Positions 1 through 64,000 of a stretch of 64,000 nucleotides of DNA are shown here, one piece after another. The notes under the pieces were generated by a model, which worked only from the letters and a program-made list of their open reading frames with translations, made no database searches and was not told where the DNA came from. Each line of letters opens with the position of its first letter. Positions within the stretch are counted from its first letter, which is position 1. The DNA comes from an uncultured delta proteobacterium (lineage in GTDB: Bacteria; Desulfobacterota; Syntrophia; Syntrophales; UBA2192): assembly GCA_963810965.1 (NCBI GenBank), contig CAWEPT010000012.1, positions 4,314 through 68,313 on the forward strand, written 5' to 3'. The translations under genes were made by a program, and so were the position numbers.

Positions 1-357
1 GCCCCAGATGAACTCGAGGGCATCGACCTCGGCGCCGAGCCGGCTTGCGACCTCGCGCATCCTCACGCCGAAGACCCCGTTGATCAGGATCAGCACCTTG
101 TCGCCGGGCTCGACGAGGTTGACGAAGCAGGCCTCCATGCCGGCCGACCCGGTCCCGGAGATGGGGACGGTCAGATTGTTCTTCGTGTTCAGGAGCGTGC
201 GGAGGTGCTCCTTGAGCTCGTCCATGATCTTCAGGAACCAGGGGTCGAGGTGCCCCAGGGTCTTCTTGCCGATCGCCTCGTAGACCTGCGGGGGCACGCA
301 GGATGGCCCCGGCCCCATGAGCAGGACCTCTTCTATCCCCGCGAGCAGATTCTTCAT
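1..357 (-). CDS. Alanine-glyoxylate/serine-pyruvate aminotransferase family (class V), runs off the window edge
   Basis: Hand translation from ATG 357 gives MKNLLAGIEEVLLMGPGPSCVPPQVYEAIGKKTLGHLDP...SGTGSAGMEACFVNLVEPGDKVL...NGVFG, which are typical class V motifs. Confidence 0.85.
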   Translation of the reverse strand, partial: MKNLLAGIEEVLLMGPGPSCVPPQVYEAIGKKTLGHLDPWFLKIMDELKEHLRTLLNTKNNLTVPISGTGSAGMEACFVNLVEPGDKVLILINGVFGVRMREVASRLGAEVDALEFIWG

Positions 358-622
358 CCCTTCATTCTCCTTTCCGGCAGTCGCACCGCCGCATCGCGGC
401 AGGTCCGGTGCAAATATGGCATATCCAGCAGAAATCTTCAACCGCTGACCGTTTCCGGCACCGGGGCACGTACCGATGCAGACACACGGGCCTGCCGATC
501 CGACAGACCCTGCTTGAACCATGAAGTAAAAGATCGGAGTGGACTTTCTTTTCGTTTCTCTGACAGACCGCTCTTCCTCGCTTCCGATCTTCCGCTCTTC
601 GCCTTCTGCAACGCCTGCGGCG

Positions 623-1333
623 CTAGTCCCTGGGGACCAGGACGATCTCGATCCGCCGGTTTTTCGCACGCCCTTCCAGGGTTTCGTTCTCCGAGACGGG
701 GCGGTACTCCCCGTAGGCGGCTGCAGACAGGAGGGCGGGATCGACCCCCAGCCGCTGGAGATACCGGGCCACGTTGATGGCGCGGGCCGCCGAGAGCTCC
801 CAGTTCGAGGGGAACGCCCGGGCGAGCGCGCCGCCGACCTTGACATTGTCCGTGTGCCCCTCGACGCGGATCGCCTTGTCCTCCACCTGGCCGATGACCT
901 CGGCCACCTTTTGCAGGACTTGCCTGCCCTCGGGCTTGATGTCGGCCCTCCCCGAATCAAAGAGGATGGCGTCGACCATGTTCACGGTGAGCCTCCCCTG
1001 GAGCTCTGTGATCGTCACCTGCCCGTCTTCGATCTCGGACTTCATTTTCTCGATCATCTGCGTATAGGTCTTGCTGACCTCCTGAACCTTTTCCTCCCGG
1101 CTCTTCTCGAGCTGACCGATCTGCCCCTGCTGGTCCTGGACCTTTTTCGACAGTTCCTCGTTCTGTTTCCCGAGCCGCACGACTTCTTCCTTGCAGGTGG
1201 CAAGCCCCTGCTCGAGGCTGCCGGCCTCTTCCACCTTTTTCAGATAGGTGCTTTCCGTGACCATGCACCCCGACACGGACAGGGCTAACATCCCGGCGAG
1301 AGCCAGAAGCCAACTTTTTTTGATCATCTGCAA
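623..1333 (-). CDS. OmpA/MotB-family lipoprotein (coiled coil plus peptidoglycan-binding domain)
   Basis: Lipobox VSGC; motifs LFDSGRA, EGHTDN, NWELSAARA, NRRIEI. Confidence 0.85.
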   Translation of the reverse strand: MQMIKKSWLLALAGMLALSVSGCMVTESTYLKKVEEAGSLEQGLATCKEEVVRLGKQNEELSKKVQDQQGQIGQLEKSREEKVQEVSKTYTQMIEKMKSEIEDGQVTITELQGRLTVNMVDAILFDSGRADIKPEGRQVLQKVAEVIGQVEDKAIRVEGHTDNVKVGGALARAFPSNWELSAARAINVARYLQRLGVDPALLSAAAYGEYRPVSENETLEGRAKNRRIEIVLVPRD

Positions 1334-1576
1334 TCCTCCCCTTTCAGGAGCATGAACGATTAGCTCGAGAATCGGTTCCTCCGGTGAGCCCCCGGATCGA
1401 CCGGTCCCCGGTACCCCCTTTGATAGGGAAAGGCCCGAATCCTGTCAAGCCTCATTTTGACGGCGCAAAAGGCCCTTTCCTGACCTGAAACACGGGAGGA
1501 GACCATCAGCCACAAAAGGCTTGATTTCTCCTTTTATCTGGTATAAGAGTACAGGTTCAAAAATTTCATATCCAGG

Positions 1577-1624
1577 CACTCCTTGCCCGGACCCCGTGCC
1601 CGGGCTATAGAGCCGAAAGGAGGT
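1577..1624 (+). promoter_or_regulatory. Probable S6:S18 autoregulatory leader of rpsF
   Basis: ACTCCTT can pair with the SD AAGGAGGT; inner stem GCCCGG/CCGGGC; a CCG immediately before the SD; located just upstream of rpsF. Confidence 0.65.
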
Positions 1625-1632
1625 CAAAAGAC

Positions 1633-2064
1633 TTGAAGCGTTACGAAACTCTGTTCATCGTCCAGTCCGAGCTGTCCAGCGAGGAAATCACCGCCATCAT
1701 CGACCGCTACAGCAAGATCATCACCGACATGAAGGGGACTGTCCTGAAGGTCGAGAGATGGGGAAAGCGAAAGCTCGCCTACCTCATCCGGAAGCAGGCC
1801 CGGGGGTTCTACATCCTCATCGATTTCGCCGGCAGGCGCGAGATCGTCGCAGAGGTGGAGAGGATCCTGAAGTTCGACGACAAGGTCCTGAAGTACATGT
1901 CCGTGAAGCTTGCCGACAGCATCACGGCGGAAGAGATCGAAAAAGAACTGGCCGGGCCCCTGAAGTCCGATACTCCCCCGGCTGCGATCATCCCGGCGGA
2001 ATCCGCTACACCGATAACGACCACGACGACGTCCGCGACGTCGGAAGCCACGACGGAGGGATAA
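1633..2064 (+). CDS. rpsF: 30S ribosomal protein S6
   Basis: MKRYETLFI...WGKRKLAYLI...GFYIL; TTG start after a strong SD. Confidence 0.95.
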   Translation: MKRYETLFIVQSELSSEEITAIIDRYSKIITDMKGTVLKVERWGKRKLAYLIRKQARGFYILIDFAGRREIVAEVERILKFDDKVLKYMSVKLADSITAEEIEKELAGPLKSDTPPAAIIPAESATPITTTTTSATSEATTEG

Positions 2065-2068
2065 CAAC

Positions 2069-2405
2069 ATGAGAACGCCTTCAGACAGCACGACGGGCAG
2101 CCGGCCCAGGACAGGGTGGTCCGGGCGGAAGAGATTCGAGAGGACCGGGGGGAGGCGGGCCCGGAAGGCCGAGATCCGACCGGAGAGTCTTCCACCGGAG
2201 GAAGGTCTGCCGGTTCTGCACCGACTCGAACATGAAAATGTCCTACAAGGACGTGGACACCCTGCGGTACTTCGTGACGGAACGCGGAAAGATCATCCCC
2301 AGGCGCATCACGGGCAACTGCGCGCTCCACCAGAGGGCGCTGACGGTCGAGATCAAGCGCGCCCGTAACATCGCCCTGCTGCCCTTCATGGTAACGGAAG
2401 GCTGA
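2069..2405 (+). CDS. rpsR: 30S ribosomal protein S18 (one indel in the N-terminal extension)
   Basis: A second frame gives RRKVCRFC...[49 protein letters not shown]; stop TGA at 2403-2405. Confidence 0.92.
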
Positions 2406-2479
2406 CAGCGGCGACGCCTGTGCAGAAACGGCGGGCGGCGGGTGCGGTCTGAAATCGGCGATTCGAGGACAGCGTTCAC

Positions 2480-3445
2480 TTGGATGCAGGCAGAAACTTC
2501 AGCGTGAAGGAATTTATCCTGGGCGTAGGCATCACGACTGGTTTCTTTCTCCTCGTGGTCCTGAACCCCATTGTCGGTTTTATATTCAGCCTGTTCGCTC
2601 CGCTTCCGATCGCCTATTTCTACTGGAAGATGGGCCGGATTGCCGGGATCGCCATGTTCGCCCTGTCTTTCGGTCTTCTCGTGGCCGTTTTCCGGATCGG
2701 CGGTTTCGTGGAAAGCCTCCCGTTCTTCCTGGTGCTCGGGTCGGCGGGAGTCATCATCCCCGAAGTCCTGAGAAGGCGATACGGGATCGAGAAAACGGTG
2801 GGCCTGTCGGTTGCCGGACTTGTCGCGGTGATCGTCGCCATTCTGGCCTGGTACGGTCAGCTTCTCGAACGAGGCATCCTGGACATTGTCCGGGGGTACG
2901 TGGTCGACAGCATCAAGTACAGCATCGCGCTTTACGAGGAGATCGGGATCCCCCAGGAGCAGATCGACGCTCTGCGGGAGGGCGCCCCCGAGGTTGCGGG
3001 CTGGATCGTGGCGCACGGCGCGGCGCTGTTCCTGACGAGCACAACCTTTTTCATCTGGCTCAACGTGCTCGGCATGCGGATGTTTTTCCAGGGACGGGAC
3101 CCCTCGTTCCCCGATTTCGGCGATCTCGCCTGCTGGAAGATCCCGGACTGGGTCGTCTGGCTCGTCATCGCAGCGGGGGTCCTGATGATCGTCCCCGAGG
3201 AAATCGCGCAGATCGTCGGGCTCAACGCCATGATTATTCTGCTTTTTCTCTATCTCCTCCAGGGACTTTCGATTGTCCAGTTCTTTTTCAGGAAGAAAAA
3301 CATTCCGAGATACCTCCGGGCCCTTTTTTACGCCCTGATTGTGCTATACCAGTACCTGCTGGTTTTCATCTCCGCCGTCGGCCTGTTTGACATCTGGGTC
3401 GACTTCAGAAAGATGAACAGCCCCGTGAAGGACACGACGGCCTGA
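2480..3445 (+). CDS. YybS/DUF2232-family membrane protein
   Basis: Multi-TM protein; LQGLS and GLFDIWVDFRK motifs; usual position between rpsR and rplI. Confidence 0.85.
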   Translation: MDAGRNFSVKEFILGVGITTGFFLLVVLNPIVGFIFSLFAPLPIAYFYWKMGRIAGIAMFALSFGLLVAVFRIGGFVESLPFFLVLGSAGVIIPEVLRRRYGIEKTVGLSVAGLVAVIVAILAWYGQLLERGILDIVRGYVVDSIKYSIALYEEIGIPQEQIDALREGAPEVAGWIVAHGAALFLTSTTFFIWLNVLGMRMFFQGRDPSFPDFGDLACWKIPDWVVWLVIAAGVLMIVPEEIAQIVGLNAMIILLFLYLLQGLSIVQFFFRKKNIPRYLRALFYALIVLYQYLLVFISAVGLFDIWVDFRKMNSPVKDTTA

Positions 3446-3561
3446 GAAACTCAGGGTCGAGGGTCGAGGGAAGCGGGTCGAAAAGAAAAGCTTTTCAGTT
3501 GAATGCAGGCAGGCTGTCCTGACGGCCTGTGCGAACGAACTCTGCAAAAGGAGGAAGCAGC

Positions 3562-4011
3562 ATGAAGGTGATTTTGAAGGAAGACGTTGAATCCCTCGGC
3601 AAGCGCGGGGATACGATAAAGGTTGCAGACGGCTATGCGAGGAACTTCCTGATGCCGAAGGGGCTCGCCATTGCAGCCACGAGCAAGTCCGCCCAGGAGA
3701 TCGAGCACGAAAAGAAGCTCATCGCCAAACGCGCCGAAAAGGAAAAGAAGAACGCCGAAGCCATGCTGGCGAGCTTTGCCGGCGTGGCGGTGACCATCGC
3801 CCGCAAGACGGCGGACCAGGAGAAACTTTTCGGCTCCGTGACGGCCAAGGACATCGAGAATGCCCTGGTAGAAAAGGGGCTCAAGGTGGACCGCAAGCAG
3901 ATCGTCCTGGACGAGCCGATCAAGCAGCTCGGGGAATTCCCCGTCAAGATCAAGCTCTACCCGGGGATCGCAGCGGACATCACGGTAAAGGTCGTGGAAG
4001 AACAAGGCTAA
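3562..4011 (+). CDS. rplI: 50S ribosomal protein L9
   Basis: MKVILKEDVESLGKRGD...GYARNFLMP...KLFGSVT. Confidence 0.95.
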   Translation: MKVILKEDVESLGKRGDTIKVADGYARNFLMPKGLAIAATSKSAQEIEHEKKLIAKRAEKEKKNAEAMLASFAGVAVTIARKTADQEKLFGSVTAKDIENALVEKGLKVDRKQIVLDEPIKQLGEFPVKIKLYPGIAADITVKVVEEQG

Positions 4012-4145
4012 AGGATCAAGGCGAAAGGTCAAAGAGAAGAAGGCTCAGAGAGCCTCTTGCTTTTTACAGCCGGGGGCTGTAAACAATTCTTGTCCCGTGC
4101 TCTTAACCTTTATCCTTTTTCCTTTGTCCTGGTACCCGTGCCTTT

Positions 4146-5505
4146 ATGAAAGAGCTCGACATCTCAATCCTCAAAGTGCCGCCCCAGAACCTGGAGGCCG
4201 AACAGTCCATCCTCGGGGGCATCCTCCTCGAGAACGTCGCCATCAATCCGGTTCTGGAGCTCATGGCGGGCTCCGATTTCTACAGTGACGCCCACCGGAA
4301 GATCTTCGCGGCGGTCCTGGAGCTCTCCGAACGCAGCCAGCCCATCGATCTCATCACGCTGAGCAATCACCTCAAGGACAAGAAGCAGCTCGACGCCGTG
4401 GGCGGCAGCCGTGTACCTCTCCCAGCTCGTGGACAACGTCCCCTCGGCGGCCAACATCAGCCACTACGCCCGGATCGTCAAGGAAAAATCAATCCTGCGA
4501 AACCTGATCGGCACGGCCACGGAGATCCTGAACCGGACCTACGGCGCCGGGGCCGACGTGGACAGCGTCCTCGACGAGGCCGAGCACGCCATCTTCGAGA
4601 TCTCCCAGAACAAGGTCCGGCCCTCCTTCTACCCCCTCAAGGACATCATCAAGGACAGCTTCCGCACGATCGAGCGGCTCTACGAGAGAAAGGAGCTCAT
4701 CACGGGCGTCGCCACGGGATTCACGAAGCTCGACGAGATGACCTCGGGGCTCCAGCGATCGGATCTCATCATCATCGCCGGCCGCCCCAGCATGGGAAAA
4801 ACGGCCTTCGCCCTCAACATCGCCCAGTTCTGCTCCGTCGAGGAGGGGGTTCCCGTGGCCGTCTTCTCGCTGGAAATGTCCAAGGAGCAGCTCGCCATGC
4901 GCATGCTCTCCTCCGAGGCCCGGGTGGACTCCCAGAAGATCCGCAAGGGGTTCCTGGGCGAGTCGGACTGGCCGAAGCTCACAACGGCCGCCGGGAGGCT
5001 CTCCGAGGCCCGGCTGTTCATCGACGACACGCCCTCCATCTCGGTGCTCGAGATGAAGGCCAAGTCCCGCCGCCTCAAGGCCGAGCACGGCCTGGGGCTC
5101 ATCGTCCTGGACTACCTGCAGCTCATGAAGGGAAGCGCCTACGCCGACACGCGCGAGCAGGAGATCTCGGAGATCAGCCGCTCGCTCAAGGGGCTCGCGA
5201 AGGAGCTCAGCGTGCCCGTGGTGGCCCTCTCCCAGCTCAACCGCAAGGTGGAGGACCGCACGAGCCGCAGGCCCCAGATGGCCGATCTGCGCGAGTCGGG
5301 CGCCATCGAGCAGGACGCCGACGTCATCCTCTTCCTGTACCGCGACGAGGTCTACAACAAGTCCGACGACAACCCCGAGAAGGGCTTTGCCGAGGTCATC
5401 ATCGGCAAGCAGCGAAACGGCCCCGTCGGAACGATCAAGCTCGTCTTCCAGGAAAAATTCACCCGCTTCGAGAATGCGGCCTTCGCCCCCGGCGAGGAAT
5501 TCTAA
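4146..5505 (+). CDS. dnaB: Replicative DNA helicase (frameshift near 4410)
   Basis: PPQNLEAEQSILG N-terminus; AGRPSMGKT Walker A; DYLQL; DLRESGAIEQDAD. Confidence 0.95.
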
Positions 5506-5514
5506 ACAAGCTAA

Positions 5515-5562
5515 AAATCCCCCTCTGTCCCCCTTTCGATAAAGGGGGATGAAGGGGGATTT
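5515..5562. repeat. REP-like nested palindrome AAATCCCCCT-N3-TCCCCCTTT-CGAT-AAAGGGGGA-N3-AGGGGGATTT
   Basis: Inverted repeat seen directly, between convergent dnaB and rpoH. Confidence 0.7.
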
Positions 5563-5654
5563 GATAAAAAAAGCCCCCACCAATCCGGTCGAGGGCTTCT
5601 GATTTTCTTACTTGTAGTGTCTGTTCCCTGTACCCTATACCCTGGATCCCGGGC

Positions 5655-6515
5655 TTACGCCCGAGCCGTTTCCGGCTCCCCGTCTCCGATGACCTGGCGC
5701 ATCTTCCGGAGGGCTTCCTTTTCGACCTGGCGGGCCCGCTCGCGGGTGATCTTGAAGCGGTCGCCGATCTCCTGGAGGGTTTTCGGGCTCTCGGACATGA
5801 CGCGGTGCCGGATGATGTAGGCCTCGCGGTCGTTGAGCTTCGCAAGCGCCCCTGCGACGTTTCGCTTCACCAGGGCCGTCTCCTCATGGCGGATGAAGGA
5901 ATCCTCCTGGCTTTCACTCTTGTCGGCCAGGCAGTTGATGTGGGACAGCTCGCCGTCGTCGTCGATGAAGGCATCGAGCGAGAGATCGCGGCTGTTGAGC
6001 CGGACGTCCATCTCCTCGATCTCCGTCTCCTTCACGCTCAGGGACTCGGCGATCTCGGCGAACTCGGGGCTCTTCGCATCCATCTTCTGGAGCCTCTTCT
6101 TGGCCTGGTTGAGCTTGAAGAAGAGCTTGCGCTGGGCCTGGGTCGTGCCGATCTTCACAAGGCTCCAGGTCTTGATGAGGAAATTCTGCATGTAGGCGCG
6201 GATCCACCACACGGCATAGGAGATGAGCCGGTAGCCCTTGTAGGGGTCGAACTTCTTCACCGCGTGCATGAGCCCCACGTTTCCCTCCTGGATCAGGTCC
6301 AGGAGCTTCACACCGTAGTTGCGGTACTCGTGGGCGATCTTGACCACGAATCGAAGGTTCGAGGTGACGAGCTTTTCGGCCGCTTCCTTGTCGTTGTGCT
6401 TCTTGTAGCGGACGGCCAGCTTGAACTCCTCCTCGGGGGTCAGCAGGGCAAACTTGTTGATCTGCGAGATATATAAATCTAGCGTGCTGCTCGCAGCCGG
6501 TAGATTCATGTTCAT
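5655..6515 (-). CDS. rpoH: RNA polymerase sigma-32 factor
   Basis: SNLRFVVKIA, DLIQEGNVGL, YAVWWIRA and the RpoH box QRKLFFKL. Confidence 0.92.
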   Translation of the reverse strand: MNMNLPAASSTLDLYISQINKFALLTPEEEFKLAVRYKKHNDKEAAEKLVTSNLRFVVKIAHEYRNYGVKLLDLIQEGNVGLMHAVKKFDPYKGYRLISYAVWWIRAYMQNFLIKTWSLVKIGTTQAQRKLFFKLNQAKKRLQKMDAKSPEFAEIAESLSVKETEIEEMDVRLNSRDLSLDAFIDDDGELSHINCLADKSESQEDSFIRHEETALVKRNVAGALAKLNDREAYIIRHRVMSESPKTLQEIGDRFKITRERARQVEKEALRKMRQVIGDGEPETARA

Positions 6516-6789
6516 GGATGATCCTCCATTTTGGGCCTTTCAATCTAAGTCATAGAGAATATAGATATGGGGAGCATCTTGTCAAGACCTTCTTTGCAAT
6601 CATTATACAGAAAACCCGGCGTCCAAAAAAGAGATAACCCGTTGATTGAATGCCTTTTCTTGACATCCCCCCCGCCTGTCATTAAGTTAGGGTCCGAGCG
6701 GACGGCGGTGACGTTTCGGGAAGCGGTCGAGCAAACCGTCGTTTTCAATTTAACTTATTGATATTAAATCGCTTTTGAAGAGAGGAACG

Positions 6790-9430
<2,641 letters not shown>

Positions 9431-9490
9431 TCCGCGACGAAAAAAGAGGGTAAGAAGACAAATTCTAATTTCTGTGGAGGAAGACAAACC

Positions 9491-10344
9491 ATGAATTCTC
9501 TCAAGACTGCAGTCCTGCTCGGTTTGCTGACGGGACTCCTGGTCCTGATCGGCGGATACCTCGGCGGGAAGAAACGGCATGTTCATCGCCTTCATCTTCG
9601 CCATAGGCATGAACTTCTTCAGCTACTGGTTCTCCGACAAGATCGTGCTTCGCATGTACCAGGCCCAGGAGGTGACGCCCCAGCAGGCGCCCGAGCTGCA
9701 CCGGATGGTGCAGGACCTGGCCATGAAGGCGGGCCTTCCCATGCCGCGGGTCTACATCATCCCCGGGGACACGCCCAATGCCTTTGCCACGGGGCGAAAC
9801 GAAAAGCACGCCGTCGTGGCCGTCACCGAGGGGATCATGCGGATCCTGAGCCGCGAGGAGCTCGAGGGCGTCATCAGCCCATGAGCTCACCCACATCAAG
9901 AACCGCGACATCCTCATCGGGTCGATTGCGGCCACAATCGCCGGCGCCATCACCATGCTCGCCAACATGGCCCAGTGGGCGGCGATCTTCGGCGGCGGCC
10001 GCGGCGACGACGAGGAGGGCGGCGGCGGGTTCATCGGAATGATCTTCATGGCGATCCTGGCCCCCTTCGCGGCCATGCTGATCCAGATGGCCATTTCCCG
10101 CTCGAGGGAATACATGGCCGACGACGGCGGCGCCAAGGTATCGGGCAAGCCCTGGGCACTGGCAGGCGCCCTGGAGAAGCTGCAGGCGGCAAGCCAGGCC
10201 ATCCCCATGAACGCCAACCCGTCGACGGCCCACATGTTCATCGTGAACCCCCTCACGGGACGGGCGTTCATGAACCTCTTCAGCACCCACCCGCCCATCG
10301 AGGAGAGGGTTGCAAGGCTTCGCAGCATGAAGCCTCGCATGTAG
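9491..10344 (+). CDS. htpX: Zinc metalloprotease HtpX (indels near 9575 and 9880)
   Basis: [28 protein letters not shown] (across the shift), [15 protein letters not shown]. Confidence 0.9.
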
Positions 10345-10534
10345 CAGGCTGTTAAAAAACGCCCGTCTGCGGCGTTTCCCTCATACGTCAGAAGGCTACA
10401 GAGGCGTTTGAAGGTGAGCCACAGGTTGGAGAATCGCGAGAGCAGGCATTGATCGCAGGCATCATCCAACGTTCTTACCCTCTCACCTTCGTTACCTTCG
10501 CTTGCTTGCGGGATGCACCCTCGTAGCACCTGCT
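10343..10534. mobile_element. MITE-like element, related to the one at 18884
   Basis: Its 5' end GCAGGCTGTTAAAAAACGCCCGTCTGCGGCGTT aligns with the sequence from 18882 onward; short terminal IR AGCAGG/CCTGCT. Confidence 0.55.
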
Positions 10535-10550
10535 TTATAGGGAGGGAACC

Positions 10551-10988
10551 ATGGAAGACGAAAAGCAGGAGAAGGGCTTCGTAATCAAGGACCGCCGCCG
10601 CTTCGACGACTCGGGAGAGGCCAAGCCGGAGTCACCCCGGGAGGAGGCGGCTGCCAAACCTCAGGAGCCGAAACCGGAAGCGAAGGCCGCCGAACCCCGT
10701 CAAGACGAAAAGGCGCAAGAGGCCTCGACGGAACAACCGTTCCCCGAGCTCAACTTCGCCACCTTCGTCTTCTCGCTCGGCACGTCGGCCATGTACCACT
10801 TCGGCGACTTCCCCGACCCCGCGACCAAAAAGGCGGAGCGCAACCTCGAGGCGGCCAAGCAGACCATCGACATCCTCGGCATCCTGAAGGAAAAGACGAA
10901 GGGCAACCTCAATGACGACGAGGAGAGGCTTCTCGAATCGCTCCTCTATGAGTTGAGGATGCGCTACGTCAGGGAGACGGCGAAGTGA
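10551..10988 (+). CDS. DUF1844 domain protein
   Basis: GFVIKDRRRF; FATFVFSL; AKQTIDILGILKEKTKGNL...LYELRMRYV. Confidence 0.85.
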   Translation: MEDEKQEKGFVIKDRRRFDDSGEAKPESPREEAAAKPQEPKPEAKAAEPRQDEKAQEASTEQPFPELNFATFVFSLGTSAMYHFGDFPDPATKKAERNLEAAKQTIDILGILKEKTKGNLNDDEERLLESLLYELRMRYVRETAK

Positions 10989-11821
10989 TCACCATAGCGT
11001 CGCCGGCCAAGGTCAACCTCATCCTGAAGGTGCTGCGCCGCAGGGAAGACGGCTACCACGACATCGCCTCCCTGATGCAGAAGGTGAGCCTTGCCGACGA
11101 GATGGAGTTCGCCCCCCGCAAGGAAGGCATCGCGCTTGCCTGCCCGGGCTCGGACCTCCCCACGGGCGAGGGAAATCTCGTCGTTCGGGCGGCGCGCGCC
11201 CTCTTTGCCGAGGCGGGTTTTACGGGCGGGGTGGAGATCACCCTCCGGAAGCGTATCCCCACGGCGGCAGGCCTCGGCGGCGGCAGTTCCAACGCCGCCA
11301 CGACCCTCACGGTCCTCAACAACCTTTTCCAATTCGGCTTCGATCGTGAACGGCTCATCCGGATCGGCGCCCGACTCGGCGCCGATGTTCCCTTCTTCAT
11401 CTACGGAAGCACGGCCTGGGCCTTCGGGATCGGCGAGATCCTCGAGCCGGCCGAGACCCCACCCGGGATGTGGCTCGTTCTCGTCAACCCGGGATTCGAG
11501 GTCCCCACGAAATGGGTTTACCAGAGCCTGAATTTGCCGTTGACAAAGACCCCTTTAAAGTATACTATCCCTACCTTTTCAGGGGTGCGAGATCTGGCTG
11601 CGGCCCTGTCCAATGATCTGGAAACGGTCACGGTGGCGCGCCATCCCGTGCTCGAGGAGCTGAAAGGGTTCCTCCTCAGGCAGGGCGCCCTCGGGTCGCT
11701 CATGTCGGGAAGCGGGCCCACGGTCTTCGGACTCTTTGAAAACGAACCCGATGCAATCAAGGCTGAAGGCGCACTGAGGACATCGTACCCGTATGCGGTG
11801 TTCAAGGCTCAACCGATCTGA
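10985..11821 (+). CDS. ispE: 4-diphosphocytidyl-2C-methyl-D-erythritol kinase
   Basis: SPAKVNL, DGYHDI, AGLGGGSSNAA, GADVPFF, MSGSGPTVF. Confidence 0.95.
   Translation: MITIASPAKVNLILKVLRRREDGYHDIASLMQKVSLADEMEFAPRKEGIALACPGSDLPTGEGNLVVRAARALFAEAGFTGGVEITLRKRIPTAAGLGGGSSNAATTLTVLNNLFQFGFDRERLIRIGARLGADVPFFIYGSTAWAFGIGEILEPAETPPGMWLVLVNPGFEVPTKWVYQSLNLPLTKTPLKYTIPTFSGVRDLAAALSNDLETVTVARHPVLEELKGFLLRQGALGSLMSGSGPTVFGLFENEPDAIKAEGALRTSYPYAVFKAQPI
11540..11568 (+). promoter_or_regulatory. Sigma70 promoter inside ispE, probably driving tRNA-Gln-prs-rplY
   Basis: TTGACA-N17-TACTAT in an AT-rich patch of an otherwise GC-rich gene. Confidence 0.6.
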
Positions 11822-11874
11822 TCCCCCGATCATCGGATGCCTTCCCCCGCACGATTACGGAAATCCGTACGGGA

Positions 11875-11949
11875 TGGGGCGTCGGCAAGCGGTAAGCCAC
11901 GGGACTTTGGCTCCCGCATTCGGAGGTTCGAATCCTCCCGCCCCAGCCA
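11875..11949 (+). tRNA. tRNA-Gln (TTG)
   Basis: TGGGGCG/CGCCCCA acceptor stem; anticodon arm CGGGA-CTTTGGC-TCCCG; T-loop GGTTCGAATCC; encoded CCA. Confidence 0.97.
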
Positions 11950-11994
11950 ATATTTTTTCATAACATCAGGAACCCGTACCCAGGGTGACATGAC

Positions 11995-12939
11995 ATGCTC
12001 GAACGAATGCGCATCTTTTCGGGAAACTCGAACAAGAAGCTTGCAGAGGACATCTGCACGAAGCTCGGCATTGCCGTCGGCAAGGCCAACGTAGCCACCT
12101 TCAGCGACGGCGAGACGAGGGTGGAGATCAACGAGAACGTCCGCGGCATGGACGTCTTCATCATCCAGTCCACGTGCCCGCCCGTGAACGACCACGTGAT
12201 GGAGCTGCTGATCCTCATCGACGCCATGAAGCGCGCATCGGCCGACCGGGTCACGGCCGTGATCCCCTATTACGGCTACGCGCGGCAGGACCGCAAGGTC
12301 GCCCCCCGGGCCCCCATCTCGGCAAAGCTCGTGGCCGATCTCATCACCGCCGCCGGGGCCAACCGGGTGATGTCCCTCGATCTCCACGCCGGCCAGATCC
12401 AGGGCTTCTTCAACATTCCCGTGGACAACCTCTTCGCCACGCCCATCCTGCTGAAATACATGATGAGCAACTTCGCGAACAACCTGGTCATCGTCTCCCC
12501 GGACACGGGCGGTGTCGAGCGCGCCCGGGCCTTTGCCAAGCGCCTCGACGCGACGCTGGCCATCATCGACAAGCGCCGCGAGGGGCCCAACGAGTCCCAG
12601 GTGATGAACATCATCGGAAACGTCAAGGGCAAGCGCGTCATCATCCTCGACGACATGATCGACACGGCAGGAACCATGGTCCAGGCCGCGGCCGCCCTGG
12701 AAGCCGAAGGGGCCACGGAGGTCATCGCCTGCTGCACCCACGCCGTGCTCTCGGGGCCGGCCATCGACCGGATCGACGGCTCGAACCTCAAGGAGATCAT
12801 CGTGACGGACTCGATTCCGCTCCACGAGCGGGCAATGCAGTGCAAGAAGAAAATCACCGTTCTGCCCGTCGCGGGCTTTCTCAGCGAGGCGGTTCGTCGT
12901 ATCTATTACAACGACTCGGTGAGTTCGTTGTTCATTTAG
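11995..12939 (+). CDS. prs: Ribose-phosphate pyrophosphokinase
   Basis: FSDGE, PYYGYARQDRK, DLHAGQIQGFF, DDMIDTAGT. Confidence 0.97.
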   Translation: MLERMRIFSGNSNKKLAEDICTKLGIAVGKANVATFSDGETRVEINENVRGMDVFIIQSTCPPVNDHVMELLILIDAMKRASADRVTAVIPYYGYARQDRKVAPRAPISAKLVADLITAAGANRVMSLDLHAGQIQGFFNIPVDNLFATPILLKYMMSNFANNLVIVSPDTGGVERARAFAKRLDATLAIIDKRREGPNESQVMNIIGNVKGKRVIILDDMIDTAGTMVQAAAALEAEGATEVIACCTHAVLSGPAIDRIDGSNLKEIIVTDSIPLHERAMQCKKKITVLPVAGFLSEAVRRIYYNDSVSSLFI

Positions 12940-13043
12940 GCATCAGGCCAGGGCTTAGGGCTAAAGGCAAGAGGAATAACAATTCTTTCAAGCCTGTTGC
13001 CATAGCCTGTTGCCAGGAGCCATAGTTATAATTGGAGGTTTCG

Positions 13044-13709
13044 ATGGAAGCAATCGAGTTGAAAGCGAGTATTCGCAAGGAATCGGGTAAGGGGCCTGCC
13101 AGGAGACTGCGGGCCGAGGGGCTCGTTCCTGCCGTTCTATACGGATCAGGGGCGGAGTCAACCATGCTTTACATCAATGCGGCGGAGCTGATCAAGATCA
13201 TCCGGGCCGAAAAGGGCGAAGCGGGATTCATCAAGCTCGTCATCGACGATGCCGGGAAGAAGTCGGAGAAGATCTCCGTGATCAAGGAGCTCCAGACGAA
13301 CACGATCACGAAGAAGATCGTCCATGTCGATTTCTACGAGATCCGGATGGACAAGAAGCTGACCCTGGACGTGCCGATCCACATCGTGGGCACATCCATC
13401 GGCGTGGAGAAAGGCGGCGAGCTCAAGCAATTCAAGAGAGACGTCAAGATCTCCGCCCTGCCGGGTCAAATTCCCAGGCACATCGACATCGATGTGACGG
13501 ATCTGATGATCGGCTCCACCATTCACGTGAGGGATCTCAAGCTGGCTGAAGGCGTCGAGATCGTCGATGCCGGCAATACCAGCATCGTCGCCGTGAGCGC
13601 CAAGAGAGCCGTCGTAGGCGAGGAAGCGGCACCTGCTGCAGCAGCAGAAGAAGAGGCGGCCAAGGAGCCCGAGATCGTGGGCAAGAAGGGCGCGAAGGAA
13701 GAGGAATAA
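13044..13709 (+). CDS. rplY: 50S ribosomal protein L25/Ctc
   Basis: RKESGKGPARRLR..GLVPAVLYG, HVDFY, and a long C-terminal domain. Confidence 0.93.
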   Translation: MEAIELKASIRKESGKGPARRLRAEGLVPAVLYGSGAESTMLYINAAELIKIIRAEKGEAGFIKLVIDDAGKKSEKISVIKELQTNTITKKIVHVDFYEIRMDKKLTLDVPIHIVGTSIGVEKGGELKQFKRDVKISALPGQIPRHIDIDVTDLMIGSTIHVRDLKLAEGVEIVDAGNTSIVAVSAKRAVVGEEAAPAAAAEEEAAKEPEIVGKKGAKEEE

Positions 13710-13736
13710 CCCCCTTCCCTCACATGAGCGCAATCG

Positions 13737-13775
13737 AAAAACCCCATTTCCATCCGCGAAGCGATGGGGTTTTTT
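13737..13775 (+). terminator. Intrinsic terminator after rplY
   Basis: AAAAACCCCAT...ATGGGGTTTTTT. Confidence 0.6.
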
Positions 13776-13895
13776 ATTGCACGGCAGGTCGGAAGGAACA
13801 AGGTATAAAGCAGCAACGCGTCGGAGTCGGATGCTGCTCCTGATTCCTGACGGCAGACTCCAGTACTCGAATAGACGGAATAGACCGGATAGACC

Positions 13896-14597
13896 ATGAA
13901 GATCATCGCCGGCCTGGGCAACCCGGGCGACCCGTACCGCCTGACTCGCCACAACATGGGATTTCTCGTCGTGGATGCCCTGGCGGACGACTGCGGCATC
14001 GCCATCCAGAAGAAGAAATTCGAGGCGCTGCTGGGCGACGGCCGGATCGGCGAGCACCGCGTGCTTTTCGTGAAACCCCAGACCTTCATGAACCTCAGCG
14101 GCCAATCGATCAGGCAAGTTATCGATTTTTATCAGAAAACAACTGACGATCTCGTCGTCGTCCACGACGACCTGGATCTGCCCTTCGGGACTTTGCGCAT
14201 CAAGGTCGGCGGAGGCGACGGGGGCCACAAGGGGGTCCGCTCCATCATGGATCATCTCGGGGAAGGCGGTTTCACCCGCGTGAGACTCGGCATCGGCAAG
14301 CCACCCTTCAAGGATGACACGGAACGCTATGTCCTGCAGCCCTTCCCGAAGGCGGACCTGGAGCAGCTGGCGGATGTCGTCCGGACGGCCTGCGAAGCCG
14401 TAAGGGAAATTCTCGCTGCCGGCGTCCGGCCGTCCATGAACCGCTTTAACATCCGCGAACGCAAACCGGCTCCGGATACAGACAACATCACCGGAATAAT
14501 TGTTCATTCTTTTCATTTCTCCCTTCTCGACTTCTCAACTTCTCACCTTCTCAACTTCCTCATCCGGACAGGACGCCCGCCGATTTCCCTGATTTAG
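13896..14597 (+). CDS. pth: Peptidyl-tRNA hydrolase (C-terminal extension runs through an 8-mer repeat; the true stop may be earlier)
   Basis: GLGNPG, TRHNMGF, KPQTFMNLSG, HDDLD, GGHKG. Confidence 0.93.
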   Translation: MKIIAGLGNPGDPYRLTRHNMGFLVVDALADDCGIAIQKKKFEALLGDGRIGEHRVLFVKPQTFMNLSGQSIRQVIDFYQKTTDDLVVVHDDLDLPFGTLRIKVGGGDGGHKGVRSIMDHLGEGGFTRVRLGIGKPPFKDDTERYVLQPFPKADLEQLADVVRTACEAVREILAAGVRPSMNRFNIRERKPAPDTDNITGIIVHSFHFSLLDFSTSHLLNFLIRTGRPPISLI

Positions 14598-14716
14598 CGT
14601 CCCGGTCAATAAAATCTTTGACAAAAGAGACAATATTTGCTATGTCACGGCGGCTTTAATGGTTGGTCTCATTTCGGTACTTTTTGAAACTTTATTGATA
14701 TGGAGGAGATGGAGAG

Positions 14717-17128
14717 ATGATTAGCGAGAGAGTCAAACGTGTCCTAAGCGCCGTATCCCTGGCGCTTATCGTTCTGCTCTTTGCGACGCCCCTGTTCGCA
14801 AGCGAAGCAGATTTGGTCATTCCCCCACTGTCGGCCGCTCAGAACCAGCTGCTCATGATCGGCTTCGTGATCTGTTTTCTGGGAATGGGTTTCGGCTACT
14901 TCATGTATGCCAAGGTCAAGAAGATTCGGGCCCACAAGAGCATGCTGGACGTGGCGGAAATCATTTTCCAGACCTGCAGCACCTACCTGATCCAGCAGGG
15001 CAAACTACTTTTCATCCTGTTCGTCTTTATCGGCTCCTGTATTTTCTACTACTTCGGCTTCCTGCAGCACATGGGAATGAAAGACGTCTTCCTGATCCTG
15101 GCCTGGACCGTCGTCGGCATCCTCGGGTCCTACGGCGTGGCCTGGTTCGGCATCCGCATGAACACCCTGGCCAATGCCCGCATGGCCTTTGCCTCGCTTG
15201 AAGGCAAGCCCATGAAGCTGCTCGACATCCCGCTGACGGCCGGCATGAGCATCGGCGTGCTCCTGGTCTGCGTCGAGCTCATCATGATGCTCATCATCCT
15301 GGTCTTCATGCCCCGCGAAGTGGCGGGTGCCGCCTTCATCGGCTTTGCCATCGGCGAGTCCCTGGGCGCCTCCGCCCTGCGTATCTGCGGCGGTATCTTC
15401 ACCAAGATCGCCGACATCGGCTCCGACCTCATGAAGATCGTCTTCACCATCAAGGAAGACGATCCCCGCAACCCCGGCGTCATCGCCGACTGCACCGGCG
15501 ACAACGCCGGCGACAGCGTCGGCCCCACGGCGGACGGCTTCGAGACTTACGGCGTCACGGGCGTGGCCCTGATCAGCTTCATCGTGCTGGCCTGCCTGCC
15601 CCAGTACCAGGCCGAGCTTCTCGTCTGGATCTTCGTCATGAGAGTCCTCATGATCGTCACCTCCATCGGCTCCTACTTCGTCAACAAGATGATCACCGAC
15701 TCCCTCTGGGGCGGGAAAGAGAAGGTCAACTTCGAGGCCGCCCTGACCTCGCTCGTCTGGATCACCTCGATCGTTTCCATCGTCGTGACCTTCATCATCA
15801 GCAAGTGGCAGCTCGGCCACTACCCCAATGAGCTGTGGTTCAAGCTCTCCGTGATCATCAGCTGCGGAACCCTCGCGGCGGCCCTGATCCCCGAGCTGGT
15901 CAAGGTCTTCACGAGCTCCAATTCCCGGCACGTGGCCGAGGTCGTCACGGCCTCCCGTGAAGGCGGCCCCTCGCTGAACATCCTTTCCGGTCTCGTGGCC
16001 GGCAACTTCGCCGCCTTCTGGATCGGCATGGCCATCACGGCCCTGATGTTCGTCGCTTACTATACGAGCACCTTCGGACTTGCCAACTTCATGGAGTACT
16101 CTTCCGTGTTTGCCTTCGGCCTCGTGGCCTTCGGTATGCTCGGCATGGGGCCCGTGACCATCGCCGTCGACAGCTACGGCCCCGTGACGGACAACGCGCA
16201 GTCGATCTATGAGCTGTCCCTCATCGAGACCATCCCCAACGTGGAAAAGGAAATCGAGAAGGACTTCGGCTTCAAGCCCCGCTTCGACGTCGCCAAGCAC
16301 TACCTCGAAGAGAACGACAGCTGCGGCAACACCTTCAAGGCAACCGCCAAGCCCGTGCTCATCGGCACGGCCGTCGTCGGCGCCACCACGATGATCTTCT
16401 CGCTCATCCTGCTTCTCAGGAAGGCCCTGGGAATCCAGCCCGAGATGCTCCTCAACCTGCTCAACCCCTACACGCTGCTGGGCCTGCTCTGCGGCGGCGC
16501 CGTCATCTACTGGTTCACCGGCGCTTCCATGCAGGCCGTCGTGACCGGCTCCTACCGGGCCGTTCAGTACATCAAGGAGCACATCAAGCTCGACGACGCG
16601 GCCAGCCTGAGCGCCTCGACGGAGAACTCCAAGGAAGTCGTGAAGATCTGTACGGTGTATGCCCAGAAGGGCATGTTCAACATCTTCATCGCCATCTTCC
16701 TCTTCGCCCTGGCCTTCGCGTTCCTGTCCGCACCGGTGAGAGGACCGGAATCGACGTCCTTCTTCATCAGCTACCTGATCTCGATTGCCGTCTTCGGTCT
16801 CTACCAGGCCCTCTTCATGGCCAATGGCGGCGGTTGCTGGGACAACGCGAAGAAGGTCATCGAAGTCGACCTGAAGGAGAAGGGAACGCCTCTGCACGCT
16901 GCCGCCGTCATCGGCGACACCGTCGGCGACCCCTACAAGGACACCTCCTCGGTGGCCCTGAACCCCATCATCAAGTTCACCACCCTGTTCGGCATCCTGG
17001 CCATGGAAATCGCCATCGCGCCGGATATGAGGGAGTCCGCCATTGTCGTCGGGGCGATCTTCCTGGCCATCGCCCTGGTGTTCGTCTATCGCTCCTTCTA
17101 CTCCATGAGAATCCCCCTGGAGAAGTAA
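14717..17128 (+). CDS. hppA: Membrane-bound ion-translocating pyrophosphatase
   Basis: EDDPRNPGVIADCTGDNAGD, DSYGPVTDNA, GNTFKATAK, WDNAKK, GDTVGDPYKDTS. Confidence 0.93.
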   Translation: MISERVKRVLSAVSLALIVLLFATPLFASEADLVIPPLSAAQNQLLMIGFVICFLGMGFGYFMYAKVKKIRAHKSMLDVAEIIFQTCSTYLIQQGKLLFILFVFIGSCIFYYFGFLQHMGMKDVFLILAWTVVGILGSYGVAWFGIRMNTLANARMAFASLEGKPMKLLDIPLTAGMSIGVLLVCVELIMMLIILVFMPREVAGAAFIGFAIGESLGASALRICGGIFTKIADIGSDLMKIVFTIKEDDPRNPGVIADCTGDNAGDSVGPTADGFETYGVTGVALISFIVLACLPQYQAELLVWIFVMRVLMIVTSIGSYFVNKMITDSLWGGKEKVNFEAALTSLVWITSIVSIVVTFIISKWQLGHYPNELWFKLSVIISCGTLAAALIPELVKVFTSSNSRHVAEVVTASREGGPSLNILSGLVAGNFAAFWIGMAITALMFVAYYTSTFGLANFMEYSSVFAFGLVAFGMLGMGPVTIAVDSYGPVTDNAQSIYELSLIETIPNVEKEIEKDFGFKPRFDVAKHYLEENDSCGNTFKATAKPVLIGTAVVGATTMIFSLILLLRKALGIQPEMLLNLLNPYTLLGLLCGGAVIYWFTGASMQAVVTGSYRAVQYIKEHIKLDDAASLSASTENSKEVVKICTVYAQKGMFNIFIAIFLFALAFAFLSAPVRGPESTSFFISYLISIAVFGLYQALFMANGGGCWDNAKKVIEVDLKEKGTPLHAAAVIGDTVGDPYKDTSSVALNPIIKFTTLFGILAMEIAIAPDMRESAIVVGAIFLAIALVFVYRSFYSMRIPLEK

Positions 17129-17146
17129 GGAAACAACTTGCCTGAC

Positions 17147-17180
17147 AAAGGGGCCGGCAGCGATGCCGGCCCCTTTTTTT
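17147..17180 (+). terminator. Intrinsic terminator after hppA
   Basis: GGGGCCGGCA-GCGA-TGCCGGCCCC followed by T7. Confidence 0.85.
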
Positions 17181-17393
17181 ATGCTTCGCACCGGCTGCAT
17201 CGCAGCAGTGACCATGTCACCCGGTGACCGGTGGAAGAGCAACCTGCTCCTATCCTCAAGCCTGAGCCGGAACCTGAAGCCTGCGCGACGCTTCATAGAA
17301 ATAACCCTTGACAGCCCGGGACAAACTCAATACTTTCAGGAGACCCCAACCTGCCGACCCTGGCAGCCACACCGACCCTTCAGGGCATTTTTC

Positions 17394-18488
17394 ATGGGCT
17401 TCAACTGCGGCGTTATCGGCCTTCCCAACGTCGGGAAATCGACCATCTTCAACGCGCTGACCTGCGCCGGGGCCGAGGTAGCCAACTACCCCTTCTGCAC
17501 CATCGACCCCAACGCGGGAATCGTCCACGTGCCCGACGAGCGGCTCGAGAAAATCGCGTCGGTCATCAAGCCCCCCAAGGTCACCTACACGACCATGGAA
17601 TTCATCGACATCGCCGGTCTTGTGAGGGGGGCCAGCAAGGGCGAGGGCCTCGGCAACCAGTTCCTCGGCCACATCCGTGAGGTGGACGCCATCGTCCACA
17701 TCGTCCGCTGCTTCGACAACCCCGACATTGCACACATCTACGGCCCCATCGACCCTGCCCGGGACATCGAGATCATCAACATGGAGCTCATCCTGGCGGA
17801 CCTCGACACACTCGAAAAGCGCATCGCCAAGACGGACAAAATCGCCAAGGCCGGTGACAAGGATGCCCGGAAGGCCATGGCAGTCTACCCGCGGTTCACG
17901 GATGCCCTCAAGCGGGGAATCCCGGCGAGAAATGTGCCCGTGCAGGATAACGAGCAGGAGATCCTCGATGAAGCCCACCTGCTGACGTCCAAGAAGGTCC
18001 TCTACGTGGCCAACGTGAGCGAGAAAGTCCTCAAGGAGGATGGACCCTACATCGCGAAGGTTCGCGAGATGGCCGCGAAAGAGGGCTCCGGTGTCGTGGT
18101 GATCTGCGGCGACCTGGAGATGGAGATCGCAAAGCTCGACCGCGTGGAGCGAAAGGAATTTCTGGAAGACCTCGGGCTGAAGGAATCGGGGCTTCAGCAG
18201 CTCATCCGCGAGGGGTGTGCGCTTCTCGATCTCATCACCTTCTACACCACCGTGGGCCCGGAGCTCAGGGCCTGGACGATCCGCAAGGGAACGAAGGCAC
18301 CCCAGGCCGCAGGAAAGATCCACACCGACATGGAGCGGGGATTCATCCGGGCCGAGGTGCTGCACTACGGAGACTTCATCCGTTCGGGGGGTATTGCGCC
18401 GGCAAAGGAGAAAGGGCTCCTGCACTTTCAGGGAAAAGACTACGAGATCGTCGATGGCGACATCGTCTATTTCCGGTTCAATGTGTGA
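17394..18488 (+). CDS. ychF: Redox-regulated ATPase YchF
   Basis: [40 protein letters not shown]-terminal TGS domain. Confidence 0.96.
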
Positions 18489-18606
18489 TTTCAGGACTTT
18501 AAATTAGAATATTTTTTATTGACAAGCCCCCTGCGATAGAGTAAAAAGCCATTCTTGAGAACAACTTCCCGTAAGGGTAAAAAGTCAAAAGGAGGTGAAA
18601 CATCTG

Positions 18607-18816
18607 ATGAAGAAGGCACTCGTACTGGTACTCGCCCTTTTGCTCGCCGTTTCTTTCTCTTTCGTAGGTTGCGCGAAGCAGGAGGAGAAGAAGCCCGCGC
18701 CCGCACCCGCAGCAGCACCTGCTCCGGCACCTGAGAAGGCTCCCGAGAAGGCAGCAGCTCCGGCCCCGGCCCCGGCCCCGGCTCCGGCCCCGGCTCCGGC
18801 CCCTGTGAAGAAGTAG
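18607..18816 (+). CDS. Small Pro/Ala-rich lipoprotein
   Basis: SD AAGGAGGTG; signal peptide with lipobox FVGC; (PA)n body; own TTGACA promoter and terminator. Confidence 0.75.
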   Translation: MKKALVLVLALLLAVSFSFVGCAKQEEKKPAPAPAAAPAPAPEKAPEKAAAPAPAPAPAPAPAPAPVKK

Positions 18817-18841
18817 TTACAGACAGGAACAAGGCTGTTAG

Positions 18842-18877
18842 AAAAACCGGGCATCCATCGTGGATGCCCGGTTTTTT
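18842..18877. terminator. Intrinsic terminator, probably bidirectional
   Basis: AAAAACCGGGCATCCA-TCG-TGGATGCCCGGTTTTTT. Confidence 0.85.
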
Positions 18878-18883
18878 ATCGGC

Positions 18884-19031
18884 AGGCTGTTGAAAAACAC
18901 ACATCTGCCGCGTTCGCCCTCGTCCTCTCGTCGATTCAACGTACGCTGATCGGGATGTCACCTGCCTTCCATCTGCAGGGAACAGTGCAAGGACTTCAGG
19001 CGCCTTGCATCTATGCATTTTTGAACAGCCT
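18884..19031. mobile_element. MITE-like element of about 148 bp with 14-bp terminal inverted repeats
   Basis: AGGCTGTTGAAAAA...TTTTTGAACAGCCT (13/14 match); no ORF; related copy at 10343. Confidence 0.65.
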
Positions 19032-19085
19032 ATACAGGATGCGACCGGAGGTGCATCCCGTCAGGAGGTGCAGAGCAAAGGTCAC

Positions 19086-19971
19086 ATGATGAACCGAATC
19101 ATGCGTAGTCTCTTTGCCTTCTTCCTTTTATTGTCTTTCTGGCGGCTGCGGGTCGAAAGAGGTTCCCCCGCCGCAGATGAAACCGCCGGCCAAGGTCGCC
19201 CTTGTTCTGGGGGCAGGAGCCTCGCGGGGATTCACGCATATCGGTGCTCTCAAAATCCTGGAGGCAAACCGGGTCCCGATCCACCTGATCGTCGGAACCA
19301 GCGCAGGAAGCTTTGTCGGGAGCCTGTCTGCGTACGGCTTCACAGCCTTCCAGATCCAGAGCCTCTCCTTTTCCATTGAGAAGGGAGATATCGTAGACCT
19401 GACCGTTCCGGACAACGGGTTCATCAAGGGCGAGAAACTGGAATCCTACGTCAACCACCTGGTGAACAACACCCCGATCGAAAAGATGCGAACCCCGCTC
19501 TACGTGGTGGCCACGGACATCCAGTCGGGAGAGGAAGTCGTGTTCGCCTCGGGCAACACGGGTACGGCGGTTCGGGCGAGTTGTTCCATCCCGGGGATTT
19601 TCCAGCCTGTGAAGATCGGTGCAAAAACTTACGTCGACGGGGGCCTCGTGAGCCCCGTGGCCGTCGACTATGCCAGGAAGATGGGTGCCGACCTCGTCAT
19701 CGCCGTGGACATCTCCACGGGGGCCAACAACGCGCCGCCCCAGACGACGATGGAAACGATCATGCAGTCCGTCGTCATCATGTATTCCAAGATCTCCCAG
19801 AACCAGCTTAGTCGTGCCGATGTCGTCATCCGGCCGAAGGTGAGCCACATCGGCTCGACGGACTTCTCCAAGCGTCACGAGGCCGTTTTGGAGGGGGAGA
19901 AGGCGGCGATGGAAGCGATGCCGGCGATCAAGGCGGCGCTGGACAGGCTGAGGGCAGAAGGAAGGCTCTGA
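19086..19971 (+). CDS. Patatin-like phospholipase lipoprotein (indel in the signal peptide)
   Basis: LGAGASRG, GTSAG nucleophile, DGG motif. Confidence 0.88.
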
Positions 19972-20038
19972 AAGCAGTGATGAAGTGCCTAAGTGCGGAA
20001 GTGTCTGAGTGAAGATAGAGAGAAGCTGAATTTGAGGC

Positions 20039-20303
20039 AAAAAAAATTGGTGGATGACGGACGGCTCATCCACCAATTCTATGTTAAAAGAGAGGTTGTT
20101 CCCCAACCCCCTCCCTTTTCTAACAGGGGGTCGGCGGATGGAAAGGAGGGAACCAAAAACCATCCGCCGATTCGCAAACCTAAAGCACGATCATTGATGC
20201 TGGGTGTCTATTTTATGAGACCTTTAGAGAGGATCTACCCTTCCTATTGGATAAATTCTTTATCTCTCTTATGTTAAAGGTTCCGTCGTCTAAAGGTCTC
20301 GAC
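20039..20303 (-). ncRNA. Candidate sigma54-dependent sRNA 1 with anti-SD loop
   Basis: Sigma54 promoter upstream; 12-bp 5' stem (20217-20228/20289-20300); 11-bp stem with loop UUUUUGGUUCCCUCCUUU; a third hairpin; 13-bp terminator with U-tract; no credible ORF. Confidence 0.7.
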
Positions 20304-20313
20304 ATTACCATAG

Positions 20314-20330
20314 AGCAATAACGATGCCAA
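20314..20330 (-). promoter_or_regulatory. Sigma54 (-24/-12) promoter
   Basis: Minus strand TTGGCATCGTTATTGCT. Confidence 0.8.
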
Positions 20331-20392
20331 TAAATATAAGTTAATGATTGCAGATAGTTATGAATTTATCGGCTGATCTTTCGCCGGCAAGA

Positions 20393-20497
20393 TGTGCGAC
20401 TATCGCACAAATTGAAGGCGGCCTGCCGTGACACGTCCTGAAAATCGATGCTTCGCCGAACGTGCCATATTCGCACAACATGTGCGAATATGGCACT
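20393..20497. promoter_or_regulatory. Three 17-bp dyads (candidate bEBP enhancer sites)
   Basis: TGTGCGACTATCGCACA (20393), CGTGCCATATTCGCACA (20461), TGTGCGAATATGGCACT (20481). Confidence 0.65.
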
Positions 20498-20503
20498 ACT
20501 CTT

Positions 20504-22681
20504 CTAAGTGCCCGTATCCCCGCCTTTTCCAACCTTTTTCAATTCACGAATCAGTGCGTACCGGGAGATATTGAGCAGGGCCGCAGCTTTCGTCTTGTTG
20601 CCTCCGCTCAACTCCAGTGCCCGCTCAAGAATCCGTTCTTTGATCTTGTTCGTGAGTTTTTCGACGGCAAGCTTGTAATCGATCCTGTCCGTTGCCGATG
20701 TGAGAGGGAGCAGATCATCGGCGGGAGCGACGGGATCCCGGGCGGCCGACACTTTTATTTCCGCAGGGATGTTCTCCGGCGTGATGAGACGGCCCACATC
20801 GCGAAGGATCATGATCCGCTCGATGATGTTTTTCAGTTCGCGGACATTCCCGGGCCAGGTGTACCGGCGGAGGATTTCCTCGGCTTCCTTGGCAAACCCT
20901 TTGACCTTCTTGTTGAACTTCCGGTTGAACTCCTCCACGTAGTTGCGTGCCAGCAGCAGGAGATCATCGCCGCGTTCGCGAAGCGGCGGCAGGATGATCG
21001 GCACGACACTGATGCGGTAGAAGAGGTCCTCGCGGAACGAACCTTCCGCCACCATCTTCGAAAGATCCCGGTTCGTCGCAAAGATGAACCGCACGTCGAC
21101 AGGGATGGACTCGTTTCCCCCGAGGCGCCGGATGTATCCGTCCTCGAGCATCCGGAGAAACTTCGCCTGCAGCGGAAGGCTCATGTCGCCGATCTCGTCG
21201 AGAAAGAGGGTCCCCCCGCTGGCATACTCGAGAAGACCGAGCTTGCGCTTCCGGGCATCGGTGAAGGCCCCCGCCTCGTAGCCGAAGAGTTCGCTTTCCA
21301 GGAGGGTCCCCGGGATGGCCGCGCAATTCACGTCGACAAAGCGTTTCTGGCTCCGGTGACTCTGACGGTGAATGGCGCGGGAAACGAGCTCTTTTCCGGT
21401 GCCACTCTCCCCCTGGATGAGGGTATTGGTGTCGTGCTTGGCCACCTCTTCGATGACGTGGAAGATGCCGACCATCTTCTTTGACTTGCCCAGGATGTTG
21501 TGAAACCCGAGAAGGATGTCTTCCCGCTCCTTGAGCTTCTCCACCTCCGTCTTGAGCGACTTCGCCTCGATGGAGAGGATGGAGTGCATGATGGCGCTGT
21601 CATAGGACGTGGCGGCATTATTGACGAGAATGTCGAGAACGTTGATCTGGTCCTGCGAGTAGATGCCCGTCCGCATCCCCAGCAGAAGAACCCCCTTGAA
21701 GCGGTCTTTCACTTTCAGGGGAATCGCCACCTCCGAGGGATAACCTTCGTAGAGGGGTTCGACGGCATCAGGCACCTCATCGGTCTCCTCATCGGTCTCC
21801 TCATCGGGCTTCTGCACCGTGATGGCGTCGCTGTCGAGGGCCCTGCGGATAATCGTCCGGTCGATCCGGAGACCATACTCGTTCTTGTCGTCGATGAACC
21901 CCCGCTCCCCGTCATTGATGAAGACGCGGTTCTTCTCGATGTCGAGGAAATAGATGAGGGCCTTTTCGGCCTTTCCGATCCGAAGGGCGCTCCGGATCAG
22001 GATCTCGTGGATCCGCTCGATCGAGTACGTGGAATTCAGGTCGGAAACGGCCTCCTGAAGGATGAGCAGCTGCTCGATCTTCTCCCGGTTGATCTCGAAG
22101 AGGCGCGTAATGTGGATGATGATGCTCACCTGGTTGGCAAAGGTGAGCAGGATGTCGATCTCGTCGGGAGAAAACCTGGTTTTTTCCTTGGTCCAGACGG
22201 CGATGATGCCGATGACGTCGTCTTCGATTTTCAGGGGCGCATAGAAGGTGGAGCCGCGTTTGTAGAAGGCGGAGATCTTTCGATCCGTCTCCGTCGTGCG
22301 GGGGTCCTTCTCCGAGTCCTCGAGGGCGATGTAATGGCCCGTCTTGGCCACCCGGGTCTCGAAACTGTCATGCTTCTTCAGGCTCAGGTGAACCGAGAAG
22401 GCCCTCTCGGCCTCCTCGTCGCTGTAATTCTTCACGACCCGCGTGATCAGGTTCTCCCGGCTTTCATCGACAAGGAGGATGATCCCCCGGTCGAACCCCA
22501 TGGAGTCGACGACTTCATCGAGGATCTTGCCGAGGATGTCCGCAACGCTGGAGGGGGCCGTCAGGAAGGTGCTGATCTGGAAGATTCCCTTGATCAGCTT
22601 GTCCTTGTCGATGCTGAAGGCCGAGGATGTCCTGACGGGAGGGGGGGGTATCGTTCCACCCTGTTCTATGATTCGCGCCAT
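20504..22681 (-). CDS. Sigma54-dependent enhancer-binding protein (GAF-GAF-AAA+-Fis HTH)
   Basis: GESGTGKE, ESELFG, GAFTDA, FLDEIG, WPGNVREL, GNKTKAAALL; two N-terminal GAF-like segments. Confidence 0.92.
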   Translation of the reverse strand: MARIIEQGGTIPPPPVRTSSAFSIDKDKLIKGIFQISTFLTAPSSVADILGKILDEVVDSMGFDRGIILLVDESRENLITRVVKNYSDEEAERAFSVHLSLKKHDSFETRVAKTGHYIALEDSEKDPRTTETDRKISAFYKRGSTFYAPLKIEDDVIGIIAVWTKEKTRFSPDEIDILLTFANQVSIIIHITRLFEINREKIEQLLILQEAVSDLNSTYSIERIHEILIRSALRIGKAEKALIYFLDIEKNRVFINDGERGFIDDKNEYGLRIDRTIIRRALDSDAITVQKPDEETDEETDEVPDAVEPLYEGYPSEVAIPLKVKDRFKGVLLLGMRTGIYSQDQINVLDILVNNAATSYDSAIMHSILSIEAKSLKTEVEKLKEREDILLGFHNILGKSKKMVGIFHVIEEVAKHDTNTLIQGESGTGKELVSRAIHRQSHRSQKRFVDVNCAAIPGTLLESELFGYEAGAFTDARKRKLGLLEYASGGTLFLDEIGDMSLPLQAKFLRMLEDGYIRRLGGNESIPVDVRFIFATNRDLSKMVAEGSFREDLFYRISVVPIILPPLRERGDDLLLLARNYVEEFNRKFNKKVKGFAKEAEEILRRYTWPGNVRELKNIIERIMILRDVGRLITPENIPAEIKVSAARDPVAPADDLLPLTSATDRIDYKLAVEKLTNKIKERILERALELSGGNKTKAAALLNISRYALIRELKKVGKGGDTGT

Positions 22682-22800
22682 GAATCCATCCCTTATTGGG
22701 TCCAGGGTAAAGGGTTAAGGGTACAGGGGACACGGGGAACCCGCTCATAATTCCCGTACATCCGATGGGCCATCTCCGCCAGGGACGGGAAATAACGCGG

Positions 22801-22853
22801 TTTATAGCAGGATGTTTCGCCTTTTTCAACCTATTCCGTGCGAAACTTGCACA
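22801..22853 (-). promoter_or_regulatory. Sigma70 promoter of the bEBP gene with an adjacent 17-bp dyad
   Basis: Minus strand TTGAAA-N17-TATAAA with extended -10 TG; dyad CGTGCGAAACTTGCACA at 22837-22853. Confidence 0.6.
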
Positions 22854-23063
22854 CAGGAAAAGCAGGGTATCGGGTCTAGGGTACTGGGTAAGAAAAAAAG
22901 AGGGGTCAAGAGAGCTTGATGAGCACTGGTTGAGTTCTGCAGGCTCGGGGATCGGGTCTCGGGTTTCAGGTGAAAGAAAAGCCCCTGAGCCGAAACGGCC
23001 GGGGCTTTGCTGATTTGATGCCTTTTCTTCCCTGTACCCTGTACCCTAGACCCTGTACCCGTA

Positions 23064-25094
23064 TTACGCCGTGTCGTAGCGGAGGAACTGCATGGTGAAA
23101 ATCGCCCTCCCCTGGGTGGCGGAGCGCAGGTCCGTCGAATACCCGAAGAGCGACCGCAGAGGCACATGCGCCCGGATCTCGGTGACGGGCCCCTTGGGCG
23201 CAACGGAATCCACTTCCCCTTTCCGGGCATTGATGTCGCCGATGACCTCGCCCATGAAGTCCCTGGGGGTGAGGATGTCGATCCGCATGATCGGCTCCAG
23301 GAGAACCGGGTCGGCCTTGGCGCAGCCATCCTTGAAGGCCGTTGCCGCAGCGATCTTGTAGCCCACGGGTGAGGCTTCCCCTTCCTTGAAGGACCCCCCG
23401 GCAATGCGTATTCTCACGTCCAGCACGGGATAACCCGCCAGGACACCGCTGAAAACGGCCTCCCCGAGAGACTCCTCGATGACGGGATGGAATTCCGCTG
23501 GAATGGTCTCGGGCGGAAGCTCGTTTTTGATCTCGATCCCGGCGCCCCTCGGCAGGGGCTCCAGGACGAGCTTCACGTGGCCGAAGTGCTTCTTCTCGCC
23601 CAGCTCGCGTTCGAAGCGCCCGTCGATCTCGACCGATTTCTGAATCGTCTCGCGGTAAACGACACGCGGTTTTCCCACGTTGACGTGGATGTTGTACTCG
23701 CGCAGGAGCCTGTCCACGACGATCTCGAGATGAAGCTCACCCATCCCCGAAATGATCGTCTGGGCCGTCTCCTCGTCATACTTCACCTTGAGGGTGGGGT
23801 CTTCCTCGGAGATCTTGGCAAGCGCCTCGGGCAGCTTGTCCTGATCGGCAGGGGTCTTCGCCTCGATGGCCTGGCCGATGACGGGGTTATAGAACTCGAT
23901 GGACTCCAGGATGATGGGCTTCGACTCCTGACAGAGCGTGTCCCCGGTGGTGCTGTCCTTGAGCCCCGCGATGGCGATGATGTCCCCCGCGCCGGCCACG
24001 TCGATGCGCTCGCGCTTATTGGCGTGCATCTTCAGCAGCCGGGCCACCTTTTCCTTTCTCCCTTTCGTGGCGTTGAAGACCTCGTCGCCTGCTTTCAGGA
24101 GCCCCGAGTAGATGCGGGCGTAGGTGATCTTGCGGCCCTCGATCATGGACACCTTGAAGGCCAGCGCCGAGAAGGGCTCCCTGTCGTTTGCCGCTCGACT
24201 CTCCTCGGTCTTGGTGACGGGGTTCAGCCCCTTCACGGGCGGGACGTCCTCCGGCGACGGGAGGAAATCGATGACGGCATCCAGGATGGGCTGAACCCCC
24301 TTGTTTCGCAGCGCCGCCCCGCACAGGACGGGCACGAGCTTGAGCGACACGGTGGCCTTGCGGATGGCCCGGATCAACTCGGCATCCGGGATGGGGATCT
24401 CGCCCAGGTACTTGTCGGCGATTTCGTCGTCGACCTCGGCAAGCGTCTCCAGCAGTTTTTCCCGCCTGGCCTGCGCCTCGTCACGGAAGTCCCCCGGAAC
24501 CTCGGATACGTCGAAGGCCGCCCCCAGGGTGCCCTCCTGCCAGGTGATGAGCCGCATGCGGATCAGATCGACGATGCCCCTGAAATTCTCCGCCTCGCCG
24601 AGGGGAACCTGGACGGGCAGCGGCCTGGACGCAAACCTCTCCTGCATCATCCCGATGGCCCCGAAGTAGTCGGCGCCGATGCGGTCCATCTTGTTGATGA
24701 AGGCGATCTTGGGGACCCCGTATTTGTCGGCCTGGTGCCACACGGTCTCGGACTGGGGCTCGACTCCGTCCACGGCCGAAAAGACGACCACGGCCCCGTC
24801 GAGAACCCTGAGGCTGCGCTCCACCTCGATGGTGAAGTCCACGTGCCCCGGCGTGTCGATGATGTGGATCTCGTGGTTTTTCCAGTCGCAGGTGGTCACG
24901 GCGGAGGTGATCGTGATGCCGCGTTCCTGCTCCTGGGGCATCCAGTCCATGACGGCCTCGCCGTCGTGCACCTCGCCCATCTTGTAGGACTTGCCCGTGT
25001 AGAAAAGAATCCGCTCCGTCACGGTCGTCTTTCCCGCGTCGATGTGGGCGACAACGCCGATGTTACGGATTCTTGATAGCTTCACTCTTGCCAT
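23064..25094 (-). CDS. fusA: Elongation factor G (copy outside the str operon)
   Basis: [43 protein letters not shown]. Confidence 0.93.
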
Positions 25095-25181
25095 GGGCAA
25101 AACCAGTCCTGTCCGGCTGTAACCATCGTTTCGGCTTCTTCAGGGCGGCCATTCCCTCGCGACCCGTTGCGGAAGGTCCCC

Positions 25182-25799
25182 CTAACCGCCGGCTGCTGTC
25201 TGCTTCACGAGATCCTTGTTCGGGAAAATGGGTTCCCGGAGATCGACATGCCCCTTGATCGTCGTGACATCCTTGCCCCCGACCTGGAAGCGGACCTTTT
25301 TGATCTCCGTGAGATTCTGGGTGAGTGTGTTCGCCAGCGAGTAGACGGTGGCCACTTCGCTTGCCGTCCCGCCGGGGTGCTGCTCGATGAAGGGGTTGTC
25401 GAAATTCAGGGTTGCCGTGCCGTCGGCGATGCGGACCCCCTGCAGCTTTGCCCCTGCGGGGATCGTCCGGATCTGCCCCAGCTTGGGCCCTTCGATGAGG
25501 GCCTTCACGATCTCTTCGGCCTGGGCCGCCGTGTTCTTCCCCTTGGGGATGAGCCGCTTTTCCGCGACGAGGAACCGCTCGTTGGCATCGGAGAAGTAGA
25601 GCACCACTTCCTTCCTCTCCCGTTTTGCCGCCGCTTCTTCGGCGTCAGGCGGAAAGATGGTATCCGAGAGCGCCCAGAACATGAAGGCCAGGAACCCGCC
25701 GCCGATGAGGACGGCGCCGAGGATGAAGAACAGCCTGAAGGTCTTCTTTTTTTTCCGCGTCTTGAATTCGTCGGTTCGTCGCTGTCTCTTGCTCGCCAT
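25182..25799 (-). CDS. GerMN domain membrane-anchored protein
   Basis: N-terminal TM; LYFSD, LIEGP, YSLANTLT motifs. Confidence 0.82.
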   Translation of the reverse strand: MASKRQRRTDEFKTRKKKKTFRLFFILGAVLIGGGFLAFMFWALSDTIFPPDAEEAAAKRERKEVVLYFSDANERFLVAEKRLIPKGKNTAAQAEEIVKALIEGPKLGQIRTIPAGAKLQGVRIADGTATLNFDNPFIEQHPGGTASEVATVYSLANTLTQNLTEIKKVRFQVGGKDVTTIKGHVDLREPIFPNKDLVKQTAAGG

Positions 25800-25834
25800 A
25801 TCCGCTCAGTTCCGCCGGCCCGCTCTCATCGGGG

Positions 25835-26602
25835 CTACAGCTTTTTCAGATTCTCCCTGGATTTCACCGCCCAGTCCGATTCGGGGGCCAGCTGGATGAC
25901 CTTCTTGAACGACTCGGCGGCCTCCTTTCGCTTGCGCAGCTGCATCTGGGTCATCCCGAGCCAGTAATGCCCCTCGGCAAGATTGGACGCCAGTTGAACG
26001 GATCGGGTCAGATGCTTTTCCGCTTCCGGGTATGAACCCTCCTGGTAATCGATGACCCCCAGGTTCAGTTCCAGGACGGGCAACAGGTAGGTGTTCGGCT
26101 CCTTCCGGATGGCCTCGCTGAAGCTGGCATAGGCCCCCTTCAGGTCCCCCTTCGCCTTGTAGGCCCTGCCCATGTTGTAGAGGGGCAACGACGGGGTCTC
26201 GTAGAGGGGGTTGCCCAGCGCCCGGTTGAAGGACGCGATGGCCTCATCGTAGTTTCCCCGCGCCAGGTAAATCGTCCCCAGGAAGTTGTGCGCCTCGGAA
26301 TAGTCGGGCTTGAGGGCAATGGCCTTCTGGAACTCCTTGACGGCATCATCGATAAACCCCTTGCGCTCATAGGCGATCCCCATGTAGTAGTGCACCGTGG
26401 GGTCATTGGGGGTCAGCTTTTCGGCCTCGAGGAGCTCCTTCAGGGCCGGCGTGTACTGGCCTGCCTGGATGTGCGCCGCCCCGATGCGGATGTGCCCCAT
26501 GGCCTTATTCTTGAGTTCCGTATCGGAGACGCAGCCGGCAAAAACCATCGCCAGGAGCGCAAGCCCGGCGAGTCCCATCATCCATGAACGGGTATTTTTC
26601 AT
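25835..26602 (-). CDS. TPR lipoprotein, PilF/PilW-like
   Basis: Lipobox FAGC; tandem TPRs; NPLYETP. Confidence 0.8.
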   Translation of the reverse strand: MKNTRSWMMGLAGLALLAMVFAGCVSDTELKNKAMGHIRIGAAHIQAGQYTPALKELLEAEKLTPNDPTVHYYMGIAYERKGFIDDAVKEFQKAIALKPDYSEAHNFLGTIYLARGNYDEAIASFNRALGNPLYETPSLPLYNMGRAYKAKGDLKGAYASFSEAIRKEPNTYLLPVLELNLGVIDYQEGSYPEAEKHLTRSVQLASNLAEGHYWLGMTQMQLRKRKEAAESFKKVIQLAPESDWAVKSRENLKKL

Positions 26603-26616
26603 TTTTTCCCTTCTTC

Positions 26617-27192
26617 CTATTTCCGGTTGCCGTTGACCCACCAGTCACTCTTGTCTCGGAACCACCACTGTGTCCAGTCCGTTTGGAGGATCGTGTCGGC
26701 CAGCTTCTTCCCCTGATCCGTGCAGAGCCTGCGGACGGCGAAGTTCAGCCATTCCTGGCTGTACTGGTTGCCCAGATCCCCGTACTCCTTGAGCTGCAGG
26801 ATGAGGCCGAGCTGATCGGCATCGTGAGCCAGCAGGGCTTCCCTCGTCTTTTTCTCGTTGAACTCCTCGAGGACGGCCCGGATCTCGCCGCCGAAGGGCA
26901 GGTGTTCCGTCAGCTCCCGGACGGCCTTCTCCTCGTCGACGGTGACGTACTTCTTGTACATGTAATTCTGGTCGCCCGTCCTTGCCTCGGGAAGGTCGTG
27001 AACAAGGCACATCCGGAGCACCTTCAACTCGTCCGCGGCGGGATCGAGCTTGCAGAGCGAATAGCCGATGAAAAGGGTTCTCAGGATGTGTTCTGCGACG
27101 GACTCTTTGCCGGAACCGAGAAACCGAAACCCCGTGCGCGGGGTTTTGTTCAGCATGCCCACTTCGAATAGAAAGTTTGCGATTTCCTCCAT
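26617..27192 (-). CDS. HD-domain phosphohydrolase (YfbR-like)
   Basis: ESVAEH, HDLPEARTGD, DADQL. Confidence 0.85.
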   Translation of the reverse strand: MEEIANFLFEVGMLNKTPRTGFRFLGSGKESVAEHILRTLFIGYSLCKLDPAADELKVLRMCLVHDLPEARTGDQNYMYKKYVTVDEEKAVRELTEHLPFGGEIRAVLEEFNEKKTREALLAHDADQLGLILQLKEYGDLGNQYSQEWLNFAVRRLCTDQGKKLADTILQTDWTQWWFRDKSDWWVNGNRK

Positions 27193-27193
27193 C

Positions 27194-27403
27194 TCATCCC
27201 TTCTTCAAGGTACTGACCCGGTTTGCCATGTTCTCGGAGAGTTTCCGGATCTCGAGCTGCAGCGGGGCGATCCCCTCGGGCTTCATGGCATAGATCCGGT
27301 CCAGGCGTTCTTTCCAGTGCTCGATCACGGCGATCTCGTGCTCCCTGAGTTTGTGCTCGAACTTCTTCTGCACTTCCTTGACGAACTCGGCGTCTCTGGA
27401 CAT
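27194..27403 (-). CDS. Small helical hypothetical protein
   Basis: 69-aa ORF MSRDAEFVKEVQKK..., tightly coupled to the HD gene. Confidence 0.65.
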   Translation of the reverse strand: MSRDAEFVKEVQKKFEHKLREHEIAVIEHWKERLDRIYAMKPEGIAPLQLEIRKLSENMANRVSTLKKG

Positions 27404-27767
27404 GGAACCCCTTTTTCCGTCTCCGGGCGATAAAGACTGTGTATTATAACAACAACCCCCCATCTTGCAAGCGGGAATCTGGGAGCGGGAGGGGCCGGAC
27501 AAGCGCTTTCACGGACGGATGACCGCCGCAGCGGACCGAACGTGCTCGAAGGCCCTGCGCCGCGAAGCGCCCCACCGATCCTGCAGCTTCGGTTGCACCC
27601 GAGTGCGGCCGGGCGCCGCCCGGAGAGCGCGATTTGCAGAGAATACCCGGCTACAATTTCATTGACAAAGGGAGCGATTTTATGCCAGTGTCGCCACTTA
27701 GCGAACCGCCCCCGGCCCTTCCCCGGGCGGGTCATGGAGATTACCGGGACAGGAGATTACCCCCAAC

Positions 27768-28474
27768 GTGATTCCGGATCTGCTGGGACATGTCAGCTTC
27801 AGCTGGGAATTCGTCGCCGCCCTCCTGAGCATCGTCCTCATCGACCTCATCCTCGCCGGGGACAATGCCGTGATCATCGCCATGGCGGTGCGCTCGCTTC
27901 CCCGCAAGCAGCGCCAGAAGGGAATCCTGATCGGCGCCGGCGCCGCGGTCCTCCTGCGGGTCGTTCTCACCTTCTTCGCGGCCCAGCTCCTGCAGACCCC
28001 CTACCTGAAGTTCGTCGGGGGGCTCTTCATCCTCTGGATCGCCGTGAAGCTCTTCATCGAGGGCAGCGCCGGGAGAGGAGGTCCACCGGGAGGCCAAGGA
28101 CGATCTGGCAGGCCATGTGGGTCATCGTCGTCGCCGACATCACCATGTCCGTGGACAACGTGCTCGCCGTGGCGGGCGCCTCGAAGGGCAACCTCTTCCT
28201 GCTCATCTTCGGCCTCGGTCTGAGCATCCCCTTCGTCGTCTTCACGAGCAGCCTGCTGTCCATGCTGATGGACAAGTACCCTTACATCATCTATATTGGG
28301 GCTGCCGTCCTCGGCAAGGTCGGGGCGGAGATGATCATTACGGACCCCGTCATCGTGGATCATTTCAGCCCCTCGGTGGTTGTTCCAGTACGCGATGGAG
28401 GCCCTGGTCGCACGTCGGCGTCATCGTGCATCGGCAAGCTGTGGGTCCGCTGGAAGATATCGTCCAGGAAATGA
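27768..28474 (+). CDS. TerC/YjbE-family membrane protein (frameshifts)
   Basis: IDLILAGDNAVIIAMA; ADITMSVDNVLAVAG. Confidence 0.85.
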
Positions 28475-28538
28475 CCCGCGCATTGCGGGACCATCCGTAT
28501 AAATCACATCCACCCCAGAACGGCAGGGACTCACAACC

Positions 28539-29342
28539 ATGGCGATTCTGACCATATCCAGGGAATTCCGCAGCGGCGGACAGGAAATCGGGACCGCCGT
28601 CGCAGAGCGCCTGAGATACGATTACGTGGGCAAGGAACGGATCCTGTCCGATCTCAGGGGACAGGGCGATCGCTGGATCGCCCTGCTCAACGAGGTGGAC
28701 GAGGACCGTCCGACGATCTGGGACCGGTTTGACTGGGAATACCAGGGGCTCATGGCGCTCATGGATTCCTATATCTACGATCGCGCCATGGATGACCGCG
28801 TCGTCCTCGTGGGCCGCGGCTCGAATTTCCTCCTCGAGGGGATGCCCCACGCTTTGAGGGTCCGGCTCACGGCGCCCATCGAGCAGCGGGTCGACAGGGT
28901 CATGCGCAAGGACGGCGTGGACCGGAAAAACGCCGTGCGGCTCATCGAAAAAATGGACAACGACCGTGCCTCCTTCATCCGGGCGAACTTCCACCGAGAC
29001 TGGTACGACCTGACCGCCTACGACATGGTCTTCAACACGGCCGTCCAGACCTTTCAGGAGATCACCGACATCGTCTGCAACGCCCTGCAGGAAAAGGCGG
29101 GAAAACTCACCCTGGAAGCATGGGAGATGCTGCGCGGCAGGATGCTTGCTGCCCGGATCAAGGCCCACATCGCAACCAACTCCAAAATCAAGGTCCCGAC
29201 GCTCAAGGTGTTTTTCGACGGCAAATCCATCATCCTCCAGGGGGTCGTACGCCGGATGGCGGATCTGCAGGCGATCGGCGAGATCGTGACGGTCTCGGCC
29301 CAGGGGACGCCGGTGAGGAACGAACTGCGCTACGGGATATGA
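28539..29342 (+). CDS. Cytidylate kinase-like protein with a C-terminal BON-like domain
   Basis: ILTISREFRSGG, VLVGRG, YDMVFNT. Confidence 0.8.
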   Translation: MAILTISREFRSGGQEIGTAVAERLRYDYVGKERILSDLRGQGDRWIALLNEVDEDRPTIWDRFDWEYQGLMALMDSYIYDRAMDDRVVLVGRGSNFLLEGMPHALRVRLTAPIEQRVDRVMRKDGVDRKNAVRLIEKMDNDRASFIRANFHRDWYDLTAYDMVFNTAVQTFQEITDIVCNALQEKAGKLTLEAWEMLRGRMLAARIKAHIATNSKIKVPTLKVFFDGKSIILQGVVRRMADLQAIGEIVTVSAQGTPVRNELRYGI

Positions 29343-29388
29343 GGCTCGAGGAACCAGGGGCAAGGACACGAGGAAAAAAAAAGAGACG

Positions 29389-29420
29389 AAAAAAGGCGCC
29401 GAAGAATCGGCGCCTTTTTT
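29389..29420. terminator. Intrinsic terminator
   Basis: AAAAAAGGCGCCGA...TCGGCGCCTTTTTT. Confidence 0.85.
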
Positions 29421-29749
29421 ATCACCGGCCCTCGTCAGTCAGGCTTGTTTCCTGCCCAAAAATATCGGCCGAAAATATCTGGTAAAAAGCGCGCAAATTG
29501 GATATAGAAGCCAAGGGTTCGGCGATTGAACGCCGTTAGACAGGGTCATTCCACCATGCATCCGGAGATCTCCGGATGCCCAACCGTATCTGCCCGGGGT
29601 GTACAAGGAGGGGCTTGCATCCTTACCGGCAGCACCTCCTGACGCATATATTCCGTTATTGTTTCCTTATTACTCTTATTGCATACCGCCCTGCCCGGCT
29701 GCGGCCGGGGTGCAGGGCCTCACAGGATTTGTGGAAAGGAGGTTTTATC

Positions 29750-31109
29750 ATGCTCAGGCGGATTGCATCCGTTTTTCACGTATTTCATGAGGCACTACCT
29801 TCCCGATGCCTACCTCTTCGCCATCCTGCTGACGTTCCTCTCGGCGGTCCTCGCCCTGATCTTCACGCCGACGGACGTCATGAAGATGATCATGGCCTGG
29901 GGAAACGGCATCTACGGGATCGTGGCCTTCGCCATGCAGATGATCCTGATCCTCGTGACGGGCCACTGCCTGGCCCTCACCCCGGCGGTCAAGAGGGCGC
30001 TGGTCTGGATCGCCGGCAAGGGCGACACGCCCATCAAGGCCGGGATGATCGTCTCCTTCGTGGCGGGCGTGGGCTCCTGGCTCAACTGGGGCTTCGGCCT
30101 CATCGTCGGAGGCCTTTTGGCCCTCGAGGTGGCCAAGCGCACGAAGAAGGTGGATTACCCCTACCTCATCGCGGCGGCCTACAGCGGGTTCGTGGTCTGG
30201 CACCAGGGCTTGTCCGGCTCGATCCCCCTGGTCTGCGCCACCTCGAAGCACGCGCAGAACTTCATCGAGAAGATCACCGGGTCGCCGGTTCCCGTCGTCC
30301 GACACCATCTTTGCCATCCTACAACCTCATTGCGGCGCTGCTGATCATCTTCACACTTCCCGTCCTGTACGCGATGATCCATCCGAAGCCGGAAGAGGTC
30401 CAGGAGATCAGCGAGGCCAAGCTCAAGGAGATGGCCGACGAGACGATCCACGAGGAAAGGCCGGCCAACCCCACCCTGGCCGAGAGGATCGACCACAGCT
30501 ACGCGATCAACATCGTCTTCGGCCTCATGGGGCTTGCCTACCTGGTGAACCACTTCATGACCAAGGGCATGGACCTCAACCTCAACATCGTCATCTTCCT
30601 GTTCTTCATCGTCGGCGTCCTGCTCCACGGAAAGCCCGTCAACTACATCAAGGCCGTCAACACCGCCATCAGAGGGGGCCGGCGGCATCGCCCTGCAGTT
30701 CCCGCTCTACGGCGGCATCCAGGGGATCATGATCGGGACGGGGCTCGGGAAGGTCATCGCCACCTGGTTCGTGGCCATCTCGACGCCGGTGACGTTCTAC
30801 ATGCTCCAGTTCTGGGCGGGCGGGCTCATCAACATGTTCGTCCCCTCCGGCGGCGGTCAGTGGCTCGTCCAGGGCCCGATCACCATCGAGGCGGCCAAGA
30901 CCCTGGGGATCGACATGACCAGGTCCGCCATGATGGTGGCCTGGGGAGACCAGTGGACGAACATGATCCAGCCCTTCTGGGCGCTGCCGCTTCTCGGACT
31001 GGCGGGGCTCTCGGCCAGGGCCGTCATGGGCTACACGACGATGACCCTTCTGTGGAGCGGCGTGATCCTGTCGGTCATCGCCCTGCTCATGGGCTATGGG
31101 GTCATGTAA
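29750..31109 (+). CDS. atoE: Short-chain fatty acid transporter, AtoE family (several indels)
   Basis: LPDAYLFAILLT, FAMQMILILVTG, NWGFGL, QFPLYGGI, FVPSGGGQW, WGDQWTNMIQPFWALP. Confidence 0.88.
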
Positions 31110-31137
31110 TCTCAAGCTTCCATTCAGCGCATGGCAT

Positions 31138-31171
31138 AAAAAAGCCGGCTCCTTCGGGGGCCGGCTTTTTT
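31138..31171. terminator. Bidirectional intrinsic terminator
   Basis: AAAAAAGCCGGCTCC-TTCG-GGGGCCGGCTTTTTT. Confidence 0.85.
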
Positions 31172-31254
31172 AATCTTTCAGACGTTGCCTGTACAGAAGG
31201 ATCAATACGATCGATTCTCTGCTTTTCATGGTTTCAGGGATGCGCGGAAATGAA

Positions 31255-31404
31255 TCAGAGGGCCTTTGTCGCCCAGGAGGGCAAGACGGCCTTCGACGGT
31301 TTTGCGGAAGAGGCAGAGAGGTAGACCAACGCGAGGACGAGGATTGCCGGGTTGGCGAGGCAGCGCTTGATCCGTTTGTCCATGTATCCTTGCAGCGTTG
31401 ACAT
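31255..31404 (-). CDS. Possible 49-aa hydrophobic peptide downstream of sRNA 2
   Basis: MSTLQGYMDKRIKRCLANPAILVLALVYLSASS...; only a weak SD (AGGAAG). Confidence 0.25.
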   Translation of the reverse strand: MSTLQGYMDKRIKRCLANPAILVLALVYLSASSAKPSKAVLPSWATKAL

Positions 31405-31418
31405 GATCGAGCTTCCTG

Positions 31419-31547
31419 TTTGAAAAAGGTATCGGTGGATGGAAAGGAGGGACCAAAACCATCCACCGATCAACCTCTTTCAAATGAGCGCCGGGAAATA
31501 TTGGGGTCTGTCAGGGTCTTGGGTATTTCCCGGAACGTCTCAGTTGA
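31419..31547 (-). ncRNA. Candidate sigma54-dependent sRNA 2 with anti-SD loop
   Basis: Sigma54 promoter; 10-bp 5' stem (31491-31500/31524-31533); long hairpin with loop UUUUGGUCCCUCCUUU, homologous to sRNA 1. Confidence 0.68.
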
Positions 31548-31557
31548 AGTAAGATTG

Positions 31558-31573
31558 AGCAATAAGGATGCCA
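31558..31573 (-). promoter_or_regulatory. Sigma54 (-24/-12) promoter
   Basis: Minus strand TGGCATCCTTATTGCT, 15/16 identical to the promoter at 20314. Confidence 0.8.
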
Positions 31574-31776
31574 TGTCATGCCTCATTTCAGAAAAAAGTG
31601 AGCGTTCATTAATTAGTTAATAATATAATCAATTTCAGATACTTACAGAAATGCTGCCCTGCAGCAGCAAGGCAACTTCCTTGCCCCGGCCGGACGCGGC
31701 ACCTCACAAGACGTTCGATTAATGAACGATTAGTGTACATTTCTTGTCAACGCATTGCCGGAAGCCGCTCACAAGA

Positions 31777-31813
31777 TGTGCGACAAATGAACTGTGAGTG
31801 CTATTTACGCACA
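31777..31813. promoter_or_regulatory. Two 17-bp dyads 20 bp apart (candidate bEBP enhancer)
   Basis: TGTGCGACAAATGAACT and AGTGCTATTTACGCACA. Confidence 0.55.
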
Positions 31814-32220
31814 TTTCGTTCTGTCGGGCGATATTCGCCTGCCCTGGTGGCCGACCGGTCGCAGGTCGGGGCGCTGACCGAGAGGAGGAAATCCTCTGCG
31901 GGCCGGAAGCGCCCTGAGCATGCGGCATTGCGCCGCGGCATCGGATGCAGCGGCAGAAAACCCCGGCCTTTGCCCGAAAATACGTTTTTAACCTTGACAG
32001 AACGGCGGCATTTATGTATATCTCACGCGTTTTATTAAAGGCGCTTGGGACCTGAAAATCAGCCCGCAAGCACCCTTCCCCGCCGTTCTTTTGCCACGCC
32101 TGAGACAGAGAGAGGATCACCCCGGGCGAGTTGATTCATGAGACTCACGCTATGCGCTTGCACAGGAAAGTCCGTCATTCGCGCTTTGGGGCCAAATTTT
32201 AGAAAGGGAGGTAGTTGGTT

Positions 32221-33411
32221 ATGGCGTTGAATTTCAATTTCACCGATGAACAGAAGATGCTCGAGGACAGCGTTTACAAGTGGGCGCTTGCCTGGCTCGA
32301 GCCCCAGATGGAGCACGCGTACGAACTGGATGTGATGCCCGAAGGTCTCTTCAAGCAGACAGGCGACCTGGGTATCAACGGTATCGTGTTCGAGGAGAAG
32401 TACGGCGGAGCCGCCATGGGCTACATTGAAACCCTGCTGGCCTATGAGACGATCGCCCGCGTGAGCAACGCTCTCTCCATGACCGTCGGCGCCAGCCAGA
32501 CGCTGTGCTTCGACAACTTCCGCCGCAACGCGACGGAAAAGCAGAAACTGGAAATCCTTCCCAAGTCCTGCACCGGCGAGTACATCGGATGCCTCGGCAT
32601 CACCGAGCCCAACGCCGGCTCCGACGCCATGAGCATGGCGACGAAGGCCGTCAAGAAGGGCGACAAGTGGATCATCAACGGCAGCAAGATCTTCATCACC
32701 AACGGCCCCCTGGCCGACTTCATGGTGTTCTACGCCAAGACGGACCCCGAGAAGGGCCCCCACGGCATCTCCACCTTCATGTGCTACCCCAAGAAGCAGA
32801 AGGGCTGGTCCTGTGAGAAGATCAAGAAGTGGGGCATGAGAACCTCCCCCACGGGTCTCGTGACCTTCGAAGACATGGAGCTTCCCGAAGAGTACCTCAT
32901 CGGCGGCCTGAACAAGGGCGTGTCCGTTCTGACCTCCGGCCTCTGCACCGAGCGCATCACGCTGTCCGGCTGCACCCTCGGTTCGATGAGAAGCTGCCTC
33001 GAGCTCTCCCTGAAGTACTCCCAGGAGAGAGTCCAGTTCGGCAAGCCCATCGCCTCCTTCCAGTCGATCCAGGAGAAGCTCGCCAACATGTACTGCGGCT
33101 ACAAGGCCTCCCGCTGGATGGCTTACAGCGCCGCCGCCTACTGCGACACGCTGACGAACAAGTCCGGCGGCAAGGGCACGGACCTCGACCGTATGGCCGC
33201 GGCCTCCCTGCTGTACTGCGGCGAGATGGGCACGAAGATCGGTCTGGATGCCGTCCAGATCCACGGCGGTTACGGCTACTGCACCGAGTACGGTGTGACC
33301 CGTCACTTCCTGGATCAGAAGCTGTGGGAAATCGGCGCCGGCACCTCCGAAATCCGCCGGATGATCATCGCCCGCGAGCTGATGAGAGACAACTTCAAGA
33401 GCGGTCTGTAA
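32221..33411 (+). CDS. Acyl-CoA dehydrogenase (isovaleryl-CoA dehydrogenase-like)
   Basis: ITEPNAGSDA, NGSKIFITNG, RVQFGKPI, QIHGGYGY, EIGAGTSEI. Confidence 0.92.
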   Translation: MALNFNFTDEQKMLEDSVYKWALAWLEPQMEHAYELDVMPEGLFKQTGDLGINGIVFEEKYGGAAMGYIETLLAYETIARVSNALSMTVGASQTLCFDNFRRNATEKQKLEILPKSCTGEYIGCLGITEPNAGSDAMSMATKAVKKGDKWIINGSKIFITNGPLADFMVFYAKTDPEKGPHGISTFMCYPKKQKGWSCEKIKKWGMRTSPTGLVTFEDMELPEEYLIGGLNKGVSVLTSGLCTERITLSGCTLGSMRSCLELSLKYSQERVQFGKPIASFQSIQEKLANMYCGYKASRWMAYSAAAYCDTLTNKSGGKGTDLDRMAAASLLYCGEMGTKIGLDAVQIHGGYGYCTEYGVTRHFLDQKLWEIGAGTSEIRRMIIARELMRDNFKSGL

Positions 33412-33438
33412 TTCTCCAGCGCCCAGCGCAATCCACAG

Positions 33439-33474
33439 GAGCCGTGGCTCGTAAAGAGCCACGGCTCTTTTTTT
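33439..33474 (+). terminator. Intrinsic terminator
   Basis: GAGCCGTGGCTC-GTAAA-GAGCCACGGCTC followed by T7. Confidence 0.88.
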
Positions 33475-33551
33475 CCTCCCCGGTTTGACAATCATGCCTC
33501 CCTCAAGTAGTATACGGCACGCTTGAGCGCCGTCAGGGAGGATCCCGCACC

Positions 33552-35196
33552 ATGCAGTCACGGACGTTGAGGTTCGTTTTCGTCGCCCTGTTCCTGGCAG
33601 GGCTCGCCTCTTTTTGCCTGGCTGCAGCGGCACAGGCCCAGGAGGATACGGCTCACCTCGTTCTGCGAAAGAAGGGTACGGCAAAGGACAGCCCGTCCGT
33701 CTACATCGTGCAGAAGGGGGACAACCTCTCGACGATCATCCGCCGCAAGCTGGGAAAGCCGGCCTCCGAGTCCGCCTCGGTCTCCCGCCTCGTGAGGAAG
33801 CTCAACCCGCAGATCCGCAATGTCAACCGGATCTACCCGGGCCAGAAGATCGCCCTGCCCCGGCTTGCCTCCGAGCCCGGGAAAACGGGTTATGTCGTCA
33901 GGAAGGGCGACTCTCTTTCGGCCATCCTCCATGAAAGGCTGGGCGTCCCCGCGGCAGAGATGGCCAGATGGATCGGGCTCACGAAAAAGCTAAACCCGGG
34001 CCTCGCCGACCCAAACCGGATTTATCCCGGCCAGGCGCTGATCCTGCCGGACAGGGGCCAATCGGCTCCCGGGCCCGTCGAGCAGGCCGCCGGCCCGGCA
34101 CAGGCCGATGCGCCGCAGATGGACGCCCGGATGTTCCGGCCCACCGACCGTGACCTCGACATCATCGCGGCGCTCGTCAGGCAGTCCGGAGGGACGGTCG
34201 TCCGCGGCGGAAAGGTTTTCATCCCGCTCACCGAAGAGGAGCACCTGGCCGTCGACTGTGCCGACATCCCCATGGTGGAGCTTGCGGACGGCAGCCGGAT
34301 CTTCCTGGACTTCGGACGCCGGATTCCCGCCGATACGGCCGGCCTCGTGCGGTCGCGCTGGCCGAATTTCTCCGTCATCAGCGACGGCGGCAGTGAAGGC
34401 GTCTTTTCGGCGCTCGCCGGCATCTTCGGTGCCTCGCGGGACTACACCTTCCGCAGACACGAAGGGGCTCTGGATATCGGGGCCTCACCGGCGCTGAAAC
34501 TCCGGGTGGACTGGATCCTTTCCCGCAAGGGACCCGACGGGCAGGAAAACACCCTCTGCGGCGTCTGCAGAACATCCGGTCGATCCCAGCCGATCCCGGA
34601 GCCCGTCACCCGGTTCGCCGAGAAAAAAGGGGTTCCCGTCCTCGAGATCGACGAGGGAACCGGGGCCGTTCGCGTCAGGCAGGCGCTCACAGGCCGCCCC
34701 CGACATCCCCGCTCTTGATGCCGGCGGCAACCGGGCCTTTGTCGGTTCGCTGCTGGACACACTGGGGTACACGTACACGAAAGACCAGAGGATCCCTGTT
34801 TCCGACGCCGCGCAAGACGGCTCCCCGCTTGCAATCCGAACGGACTACTCCGTGAGAATCGGTGCCCGGACGGTTGTCATCCACTTCGGGGACCTGCCGG
34901 CGCCCTTCCAGGTCAAGCTGAATGAAAAAGGCATGGGCCTTGTGCAGATCGCCGGCGACGACGAACGAAGGGCGGTTCTGGAGAAGGTCCTCAAAGGGCT
35001 CGATATCCCCTACGTGCCGGAAACCGCCGAATTCAGGCCGCCCGAAGACGGCAGCCCGCCCCGATGGATCCTGACGCTTGACGTGATCCGGGTCACATCG
35101 GAAAAGGGCACGCTCTATCTCGTCCCCCCCGATGCGGACCGGGATCTCTGCGCATTCATCCGCGAGCGCTGGAACCGCCAGCTCGTCCGCTACTGA
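33552..35196 (+). CDS. Secreted protein with two LysM domains (frameshift near 34700)
   Basis: YIVQKGDNLS...NRIYPGQKI and YVVRKGDSLS...NRIYPGQAL. Confidence 0.8.
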
Positions 35197-35266
35197 GACG
35201 TTCAAAAATACGGAAGTTAAGAAGATCGGAAGTTAGGAAGAGCAGAAAACGAGAGGTTGAAATATC

Positions 35267-36268
35267 TTGTCTTCCACAGAAACGAAGAAGCCCGTTAAAG
35301 CCATCTCCCTCTTTTCGGGCGGACTCGACAGCATCGTCTCGGTCCAGCTGATCCGGGAACAGGGAATCGAGGTTCTGGGACTCACCTTCCGCACCCCCTT
35401 CTTCGGGGCCGAGAAACCGAGAGCGGCTGCCCGCATGATCGACCTGCCGCTCGAGGTCCTCGACATCACCGAGGTGCACCTCGCCGTCGTCAGGGCCCCG
35501 CGCTACGGTTACGGGAAGAACATGAATCCCTGCATCGACTGTCACACCCTCATGCTCAAGATCGCGGGGGAAAAAATGCGGGAGTGGGGATACGATTTCA
35601 TCTTCACCGGCGAGGTCCTGGGGCAGCGGCCCATGTCGCAGAGCAGCCAGATGCTGCGAGTCGTGGCGAAGAACTCGGGCTGGGCCGACTTCATCCTCCG
35701 GCCGCTCTCCGCCAGGCTCCTGCCCGAAACGCTTCCGGAGAAGGAAGGCAAGGTGGACCGGGCGCGCCTGCTCGACATCTCGGGCCGGGGCCGGAAGCGG
35801 CAGATGGAGATGGCCGAGCGCTACGGGATCACGGAATATTCCAACCCCGCAGGGGGATGCCTGCTGACAGACGTCATGTTCTCGAGGCGCCTCAAGGACC
35901 TCTTCGCCCACCACCCCGATTTCACACCGCGGGACCTGGAGCTCCTGAAGGTGGGGCGGCACATCCGGCTCGATGAGCGGCACAAGGTCATCGTCGGGAG
36001 AAACAAGCGGGACAACCAGGCGCTGGAAACCCTGATCGAGGATCGTGACGCCGTTTTCCAGATGAGAGATTTCCCGGGTCCGCTCTGCGCGCTTCCCGCA
36101 GACGGTCCGGAGGAGATGCGCCGGGAGGCGGCCGCCATCTGCGCCGCTTATGGAGACACCCCGAAGGACGCGGAGGAAGTGACCGTGAAGTGCCGGCAGG
36201 GAGGCCAGACGAGCCTCATCGTCGTCAAACCGGTGAATCGGGCGGAGTTGCAGGAAAGGATGATCTGA
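35267..36268 (+). CDS. PP-loop tRNA sulfurtransferase-like protein (ThiI/MnmA-related)
   Basis: SGGLDS, NPCIDCH, GEVLGQRPMSQ, AGGCLLT. Confidence 0.8.
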   Translation: MSSTETKKPVKAISLFSGGLDSIVSVQLIREQGIEVLGLTFRTPFFGAEKPRAAARMIDLPLEVLDITEVHLAVVRAPRYGYGKNMNPCIDCHTLMLKIAGEKMREWGYDFIFTGEVLGQRPMSQSSQMLRVVAKNSGWADFILRPLSARLLPETLPEKEGKVDRARLLDISGRGRKRQMEMAERYGITEYSNPAGGCLLTDVMFSRRLKDLFAHHPDFTPRDLELLKVGRHIRLDERHKVIVGRNKRDNQALETLIEDRDAVFQMRDFPGPLCALPADGPEEMRREAAAICAAYGDTPKDAEEVTVKCRQGGQTSLIVVKPVNRAELQERMI

Positions 36269-36383
36269 ACGAAGGGACCAGGGTGCAGGGACCGGGTGTA
36301 TAAAGAAAGGAACAGAGAAGTGATCGAGACACTTCTCTATCCTTTTTTCTCTGTCCCTAGTCCCTCGTCCCTTGTACCTTGCT

Positions 36384-37914
36384 TCACGGCAGATGCGTCG
36401 GGCGCAGCAGATCGTCGATGGTCTTCACGGGGTTGAAGGTCTCGACGGGGACCTCGACAAAGACGGTGTGCCAGTCGGCCATCGATCCGTTCCAGAGCCC
36501 GGGGAGCTCGAGCGCCTTGATGTCGCAGCCCTCGTGGGATTTCGTCGAGATGAAGACCTGTTCTGCGTCGACGAACCGCTCGAGATCGAATTTGCGCCCC
36601 CTGAAATCGCGGATGCCGCAGACGAGATCGACGGGGTTGAAGTGAGTCGACGACGCCCAGAGGGCCGCCTGGTTGCCCCGGCTTTTGTCCACCTGGACTT
36701 CCTCGACGATCTGCAGGGAGCATCCGCCGTTTTTGCCGGCCACCCAGAAGGGCCCGCCCCCCGGTTCCCCCTCGTTTTTCACCATCCCGCAGACGCGAAG
36801 GGGCCTGTTGAGCTTCCCGATCAGGACCTGCCTGCGCTCTTCGAGCGGCCGCCCCTCGAAGCCGGGCGGCAGAGCGCAGCTCAGCCGATCCGCGGCAAAG
36901 CGGGCAGCCGCGCCGATTGCGCTTTCCCCCGCTGAGCGCTCCGACAGCGCCTGCAGGTGACCGAAGAGCTCCCGCTGCAGCCCGACCAGGCACCCGCCGA
37001 GAATCTTCTTGTACAGGACCGTCGTGTCCTTGAGCCGGTCGGGGACGATATTGTCGATGTTCTTGATGAACACGATGTCCCCGTCGATGCCGTCCAGATT
37101 GTAGAGCAGGGCGCCGTGCCCTCCCGGCCGGAAGAGAAGCCGGCCGTCGCGGTCCCGGAAGGGACGGTTTTCGAGATCCACGGCGATCGTGTCCGTCGAT
37201 TCGCTCTGAATGGAAAGCCCGATCTCGAAGCGCACGCCGAAGCGCTTCTCATAGAGACCGGTGACCCGGCCCAGGAGTTCTTTCACCGGCTCCAGGTGCT
37301 CTTCGGAAACGGTGAAGTGGATCCGGCACAGGCCGTTGCCGTCCTTCGCGTAGAGGGCCGCCTCCACGAGATGCTCCTCGAGGGCCGTCCGCGCCCTGTC
37401 GTCGTATTGGTGGAACTGCAGGAGCGCCTTGGGTTTCCAGGCGTAATGAAGTCCCTTGTCGTTGAGGATGAAATCGAGGAGCTCCAGTCCCCGGCCCCGG
37501 GCGACAAGATCCCCCAGATCATGGCCGGCCCCGGAAAGCGCTGCATCCAGGTCCCCGTAAAAGGCATAACGGGAAAGGCTTGCCGCAAAGGCCTCGAAAT
37601 CCTCGCGGCTTTCGAATCCGCCCCGGTTGAAAACACCGTGCCACTCCCTGAACATGCGCGTGGCGGCACCCGAGGCAGGGACAAACTTCAGGCATCGCCC
37701 GGCCCTCGCCGCCTCGTCGTGGAGGGCCACAAGGCTCTCCCGTTCTCACGTCGGCGACCCGGATGATCCCGTCGCCGACCGTCGCCGGCCGCTCGAGGGT
37801 CACGGTCACCGCCCCGAGTCGGCAGAGATCGATCTGACGCAGGACCTTCTCCTCCGTGGTGCCCCGCGCCCGGATGTGTTCGATGTCGGATGCGCTCAGT
37901 ATCTTATCAGCCAT
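36384..37914 (-). CDS. DUF4301 family protein (frameshift near 37745)
   Basis: KFVPASGAATRMF, FRPGGHGALL, NEGEPGGGPFW, THFNPVDLVC, LPGLWNG, FNPVKT. Confidence 0.85.
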
Positions 37915-39079
37915 CTGTGGCACCTCCCTTGTTTCCGCCGGGCTTCTTCCTGACCAGCTCGATCACCGTCACCTCCGGCGGGGCCAGGAACCGGATGGGG
38001 GGGCCCCACGTTCCCGAGCCGCGGCTCACGTAAACATGGGAGTGGCCCAGGTCGTGAAGCCCGCTTTCCCTGGGGAAATACAGCCTGACGATATGGTTGA
38101 AGGGGAAGATCTGCCCCCGGTGGGTGTGGCCGGAGAGCTGCAGATCGAAGAGCCCCAGGGATTCCTCCTCGACGACGGGCCGGTGCTTGAGGAAGAGGAC
38201 GAAACGGTCCCGGGGCAGTCCCTCGAGGACTTCCTTTTCCCCGTCACTGCGGCCTCTCAACCCGAAGCCTTTGGCCGCCGGGTCGTCGACGCCGGCAATC
38301 GTCAGCACCCCGCCGACATCACGGCTCTCCCCCCGAAGAATCTCGAAGCCGGCCTCCTTCGTGAAGGCAAGCGCCTCATCGAGACCCACATAGAATTCAT
38401 GATTGCCCGTCACGGCATACTTGCCCAGGGCGGGCCGGATGTCCCGAAACTGATCCAGAAGCCCCGGCAGGTGCTCCAGCGGCCCGTCGACGAGATCCCC
38501 CGTGGAGACGAGCATGTCCGGGGCCTCTTTCCTCACGACGTCGAGCATCCGCGCGAGCCTCTCCTCGCGGATGAGGAGGCCGAGGTGGACATCGGTGATC
38601 TGGCAGATCTTGAGGCGATCGACGCCGTCCGGGAGCCGGTCCGTCTCGATCACGACCCGTTCCGCCCGGATGTGAAGGGCCTCGTAGTATCCATAGGCCG
38701 TCGCGGCAAAGGAAAGAACGAGCGGAACGAGAAAGGCAACCCTCGCCCCCGGCACGAAACCCGAAAGATCCTTCCGGGCGACAAGCCCGGCAAGGGCAGT
38801 CAGGCCCCGGTACAAATCAAAGGAAAGCAGCGCCATGACCAGGAGGAATAAAAATGCCAGCCAGAGATATCCTCCCCAGGAGAGGGCCCTTGCGGCCGCC
38901 TCGGCCCCCTGTTTCTCCAGAATGCGGGTCCCGACCGGGGCCAACATCATGAAAAGCGCGAAAAGCGCAAGCGGGATGCCCACGGCGGGGCCGAAGTGGA
39001 AAGCGGCCCTTGCCTTGAGAATGACATATCCCTGCATCAGGCCGTATATCAAGAAGAAGCTGAGCAAAAACAGCGTCAT
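37907..39079 (-). CDS. Membrane-anchored metallophosphoesterase
   Basis: DVHLG, GDLVD, GNHE, SGHTH. Confidence 0.88.
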   Translation of the reverse strand: MTLFLLSFFLIYGLMQGYVILKARAAFHFGPAVGIPLALFALFMMLAPVGTRILEKQGAEAAARALSWGGYLWLAFLFLLVMALLSFDLYRGLTALAGLVARKDLSGFVPGARVAFLVPLVLSFAATAYGYYEALHIRAERVVIETDRLPDGVDRLKICQITDVHLGLLIREERLARMLDVVRKEAPDMLVSTGDLVDGPLEHLPGLLDQFRDIRPALGKYAVTGNHEFYVGLDEALAFTKEAGFEILRGESRDVGGVLTIAGVDDPAAKGFGLRGRSDGEKEVLEGLPRDRFVLFLKHRPVVEEESLGLFDLQLSGHTHRGQIFPFNHIVRLYFPRESGLHDLGHSHVYVSRGSGTWGPPIRFLAPPEVTVIELVRKKPGGNKGGATDG

Positions 39080-39203
39080 GGAATTCCGTTCTATCCCCGG
39101 GGATGGCGACGCTTCGCGAGAGGCATCGGCGGCAATTGCAATCCCTCTATAAACTAATAACGTACTCCCGCTTTTGCAAATAGAAATTCCGGACGGGATG
39201 CCG

Positions 39204-40178
39204 TCAGTCGAAAAACCTTCCCGGGGCGAAAAACCGCAGGGACCCGCCGGGGCCGAAACCGAGGGAAGGGTCCACCGGGGGAAGGCTCCAGGCCCCCGGG
39301 GCAGAGCTCCCCGACCCGAGCACGGGCTCGAGCCCCAGGCAGAACTCGACACTGCGGTCAACGGCATCCTGAAAGAGGGCGCCGATGCTTTGGCTGCGAA
39401 CCTCTCCCGTCGAGGGGTGCCGGCAGGGGATCGCCCCCTCGATCCTCCAGCAATGGTCCATGAGCCGCGGCGAATAGACGAGGGCGAGGACTGCCCGGAG
39501 CGGCGGCGGAGAGACGGCAAGCAGAAACGGGGCGAGGCGCCCGGCCAGGCGGTTCCGGTAGAGGGACTGCATGAAGGAAAACAGCCGGAAGGAGGACAAC
39601 AGACCCTCCGCAAAGCGCTCCGTGTCCTCATCGCGAAGCCAGGTTTTGTCCAGGTGATCGTGCAGCTCAAGCAGGGGCATCTCCGCATCCCGGATGTAGG
39701 CGGCAAGCGAATGACCCCGCACCCTGTGATAGCCGCCTGCCAGACACATGTCGATGAGCGTCTCCAGCATCCGGTGATCCTGCCGCGCGGCGGTCCTGCG
39801 CCGGGGCTCCCGCGCATCATAGGGCCCGGTGAGATAAAAGATCAGGGGGTGCATCAGCGCGTCGGCATAGAGGTGGGTGATGAGTCCGACCAGGAAGGCA
39901 GTCAGCTGCTCCTTCAACTCTTCCGGAAGCCCCAGCAGGTATCGCAGAAGCGACTCGATCAGTTCGACGGCATCTTCAACGGTTCCATGAAGCTTGGTCG
40001 GAAGGGAACCGAATCTGGAATCGAAGTCGCCTTTCAGGTAGTAATAGGGGGCATCGTGGATGATGGCCCCGATGTGGAGAAGGTTCGGGTTGCGGCGCAG
40101 GGGCTCCTCGAGAAAGCTCCCCTCGAGTCGCTTCGACACGGCTTCGGCGATAAGCCAGTGGGTGATCTCTTTGGGCAT
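39204..40178 (-). CDS. Zinc-dependent phospholipase C family protein
   Basis: MPKEITH, GAIIHD, THLYAD..MHP, HRMLET. Confidence 0.75.
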   Translation of the reverse strand: MPKEITHWLIAEAVSKRLEGSFLEEPLRRNPNLLHIGAIIHDAPYYYLKGDFDSRFGSLPTKLHGTVEDAVELIESLLRYLLGLPEELKEQLTAFLVGLITHLYADALMHPLIFYLTGPYDAREPRRRTAARQDHRMLETLIDMCLAGGYHRVRGHSLAAYIRDAEMPLLELHDHLDKTWLRDEDTERFAEGLLSSFRLFSFMQSLYRNRLAGRLAPFLLAVSPPPLRAVLALVYSPRLMDHCWRIEGAIPCRHPSTGEVRSQSIGALFQDAVDRSVEFCLGLEPVLGSGSSAPGAWSLPPVDPSLGFGPGGSLRFFAPGRFFD

Positions 40179-40209
40179 GTTCGTCGGCAGTCTTACCTCT
40201 GGCGGAGGT

Positions 40210-41271
40210 TTAAATCCAGGTATTGAAGGGCGTGCACTCGCCCCTCGGGCCGAAGGGGTAGAGGATGACCTTCACCGCTTCGCCGGCCTCGGCCACGAGC
40301 CTGAAGCCGAGGCCCGCCTCGGCAAGGCTCAGGCGGTGGGTGATCATTTTTTCGACGGGTACGCGCCCGGAGCGGATCAGTTCGATCGCCACTGCGGCGT
40401 CATGGGGGGCGTTGCCGTAAGAGGGAAGCACCCGGATCTCGTTGCGCCAGAAATCGTTGACCGGCACGGGCAGCTCGATGTCGGGGTCCGTAGGGGCAAA
40501 GCACAGGACGGTGCCGCCCCGGTCGACCGAGAGCAGGGCCTGCCGGTATGCGGAAAGGGCGCCCGCGCAGACAATGACCAGGTCGGCGGGTCTGCCTCCG
40601 TTCAGGGCCCTGAACCGGGCGGGGACGTCCTCGGAGGCGTGAATCACCGCATCGGCTCCGAGACCCGTCGCCGCGCGGAGACGATGCTCGCTGATATCGG
40701 TCGTTACGATCCGCCCGGCACCGAGGGCCTTTGCCAGCATGAGATGCAGAAGCCCCGAAATGCCGCTGCCGAGAATGAGCACGCTCTGAGCCGGCTGCAG
40801 CCCCGCGAGCCGCTGGCCGCGCACAATACAGGCAAGGGGCTCGACAAATACGCCCTGATCGAACGAGACGTCGTCGGGCAGGATGAAGACACCGCGGTCG
40901 ACATTCAGGGCGGGGACGCGCAGGTACTCGCTGAACCCCCCCGGGTCGTAATTGGTCGTGTGCAGTGTCTCGCAGGCCGTGTGGCTCCCCTTGAGACAGT
41001 AATGGCAGGTATTGCAGGGGATGTGATGGGAGACGAAAACACGGTCGCCGGCCCGGTAACGCTCCACACCGGAGCCCTTCTCGACGATGACCCCGCTGAT
41101 CTCGTGGCCGAGGACGATGGGGGCCTTCTTGATCCGGTACCACTCCATGACGTCGCTGCCGCAGATGCCGCTGGCCATCACCCTGACGAGCAGCTCCCCC
41201 GCTCCGATCCGGGGAACGGGCCGTTCTTCGACGCGGATGTCATGGTTGTTGTAGTAGACGGCGACTTTCAT
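40210..41271 (-). CDS. Zinc-dependent alcohol/polyol dehydrogenase
   Basis: GICGSD, GHE, CxxCxxC, EPLAC, GSGISG. Confidence 0.9.
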   Translation of the reverse strand: MKVAVYYNNHDIRVEERPVPRIGAGELLVRVMASGICGSDVMEWYRIKKAPIVLGHEISGVIVEKGSGVERYRAGDRVFVSHHIPCNTCHYCLKGSHTACETLHTTNYDPGGFSEYLRVPALNVDRGVFILPDDVSFDQGVFVEPLACIVRGQRLAGLQPAQSVLILGSGISGLLHLMLAKALGAGRIVTTDISEHRLRAATGLGADAVIHASEDVPARFRALNGGRPADLVIVCAGALSAYRQALLSVDRGGTVLCFAPTDPDIELPVPVNDFWRNEIRVLPSYGNAPHDAAVAIELIRSGRVPVEKMITHRLSLAEAGLGFRLVAEAGEAVKVILYPFGPRGECTPFNTWI

Positions 41272-41403
41272 CGTCTGCAGTCTATCTCGTCTCTTCGGTC
41301 TTATCGTGCAAGACGGAGTTTAGAGGTGACAGGCTGTCAGGTATCAGGTGTCAGGAAAGACGATTGATAAGGAACTGTTACCTGTTGCCTGTTCCTGTCC
41401 TGC

Positions 41404-42213
41404 CTATTTTTTCTTCCGGGCCTTGCCCGCATCGGCTTTCACCGACTGGAAAAGATCAAGCGCCTGCTTCACCGACGCCTTCTCGTGGATGATCGCACCG
41501 AGGGCCCGGATCATGGGCACGGGATTCGGGCTCTGCCAGATGTTGCGCCCCAGGTTGACGCCGACGGCGCCACGCTTCATGCCGTCGTGGACGAAGGCCA
41601 GTACCTCCATTTCCGTTTCGCACTTGGGACCGCCGGCCATGACGACGGGGACGGGGCAGCCTTCCACCACCTTGTCAAAGTTCTTGCACCAGTAGGTCTT
41701 GACGACGCGGGCCCCCAGCTCGGCGGCAATCCGGGAGCTCAGGGCCAGGTAGCGGGCCTCCCTCTGCTCGAGCTCCTTGCCGACGGCGGTGACGGCCATC
41801 ACGGGGATCCCGAAGTCCTCGCAGTCGTTGACCAGATCGGCCAGGTTCATCAGCGACTCGTGCTCGTAGTCGCTGCCCACGAAGATCGAGACCCCGACGG
41901 CCGTCGCATTGAGCCGCACGATCTCCTCGATGGAGGTGGTCAGCGCCTCGTTGGCCAGGTCCTGTCCGATGACGCTCGTGCCTCCCGATACCCGGAGGAT
42001 GATGGGCTTGCTCCCCGCAGGGACGACGCAATTTCTCAACACGCCGCGCGTGACGAAAAGGGCCTCGCACCAGGGCAGAAGCGGCGCGATGGTCTCCCCC
42101 GGCCTCTCCAGGCATGACGTAGGCCCCTGGAAATAACCGTGGTCGATCGGCAGGAACAGGCAGCGCCCGTTCCGGAAAAGCTGAGACATCCTGTTCTTCA
42201 TTCCCCAGTCCAT
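41404..42213 (-). CDS. lsrF: LsrF-type thiolase / DeoC-FbaB aldolase
   Basis: MDWGMKNR, IDHGYFQGP, AELGA..VKTY, MAGGPK, GRNIWQ. Confidence 0.88.
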   Translation of the reverse strand: MDWGMKNRMSQLFRNGRCLFLPIDHGYFQGPTSCLERPGETIAPLLPWCEALFVTRGVLRNCVVPAGSKPIILRVSGGTSVIGQDLANEALTTSIEEIVRLNATAVGVSIFVGSDYEHESLMNLADLVNDCEDFGIPVMAVTAVGKELEQREARYLALSSRIAAELGARVVKTYWCKNFDKVVEGCPVPVVMAGGPKCETEMEVLAFVHDGMKRGAVGVNLGRNIWQSPNPVPMIRALGAIIHEKASVKQALDLFQSVKADAGKARKKK

Positions 42214-42259
42214 ATCAACACTCCTCGAATATTCTTTGCATTTATCGGCGGTTCGCAGT

Positions 42260-43348
42260 TCAACAAAGCGTATAGCGGGTAGCCTGCAGGAGGAATCCGG
42301 ATGCCTGCTTCCGGCCGCTAGCGGCCTTTTCCTTGCCGCTTGCGCTCGTTGCTTCCGATCGCTCGCCCAGCTGCTCGGCCAGGCCGTCAAATACCGCGGT
42401 CCCCTCTTCCCAGGTGCAGGGAATGACGTGGATTCCAAGTTTCAGAAACATCTCTTTCTGTTCGCGTCCGAGCTCTCCCGGAACGACGAGAATCCGCCGG
42501 GGCTCCTGCGGAAGCCTGACGCTCCTGAGCAGAAGCCTTGCCACGCCCTGCTCCAGGTCCGCCGGGACTGCCCCCGGGGCAACCTCGAAGATCGCGGAGA
42601 TCTGCCCGGCCGGATCGCGGGTGAAGATTTCTCCGCCGGGGCCGATCCCCACCCGGGCCCCCATGTCTTTCAGCCGGTGGGCCAGGTCGAGGGCGGCGAG
42701 GTCACGATCACATTCCGCAGCATAATCCCGCCTTTCAGGGACATACCGGCCGCCGATGAACTCTCCGCGAAAACGCTCATCGTCGAAAAAAATCCGCGCC
42801 TGCGGATCGTCATCGTCCCCCAGGTCCTTGATGGCATCGACCTTCCGGACGAATTGCGCAAGCTGCCTGACGAACAGACGGGACTGCAGATCGCCGATCA
42901 CCACGACGGCGCTGCGGGTGTTGCCGTCCTCGACCTCGCTCCAGACACCCCGGTAATGGGCCTCGAAGAGGAATTTCCCGACACCTCGTCTGCCCCCGAT
43001 CTTGCCGCGGTGGATGAGGAACACCCTCCCCGCATCATCCTGGGCAAAGGCCCCGCCGATCTTGCGGTCGAGGCTGCCCGTCGGGACATTGATTTCGATC
43101 GTGCTGGAAACTGCGCCGCCGTCGGGGGGCCTGCCGAGCCCGAAGGAATTCCGGTAACGGTCGCCGGCGATGGTGCGGGTGTGAAACCAGATGCCGGGCT
43201 CGCCGGCCCAGGAAACCTTCGCCCGCATACTCTCGCCGGGGTGGCCGATCTTCACGGCAATCCGGCAGGTCACAAAGGGCCGCAACGCCCGGATGAGCTG
43301 ACGCTGGCAACGTCGGATCGTCGATTCATCGTCCAGGATTTTGAGCAC
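42260..43348 (-). CDS. Hypothetical protein, possibly with a degenerate PD-(D/E)XK-like C-terminus
   Basis: 362-aa ORF in the operon frame; the motif resemblance is by eye only. Confidence 0.6.
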   Translation of the reverse strand: MLKILDDESTIRRCQRQLIRALRPFVTCRIAVKIGHPGESMRAKVSWAGEPGIWFHTRTIAGDRYRNSFGLGRPPDGGAVSSTIEINVPTGSLDRKIGGAFAQDDAGRVFLIHRGKIGGRRGVGKFLFEAHYRGVWSEVEDGNTRSAVVVIGDLQSRLFVRQLAQFVRKVDAIKDLGDDDDPQARIFFDDERFRGEFIGGRYVPERRDYAAECDRDLAALDLAHRLKDMGARVGIGPGGEIFTRDPAGQISAIFEVAPGAVPADLEQGVARLLLRSVRLPQEPRRILVVPGELGREQKEMFLKLGIHVIPCTWEEGTAVFDGLAEQLGERSEATSASGKEKAASGRKQASGFLLQATRYTLC

Positions 43349-44003
43349 CCGGAAGCCCCCTGATCTTGCGTGGAGCCGCCAGCTGCTCCAGGTCCTCTAT
43401 CTTCATGTCGGCGCCGATCTGCCCGTAAACCCGGTTCCATTTCCGGAACTGGTTATCCAGATCGGTGAATGCCTTCACCATCGGAAGCTTCTCCGGCCTC
43501 TCGCTATTAAGACCGCGACCGATCGACACCAGCTGTTCGTTGAGCTGAAGTTGAAGCGCCATGATCTCCTGCAGCGGCCTCTCCCACCACGATTGCTGCC
43601 CGTTGTTGAGCCCGAGGGCAAACTGCTCGTGTTTTTCCGTGAGTTGCGCAAACCCCCGATTCAGGTCCTCGTACTGGGCAGCAATTTCTTTCCATTGGAT
43701 ATCGGTTGCGATCAGCGTCTTCCGGATATCCCGCGAATGCTGCGCGAGCGTTGCCGACAGACGATAACATCCCACGAGCTGTTCCTGCTGCCGCTCGTCA
43801 CCCTGAAGCCACGCATTGCGCTGGATCTGCCGTTCTTCCTGCTGCTGATCCTGCGGCCCTTTCGTGCCGGGAGCCGAGGGGCCGATGGGTTTCGTCATCC
43901 GGTCCTTGGACGAGCTTCCCACCTGGGCCTCGACCGTCAGCACAAACAGAAACCCCAGCAGCACAAAAACCACGGTGACAAGCCCCGCCGTTGCTTTCTT
44001 CAT
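43326..44003 (-). CDS. Secreted helical hypothetical protein
   Basis: Signal peptide MKKATAGLV...VEA; Gln-rich helices. Confidence 0.65.
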   Translation of the reverse strand: MKKATAGLVTVVFVLLGFLFVLTVEAQVGSSSKDRMTKPIGPSAPGTKGPQDQQQEERQIQRNAWLQGDERQQEQLVGCYRLSATLAQHSRDIRKTLIATDIQWKEIAAQYEDLNRGFAQLTEKHEQFALGLNNGQQSWWERPLQEIMALQLQLNEQLVSIGRGLNSERPEKLPMVKAFTDLDNQFRKWNRVYGQIGADMKIEDLEQLAAPRKIRGLPGAQNPGR

Positions 44004-44964
44004 GAATCCCCGGATCCTCCTGTCGATTTCCGGCCCGACCCCATTTCCGATCCCGTTTGCATCCCCTCAACCCCGGCCATGCGTTTCGCCGGGGCAGGCG
44101 CCTGCACCGCCTGGAACCCCTGCTCGAGCAGGCTTCGGGCTTCGCGGAACCGGGCCCCGGAACTGCGCGACCCCAGCACGACGGCCACGATGCGCGTGCC
44201 GTTCTTTCTCGCCGTGACGACGAGGTGATACCCCGAACCCGCCACATGGCCTGTCTTCAGGCCGTCTACGTAATGATTCGTCTCGAGCAGGTGATTCGTG
44301 TTGCTGCGGATTCTCCGGCCATATTCGAAGACGGGCAGGGAATGCATCTCCAGCGACTGGGGAAAGCGGTTGATGTAGGCGCAGGAGAGGGTCAGGATGT
44401 CCCTGGCCGTCGTCACCTGGCCCTCTTCCCGCAGCCCGCTTGGATTGCTGAAATGGCTGCCGGTCATGCCCAGCTCCAGGGCCTTCACGTTCATTCTCCT
44501 GACGAATTCGTCCACGTCGCCGCCGAGGTATTCGGCTGCGGCGACAGAGGCATCGTTGGCCGACATGACGGCCATTCCCTTCATCAGCTCCCCCAGCGCG
44601 ATCTGCGACCCGGCCGGATCCGCATCCGGGAACCGTTCACCTGGCTGACGGTTGAGCTGACATGAACGATATCCGACGTCCGGACCTTTCCTTCGCCGAG
44701 GGCTTCGTAAATCAGGTACAGGCTCAGGATCTTGGTGAGCGATGCCGGCGCGATGGGTTCGTCGGGCTTTTTCGAGAAGAGGATCTCGCCGGTGGTCATG
44801 TTCATGACCAGGGCGGATTTCGCCGTGAGCCCTGCCTTGGCCTTGGGCTTCGGCTTTGGCTTTGTCTTCACCCTGCTGTTAGCGGCGAACAGACCATCGG
44901 GCTGTAAAAACTGAATCGCCAGGATGGCCGCAAGCAGCAGAATACTTCTTTTGAGGTGCACCAT
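44000..44964 (-). CDS. D-alanyl-D-alanine carboxypeptidase, peptidase S11 (frameshift near 44600)
   Basis: ASLTK, SAN and KTG motifs. Confidence 0.88.
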
Positions 44965-45169
44965 GCGGTTGAGCGATTTTCTCCCGTCGGTTCTCGGGGC
45001 GGAACAGGTCCTCCGGCACGGAAGCCCGCCGCCCGATCACGGGAACGATAAGGGAAAACGAAAGGTCCCGTCAAGCAAATTATCCATCGCCTCAGGGCGA
45101 TGGATCAAGTGCCTGAGTGCGTGAGTGCAGGAGTGCGGAAGTGAAAGCATCCTGTTGTTTCTTCACCGG

Positions 45170-45739
45170 TCACTGAAGGATTCCCAGGATAACCGGCTCG
45201 CTGCGCTCGGACGCCTCCGGGATCGCCTTCGGGTATCCCAGGATGATGGGGGCCACGATCTGCAGATCTCCCGTGATCCCCAGATCCTTCAGGATGGCGG
45301 AGTCCCGGAGGTGTGCTCCCAAACCGATCCAGCAGGTGCCCAGGTTCCTTGCCGCGGCGGCAAACATGAAATAACAGGCCGCCAGCGAGCAGTCCACATC
45401 CAGGCTTCCCAGCCCCGACGGGCCGCAGAGGTAGACGACGCAGGGGGCATTGTAGAAGACGTTGAACCCGGGATTGCGGAGAATGTCCTCGTAGCGCTTG
45501 ATCGGGGAGGACGGGTCGGCTTGCAGGTCCGAGAGGAGATTTCTCTTGCTCTCGTCGGAGAGCTGCCTGATCTTCTCCCGGTTCGTCACAATCGAAAACC
45601 GCCAGGGCTGTCCGTTCATGGCGCTCGGCGCCAGGCAGGTCTCCCGGATGATCTCCCGGACAAGATCCAACGGCACCTCCCTGTCCTGGAATTCCCGGAT
45701 GGAGCGCCTCTTGCGAAGAAGGGCCTGAAAGTCGTTCAT
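45170..45739 (-). CDS. Nitroreductase family protein
   Basis: RRSIREF, APSAMNGQPW, LGTCWIG. Confidence 0.9.
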   Translation of the reverse strand: MNDFQALLRKRRSIREFQDREVPLDLVREIIRETCLAPSAMNGQPWRFSIVTNREKIRQLSDESKRNLLSDLQADPSSPIKRYEDILRNPGFNVFYNAPCVVYLCGPSGLGSLDVDCSLAACYFMFAAAARNLGTCWIGLGAHLRDSAILKDLGITGDLQIVAPIILGYPKAIPEASERSEPVILGILQ

Positions 45740-46632
45740 GTCGCCGACTCCTTTTTCTCTTTCGAGCGGTTGAGCTGCCGGAGGGCAAGCATCAGGGCCT
45801 GCGTGCCCGATTTCCCATGACCCTGCGCCTTCACGGCCACGTAGAGCTGATGCACCAGGGCAAGCCCGGGCAGTGCGAGGCCCATGGCCGCTGCCTCTCT
45901 CAGGGCGATGCCCATGTCCTTGATGTAGTGCTCGACGTAGAATCCGGGCTTGAAGTCGCCCTGGACGATCCGCGGGCCCAGCGTGTTGATGCACCAGGAG
46001 CTGGCGGCCCCCTTTCCGACGATGTCGATGACGGCCTGCTCGTCGAGGCCGGCCTTTTCCGCGTAAAGAAGGGATTCACAGACCCCGATGATCGTCCCCG
46101 CAATCAGGATCTGGTTGCACATCTTCGTGTGCTGGCCGGCGCCCGGCCCGCCCATCCAGGCAATGGTTTTCCCCATGTGCTGGAGGAGAGGCAGGACCTC
46201 TTCGTAAATCTTCCGGTCGCCGCCGACCATGATGGCAAGGGTTGCGTTTCTCGCCCCCACGTCGCCGCCCGAGACGGGGGCATCGAGACTGGAGATGCCT
46301 TTTTTCAGGGCCGCCTTCGCGATTCGTCGCGCAAGGGCCGGCTCGCTGGTCGTCATATCCACGACGATGCGGCACTTGGGCTCCCCTGCAAGGATCCCCT
46401 GCGGCCCCAGGTAGGTCTCCTCCACATCGGCGGGCATGCCCACCATGGTGAATGCGACCTCCGCCTCGGCCGCCACGGCAGCAGGCGTGGGGCACCAGCG
46501 CCCTCCCCGGTCGATGAGCGGCTTCGCCTTGTCACGGGTCCGGTTGTAAAGGAAGAGCTCGTGACCTGCGAACTGCAGATGACCCGCCATCGACGCTCCC
46601 ATGATCCCTGTACCGATCCAACCGATCTTCAT
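45736..46632 (-). CDS. NAD(P)-dependent 3-hydroxyisobutyrate/tartronate-semialdehyde reductase family
   Basis: GWIGTGIMG, DAPVSGGD, GQHTKMCNQ, KDMGIA. Confidence 0.9.
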   Translation of the reverse strand: MKIGWIGTGIMGASMAGHLQFAGHELFLYNRTRDKAKPLIDRGGRWCPTPAAVAAEAEVAFTMVGMPADVEETYLGPQGILAGEPKCRIVVDMTTSEPALARRIAKAALKKGISSLDAPVSGGDVGARNATLAIMVGGDRKIYEEVLPLLQHMGKTIAWMGGPGAGQHTKMCNQILIAGTIIGVCESLLYAEKAGLDEQAVIDIVGKGAASSWCINTLGPRIVQGDFKPGFYVEHYIKDMGIALREAAAMGLALPGLALVHQLYVAVKAQGHGKSGTQALMLALRQLNRSKEKKESAT

Positions 46633-46873
46633 CGTGCTCACCTCATGAAGCTGTGATTGCGGACGGACAGCCGGACTCGCTCCGGGCGCATCATCGACAG
46701 GACCCGGAACAAACCGCGCCGTCCCATACCATAACATCTCGGAAGATTTGCCTTTTCACTTTAAGGAAAGAGAGGCGTCCCTGTCAAGTTCCTCCTTTCC
46801 AACCGAATCGTTTTAGTGTAAGGAAGGGGCCGTTGAGGCCATGCCGGCCATGATGTTTCCAAGGAGGGGACCC

Positions 46874-47234
46874 ATGCTTCGCTTCGTTCTGGCCGCCGCC
46901 GTGTTTTCCCTTTCCGCACTCGCATTGCCCGCCGGAGGCGTCAGCCCGGCCATTGCCGAGGATACGATTTTCCGCTGCGGGGCGGAGAGCGTCTCCATCG
47001 GGGACTCCCGATACACCGTGCAGAAGATCTGCGGGAAGCCGTCACGCAGCGAATCGGTCGGCCAAGACCAGCAAGGAAAAAAAACAGAAGCAGCCGAAGG
47101 GATCGACTTCAAAATCCTATTCGGGAAAAGTTCAGAAGTGGTATTACGACCGGGGCTACGGTGATTTCGTCTACGTCCTCACCTTTGAAAAAGATGTCCT
47201 GAAAAAAATCGAAAAATCGGGCCGGGGACGGTAG
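46874..47234 (+). CDS. DUF2845-like small secreted protein (frameshift)
   Basis: Signal peptide; FRCG..VSIGD....V...CGKP; KWYYDRG. Confidence 0.7.
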
Positions 47235-47327
47235 CGAAGGGAAGCTAGGGTGCAGGGTGTAGGGTCAGGGTAAGGGTGCAGGAAACAGACAGCACCAAGA
47301 ATCGACGCTGAACAGGAAGGGGTGGCG

Positions 47328-49106
47328 ATGCTGCATACCGTCGATTGGGTCATCATCGGGCTCTACTTCCTGTTGAGCACCCTCGTCGGGGTGTATTTCG
47401 CCCGCCGCGCCGGCTCGAGCATCCAGGAGTTCTTTCTCTCGGGGCGCAATCTCCCCTGGTGGCTTGCCGGCACCTCCATGGTCGCCACGACCTTTGCGGC
47501 CGACACGCCGCTGGCCGTGACGGAGCTCGTGGCGAAAAACGGCATCGCAGGCAACTGGTTCTGGTGGAATTTCGCTCTCGGCGGCGTGCTGACGGTCTTC
47601 TTCTTCGCCCGGCTGTGGCGGCGCGCAGGCATCCTCACCGACGTGGAGTTCGTCGAGTTGCGCTACTCCGGCGCGCCCGCTGCGTTTCTGCGAGGGTTTC
47701 GGGGCCTCTACCTGGGCCTCTTCATCAACACCGTCATCATCGGCTGGGTGAATCTGGCCATGGCTTCCGTCCTCGAGGGGATGTTCGGCATTCCCCCGGG
47801 CCAGGTCATGCTCTACGTGGCCCTGTCCCTCGGGATCACGGCCTTTTACTCGGCCCTCTCCGGGCTCTGGGGCGTTGCCGTCACCGACGCCTTCCAGTTT
47901 GTCCTGGCCATGGCCGGGACGATCGTCCTGGCCGTTTTCGTTCTGGACCTCCCCCAGATCGGGGGTATGGCGGGTTTGCTGGAGAAAGTGCCGTCCTGGT
48001 CGCTCTCTTTCATTCCCACGATTTCCAGCGGCAGCGCCGGCGACACGGCGGGCACGCTCACCCTGAGCGCAGCAGCCTTTTTCGCCTTCATCGGCATCCA
48101 GTGGTGGGCCTGCTGGTACCCCGGATCGGAACCCGGCGGGGGCGGTTACGTGGCCCAGCGGATGATGTCGGCCAAAGACGAGCGGCACTCTCTCTTTGCG
48201 ACCCTGTGGTTCACCGTGGCCCACTACTGCGTGCGGCCCTGGCCCTGGATCATCGTGGGGCTCGCAACCCTCGTCCTCTATCCCGAACTGGGAGCGGCCG
48301 AAAAGAGGCTGGGCTATGTCTACGCGATGCGCGACTTCCTGCCGGCGGGCGTGAAGGGCATGCTCGTGGCGGCCTTCTTTGCCGCCTACATGTCCACCAT
48401 CTCCACCCAGCTCAACTGGGGCACCTCTTACATCATCAACGACTTCTATCGTCGCTTCGTCAGGCCCGATGCCGGCGAGAAGCATCTCGTTGCCGTCTCG
48501 CGGATCGCCACGCTGGCCATGATGGCCCTTTCGCTCTATGTCACCTCGATCATGGAGACGATTTCCGGCGCCTGGGCCTTCATCATCGAGGCCGGCGCCG
48601 GGCTGGGGCTCGTCCTGATCCTGCGCTGGTTCTGGTGGCGGATCAATGCCTGGAGCGAGATTGCCGCGATGGTGGCACCCCTTGCCGTCTGCGGCTGGCT
48701 GCACTTCGCCACGGACATCCGTTTCCCGGAAACCCTCTATACCATCGTGGCGGCCACCACCGTCGCCTGGGTCCTGGTCACCTTCCTGACGAAGCCGACC
48801 GATGCACAGACGCTCGAGCGTTTCTACCGGCGCGTGCACCCGGGCGGCGCAGGCTGGGCCGCCGTGGCAAGGAGGATCCCCGATGTGAAAGGGGACAGCG
48901 GATACGGAAGGCTCCTGCGGGACTGGCTCTGCGGGGTGATCCTCGTCTATTCTGTGCTCTTCGGCGTGGGAAAGATCCTCCTGCTTCAGACGGGAGAAGG
49001 GCTGATCTTTCTTGCCGTCGCGGGGGCGGCGGCGTGGGTGATCTGGCGCGATCTGGCACAACAGGGTTCAGGGTACAGGGTTCAGGGTACAGGGAAGGAA
49101 AAATGA
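47328..49106 (+). CDS. Sodium:solute symporter family protein
   Basis: FFLSGRNLPWW, QRMMSAKD, AAYMSTIST. Confidence 0.9.
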   Translation: MLHTVDWVIIGLYFLLSTLVGVYFARRAGSSIQEFFLSGRNLPWWLAGTSMVATTFAADTPLAVTELVAKNGIAGNWFWWNFALGGVLTVFFFARLWRRAGILTDVEFVELRYSGAPAAFLRGFRGLYLGLFINTVIIGWVNLAMASVLEGMFGIPPGQVMLYVALSLGITAFYSALSGLWGVAVTDAFQFVLAMAGTIVLAVFVLDLPQIGGMAGLLEKVPSWSLSFIPTISSGSAGDTAGTLTLSAAAFFAFIGIQWWACWYPGSEPGGGGYVAQRMMSAKDERHSLFATLWFTVAHYCVRPWPWIIVGLATLVLYPELGAAEKRLGYVYAMRDFLPAGVKGMLVAAFFAAYMSTISTQLNWGTSYIINDFYRRFVRPDAGEKHLVAVSRIATLAMMALSLYVTSIMETISGAWAFIIEAGAGLGLVLILRWFWWRINAWSEIAAMVAPLAVCGWLHFATDIRFPETLYTIVAATTVAWVLVTFLTKPTDAQTLERFYRRVHPGGAGWAAVARRIPDVKGDSGYGRLLRDWLCGVILVYSVLFGVGKILLLQTGEGLIFLAVAGAAAWVIWRDLAQQGSGYRVQGTGKEK

Positions 49107-49798
49107 ACGACAGGACAAAAAGAGTGTTGTCGTTCGGGACGCATCCCGACGACATCGAGATCGGCTGCGGAGGGACGGAGGCGCTCCTTGCCGCAAAGGG
49201 ATACGAGATTACCCACGTGATCCTGACCTCCGGCGAGGCGGGCAGCGACAAGACCCCTCCCTGGGAGCTGGGACCCATTCGGGAAAAAGAAGCCATCGAG
49301 GCGGCGAAGGTGATCGGCGCGGGCAACGTGGAATTCCTCCGATACCCCGACGGGCTGACGGGCTTCACCCGTGAGATGAAGGTCGACATCATCCGCATCG
49401 TCCGGAGGCTCAAGCCGCACATCCTGTTCATCCACGAGAGAAACGAGTCGTCCCTGGGGCACCGGGTGGCGAGCGAGCTGGTCCTCGAGGCCGTGCAGGC
49501 CGGCTCCGGCCCCTGGTTCCAGGAGGCCGGCGGCGAGCCCTGGTCCCCCGAGATCATCCTGGGCTACGAGGTCTGGCACCCCCTCGGGCGCTGCGAGCTT
49601 GCCGTCGACATCTCGGCGACCCTGGAGACAAAGATCAAGGCCCTGGCCTGCCACCGCTCGCAGACGGCGGCCGTCCGCTACGACGAGGCCGTGCGGGGGC
49701 TTGCCCGCTGGCGGGGCGTCATGAGCCTCTCGGGCGGGGATGCCGAGGTGTTCGAGGTGATCAAGGTGTCACAGAATACCGTTTTAGGTTTTACGTGA
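49103..49798 (+). CDS. PIG-L/LmbE-family deacetylase
   Basis: THPDDIEIGCGG, TSGEAG, R.KEA, VDIS...KIKALACHRSQ. Confidence 0.85.
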   Translation: MNDRTKRVLSFGTHPDDIEIGCGGTEALLAAKGYEITHVILTSGEAGSDKTPPWELGPIREKEAIEAAKVIGAGNVEFLRYPDGLTGFTREMKVDIIRIVRRLKPHILFIHERNESSLGHRVASELVLEAVQAGSGPWFQEAGGEPWSPEIILGYEVWHPLGRCELAVDISATLETKIKALACHRSQTAAVRYDEAVRGLARWRGVMSLSGGDAEVFEVIKVSQNTVLGFT

Positions 49799-49840
49799 TT
49801 ACGTTTTACGTCGAACGGCGATTCGATGGGTTCAAAGAAT

Positions 49841-51044
49841 ATGAATGCAGAAAGACAAAAACGGCAGGCGGTAACGGCGAGTTGCGGGGTGGAGGGCTTG
49901 AGCCACCTCAAAACCTTTTACTCCATCCCCCACTTCCGGATCGGCGGGACCTACGACCTCGACGATCCCTCGTCCTGGGAATCGGGCGGCACGGGCGGCG
50001 TGACCCTGGAATCCCTCGGGGAGGGCCCCCTGCGCACGGCCTGCATCGCCGTCGGAACCCCTCACCGGGATGCGGACGGGCTACATCGACAACGCCGTCC
50101 TCTTCAGCCCCTTTTACTCCGGCGATGCGGGCCTCATGTACTTCTACTGGTACCGAGGCCAGGGGGCAAACGACTTCTGCGGCGGCCCCGTCGTGGGTCC
50201 CGGGGAGCTGATCGACACGGATCGCTACTACGTCATCTTCCTCGATGCCCTCGGCCTCTGGGGCGCCGGCAAGCCGAGCGACGGGCTCGGCCTCAAGTTC
50301 CCGCAATACAGCATCATGGACTGCGTCCAGGCCAACTACCGGCTGCTTCGGGACCACCTGAAGGTGAGCCGCGTGAAGCTTGCCACGGGGGCCTCCATGG
50401 GGGCCATCCAGAGCTATCTCTGGGCCCTGATGCACCCGGGGTTTGTCGAGGCCATCATGCCCATGGGAGGCGTCACGGAAACGGACGCCAACCTGCGCTG
50501 GCTCTTCCGGCTCATGTCGGCGGCCATCGAGAGCGACCCCGCATGGAGAGAGACGGGGGGCGATTACTACCACCTGCCGAAGGAGCAGCACCCGCACCGG
50601 GGCGTCATGTTCGGCTGGTCCATCCTGTTCCACTCGGCCATGAGCTTCGACCATCGCATCCAGATGGGCTGGGACGAGGTCCAGAAGGAAGCCTTTGCCT
50701 GGGATCCCCACGGGAAAGGAGGGGCTGCTCCTCGTTCCCTACGGCCGCAATTACGACGCCGTCGACCTGCTGTACCGCAATCGGGCGGGAGAATACCCTG
50801 AACGTGACGGGGGAGCTCCATCGCATCCGGGCAAGAACCCTCATCCTGCACGTGGCCAACGATCACTGGGTCCGGCTGTGCATGGCCCAGACAAGCCCAG
50901 GAGCGTATTGCCGGCGCGAGGCTCTGCTCCTTTGAACACCCCCTGGGTCACTATGCCCTCTTCCGGGCGCCAAATGAGTTCCGCGACACAATCAAAACGT
51001 TTCTCGAAGGCTCCGCACCGACAGCAACAGGGAGAGAAGCATGA
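49841..51044 (+). CDS. Alpha/beta hydrolase, homoserine O-acyltransferase-like (several indels)
   Basis: IDTDRYYVI, GASMG nucleophile, Asp in ANDHW, His in LGHY. Confidence 0.75.
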
Positions 51045-52344
51045 ACCGGGATGCCGTCACCATCTTCAACGCGGCGCTCGGCGCCGTCGATCCCTACGCC
51101 GCCGTGAAAGAACTACGTCGACCGGATCCGCACGATCTGCCGGGAGGAAGGCTTGACAAAAATCTACGTGGTCGGTCTCGGCAAGGCGGCCTATCCCATG
51201 ACCCGCGCGCTCGTTGACGCGCTGCGGGATCGTATCGCGGGAGGCGTCGTCGTCACGAAGTACGGTCACGCCCCGGATGGCCCCTTCTCGGAAAACATCA
51301 CGATTTACGAAGCGGGGCACCCCGTGCCTGACGAGAACGGCGTCGCGGGCACGATCAAGGCCGTCGAGCTGCTCAGGAAGGCGGATCGCGAAACGCTCGT
51401 CGTCTGCCTCATCTCGGGCGGAGGTTCGGCGCTTTTCGTGGCTCCCACGGAAGGTCTTTCCCTCGATGACAAACAGGTGATGACCCGCATCCTTCTCAAG
51501 GGCGGCGCCGATATCGTCGAGCTCAACACCGTACGGAAGCACCTCTCCAGGGTCAAAGCCGGCAGGCTTGCCGAGGCGGCCTCGCCCGCAAGGGTGCTCT
51601 CCCTCATCCTTTCCGATGTCATCGGGGACCCTCTCGATTTCATTGCCTCGGGTCCCACATCGCCCGACACAACGACCTGGGCCGATGCGCTCGCCATCGT
51701 CACCCGCTATGACACGGCGGGAGAAATGCCGCAGAAAATCCTGCAGCTTCTCAGAGACGGCTCGGAGGGAAGAGTCCCGGACACCCCGAAAAAAGGCAAC
51801 CCCCTCTTCGATCGCGTGGAGAACATCATTATCGGCAGCAATCGAATCGCAACGGAGGCAGCCAGAAAGAAGGCCCTGGGGCTGGGTTACGAGCCCGTTG
51901 TGCTCACGACGGAGCTGCAGGGCGAGGCGCGCGAGGCCGCGCAATGGCTCTACCGCCAGGTCCTGGAGTCGCAGTCCTGCCTCGCCTCGGGCCGCAAAAA
52001 GATCTGCCTCATCGCCGGGGGCGAAACGACGGTGACCGTGCGGGGGCAAGGGTCTCGGCGGGCGGAACACGGAAATGGCCCTTGCCTTCGCCATGGCCAT
52101 CGAGGGGACCTCGGGGATCACGTTTCTCTCGGCGGGCACCGACGGGACCGACGGCCCCACCGATGCCGCCGGCGCCGTCGCCGACGGTGAGACGATCCCG
52201 AAAGCCAGGGCCCTCGGTCTCGACCCGCAGTCCTTTCTCGACGACAACGACTCCTACCGCTTCTTCGAAAAGGCGGGCGGCCTCTTCAAGACGGGGCCCA
52301 CAGGCACCAACGTGATGGACCTGCAGATCATTCTGATCGAATAA
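51041..52344 (+). CDS. Glycerate 2-kinase, MOFRL family (indels)
   Basis: GLGKAA, AGHPVPD, ISGGGSAL, LSDVIGD, GGETTV, GTDGTDG, GPTGTNVMD. Confidence 0.9.
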
Positions 52345-52507
52345 CAGGTTCGAGGACCGAGGACGAGGCCATTAAAAATCCTCGAGCCTCGTGCCTCGAT
52401 CCTCGTTCCTCGGGCACCCTCGCCCCTCTTCCCTCACCCCTGCGCACTAGACACCCCGCCGGCCAGTTTTTTCTTGACAAAAAGCCGCGGAAACGATTTA
52501 GTGATTT

Positions 52508-52520
52508 TTGCATACAATAT
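52508..52520 (+). promoter_or_regulatory. Candidate GntR/FadR operator TTGCATACAATAT
   Basis: Near-palindrome just downstream of a TTGACA promoter; matching site at 60267-60286. Confidence 0.6.
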
Positions 52521-52556
52521 TCAATCTTTGAACCCCTGCCCCGCGGAGAAGAAGCC

Positions 52557-53321
52557 ATGAGAAAGCTGGGTACGCGCCACGAGAATCTGGATCGGAAGGT
52601 GTACCGTGAGCTCAAGTCGATGATCGTCGACCGCAAGCTCAAGCCGGGCGACAAGATCCTGCAGGAGAAGATCTCCCAGGAATTCGGCGTGAGCCGCACA
52701 CCCCTCATGTGCGCCCTGAAGAAGCTCGAGCAGGAAAAGCTCGTCCAGGCAATCCCGCGCCGGGGGTTCTACGTCCGGCGCTTCACGAAGGAAGAGGTCC
52801 TCGAGGCCTTCGAGCTGCGCGAGATCCTGGAGGGCCTTGCGGCCCGGCGCGCGGCGATGATCATCACAGCAGTCCAGGCCGAAAAGCTCCGGGCCTTCTT
52901 CCGGGACGCCGACGTCTCCGACAGCGGCCAGAGCATCAAACGCTATTCCGATGAGGACCGGCGCTTCCACAACTTCCTCATTGAGCTGGGCGGCTTCGAC
53001 CTGCTCAACGACATCCTGGAAAACTACAACATCATCGCCGTGAGCTACCGCATCGACGTCATGGAGGGCCTCGTGAGGCACCCGAGGGAAACCCTGCCCG
53101 AGCACCGGTCGCTCATCGAGGCGATCGCATCCGGCAAGCCTGACCTGGCGGAAAAACTGGCCCGGCAGCACTTCGCCCGGTCGCGGCAGCAGCTTCTGCA
53201 CGAGATGGAGCAGGAAAAAGCAAGACAGACCGGAAGGCCGGCAGCCGGCAAAACTGCGGACTTTCAAGGCGCCTCAGCAGGAACCCGGCCCATGAAGGAA
53301 AGAAACGGAGAGGGATGTTGA
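52557..53321 (+). CDS. GntR (FCD) family transcriptional regulator
   Basis: FGVSRTP HTH; D.RFH and EH motifs. Confidence 0.9.
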   Translation: MRKLGTRHENLDRKVYRELKSMIVDRKLKPGDKILQEKISQEFGVSRTPLMCALKKLEQEKLVQAIPRRGFYVRRFTKEEVLEAFELREILEGLAARRAAMIITAVQAEKLRAFFRDADVSDSGQSIKRYSDEDRRFHNFLIELGGFDLLNDILENYNIIAVSYRIDVMEGLVRHPRETLPEHRSLIEAIASGKPDLAEKLARQHFARSRQQLLHEMEQEKARQTGRPAAGKTADFQGASAGTRPMKERNGEGC

Positions 53322-54178
53322 CAGCAACAGCACGAGCCAATCGGGCACTCACCCTGGGGGAACGGGCGGCCTTCCTCACCGAGAAGGCAAAGGAAGTCCG
53401 CTCCCGCATCCTCTCCATGATCTTCAAGGCCAAGTCGGGGCACCCGGGAGGGGCCCTCTCGGCGGCCGACATCGTAACGGCCCTCTACTTCGACATCCTG
53501 CGCGTGGACCCGGCCAACCCGCGCTGGCCCGACCGGGACCGCTTCCTTCTCTCGAAGGGCCACGCCTGTCCCGTCCTTTACACCTGCCTTGCCATGAGGG
53601 GCTACTTCGCGCTGGAGCACCTGGACACGCTGAGGCAGTTCGAGAGCATCCTCCAGGGCCACCCCATCCGGAAAACTCCCGGGATCGACATGTCGACGGG
53701 CTCGCTGGGCCACGGGTTGAGCATCGGCCTCGGAATGGCCCTCGACGGGAAGCTCCGCGGAAAAGACTACACCGTCTACGTGATGCTGGGCGACGGCGAG
53801 ATCAACGAGGGTCACGTCTGGGAGGCCGCCATGGCGGCGGCGAAATACAAAACGGACAACCTCATCGCGATTGTCGACCGCAACCGCCTGCAGATGGACG
53901 GCTGCTGCGACGACATCATGCCCATGGGCGACATCGCGGCAAAGTTCAAGGCCTTCGGCTGGAAGACCTTCGAGATCGACGGCCATGACATGGCACAGAT
54001 CCTCCGGACGATCGGGAAGGCGCGCAGGGTCCGCGGCAAGCCCGCCTGCATCGTCGCCAACACGGTGAAGGGCAAAGGGGTGAGCTACATGGAGGATCGA
54101 TTCGAATGGCACGGCAAGTGCCCCGACGCGGATCAGCTCACCTGCGCCATGCAGGAGATCTGGGGGGAGGACTCATGA
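53315..54178 (+). CDS. Transketolase, N-terminal (TPP-binding) subunit
   Basis: SGHPGG, DRFLLSKGH, GSLGHG, GDGE..EG..WEA. Confidence 0.92.
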   Translation: MLTATARANRALTLGERAAFLTEKAKEVRSRILSMIFKAKSGHPGGALSAADIVTALYFDILRVDPANPRWPDRDRFLLSKGHACPVLYTCLAMRGYFALEHLDTLRQFESILQGHPIRKTPGIDMSTGSLGHGLSIGLGMALDGKLRGKDYTVYVMLGDGEINEGHVWEAAMAAAKYKTDNLIAIVDRNRLQMDGCCDDIMPMGDIAAKFKAFGWKTFEIDGHDMAQILRTIGKARRVRGKPACIVANTVKGKGVSYMEDRFEWHGKCPDADQLTCAMQEIWGEDS

Positions 54179-55131
54179 GACCGCATGCCATGACACCGGC
54201 CACCGTTCCCACCCGGCGGGCCTTCTCCGAGCGAATGGCCGAATACGGAGCCATCGACGGCGACTTCGTCGTCTTCGAGGCCGACATCGGCTATTCCACC
54301 TTCTCGCATCTGTTCGGCGACAAATACCCCGAGCGCTACTTCAACATGGGCATCGCCGAGGGCAACATGGTGAGCGCCGCCGCCGGCATGGCCGCAGACG
54401 GCCGCACCGCCGTGGCGTCGAGCTACGGCGTATTCATCACCATGCGGGCACTGGAGTCGGTGCGGACCTTCGTCTGCTACCCGGATCTGAACGTCAAGTT
54501 CCTCTCGTCGCACGGCGGGTTCACGCCGGCCATCGACGGCGTGTCCCACCAGGCCACGGAGGACATCGCCAACATGACGACGCTGCCCAACATGAAGGTC
54601 CTCGTGCCGGCCGACACGTGGGCCGCCAAGAAGCTCTTCGACGTGGCCCTGCAGACGCCGGGGCCCGTTTTCGTCCGCCTCATGCGCGACCCCATCCTCG
54701 ATCTCTACGAGGAAAGCGACCCCTTCCGCATGGGCGGAAGCCACGTCGTCATCGAGGGGACCGACGTGACGATCGCCACCTACGGCGACATCGTCTTCGA
54801 GGCCATCGAAGCGGCAAGGCTTCTCGCAAAGGAGGGCATCCGCGCCGAGGTCATCGACATGTACTCCGTGAAACCCTTCGACCGGGAGACCCTGCTCAAG
54901 TCCCTGGACAAGACGGGCGCCCTCGTCGTCGCCGAGAACCACCAGAAGCGAAACGGCCTGGGCTACGAACTCTCCAACTTCTGCCTCAAGAACAAGGTGG
55001 TTCCCTTCGACAACCTGGGCCTCGAGGACACCTTCGCCGAGAGCGGAAGCTACGGGAAGCTTCTCGAGAAATACGGGCTGTCGAAGACCCATATCGCCGG
55101 GGCGGCAAAGCGCCTCCTCAGGAGGGCATAG
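54175..55131 (+). CDS. Transketolase, C-terminal subunit
   Basis: NMGIAEGNM, DGVSHQ, AENH. Confidence 0.9.
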   Translation: MRPHAMTPATVPTRRAFSERMAEYGAIDGDFVVFEADIGYSTFSHLFGDKYPERYFNMGIAEGNMVSAAAGMAADGRTAVASSYGVFITMRALESVRTFVCYPDLNVKFLSSHGGFTPAIDGVSHQATEDIANMTTLPNMKVLVPADTWAAKKLFDVALQTPGPVFVRLMRDPILDLYEESDPFRMGGSHVVIEGTDVTIATYGDIVFEAIEAARLLAKEGIRAEVIDMYSVKPFDRETLLKSLDKTGALVVAENHQKRNGLGYELSNFCLKNKVVPFDNLGLEDTFAESGSYGKLLEKYGLSKTHIAGAAKRLLRRA

Positions 55132-55132
55132 C

Positions 55133-56097
55133 ATGGTCAAGATGGGGATCATCACCGGCTTTCTCGGGCAGACGAAAGACCGGTTCCACCTGTACAACGA
55201 GCCGAAGAGCGTCGAGGAAAAATTCGCCCTCATGGCAAAGATCCGGGGCTACGACGGCGTCGAGATCGTCTACCCCTACGAGGTGAACGACGCGGCCTTC
55301 ACGCGGGCCTGCTGAAAAAGTACAGGCTGAAGGTTGCGGCCGTGAACGTGAACGTCAAGGCGGAGCCGGAGTTTCTCAACGGCGGCCTCACCTCGACGAA
55401 GAAGGCGGTGCGCGAAAAAGCGGTGCGCTTCATCAAGGAGTCGAAAGACTTCGCCGCAGCCATCGGCGCCGACAAGGTGACCTGCTGCCCCCTGGGCGAC
55501 GGGTTCGAGTTTGCCTTCCAGTGCGACTACCGGAAGATGTGGACGTACCTCGTCGACGCCTTCGGCGAGTGCGGCTCCTACCGCGAGGAGATCCCCCTGT
55601 TCATCGAGTACAAGCCCAGCGAGACGCGGGGGAAGTGCTTCGTCGACTCGGCGGCCAAGACGCTCTGTCTTCTCCACGAGATCGGGCTCGCGAACATGGG
55701 CGTCACCATCGATTTCGGCCACTCCATCTATGGAGGCGAGCAGCCCGCCGAGGCGGTGGCCCTCGTCGCGGCAAGCCCCTGGCGTCTCTACATCCACATC
55801 AACGACAACGACGGGAAGTGGGACTGGGACTATTTCTGCGGCACGAAGCATTTCCTGGAGTACGTCGAGTTTTTGTACTACCTGAAAAAATACGGCTACA
55901 AGGACTACCTGACCTCCGACACCTCGCCGACGCGCTGGGACGTTCGGGGAACCTTCGAGGCCAACAGCCGGATCACGAACCGCATCTGGGCCCTGCTCGA
56001 GCGCATCGACGACAGGACCTTCTCGAGGCTCGTTTCGGGAGGCGACTACCTGAAGACGTGGAAGTTCATCGAGAAGGAGATCCTGGGTCTGCGCTAG
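55133..56097 (+). CDS. Xylose-isomerase-like TIM-barrel sugar isomerase/epimerase (frameshift near 55310)
   Basis: IEYKPSE, TIDFGH, HINDND. Confidence 0.82.
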
Positions 56098-56122
56098 AGA
56101 AGGAAGGAAAAGGAGGGAGAAA

Positions 56123-57097
56123 ATGAATAAGTTCAATGTGTATGTCACCCGGCTCATCCCCGTGGAGGGCCTGACCCTGCTGAGGGAAACCTGCACCGTG
56201 GAGATCAATCCCGAGGACCGTCCCCTCTCCCGGGAAGAGCTGCTGAAGAACGTGAAAGGCCGCGACGGCGTGATCTCCCTCCTCACCGACCGCATCGACG
56301 GCGAGGTCATGGACACGGCGAAGGGGATCAGGGGGTTTGCCAACTACGCCGTGGGCTTCGACAACCTGGATGTGAAGGCCGCCACGGCCCGCAAGCTCCC
56401 CCTGTCGAACACGCCCGGCGTGCTCACGCTTGCCACGGCGGAGATGGCCTGGACGCTGCTGTTCGCCGTCGCCCGGCGCCTCATCGAGTCGGAGAAAGTC
56501 ATGCGCTCGGGCACCTGGCCCGGCTGGGGGCCCCTGCAATTCATCGGCGGCGACGTGACGGGAAAGACCCTCGGCATCGTGGGGGCGGGACGGATCGGGA
56601 CGGCCATGGCCCTCATGTCCAAGGGGTTTGCCATGAAGGTCCTCTACACCGACGAGGTTGCCAACGCGGTCCTCGAGAAGGAACTGGGGGCAAAAAAGGT
56701 CTCTTTCGAGGAGCTGCTCAGGGAATCGGACTTTGTGAGCATCCATGTCCCCCTCATGCCCTCCACGCGGCACCTGTTCAACGCGAAGGTCTTCGCCATG
56801 ATGAAATCCACGGCCTATCTCATCAACACGGCCCGCGGGCCCGTCATCAACGAGGCCGAACTGGTGGAGGCGCTCCGCAAAAACGTCATCGCCGGGGCGG
56901 CCCTCGACGTCTACGAGTTCGAGCCGAAAATGGTCCCCGGTCTTGCCGAGCTTGTCGAATGTCGTCATCGCCCCCCACACCGCCTCGGCGACGAGATCGT
57001 CGCGCTCGGGAATGTCCGTCAAGGCCGCGACAAACCTGCTGGCCATGCTGAAGGGCGAGCGCCCCCCGACTGCCTCAACCCCGAAATCTACGGCTGA
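56123..57097 (+). CDS. D-glycerate/2-hydroxyacid dehydrogenase
   Basis: AVGFDN, GAGRIG, INTARG, DVYEFEP; compensating indels near the C-terminus. Confidence 0.9.
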   Translation: MNKFNVYVTRLIPVEGLTLLRETCTVEINPEDRPLSREELLKNVKGRDGVISLLTDRIDGEVMDTAKGIRGFANYAVGFDNLDVKAATARKLPLSNTPGVLTLATAEMAWTLLFAVARRLIESEKVMRSGTWPGWGPLQFIGGDVTGKTLGIVGAGRIGTAMALMSKGFAMKVLYTDEVANAVLEKELGAKKVSFEELLRESDFVSIHVPLMPSTRHLFNAKVFAMMKSTAYLINTARGPVINEAELVEALRKNVIAGAALDVYEFEPKMVPGLAELVECRHRPPHRLGDEIVALGNVRQGRDKPAGHAEGRAPPDCLNPEIYG

Positions 57098-57118
57098 CAG
57101 CCTTGCGTAGATAAAGCG

Positions 57119-57149
57119 AAAAGGGCTTCCCGAACCGGGAAGCCCTTTT
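57119..57149. terminator. Bidirectional terminator between convergent operons
   Basis: AAAAGGGCTTCCCG-AAC-CGGGAAGCCCTTTT. Confidence 0.85.
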
Positions 57150-57241
57150 CCATTGAAAGAGGGAATTGCTCCCTCCCCTTCCTTCTTGATGTATTTCTTC
57201 TCCCCCTGTACCCTGTACCCTGGTCCCTGTCCCCCTGTCCC

Positions 57242-58529
57242 CTATCCCATGAGCAGCCGGAAAATAACCTGCGTCAGCTCCGGCACATAGGTGATGATGA
57301 ACAGGACCACGACAGCCGCCGCCATCATCGGGATCAGGTGGCGCGTGACTGCCCCGATGCCCGCCTTCGCGAGGCTCGCCGCGACAAAGAGGGTGCCTCC
57401 GACAGGCGGCGTGTAGAGGGCAATGGCGAGATTGGCCGTGATCACGACCCCGAGGTGCACCAGGTCGATCTTGAAGGCCATCGCCATGGGGAGAAACAGC
57501 GGGGTCGTCAGCAGCATCGCCGGCAGCGGCTCGATGAAAATACCAATAAGCAGCAGGCGAGATATTGAGGAGAAGCAGAAAGACCCAGGGCTCGTGCGCC
57601 ACGCTCTGGACCCATTCGGAGAGCTGCATCGCCACCTGCTCCACCGTGATCAGCCAGGCCAGGCAGCCGGTTGCGCCGATGACGAGAAGCACGACCGCAC
57701 TGGTCTGGAAGGCCTTCAGGATGATCGGCGGCAGGTCCCGCCAGGTGATGTCCTTGTAAAGAAACAGGGAAATGCACAACCCATAGACGACGGCAACGGA
57801 GGCCGCCTCGGTGGGCGTGAACTGCCCGGACCAGATGCCGCCGACGATGATGACGGGCATGAGGAGCGCAGGGCCCGCTGCCTTGAAAGCCGCCCAGATC
57901 TCAGCGGCCGAGGCCCGCTTGTCGCCGTTGTCACAACCGGTCTTCTTCCCGTACCATATGCAGACACCGATCAGGGCCAGTGCCATGATGAAGGCCGGGA
58001 TGACGCCGGACATGGAGAGCTGACGCATCGAGACGCCGGAGATGTAGGCATAAACGAGAAACGGAATGGACAGGGGCATGAGCAGCGCGAGCGTCCCCGC
58101 CACGGAGAGCAGCGCCGCGGTGAATGCCGGGGGATAGCCGCGCTGGACCATCATGGGGATGACCAGTGAGCCGATCGCCGCCGTATCGGCGATGGCCGAT
58201 CCCGATATGCCGCCGAACATGAGACAGGAGACGACGGTGACGACGCCGAGCCCTCCGGGCAGAAAACCGAAGAGGGTCCGCGCGAATTCCACGATCCGCT
58301 TGCCCACGCCGCCCCGGGACAAAAGCTCGCCGCCGAAGATGAACAGCGGCACGGCGATGAGAATGAAGGGCTCCACGCCGGAGATGAAGCTCAGGAAAAT
58401 CGTCTCCAGCGGGTGGCCGAGATCGTTCGCCCAGATCATCCCGACCGTCGTCGCAAGCAGGGCGTACATGAGGGGCACACCCGCCAGGGCGATGACAAAA
58501 AAGACGACAAAGATGGTCAGTGCGAACAT
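57242..58529 (-). CDS. dctM: TRAP transporter large permease (frameshift near 57560)
   Basis: AVPLF, GISGSAIAD, FTPTEA, TPPVG. Confidence 0.9.
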
Positions 58530-58532
58530 GAT

Positions 58533-59045
58533 TCAGGCTCCGTAGCGCTCTTCGGGCGTTTTGCCTTGCAGGATCTGGACGAGATCGTAGGTCACAAAAA
58601 CCATGCTCGCCCCGGCACCGACGGGCAGGGCCATGTACTGGAGAGCCATGGGCCAGTCGAGGACCGTGAGCACGTTGCCCCAGCTTGCCATGACGATGCC
58701 CACGCCGTACCAGACCAGCAGCGCCAGGACGGCCAGCGCAAGGACCTGGACGGCGGCGTCGGCCATGCGCCTTGGAATGCCGTGGAGCATGTCGATGAAT
58801 TCGGTGATCGTCATGTGTGCGCCACGCCGGGCCGCGGCGGCCCCTCCCAGGAAAGACGCCCAGACCATCATGAATTCGCAGAATTCGATCGTCCAGGCGA
58901 TATCGTGGTGAAAGACGTGCAGAACCACATTGACGAAGACGAGCACCACCATGGCGGCGCCGATCAGAACGACGGCGTGATCAACGAGTGCGGAAAGAAA
59001 GCGGATCGGCGCAGGCCCCGGCGGGCCGGGGGGCAGAAGAGGCAT
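58533..59045 (-). CDS. dctQ: TRAP transporter small permease
   Basis: Four TM segments; position within the TRAP operon. Confidence 0.85.
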   Translation of the reverse strand: MPLLPPGPPGPAPIRFLSALVDHAVVLIGAAMVVLVFVNVVLHVFHHDIAWTIEFCEFMMVWASFLGGAAAARRGAHMTITEFIDMLHGIPRRMADAAVQVLALAVLALLVWYGVGIVMASWGNVLTVLDWPMALQYMALPVGAGASMVFVTYDLVQILQGKTPEERYGA

Positions 59046-59113
59046 CGGGGTACTCCTGAAAGACGCCGGCCCCCTTGCGAGGGCCGGCGTTGTGGTTCAA
59101 ACCCGGGTGATCG

Positions 59114-60156
59114 TTACTTCTTCTTCGGCGCTGCCTTTGCCGGGGCCTTTGCGGGCGCTTTCCGGACGGCCTCGGCATCGGCGAGGAATTCGTCCACCTC
59201 GGCCTTGCCGTATTTCTCGCTCGCCTTGGCGTACACGGGCTTTACCGCCACGCGGAAGGGCTCCAGGGAGGGAGAGGTCACCTTGGCTCCCTTGGCCGCC
59301 ATCTCCTTGAGCTGCTTGTCCTCGGTGGCGACGATCTCCTTGCGGCTCCAGTCCGCGGCTTCCTTCGCCGCCTTGGTCACGGCAGCGCGGTCGGCCGGCG
59401 AGAGTTTCTGCCAGGTTTTCTCCGAGATGGCCAGCGGGATCGGGCTGTAGACGTGCCTTGGTCAATGTCACGTAGGGCGCCACTTCGTAGAACTTGTTGG
59501 AGAAGATCGTGTCGATGGGGTTTTCCTGTCCGCTCACGGTACCCTGCTGGATGGCCAGGTAGACTTCGGGCAGGGGCATGATCTGGACGGTAAACCCGAC
59601 GGCTTCCAGCGTCCAGCGCATCATCTCGTTGGGGAAGGTGCGAAGCTTTCTTGCCCTTGGCATCCTCGGGCGTGCGGAGCGGGTCCTTCGTGGTCATGCA
59701 GCGGAAGCCGGCCTCGAAGGTGGACAGGAAGCGGAACCCCTTGGCCGGGGCCTTGTCGAACTGCTTCTGGAGCCACTTCGACTCGTCGTAGAGCTTCCAG
59801 CCCTGCGGGTAGTTGTCGACCAGGAAGGGCAGCATGGTGAGGTTGAGCGTATCGACGTGGGGCGCGTAGGAGCCGGTGCTCGACACGGTGAAATCGATTC
59901 CGCCCAGGGTGAGCTGCTCGATGTTCTTCGGGTCGTTGCCCAGCTGGCTGCAGCAGAACACCCGGACTTCATAGCGGCCCTGGGTGTACTCCTTGACCTT
60001 TTTCCCGAAAAGCTCCGCGGCCGCCTGACGGGCCCCCTGCATCTGGTCCGTGTGGCTGAACTTCAGTATCGTCGCGGCCTCGGCGCTCCACGCCCCGAAC
60101 GCAGCAGCTGCGACCATGAGAACCACAAACATCCTGAGAACCGACCTGCCGTTCAT
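59114..60156 (-). CDS. dctP: TRAP substrate-binding protein (indels)
   Basis: Signal peptide; SQLG, LPFL, GFR, EVYLAIQQGTVSGQENP; AK-rich tail. Confidence 0.88.
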
Positions 60157-60266
60157 GTCACCCTCCTGTCTGGTTGCTGGCTGAGTTTTCCTTCGACCCG
60201 AAACCGGCAAGAACCGGCGCCCGTTGATTTTCCCCCTCCGGGCAGGCCCCTTTTGCGCGGCGCACA

Positions 60267-60286
60267 ATATTGTATTTTGTATGCAA
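60267..60286 (-). promoter_or_regulatory. Candidate GntR operator upstream of the TRAP operon
   Basis: Minus strand TTGCATACAAAATACAATAT, downstream of a TTGACA at 60312-60317. Confidence 0.6.
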
Positions 60287-60421
60287 TCCTCTCTATCACA
60301 TCGGCGGGGTTTGTCAAGAACGTTTTCACGGAAAAAGGTGTTACGCCCCGCGGGTTCCGTTTGCAGCCAAAAGAAATCGCAAGCCGATGCCGCTTCAGCG
60401 CAGCCCCGGACCCGGACCGTT

Positions 60422-61084
60422 TCACAGGGTCAGCAGATGCTCATTTTCCCTGAGCCACTTCCGCCGCTGCGCGTAATCGGGAAGGATGCGCCCCACCCGC
60501 CCCCAGAACCTCCGGGAGTGGTTCATCTCGACGAGGTGGGAGAGCTCATGGACGATGACGTAATCGATGACGGGCGGGGGGGCCATGACGAGGCGCCAGG
60601 CAAAATTCAAGCTCCCCGCGGCGTTGCAGGAGCCCCATCGCTCTTTCGCATCGGTGATCCGCACGGACCGGCAGGTCAGCCCCATCCGCAGGGCGAATTG
60701 CGCCACCCGGTCCTCGAGAATCTCCCGGGCCCTGGCCCGGTACCAGGTGCGGAAAAGATCCCCTGCCCTGGAAGACAAATCGGCGCCCAGGAGGAATTCC
60801 CCGTTTTCCTTCCGCAGATATTCCCCGCCCGCAACGTAGCGCAGGCAGTGCTGCTCGCCCAGGAAGGGAAAGGGCTCCCCCTCCCGGAACCGCCTCGGCG
60901 TTCTTTCTTCCTGCAGCACCCTGGCCTGGGCGAGCTTCCGGGCGATCCAGCCGCGGTTCTGATGCACAAAGGCCAGTACCTCGCGGCGGGCGAGCTTCAG
61001 GGGCGCACGGACGAGGACTCCCCCCTCTTTCGTGATCTCCACGGCAATCGTTTTTCTTCGTGAGCGGATGATGTCGAAGTCCAT
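60422..61084 (-). CDS. YgjP/M48-like (DUF45) metal-dependent hydrolase
   Basis: RSRRKT, RWGSC, YVIVHELSH, NHS..FW. Confidence 0.88.
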   Translation of the reverse strand: MDFDIIRSRRKTIAVEITKEGGVLVRAPLKLARREVLAFVHQNRGWIARKLAQARVLQEERTPRRFREGEPFPFLGEQHCLRYVAGGEYLRKENGEFLLGADLSSRAGDLFRTWYRARAREILEDRVAQFALRMGLTCRSVRITDAKERWGSCNAAGSLNFAWRLVMAPPPVIDYVIVHELSHLVEMNHSRRFWGRVGRILPDYAQRRKWLRENEHLLTL

Positions 61085-61253
61085 GGGTGAAAACAGGGTT
61101 ACAGGGTATAGGGCAAAGGGTTGCAGGGTGAAGATTGAGAGGAAAGGTGTACAGGCCAGAATAAAGGACCACGGAGGAGAAATGACCGGGCCGTTTGCCG
61201 GCTGTCGACTTTCCCTGTCGACCCTATACCCTGGACCCGCCTGACCCTGGCGG

Positions 61254-62234
61254 TTACATTTTCTTCTTCGAGCCGTTCCGGGGCGTCTCCTGCGAGAGGC
61301 ATTTCTCGAAGTTCGCGTAGAAGTCTTTTGCCGTCCCCGTGGGGACTTTCAGGCTGTAGCGGCCCGGGGGGAGAGAACCATTGCGGATTTCCGGGTTCAT
61401 CTCGCGGATGGTCTTGTAGGTCGTCCCGCAGGCGCGGGCGATGACGTTGACGTGCACCTCGCGGTGGGAATGGATCTCGATGCGATCGGTCTCGACAACG
61501 GGATAGACCCGGATGGCCGAGGTCCGGTAGCCGTAACGCTCGGGGTTTGTCAGGATGATCTTCGCCGAGAGCATGCGGAAGATGTACCGCTCCGTTTCCT
61601 GCGGGAGATCCACATCGTAATAATTGGCCGCCCCCTGCATTTCCATGCTCTTCGCCATCCGGTCCTCACCGCAGTTATAGGCGGCAATGGCAATGCCCCA
61701 GCTGCCGAACTGGCGATGGAGCTCTTCCAGGTAGTTGAGCGCCGCCTCGGTGGCCTTCTCGAAGTTGAGCCGCTCGTCGATCGCGCCGTCCACACGCAGG
61801 CCGAAACGCTTGGCGGTCTTCTCCATGAACTGCCAGGGCCCTGTCGCCTTCGCCGAGGACACGGCATAGGTCCTGAGCGAGCTTTCCACGACGGCCACGT
61901 ACTTGATGTCGTCGGGCATCTTCCGCTCGCGCAGCCGTTTTTCGATGTAGGGGAAGTAGCGGTTTGCCCGCTTGAGCCAGAGGATGACCTGCTCCTGATT
62001 GTAAACGGACAGAACGAAGGCCTGGTCCATCATCTCCCAGACATCCTGCCTCTCCAGGGGGACCTTCTCCCCGCAGAGCTGCAGCGGCTGCGGAAATTCA
62101 TGGATGGGGACGGGCATCATCTGCGCCCCGGCAGCGGCCGGGAGCAGTGCGGAAGCGAAGAAAAAAAGGCTTCCCATCAGGAGAAACACCCTCCGGGAAG
62201 TCATCGAAAACCGGTTCTCTGTTTTTCTAATCAA
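61254..62234 (-). CDS. Lytic transglycosylase (SLT/MltD-like)
   Basis: VESSL, GPWQFM, AAYNCG, LPQET.RY. Confidence 0.88.
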   Translation of the reverse strand: MIRKTENRFSMTSRRVFLLMGSLFFFASALLPAAAGAQMMPVPIHEFPQPLQLCGEKVPLERQDVWEMMDQAFVLSVYNQEQVILWLKRANRYFPYIEKRLRERKMPDDIKYVAVVESSLRTYAVSSAKATGPWQFMEKTAKRFGLRVDGAIDERLNFEKATEAALNYLEELHRQFGSWGIAIAAYNCGEDRMAKSMEMQGAANYYDVDLPQETERYIFRMLSAKIILTNPERYGYRTSAIRVYPVVETDRIEIHSHREVHVNVIARACGTTYKTIREMNPEIRNGSLPPGRYSLKVPTGTAKDFYANFEKCLSQETPRNGSKKKM

Positions 62235-62611
62235 TTTTCAAACCCCTTCGCCCCCGGAATCGCGCGATCCGCAATGCCGGGGCCGCTCACAACGCCGCGG
62301 GACTGAACCTGTCCCGCTCAACGAACCGGTCAGCAGCCGGCAAGAGCGAGAAAGACAACAAGCATCAGCAGCCAGAACAGGATGTTGCGCATAACCGTTG
62401 TCCGTCTCCTTGCGGGCATTGTGAACAGAACCACCCTGATAAGCAAGCAAAAAATGTACCCGCGCGGCGGCAGGAGCCGCCGCAGGGTATCAGGGTACAG
62501 GGTCATAGGGTTCAGGAAAAACAAAACGATAAAAAAAGACCGAGGAGACTATTCCTCGGTCCTTCTCATTCCTGTTCTTTGCCCTGTCCCCTGGACCCTG
62601 AACCCTGGCCC

Positions 62612-63004
62612 CTATTTTTCTATGATGGCAATCGCATCGATCTCGATCAGCGCCTCCGGATTCACCAGTGCCTTCACGACGACGCCCGTGGCGGCGGGAA
62701 AACCGTTCTTGAAATATTTTCTCCGAACGGCGGCCGTTTCCCTGTAGCGCTCCAGGGTCGTCACGTAGTCCGTGGTCTTCACGACATCGTCGAAGGAACC
62801 GCCCGCAGCTTCGAGGATCTCCCCGATCTTGCGAAAGATGAAGTCGGCCTGCGCGACGATATCGCCTTTCCCCGCGATCTCGCCCGTTTCCGGGTCCCGT
62901 GCAATCACCCCGGAAATGAAGAGAAAGGGGCCCCGCCTCACCGCCGTGGAAAACGTGCAGCGTTCGCCGAGGCGCCAGGGATCGATGACGTCAAACTTCT
63001 TCAT
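62612..63004 (-). CDS. RidA/YjgF-family protein
   Basis: LFISG, DVVKTT, R..YF...FPA, IEIDAIA. Confidence 0.88.
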   Translation of the reverse strand: MKKFDVIDPWRLGERCTFSTAVRRGPFLFISGVIARDPETGEIAGKGDIVAQADFIFRKIGEILEAAGGSFDDVVKTTDYVTTLERYRETAAVRRKYFKNGFPAATGVVVKALVNPEALIEIDAIAIIEK

Positions 63005-63055
63005 GGATTGATCCTCGAACGCCGGGATCGCCTGAGACAGGCCCCGCCCTGCCCC

Positions 63056-63535
63056 TCATTCTTCCTTCTTTTTTCCTGCCTTCGGCTTCTCCCCCGCAGT
63101 CTTGGGGAACATGTCGAAAACGCTCATGAAGGGATTGAAGGGGGGCGTCACCTGCGGGGCCTGCTGGGACAACTGCGCCCCCAGGTCGAGCCACTTGGAG
63201 AACTGCGTATCGACGGAACTCTTGTAGGCAAGGTAGTTCTTGACGACCTGCTGCAGGTACTTCTCGAAGAACTCGGAGAGCACGGTCTCGCCGAACTGGA
63301 TCATGAGGTGAAGAAGCGGGACGGGCAGGAGGAAATTTTTCTTCTTCGCCTCCTCCAGGATGATCTGGGTGAGGGTGAAGGCCGTCACGTCCTCTTTCGT
63401 CTGGGCGTCGACGACCTCGATCTGTCTGCCCTCCTTGATCATCTCCGCCAGGGCGGCAAGGGTCACATAGGCGTTTTTCTCCGTGTCGTAGAGGCGCCGG
63501 TTGTTGTATTTCTTGATCACCACGCTCTCAGCCAT
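63056..63535 (-). CDS. phaR: Polyhydroxyalkanoate regulator PhaR-like
   Basis: IKKYNNRRLYDT..YVTL, EDVT..TLTQII. Confidence 0.85.
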   Translation of the reverse strand: MAESVVIKKYNNRRLYDTEKNAYVTLAALAEMIKEGRQIEVVDAQTKEDVTAFTLTQIILEEAKKKNFLLPVPLLHLMIQFGETVLSEFFEKYLQQVVKNYLAYKSSVDTQFSKWLDLGAQLSQQAPQVTPPFNPFMSVFDMFPKTAGEKPKAGKKKEE

Positions 63536-63801
63536 ATTCCCCTCTCTGCGGATCTGATCGTTTACGGGTTGATGTAACAACGCAACAATTACAACTCTTC
63601 ATGGAGACGTTGTTAATTCTCATAACAGATAAAACATTAAAATTCAACAGCTTAATATTCATCATCCTGCCGACAGAATCACCACGCCGATATTGCACTG
63701 CAACATCGCCCTTGACAAAACGCACCGGGAAGCATAAATAAGGGGCTCGAAAAACGAAGGACCCCGTAACCGGGGATCCCACGCACGTGGAGGCCCATAA
63801 C

Positions 63802-64000
63802 ATGGAAACAAATCTCATTGCAAAGCAAACCCTGCAGATCTATCATGCCGCGCTCACACAGACTCTCGACGCTGCACTGGCCGCCCAGGACCAGTCGCAG
63901 AAGACGATCGAGAGCCTGCTGGATCAGTCACCCGTAGTTCCCCAGGAGGGAAAGCGGGCAATCAACGACTGGCTCGAGGCCTGCCGTCAACAGACGACGG
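63802..64000 (+). CDS. Phasin-like protein (partial)
   Basis: METNLIAKQTLQIYHAAL...QDQSQKTIESLLDQSPVVPQEGKRAINDW; divergent from phaR; SD GGAGG. Confidence 0.55.
   Translation, partial: METNLIAKQTLQIYHAALTQTLDAALAAQDQSQKTIESLLDQSPVVPQEGKRAINDWLEACRQQTT

Follow-up and report, generated by a model that had tools for sequence, protein, structure and literature searches.

The analysed window (64,000 nt from an uncultured delta proteobacterium, GCA_963810965.1 CAWEPT010000012.1:4314-68313; host genome of 1.5 Mb, G000) encodes two RNAs that are, judged by their sequences, paralogous members of one order-wide, undescribed RNA family of the Syntrophales. They are very probably conserved structured RNAs driven by an enhancer-binding protein (bEBP) and sigma-54. 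Comparative evidence strongly supports an arrangement at the first locus in which a dedicated GAF-bEBP gene precedes upstream activating sites (UAS) of its own, a sigma-54 promoter and the conserved structured RNA, and a second, paralogous locus with the same kind of sites is equally strongly supported; one neighbouring activator protein apparently serves both RNA genes. The four shared elements reported in the initial annotation, namely dyads, an IHF-like stretch, a −24/−12 promoter and a hairpin-bearing transcript, were all found on the minus strand in identical order at both loci. That annotation had recognised no named family, and indeed the family is absent from Rfam, whose models gave zero matches to both RNAs even at E up to 10; our literature search found no published description of it.

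The activator gene, upstream sites and promoters

The activator gene (20504–22681, minus strand) lies directly upstream of RNA 1, as initially proposed, and codes for a 725-aa sigma-54 enhancer-binding protein with tandem GAF domains, an AAA+ domain and a Fis-type HTH. Pfam assigned GAF_2 (two stretches), Sigma54_activat (E = 1e-68), AAA_lid_14 and HTH_8, the AAA+ loop reads GAFTDA and not GAFTGA, a point against the proposed activation of sigma-54, and none of the NCBIfam equivalog cut-offs was reached. Orthologues with 59–75% identity immediately precede the RNA in other families; an orthologue is also upstream at 40 of 49 loci for which the flank covers 3 kb, and an orthologue of the GAF region was found in 30/41 relatives. 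The rpoN gene was present in all five genomes searched (PF04552 above cut-off in G000 and four relatives). The module has a fixed position next to ychF, a convergent gene, and in the window analysed here it also lies downstream of EF-G.

Directly after the bEBP stop codon, a UAS palindrome of 15+15 nt, TGCCATATTCGCACA-TGT-TGTGCGAATATGGCA (20463–20495), was scored as a pair of TGTGCG-N5-CGCACA-like sites (20461 and 20481) 20 bp apart, and paired dyads occupy the equivalent place in other genomes. The sequence scan revealed a third locus-1 UAS, TGTGCGACTATCGCACA (20393–20409), which is the sole perfect TGTGCGnnnnnCGCACA dyad (TGTGCG-N5-CGCACA) in the 1.5-Mb genome. The locus-2 pair (31777–31813), also spaced 20 bp, consists of TGTGCGTAAATAGCACT and the weaker AGTTCATTTGTCGCACA, with half-sites conserved among 14 same-genus copies; the dyad at 31797–31813 has 2 mismatches, and the site at 31777–31793 has a single good half-site and fails the threshold of ≤2 mismatches. 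The 17-bp dyads claimed as a 20-bp pair at both loci were borne out for three of the four, the one at 31777 being degenerate. A third locus-2 site, GTTCATTAATCGAAC (31712–31729), is likewise degenerate, with a footprint GTKC-N6-TCGCAC conserved in the genus. The window contains exactly two copies of the reported identical 13-mer, CAAGATGTGCGAC (20388 and 31772; 0 expected). The dyads are located 65–240 bp upstream of the respective −24/−12 promoter, and putative IHF-like sites, as annotated, correspond to AT-rich strings on the minus strand at 20347–20360 (TAACTATCTGCAAT, with the UAS on one side and the promoter on the other) and, at locus 2, at 31632–31645.

The predicted −24/−12 promoters, TGGCATCGTTATTGCT (20314–20329, minus strand; start near 20303) and TGGCATCCTTATTGCT (31558–31573, minus strand; start near 31547), account for every match in the window, with 0 expected. 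Each has 1 mismatch to TGGCAC-N5-TTGCW, with the −24 GG and −12 GC spaced 10 nt apart. The locus-1 promoter is kept in 11/11 same-genus copies of locus 1, and the locus-2 promoter is likewise conserved in orthologous loci. The question of whether homologous hairpins carry sigma-54 promoters, raised in the initial annotation, was answered positively: a sigma-54-like site lies ≤520 nt upstream in 106/119 loci compared to 5/112 on the opposite strand, the background rate being 0.027 per 450 nt.

The two RNAs and the hairpin family

RNA 1 probably extends over ~265 nt, from ~20303 to 20039, and its 5′ domain is followed by an anti-SD hairpin, a C-run and a terminator. In the predicted fold, the 5′ domain (20217–20300, minus strand, as are all RNA 1 features) forms a long stem, GAGACCUUUAG...CUAAAGGUCUC, that encloses an ACCUUU/AAGGGU stem; this domain also occurs in distant families, ahead of a small ORF. 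Hairpin A (20131–20170) has an 11-bp stem and the loop UUUUUGGUUCCCUCCUUU, with CCCUCCUUU at 20150–20142, and scored 71.7 bits with the covariance model. The C-run that follows (20107–20130; CCCCCU predicted to pair with AGGGGG) is found after hairpin A in most family members. The predicted intrinsic terminator, GGUGGAUGA...UCAUCCACC with U8 (20039–20076), is related to hairpin B, itself a terminator, in a degenerate form that has lost the anti-SD loop (25–27 bits). Weak support for expression comes from RNA-library contigs (metatranscriptomes) covering both RNAs. Those from 4 studies, strandless and from runs chosen for holding the stretch, fall within 20036–20279 and fit the window down to 20036–20039, the end of the RNA 1 terminator; some continue into unlike sequence or a neighbouring gene, and none was found in 20334–20750.

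RNA 2 would span ~410 nt, from ~31547 to 31138, and would carry a C-rich-loop hairpin, the anti-SD hairpin and then a 49-aa membrane-protein ORF. The 5′ hairpin (31491–31533, minus strand) has a nearly invariant loop, ACCCAAGACCCUGACAGACCCC. The extended anti-SD hairpin (31419–31484, minus strand; core 31469–31432; 62 bits) presents CCCUCCUUU at 31451–31443, and its comparison with hairpin A (20170–20131), also with a CCCUCCUUU loop, displayed the reported replacement of a C-G pair by U-A. The small membrane-protein ORF (31255–31404, minus strand), containing KRCLANPAILVLALVYLS, shows synonymous changes across species and is probably on the same transcript as the hairpin, which is 15–25 nt ahead of its SD; a single strandless RNA-library contig over 31191–31525 spans both the leader and the ORF. 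Homologues of the ORF formed 39 protein clusters of 40–86 aa, mostly 40–49, and the named ones are all "hypothetical protein". The likely end of the transcript is a bidirectional terminator read from the sequence, AAAAAA-GCCGGC-CCCCGAAGGA-GCCGGC-UUUUUU (31138–31165), which was not listed by the terminator scan because its loop exceeds 8 nt.

The RNA-1 orthologue in most other families also encodes a ~60–80-aa protein, named FFL, the ORF of which stands ahead of one to three hairpins and lacks an SD (the SD 4-mer core was found for 2/46 FFL ORFs vs 327/830 in the crude genome background). The ancestral locus-1 RNA carried such a small ORF, with one to three hairpins after it, and the family to which this genome belongs has lost the FFL protein. 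In this genus and its sister genus, RNA 1 has no ORF, with hairpin A almost unchanged. Outside that family (f1) the hairpins always travel with small ORFs, and so they do at locus 2. Neither the FFL proteins nor the 49-aa ORF matched Pfam or NCBIfam, DUF1127 included. The initial description of both loci as non-coding was accurate for the shared elements themselves and has to be amended for locus 2, where the conserved ORF lies 3′ of the hairpin. Similarly, the proposed multi-copy sRNA family was upheld as a conserved RNA family with paralogous loci, and the term sRNA covers only part of the picture, since locus 2 is a leader plus small-ORF mRNA and a small ORF was also part of the locus-1 RNA ancestrally.

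The hairpin is present in two copies in this genome and two in a complete same-genus genome. DNA search for the hairpin core returned 29/41 and 28/41 relatives, and a strict hairpin pattern detected 153/339 genomes of the order Syntrophales, in 49/72 genera, with 0 hits for the reversed-pattern control among the order's genomes and 0/387 genomes in other orders of the phylum. Hairpins number 1–3 per RNA and up to 5 per genome, and in one genome (G027) there are three full loci, dyads and a promoter accompanying each. Because the patterns used to collect the hairpins prescribe the loop, its invariance is partly by construction; two genomes missed by the strict pattern, G025 and G037, have variant hairpins downstream of the activator orthologue, and the G025 loops, CUCUCCUUU and CCCCCCUUUU, indicate that the CCUCC core is not absolutely kept. 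In family f15 the activator orthologue is absent from five complete genomes and the strict pattern gave 0/116, the activator gene and the RNA having been lost together; the covariance model found no convincing match in G028, G033 and G035.

The covariation check suggested at the outset had a clear outcome: the stem covaries, with a score of 0.332 vs 0.165 for shuffled alignments (0/500 shuffles reach it) and ≤0.156 for slid ones. The 135 distinct hairpins have 97.1% of their stem cells paired, compensatory change is seen at 4/11 pairs, and 65 G-U stem cells (summed from the covariation table) would be mismatches if read on the other strand. At the same time, 5/11 stem pairs, and the stem sequence in large part, do not vary throughout the order, a constraint that exceeds the need of a mere seed-presenting stem and would suit protein recognition.

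Proposed pairing with Shine-Dalgarno sequences and alternative functions

The CCCUCCUUU loop is exactly complementary to AAGGAGGG, a frequent SD in this genome; of the 109 occurrences of AAGGAGGG there, ~45 precede an ORF start. In the mechanism that we favour, the GAF domains of the activator would sense a signal, perhaps the metabolite proposed in the initial annotation, and the activator, bound at the dyads, would promote sigma-54 transcription of the two RNAs; the covarying 11-bp stem would present the loop, which would pair, Hfq-free, with ribosome-binding sites of SD-led mRNAs and reduce their translation, and the C-run may serve as a second seed. Lowered translation by RNA pairing with the SD is plausible on this complementarity, and occlusion of SDs in trans has a little under an even chance of being right; as a whole, the combination of activator-driven RNAs with SD pairing is the best explanation at hand and about evenly poised between true and false. 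The search for an mRNA target in this genome singled none out, and the loop matches dozens of strong SDs, which counts against a specific action; one 13-nt match lies at G000 C30:57006. Neither Hfq nor CsrA was found in the five genomes searched (0/5 each).

The invariance of the loop and of the five stem pairs across an order, and the multiplication of the hairpins inside RNAs and among loci, could also be explained by a protein-binding decoy or sponge, in which repeated near-identical hairpins would titrate, or else recruit, some RNA-binding protein, for which the co-encoded FFL protein and a factor recognising the 16S 3′ tail-like CCUCCUUU are candidates. A precedent exists in cuckoo/CcsR, where a co-transcribed small protein is reported to bind the sRNAs (PMC8034643). 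We consider this explanation unlikely, as CsrA and Hfq were not found in the five genomes searched, the genus devoid of the FFL gene still keeps hairpin A at high identity, and no candidate protein was identified among the searches made. We give a similarly low likelihood to the hairpins being mainly cis UTR elements (stabilisers, terminators or translational switches), with FFL and the 49-aa protein as the effectors. The terminator role of hairpin B, the location of hairpins 3′ of the FFL ORF in most families and 15–25 nt ahead of the 49-aa ORF's SD, the contig covering leader and ORF, and the constant company of small ORFs outside f1 and at locus 2 all fit a cis role; the ORF-free RNA 1 of this and the sister genus with its nearly unchanged hairpin A, the lack of a U-tract after hairpin A, and FFL ORFs that offer no SD for the loop to mask do not. 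As a GC-rich inverted repeat in more than one copy, the hairpin could also be read at the DNA level, as a dispersed repeat (REP-like or mobile) or as a protein-binding site without any RNA function, but this reading is close to refuted and highly improbable given just two copies here and in the complete same-genus genome, a strand always downstream of the sigma-54 site, G-U pairs that fit one strand only, and fixed synteny with the bEBP gene.

An extension of the favoured SD-pairing mechanism, which we view as a long shot, is that a single GAF-sensor/sigma-54 switch acts as a global brake on SD-led translation in Hfq-less syntrophs. If so, an energy or metabolite signal would flood the cell with hairpins mimicking the 16S anti-SD tail, FFL would be made from the same transcript and would escape the brake because its ORF lacks an SD, and the position by ychF/EF-G would reflect a translation-control island.

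Comparison with known regulatory RNAs

Small RNAs driven by a bEBP and sigma-54 include LuxO-Qrr of Vibrio, GlrR-GlmY and CbrB-CrcZ. As in these systems, the Syntrophales RNAs have sigma-54 promoters, a dedicated enhancer-binding protein gene adjoining its RNA target, and several paralogous RNAs sharing upstream sites. In contrast, the Syntrophales activator has tandem GAF domains and no receiver domain, Hfq was not found in the five genomes searched, and the RNAs show no relationship to theirs in sequence or structure, with an SD-complementary seed in a hairpin loop; Qrr membership was rejected on the lack of an Rfam Qrr match, the GAF rather than receiver N-terminus and the Hfq result. A CsrB/RsmZ-type sponge was also rejected, as the loops are pyrimidine-rich, where GGA motifs would be expected, and CsrA was not found in the five genomes searched. 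RsaE/RoxS and other Hfq-independent sRNAs with C-rich loops have unpaired C-rich motifs for which base-pairing to SD regions has been proposed; the CCCUCCUUU loop and the C-run resemble these motifs, whereas homology is lacking and the regulator class differs.

The cuckoo/CcsR RNAs (alpha-r14) of Alphaproteobacteria, a different phylum, are reported as tandem hairpins with C/U-rich anti-SD loops, co-transcribed with a small DUF1127 protein, CcaF1, at duplicated loci where the hairpins are in the 3′ UTR of the small-protein ORF in some lineages and in the 5′ UTR in others (PMC8034643). The Syntrophales hairpins are similar in standing 3′ of the FFL ORF or 5′ of the 49-aa ORF and in having extra loci. 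They differ in the loop, (U)CCCUCCUUU(U) instead of CCUCCUCCC, and in the promoter, which is of the sigma-54 type with a dedicated bEBP and not of the RpoHI/HII type. Membership was rejected on the absence of an Rfam match at E up to 10 and on a loop other than CCUCCUCCC, and the CIN1 context on FFL proteins and a 49-aa ORF without DUF1127. For Desulfovibrio, a sigma-54-dependent RNA downstream of the response regulator gene DVU0679 and two RpoN-dependent sRNAs of D. alaskensis G20 have been reported (PMC3333781, PMC4045070). Within the former Deltaproteobacteria, both settings thus have a bEBP gene with a sigma-54-dependent small RNA downstream of it. The DVU0679 activator is a two-component response regulator, unlike the GAF-bEBP, and the strict hairpin pattern gave 0/387 genomes outside the Syntrophales.

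Organization and expression of the two loci

Read on the minus strand, both loci contained the four elements that the initial annotation had described as shared between them, namely paired dyads, an IHF-like site, a −24/−12 promoter and a hairpin whose loop is complementary to the Shine-Dalgarno sequence (anti-SD hairpin). Locus 1 opens with the stop codon of the gene for the sigma-54 enhancer-binding protein (bEBP; 20504-22681, minus strand), whose 725-aa product carries tandem GAF domains, a sigma-54 AAA+ domain, an AAA lid and a Fis-type HTH (Pfam). There follow a palindrome of 15+15 nt (20463-20495), the perfect dyad TGTGCGnnnnnCGCACA (20393-20409), which is the sole perfect copy in the 1.5-Mb assembly, an AT-rich stretch between dyads and promoter, and the promoter string TGGCATCGTTATTGCT (20329-20314, minus strand). 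The predicted ~265-nt RNA 1 (fold −101.4 kcal/mol, z = −6.35 versus shuffles) has a long 5′ stem at 20300-20217, followed by the anti-SD hairpin at 20170-20131, then a hairpin of a C-run with a G-run and finally an intrinsic terminator with a U8 end at 20039, all on the minus strand. At locus 2, dyads weaker than those of locus 1 (31777-31813, plus a degenerate third site) precede the promoter string TGGCATCCTTATTGCT (31573-31558, minus strand), a C-rich-loop hairpin (31533-31491, minus strand), the anti-SD hairpin within a longer stem (31484-31419, minus strand; fold z = −4.70) and a bidirectional terminator at 31165-31138, the probable end of the transcript.

The 13-mer common to both loci had exactly two copies in the window versus zero expected, as had the promoter string, and only two copies of the anti-SD hairpin were found in the whole genome (68% complete) by either pattern or covariance model. 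A patatin-like gene points towards RNA 1, and an acyl-CoA dehydrogenase gene points away from RNA 2. Minus-strand ORFs at 19099-20163 and 32059-33684 were dismissed as spurious: they failed the GC3 pattern, and Pfam places these two real genes there on the plus strand.

Genus-wide alignment of locus 2 revealed footprints at the dyad half-sites, the promoter, the C-rich loop and the hairpin, together with protein-level conservation of a 49-aa ORF (...KRCLSNPAILVLALVYLSS...; 31255-31404, minus strand, start at 31404). This single-helix membrane ORF, located 3′ of the hairpin, corresponded in public gene calls to 39 "hypothetical protein" clusters of 40–86 aa, mostly 40–49 aa. The leader, the conserved ORF and the terminator indicated that locus 2 is a leader plus small-ORF mRNA, and its RNA is perhaps dual-function.

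RNA-library contigs, which are strandless, come from runs picked for holding the stretch and may include DNA carry-over, covered RNA 1 in four metatranscriptome studies (20039-20258, 20113-20279, 20036-20214 and 20036-20214) and, in one case (31191-31525), the leader and ORF of locus 2. Some of the contigs run into unlike sequence or the convergent gene, and none fell within 20334-20750, a hole of a kind that proves nothing. This coverage hints that both RNAs are expressed, and the contig extents are consistent with the predicted transcript ends.

Conservation and structure of the hairpin family

DNA searches of 41 relatives recovered the ~45-nt hairpin core in 29 genomes with the locus-1 query and in 28 with the locus-2 query, the two loci being ~11 kb apart throughout the genus. 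A strict hairpin pattern matched 153 of 339 genomes of the order Syntrophales, representing 49 of its 72 genera, and a reversed-pattern control over the order's genomes gave no matches; the strict pattern was absent from all 116 genomes of f15, a large family of the same order. Across an even sample of the phylum, it occurred in 6 of 14 same-order genomes and in none of 387 genomes of other orders. A scan of species representatives yielded at least 118 stretches with titles that were nearly all Syntrophales, Syntrophaceae, Syntrophus or unclassified Deltaproteobacteria; among the matches listed, a Syntrophus buswellii chromosome and an assembly labelled S. aciditrophicus carry related loci.

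The 11-bp stem was 97.1% paired in 135 distinct hairpins, a set gathered by patterns that fixed the loop and allowed only some stem letters, and compensatory changes were seen at four stem pairs (for example, U-A in 101, C-G in 26 and U-G in 8 hairpins). The covariation score was 0.332. Shuffled sets scored 0.165 (0 of 500 shuffles reached the observed value), and sliding the partners gave no more than 0.156. Pairing was not forced by the search expression, and the unpaired combinations that it permitted were unseen at the two best covarying pairs. In addition, 65 G-U cells, summed over the 135 hairpins, fit the promoter-downstream strand alone. By these comparative sequence measures, the hairpins qualify as a real, conserved, structured RNA family.

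Consistent with the novelty proposed in the initial annotation, Rfam 15 had no match for either locus: at gathering threshold only a tRNA was returned in the window, and permissive scans of both loci gave chance eukaryotic matches. Our literature search found neither a description of the Syntrophales hairpin RNA nor an sRNA paper for Syntrophus aciditrophicus.

Sigma-54 promoter, activator and FFL small protein

The fetched sequences held 128 distinct RNA loci, 119 of them with 520 nt of upstream sequence. A sigma-54-like site was present upstream on the same strand in 106 of these 119 loci versus 5 of 112 in the opposite-strand control, the genome background being 0.027 per 450 nt, and rpoN was present. 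In distant families, tblastn placed a bEBP orthologue (59–75% identity along the entire protein, GAF region included) with its end immediately upstream of the RNA, and the orthologue was found upstream in 40 of the 49 loci with at least 3 kb of flank. When only the GAF region was used as query, the orthologue was detected in 30 of 41 relatives (at least 47% identity over at least ~270 residues). Two relatives that possessed the orthologue but were negative for the strict pattern both carried dyads, a promoter and a pair of hairpins whose loops deviate (UUCCUCCUUU in G037; CUCUCCUUU and CCCCCCUUUU in G025). Five complete f15 genomes encoded 10–16 other activators each and no bEBP orthologue, and the covariance model gave no convincing match in three complete genomes without the orthologue. 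This co-presence and joint absence of orthologue and hairpin show that the bEBP gene and the RNA come and go as a unit.

In the complete genome G027, from another family, a single bEBP orthologue is accompanied by three full loci that have separate dyads and promoters. The RNA part in these copies (C1:1213157-1213320 and 1411064-1411227; L191 and L192) consisted of dyads, promoter, 5′ domain, FFL ORF (described below) and two hairpins, and the arrangement is a "one activator, several sibling RNAs" design. A genome-wide search for dyads with at most two mismatches returned 36 matches versus 25 in the reversed control and no clear further regulon members; besides the two loci, similar-looking dyads occurred only at 22837, upstream of the bEBP gene, and at C19:27561. 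Feedback on the bEBP mRNA was considered and set aside, the leader SD being weak (AAGGGAUGG) and complementarity not clear. The sigma-54-contacting AAA+ loop of the bEBP reads GAFTDA versus the canonical GAFTGA, and a PDB search with the GAF region returned weak generic GAF matches only, with no ligand hint.

Outside f1, the family of the source genome, 300–490 nt separated the orthologous promoter from the first hairpin and held a conserved small ORF of ~60–80 codons. Its hydrophilic product, FFL, carries the motif (E/D)(Y/F)xFF(L/V/I)S in its centre and the motif SxxFFL(P/S)(D/E) at the C-terminus, and the motif codons showed synonymous and conservative changes. The ORF filter retained 65 distinct ORFs, most with the FFL motifs and a few without them; loci with FFL include L019, L040, L042-L048, L058 and many more (e.g. 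L058:1442-1630, minus strand), and most families of the Syntrophales encode the protein between promoter and hairpins. The protein had no Pfam or NCBIfam match, and tblastn detected no homologue in the source genome, which is 68% complete. On its 3′ side, the ORF is followed by hairpin A with its C-run and by a middle hairpin, CUGAAAGG...CCUUUCAG. Hairpin B comes next; it shares the stem of hairpin A, has the loop CCCUCCUUUU and doubles as the terminator. RNA 1 of the window has the 5′ domain of the distant families and has lost the FFL ORF; a decayed hairpin B (25–27 bits with the covariance model) forms its terminator.

Candidate mechanism and genomic setting

The hairpin loop is exactly complementary to AAGGAGGG, which has 109 copies in the genome, ~45 of them just ahead of an ORF start, and neither Hfq nor CsrA was found in the five genomes searched (four of them complete). 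The most economical reading, by analogy, is that the loop would present an anti-SD seed that occludes ribosome-binding sites independently of Hfq. Such occlusion by an anti-SD seed has been proposed for RsaE-type RNAs. A loop-presented form of it is also proposed for cuckoo/CcsR RNAs (PMC8034643). The FFL ORFs fit this reading, since an SD 4-mer core preceded only 2 of 46 of them versus 327 of 830 in a crude background from the source genome, so that FFL would escape self-repression. Counted against SD occlusion were a loop that gives no specificity and singles out no target (loop-only prediction across the genome was uninformative), a stem sequence constrained beyond the needs of a seed holder, and a loop core that is changed in one genome (G025). 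Live rivals are that the hairpins serve as protein decoys or that they act in cis on the adjoining small ORFs. As regards SD occlusion, a possible target lead lies outside the window at C30:57006 (minus strand) of the source genome, where the SD of a 3-codon uORF is a 13-nt perfect complement of the loop and closing stem (AUGGAAAGGAGGG); a membrane-protein gene follows ~20 nt after this uORF.

In Desulfovibrio, sRNAs that depend on sigma-54 are reported downstream of genes for response regulators (PMC3333781, PMC4045070); as described, their activator class differs from the GAF bEBP. The Syntrophales family shares a "dedicated bEBP plus sibling RNAs" circuit with Qrr and a "small ORF plus anti-SD hairpins" locus with cuckoo, and the membership tests of both placed it in neither. 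Its standing as both a family and a circuit is well supported. It provides a second, independent case of the cuckoo-type design, which suggests that this layout evolved convergently, and it adds a new Rfam-grade RNA family and a new small-protein family. The order-wide module has few components, namely a single sensor-activator, the sites for it and one to three RNA loci whose functional loop is sharply defined. It is open to testing in cultured Syntrophus and offers a handle on RNA-tuned translation in bacteria that lack both Hfq and CsrA. The order Syntrophales makes its living at the thermodynamic limit, and to our knowledge next to nothing is known of its post-transcriptional regulation.

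A convergent gene for the ribosome-associated ATPase YchF was present at 47 of 103 RNA loci, in most of them ending 9–400 nt past the last hairpin (e.g. L012, L020, L048, L178 and L179); in the window, ychF (17163-18488) and RNA 1 are separated by the inserted patatin-like gene. The gene for a short-chain fatty acid transporter (SCFA_trans; 29679-31109, plus strand) is divided among three reading frames (29679-30344, ~30317-30680 and 30729-31109), and RNA-library contigs of relatives show 1-nt indels at 30296, 30314 and 30672; the breaks point to a pseudogene or to assembly indels. The stretch 27768-28223 (plus strand) partially matched YjbE/TerC-family "riboswitch-associated" membrane proteins, despite which Rfam at gathering threshold detected no riboswitch in the window. 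A canonical EF-G gene lies upstream of the bEBP gene, and the region between them (22682-23063, minus strand), which includes the dyad-like site at 22837, contains runs of GGGTACA-like heptads and then complementary TACCCT/GACCC repeats that could pair over long range. GACCC-type repeats also occupy the conserved loop of the locus-2 5′ hairpin.

Follow-up and report, generated by a model that had tools for sequence, protein, structure and literature searches.

A hairpin RNA family with an anti-Shine-Dalgarno-like loop is conserved across Syntrophales and tied to a dedicated sigma-54 activator

RESULTS

A sigma-54 activator gene is followed by a non-coding RNA unit

The locus lies in a 64-kb stretch of DNA (the window, to which all positions refer) from a 1.5-Mb assembly of a genome that is 68% complete. 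A gene for a sigma-54 activator (bEBP) is followed at its 3' side, on the same strand, by an RNA unit of ~265 nt, and a spacer of 174 nt separates the stop codon of the gene from the promoter of the unit (Table 1). The activator matched the Pfam families Sigma54_activat (1e-68), GAF_2 (3e-22, in two stretches), AAA_lid_14 and HTH_8, and its translation contains the Walker A sequence GESGTGKE and a GAFTDA loop. No NCBIfam equivalog matched it above cut-off, and comparison of its sensor domain with PDB sequences gave a weak GAF match only (1ykd, E 0.004). The RNA unit cannot be a leader, because the next gene, encoding a patatin-like phospholipase, is convergent with it; no gene lies downstream of the unit on the minus strand.

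Table 1. Positions of the RNA unit, its control elements, the neighbouring genes and the second family member in the window
Feature	Position	Strand	Description
Sigma-54 activator gene (bEBP, 725 aa)	20504..22681	-	GAF sensor region, AAA+ sigma-54 interaction domain, Fis-type HTH
Palindrome A, TCGCAC-N5-GTGCGA	20471..20487		candidate activator-binding site, just past the bEBP stop codon
Palindrome B, TGTGCG-N5-CGCACA	20393..20409		candidate activator-binding site, ~65-80 nt upstream of the -24 element
Sigma-54 promoter, TGGCATCGTTATTGCT	20314..20329	-	-24 GG, -12 GC; exact consensus match
Predicted transcription start, G20303	20303	-	placed by spacing from the -12 GC
5' hairpin	20217..20300	-	perfect 12-bp basal stem GAGACCUUUAGA (20300-20289) / UCUAAAGGUCUC (20228-20217); from the fold
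Second helix (small, weak)	20175..20210	-	9 pairs; part of both the MFE and the alignment consensus folds; no compensatory change
Anti-SD hairpin (HP-A)	20131..20170	-	11-bp stem, 18-nt loop, C-run at 20126-20130
Middle (third) hairpin	20082..20125	-	SD-like purine-rich 5' arm, pyrimidine-rich 3' arm
AU-rich linker, intrinsic terminator (HP-B) and U-tract	20039..20088	-	from the terminator scan
Patatin-like phospholipase gene	19114-19971		next gene, convergent with the RNA unit
sRNA 2, second family member in the window	31432..31573	-	promoter 31558-31573, anti-SD hairpin 31432-31470

Exact matches to TGGCAY-N5-TTGCW occur at only two sites in the window, one of them being the promoter of the RNA unit. 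Transcription from sigma-54 promoters starts at a standard spacing from the -12 GC, by which the start is predicted at G20303, and in the genus alignment sequence conservation sets in 2-3 nt past this position, at CGAGACC. We found no sigma-70-like promoter between 19900 and 20600, and the terminator at 20039-20080 is the sole terminator-like site in the same interval. Among 10 orthologs from the genus, the promoter is 88-100% identical and the bEBP stop codon keeps a fixed distance of 172-175 nt to the -24 element.

Two palindromes lie between the bEBP stop codon and the promoter. The half-sites of palindrome A are kept in 11/11 genus orthologs around a variable 5-nt centre. Palindrome B is recognisable in 11/11 orthologs, its centre also being variable, and about half of these deviate in 1-2 bases of the half-sites. 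Each palindrome has one perfect match in the 1.5-Mb assembly. Paired palindromes at a fixed distance are typical of the sites of enhancer-binding proteins, and we infer that the adjacent bEBP binds both.

The RNA unit is non-coding. Two coding candidates were examined and rejected: the genus alignment shows no conservation of the ATG at 20305 and contains indels of 1-3 nt that disrupt the frame, and an overlapping ORF of 354 aa (19099-20163) is without Pfam match and antisense to the patatin gene.

The RNA unit folds into stable hairpins and ends in an intrinsic terminator

The whole unit, which is encoded on the minus strand, folds at -101.4 kcal/mol as compared with -71.95 +/- 4.64 for shuffled sequences (z -6.35), and 0/200 shuffles were as stable. 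The preliminary description had counted four hairpins. All four are present, and both the fold of the unit and that of the alignment add a fifth, weaker helix at 20210-20175, which gives five helices with the terminator as the last one. The perfect 12-bp stem that it had placed first was recovered pair for pair, and the 5' hairpin containing it folds at -27.8 kcal/mol (z -3.55). HP-A reaches -23.1 kcal/mol (z -5.94; 0/200 shuffles as stable) and bears the loop motif CCCUCCUUUCC at 20140-20150 on the minus strand. Next to it, as had been described, come a third hairpin (20125-20082), whose arms AAAAGGGAGG and CCUCUCUUUU pair at -18.3 kcal/mol (z -2.65; 3/200 shuffles as stable), and a terminator hairpin (20080-20043) of 15 pairs followed by an 8-U tract to 20039 (z -6.95). 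The 9-mer TTTAACATA, already noted as a repeat, has two copies in the unit, at 20278-20270 and at 20088-20080, and is absent from the rest of the 64 kb, with 0.01 occurrences expected.

The terminator stem GGUGGAUG/CAUCCACC is the same as the stem of the sRNA 2 hairpin (31470-31432), again as had been pointed out. The latter hairpin folds at -28.7 kcal/mol (z -5.14), and the sigma-54 promoter of sRNA 2 is near-identical to that of the RNA unit. At related loci, similar TGTGC-N7-GCACA sites were seen upstream of promoters of the sRNA 2 type.

Conservation within the genus coincides with the predicted ends of the RNA

BLAST found the complete RNA unit in 10/17 same-genus genomes at 87-96% identity, with promoter, body and terminator all kept, and the mean column identity in an alignment of 11 genus copies is 93%. 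We compared the 10 orthologs with the window copy segment by segment. The last 300 nt of the bEBP gene are 76-94% identical, the spacer upstream of the promoter 58-86%, the 12-nt stretch from the -12 element to the RNA body 36-75%, the RNA body 89-98%, and the 100 nt past the U-tract 45-53%. Therefore, conservation sets in at the predicted start and ceases at the terminator, in agreement with the independent unit, promoter to terminator, that had been proposed; the RNA body is more conserved than the adjoining protein-coding DNA. Compensatory change was seen in 2/78 predicted pairs of the genus alignment, both in the 5' 12-bp stem, a low number that arises because the genus copies differ so little. 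Outside the genus, BLAST found no counterpart of the first ~130 nt, which hold the 5' hairpin and the weak helix.

These identities bear on the question of whether the RNA is a gene of its own. It follows the bEBP stop codon after 174 nt in the same orientation, no U-tract terminator separates the two, and hairpins of this kind elsewhere form the 3' UTR of a small ORF (see below), so that it could be read as a 3' UTR belonging to the bEBP mRNA or as a decaying, functionless remnant of a small-ORF transcript. However, a consensus sigma-54 promoter and conserved palindromes stand between the bEBP gene and the RNA, conservation falls in the spacer before +1 and then exceeds that of the coding sequence, and 89-98% identity throughout the genus is not expected of a remnant whose flanks are ~50% identical. 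We consider this reading highly improbable and regard the RNA unit as a real RNA gene.

The anti-SD hairpin defines an RNA family across Syntrophales

An exact-pattern scan over 185,579 species genomes returned at least 118 stretches, and among the matches listed nearly all titles named Syntrophales, Syntrophaceae, Syntrophus or Deltaproteobacteria MAGs, Syntrophus buswellii DM-2 included. In 121 distinct copies of the hairpin, the 11-bp stem is 97.4% paired. Changes on both sides occur in 5/11 stem pairs and 0/500 shuffles reached the covariation score of these copies, a test that rests mainly on the outer five pairs because the search pattern by which the copies were gathered left little freedom to the inner six (pairs 13-18); the pair at columns 15/44, for which the pattern allowed both alternatives, covaries too. 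Across the order, 5/11 pairs of the stem GGUGGAUGG/CCAUCCACC are invariant, and every change seen in the remaining pairs is compensatory.

A covariance model of the hairpin (R1) gave three matches in the window's own genome, all on the same strand: HP-A (68.4 bits, E 2e-17), the sRNA 2 hairpin (59.5 bits) and the terminator of the RNA unit (sRNA 1; 29.6 bits, E 2e-5). R1 matched 123/151 Syntrophales genomes from 22/24 families, and there was no match in families f11 (0/3 genomes) and f15 (0/10). Beyond the order, 7/146 genomes of the phylum gave weak matches of 25-32 bits, which were not counted as members. The C-rich loop motif is kept in 120/124 R1 matches. Conservation of the structure in relatives had been set beforehand as one test of the preliminary description, and it was found both in the 11-copy genus alignment and in these 123/151 genomes of the order. 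A third exact CCCTCCTTTCC site in the window, at 50713-50723, was rejected, since its surroundings look coding and show neither a hairpin nor a promoter.

The family shares its control elements with the window copy. A sigma-54 motif is present within 500 nt upstream of the hairpin at 52/77 related loci, as compared with 0/77 on the reverse strand and 0/77 in a control window 1-1.5 kb upstream. At 57/80 loci (2.5-kb flanks), the gene immediately upstream, in the same orientation, encodes an ortholog of the bEBP that is 58-98% identical over near full length. We also searched the same 151 genomes of the order with the sensor region of the activator (residues 1-389) and obtained matches in 123/151. 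Hairpin RNA and sensor domain occur together in 119 genomes and are both absent from 24; the RNA is found without the sensor domain in four (G038, G116, G118, G141) and the sensor domain without the RNA in another four (G112, G123, G128, G149), counts that were made by comparing two tables by hand and that include related, non-independent genomes. Scattered co-absences count little, because adjacent genes vanish together in broken assemblies. More informative is the lack of both in f11 and f15, represented by 13 mostly complete genomes, and so are three single-contig genomes of genus g22 (G060, G077, G091), where RNA and bEBP are 0.14-2.7 Mb apart and both are kept. The g22 arrangement carries more weight than the scattered co-absences, and it also speaks against the RNA being a 3' UTR or remnant. 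These results indicate that the hairpin defines an RNA family conserved across Syntrophales and tied to one dedicated sigma-54 activator.

The window copy is a derived member of a two-hairpin family

At 41/80 loci (counted from the table of matches), two same-strand R1 matches of at least 40 bits lie ~95-105 nt apart, and one genome (G022) has three matches in a row. We aligned 38 two-hairpin units with the 3' half of the window RNA. The core of the family runs from HP-A with its anti-SD loop through a C-run, a middle hairpin and an AU-rich linker (UUUAYAUA) to HP-B and a U-tract. In the middle hairpin, purine-rich and SD-like sequence (CUGRRRGG) mostly forms the 5' arm and pyrimidine-rich sequence mostly the 3' arm. 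HP-B, which serves as the terminator, has an anti-SD loop that usually contains one extra U. Compensatory change was detected in 14/26 consensus pairs of the three-hairpin core, the middle hairpin included.

The window RNA is collinear with this core, base for base. Its third hairpin corresponds to the middle hairpin of the family (CUGRRRGG ... CCYUUCAG), the second TTTAACATA is the AU-rich linker, and HP-B has kept its stem and lost the loop motif. By this alignment, the terminator of the window RNA appears to be a degenerate copy of the anti-SD hairpin module. The module duplication suspected from the shared stem is thus supported: R1 matches the terminator, and the 41/80 loci have a full second anti-SD hairpin in the terminator position. 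The window RNA as a whole is presumably a derived form, in which the second motif was lost and a genus-specific 5' extension of ~130 nt was added.

In 35/43 two-hairpin units, HP-A is preceded, at a distance of 0-33 nt, by the end of an ORF of 62-95 aa. Its product is acidic and lysine-rich with 25% mean identity, and contains the conserved motifs E-[YF]-[ED]-F-F-[LI]-S (FFLS) and D-Q-S-x-x-F-F-L-P-[ED] (FFLP); neither DUF1127 nor any other Pfam match was found in it. With a profile of the small ORF we detected copies beside hairpins in 7/19 other families sampled, three of them in a single genome (G027). The same profile search found none in the window unit, its own genome and 17 same-genus genomes (0/18). 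Judged by these searches, the window RNA is an ORF-less derivative of the order-wide family. Because the hairpin RNA persists here at high identity without the ORF, we argue that the function resides in the RNA itself.

The loop of HP-A resembles the 3' tail of 16S rRNA

The HP-A loop UUGGUUCCCUCCUUUCC equals the 3' tail of the genome's own 16S rRNA (contig C11) at 14/18 positions, and CCUCCUUUC is common to both. In an ensemble fold without pseudoknots the loop is predicted to be unpaired, with p of at least 0.87 for most bases. The view of the anti-SD hairpin as the working part, put forward in the preliminary description, gains from this likeness as well as from the order-wide conservation and covariation.

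We scanned for targets by duplex energy over ~44,700 candidate starts and also by exact complementarity, and only generic strong SD sites were returned. The longest complementarity was 11-12 nt, for example on the own-genome contigs C8, C16, C19, C26 and C5 and at window position 10541. The best ribosome-binding-site matches in this 68%-complete genome had no common theme, and inspection by eye revealed no convincing complementarity at the translation start of the bEBP. As to expression, contigs from four RNA-labelled libraries (four studies) cover 20036-20279 with at least 88% likeness, but such contigs show neither ends, strand nor level, and they give a weak hint that the unit is expressed. 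One of them also spans part of the convergent patatin gene, for which DNA carry-over or read-through is possible. The contigs do not cover the region upstream of 20279 or the bEBP gene, save for the conserved AAA+ stretch, which is matched by other organisms; gaps of this kind are not readable as absent transcription.

Among the genomes searched, rpoN was found in the own genome and in 20/20 relatives (21/21). Hfq was found in 0/21 genomes, 11 of which are of high quality, and control genomes did give matches.

DISCUSSION

Proposed mode of action

We propose that the GAF-type bEBP binds the two palindromes past its own stop codon and, upon a signal at its sensor domains, would activate transcription by RpoN-RNA polymerase at the 20314-20329 promoter, with a start near 20303 and an end at the hairpin and U-tract at 20039-20080. 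The 18-nt loop of the hairpin at 20131-20170, displaying CCCUCCUUUCC, would be the working part of the RNA and would pair with the Shine-Dalgarno regions of target mRNAs, so that ribosome loading is blocked. Judging from its anatomy and from analogous RNAs, the RNA would most likely silence genes by covering their ribosome-binding sites, because the hairpin loop presents a near copy of the sequence with which the ribosome docks on mRNA. Occlusion of the ribosome-binding sites of several mRNAs by unpaired anti-SD motifs was shown experimentally for NfeR1 in the cited account (PMC10746234), and pairing of loop motifs with ribosome-binding sites was proposed for the cuckoo RNAs and RNAIII in the cited part of PMC4615179. 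That Hfq was not found in the lineage agrees with a seed that is already exposed by a loop. On balance, a stand-alone non-coding RNA gene of ~265 nt, driven by the bEBP and sigma-54 and blocking ribosome loading by anti-SD pairing of its loop, is the probable reading of the locus.

The stem of HP-A is far more conserved in sequence than pairing requires, which hints at an additional partner, for example a protein. Pairing with SD sequences leaves this fixity unexplained, and for that reason another reading stays alive, in which the invariant hairpin is a decoy that imitates the 16S 3' tail and either binds a protein or ribosome factor or competes globally for SD sequences. A loop that equals the own 16S tail at 14/18 positions suits such a role, and so does a stem that is nearly fixed across the order, unlike the free stems reported for cuckoo RNAs in the cited part of PMC4615179. 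Moreover, the small protein encoded upstream in the cuckoo system binds the hairpin RNA according to the cited passages of PMC8034643, and most Syntrophales copies follow a small ORF. That ORF was not found in this genus (0/18 genomes), however, the protein partner is so far hypothetical, the search pattern, in which pairs 13-18 were fixed, accounts for some of the stem invariance, and anti-SD seeds borne on loops are a well-documented base-pairing device. We therefore hold the decoy to be unlikely, while keeping it in view.

A related proposal, to which we give little credence, is that the hairpin is a structural mimic of the 16S 3' tail, that the first members of the family were 3' UTRs of a sigma-54-controlled mRNA for a small acidic FFLS/FFLP protein, in the manner of the CcsR RNAs and the ccaF1 mRNA, and that released or ORF-less forms, the window RNA among them, act as a throttle on translation initiation controlled by the GAF sensor. 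If this were true, the RNA would either rival ribosomes for strong Shine-Dalgarno sites throughout the genome or sequester a factor with affinity for the 16S tail, and it would constitute an RNA-level brake on protein synthesis in slow-growing, energy-limited syntrophs.

The preliminary description had also suggested an internal switch, in which the SD-like purine arm of the middle hairpin would alternate between two partners, the 3' arm of its own hairpin and the anti-SD loop, leaving the seed exposed in one state only. Energetically such a switch is possible, as pairing of loop and arm (-18.3 kcal/mol) about offsets the loss of the middle hairpin (-19.0 kcal/mol). The alternative fold is not favoured in the ensemble without pseudoknots, where the loop is free (p of at least 0.87) and the arm is paired within the middle hairpin (p 0.86). 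The purine/pyrimidine polarity of the arms is kept family-wide and is not required by base pairing alone; it is equally compatible with a further, masked anti-SD element, and no trigger is evident. A self-masked riboregulator is doubtful in our view, and anti-SD pairing by a freely exposed loop remains the reading that we prefer.

Significance

Syntrophales, which comprise Syntrophus, Smithella and their relatives, are key partners of methanogens, and to our knowledge almost nothing is known about post-transcriptional gene regulation in them. We found no relevant paper on small RNAs of Syntrophales or Syntrophus in the literature. The locus offers a concrete way into a pathway leading from a GAF ligand through an activator and an RNA to translation. 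The hairpin family is easily recognised, and its addition to RNA family databases would improve the annotation of many MAGs.

Comparison with known systems

Searches at gathering score with Rfam 15, including Qrr, CrcZ, Pxr and all other curated families, found only a tRNA in the window, and with permissive filters the best match in 19900-20600 had 21 bits against a cut-off of 42. In Vibrio, LuxO drives the Qrr RNAs, and in Pseudomonas, CbrB drives CrcZ. In both systems a sigma-54 activator controls one or several sibling sRNAs, with one of the genes located beside the activator. Qrr and CrcZ act with Hfq, CrcZ being an Hfq/Crc sponge. They are unrelated to the window RNA in sequence and structure, and neither Rfam family was matched.

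A likeness in design exists among broadly related anaerobes. In Desulfovibrio vulgaris, the cited part of PMC4641369 lists EBPs with a sigma-54-dependent ncRNA gene as a target beside them, downstream of DVU0653 and DVU0679 and upstream of DVU2357. The comparison extends to design only, and the R1 matches beyond the order in the phylum are those of 25-32 bits in 7/146 genomes. NfeR1 (alpha-r14) of Sinorhizobium likewise combines anti-SD motifs with a circuit that involves a sigma-54-type regulator, NtrC. It differs in being repressed by NtrC and driven by LsrB and in having three functionally redundant motifs, as described in the cited part of PMC10746234, and it has no sequence relation to the RNA described here. 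RNAIII and other staphylococcal sRNAs start pairing with ribosome-binding sites through C-rich UCCC loop motifs, as proposed here for HP-A, and differ from the window RNA in motif, promoter control and lineage (cited part of PMC4615179).

A close parallel is the cuckoo/CcsR1-4 and CcaF1 system of Rhodobacter and Rhizobiales. As set out in the cited parts of PMC4615179 and PMC8034643, it consists of 2-4 adjacent hairpins, each with the same anti-SD-like loop motif and present in several copies per genome, and it has an alternative-sigma promoter, a co-transcribed small ORF upstream and a terminator hairpin at the end; the CcsR sRNAs arise from the ccaF1 mRNA's 3' UTR (PMC8034643). The Syntrophales core, with two anti-SD hairpins after an ORF of 62-95 aa in 35/43 units, has the same layout. 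The two systems differ in the loop motif (CCCUCCUUU(U) in Syntrophales as compared with CCUCCUCCC in cuckoo RNAs) and in the stems, which are nearly invariant in the former and freely variable in the latter (motif and stems of the cuckoo RNAs from the cited part of PMC4615179). Expression in Syntrophales is linked to sigma-54 and a dedicated adjacent activator, in contrast to RpoHI/HII in the cuckoo/CcsR system, and the small protein of Syntrophales has no match to DUF1127; the phylum differs too. Hfq binds the CcsR RNAs according to the same accounts, whereas it was not found in the 21 genomes of the Syntrophales lineage searched. The window copy departs further, having one motif-bearing loop and no ORF as opposed to the 2-4 motif hairpins and ORF described for cuckoo/CcsR, and the test for alpha-r14, as far as the cited account defines it, likewise left it outside that family. 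The Syntrophales units provide a second, independent case, besides the alpha-proteobacteria, of a small protein gene combined with repeated anti-SD hairpins, which suggests that this design arose more than once. The locus represents a new RNA family, of which the window copy is a derived member, and the RNA is a putative regulator of a familiar type.

Small open reading frames beside the hairpin RNAs

sRNA 2, the second family member in the window, carries a sigma-54 promoter near-identical to that of sRNA 1, and no good terminator was found for the unit. An ORF of 49 aa starts ~32 nt past its anti-SD hairpin, the hairpin whose loop resembles the 3' tail of 16S rRNA, and a 582-aa ORF in convergent orientation ends within the 3' portion of this ORF. 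The 49-aa ORF is kept as a peptide 47–49 aa in length (MS..YMDKRIKRCL.NPA.LVLALVYL...) in 7 of 10 related loci. sRNA 2 may be a leader or dual-function RNA, rather than a free sRNA.

In most Syntrophales families, a different ORF, encoding an acidic, lysine-rich product of 62–95 aa, lies immediately 5' of the two-hairpin core (two anti-SD hairpins around a middle hairpin). No copy of this ORF turned up in the genus of the window, and it is without a Pfam family; its product is conserved, with the two motifs FF[LI]S and FFLP, at the related loci L028, L061 and L037 and at 32 others. About 15–30 nt before its ATG, L028, L061 and L037 share the conserved stretch GGCGGUUGGUUG(U/A)UGGUUU, which looks like the 5' arm of the anti-SD hairpin plus the beginning of the loop. 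The stretch could compete for the 3' arm of the anti-SD hairpins, and an interaction between 5' UTR and 3' UTR through it is possible. The promoters of these three loci are variant sigma-54 types (TGGTAT..., TGGCTC...).

Surroundings of the activator gene and gene order in relatives

Upstream of the bEBP gene, which encodes a GAF-type sigma-54 activator, TGTGCAAGTTTCGCAC is similar to the half-sites that make up palindromes A and B, and it may be an autoregulatory site of the activator. Repeat runs of the GGGTACA type occur after the stop codon of an EF-G-like gene and ahead of the bEBP start.

Positions of the features in the window
Feature	Position	Strand	Description
sRNA 2	31255-31573	minus	sigma-54 promoter, leader ~105 nt, anti-SD hairpin
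TGTGCAAGTTTCGCAC	22838-22853	minus	upstream of bEBP gene
G-rich and C-rich repeat runs	~23035-23065 and 22690-22760	minus	roughly 7-base, GGGTACA type
Patatin-like phospholipase gene	19114-19971		convergent
582-aa ORF	29576-31324		convergent

Hfq (PF17209) had no match in any of 21 genomes of the order, 11 of them of high quality, and the control genomes were positive. The Syntrophales lineage may be without Hfq.

The order bEBP, RNA, convergent patatin-like phospholipase is conserved within the family (L014, L016). Genus g2 (L014–L017) has a short form of the RNA, in which promoter and hairpin lie 58 nt apart. Three single-contig genomes of genus g22 (G060, G077 and G091) contain the hairpin RNA as well as the bEBP ortholog, but at a distance of 0.14–2.7 Mb from each other; in most families the two are adjacent.
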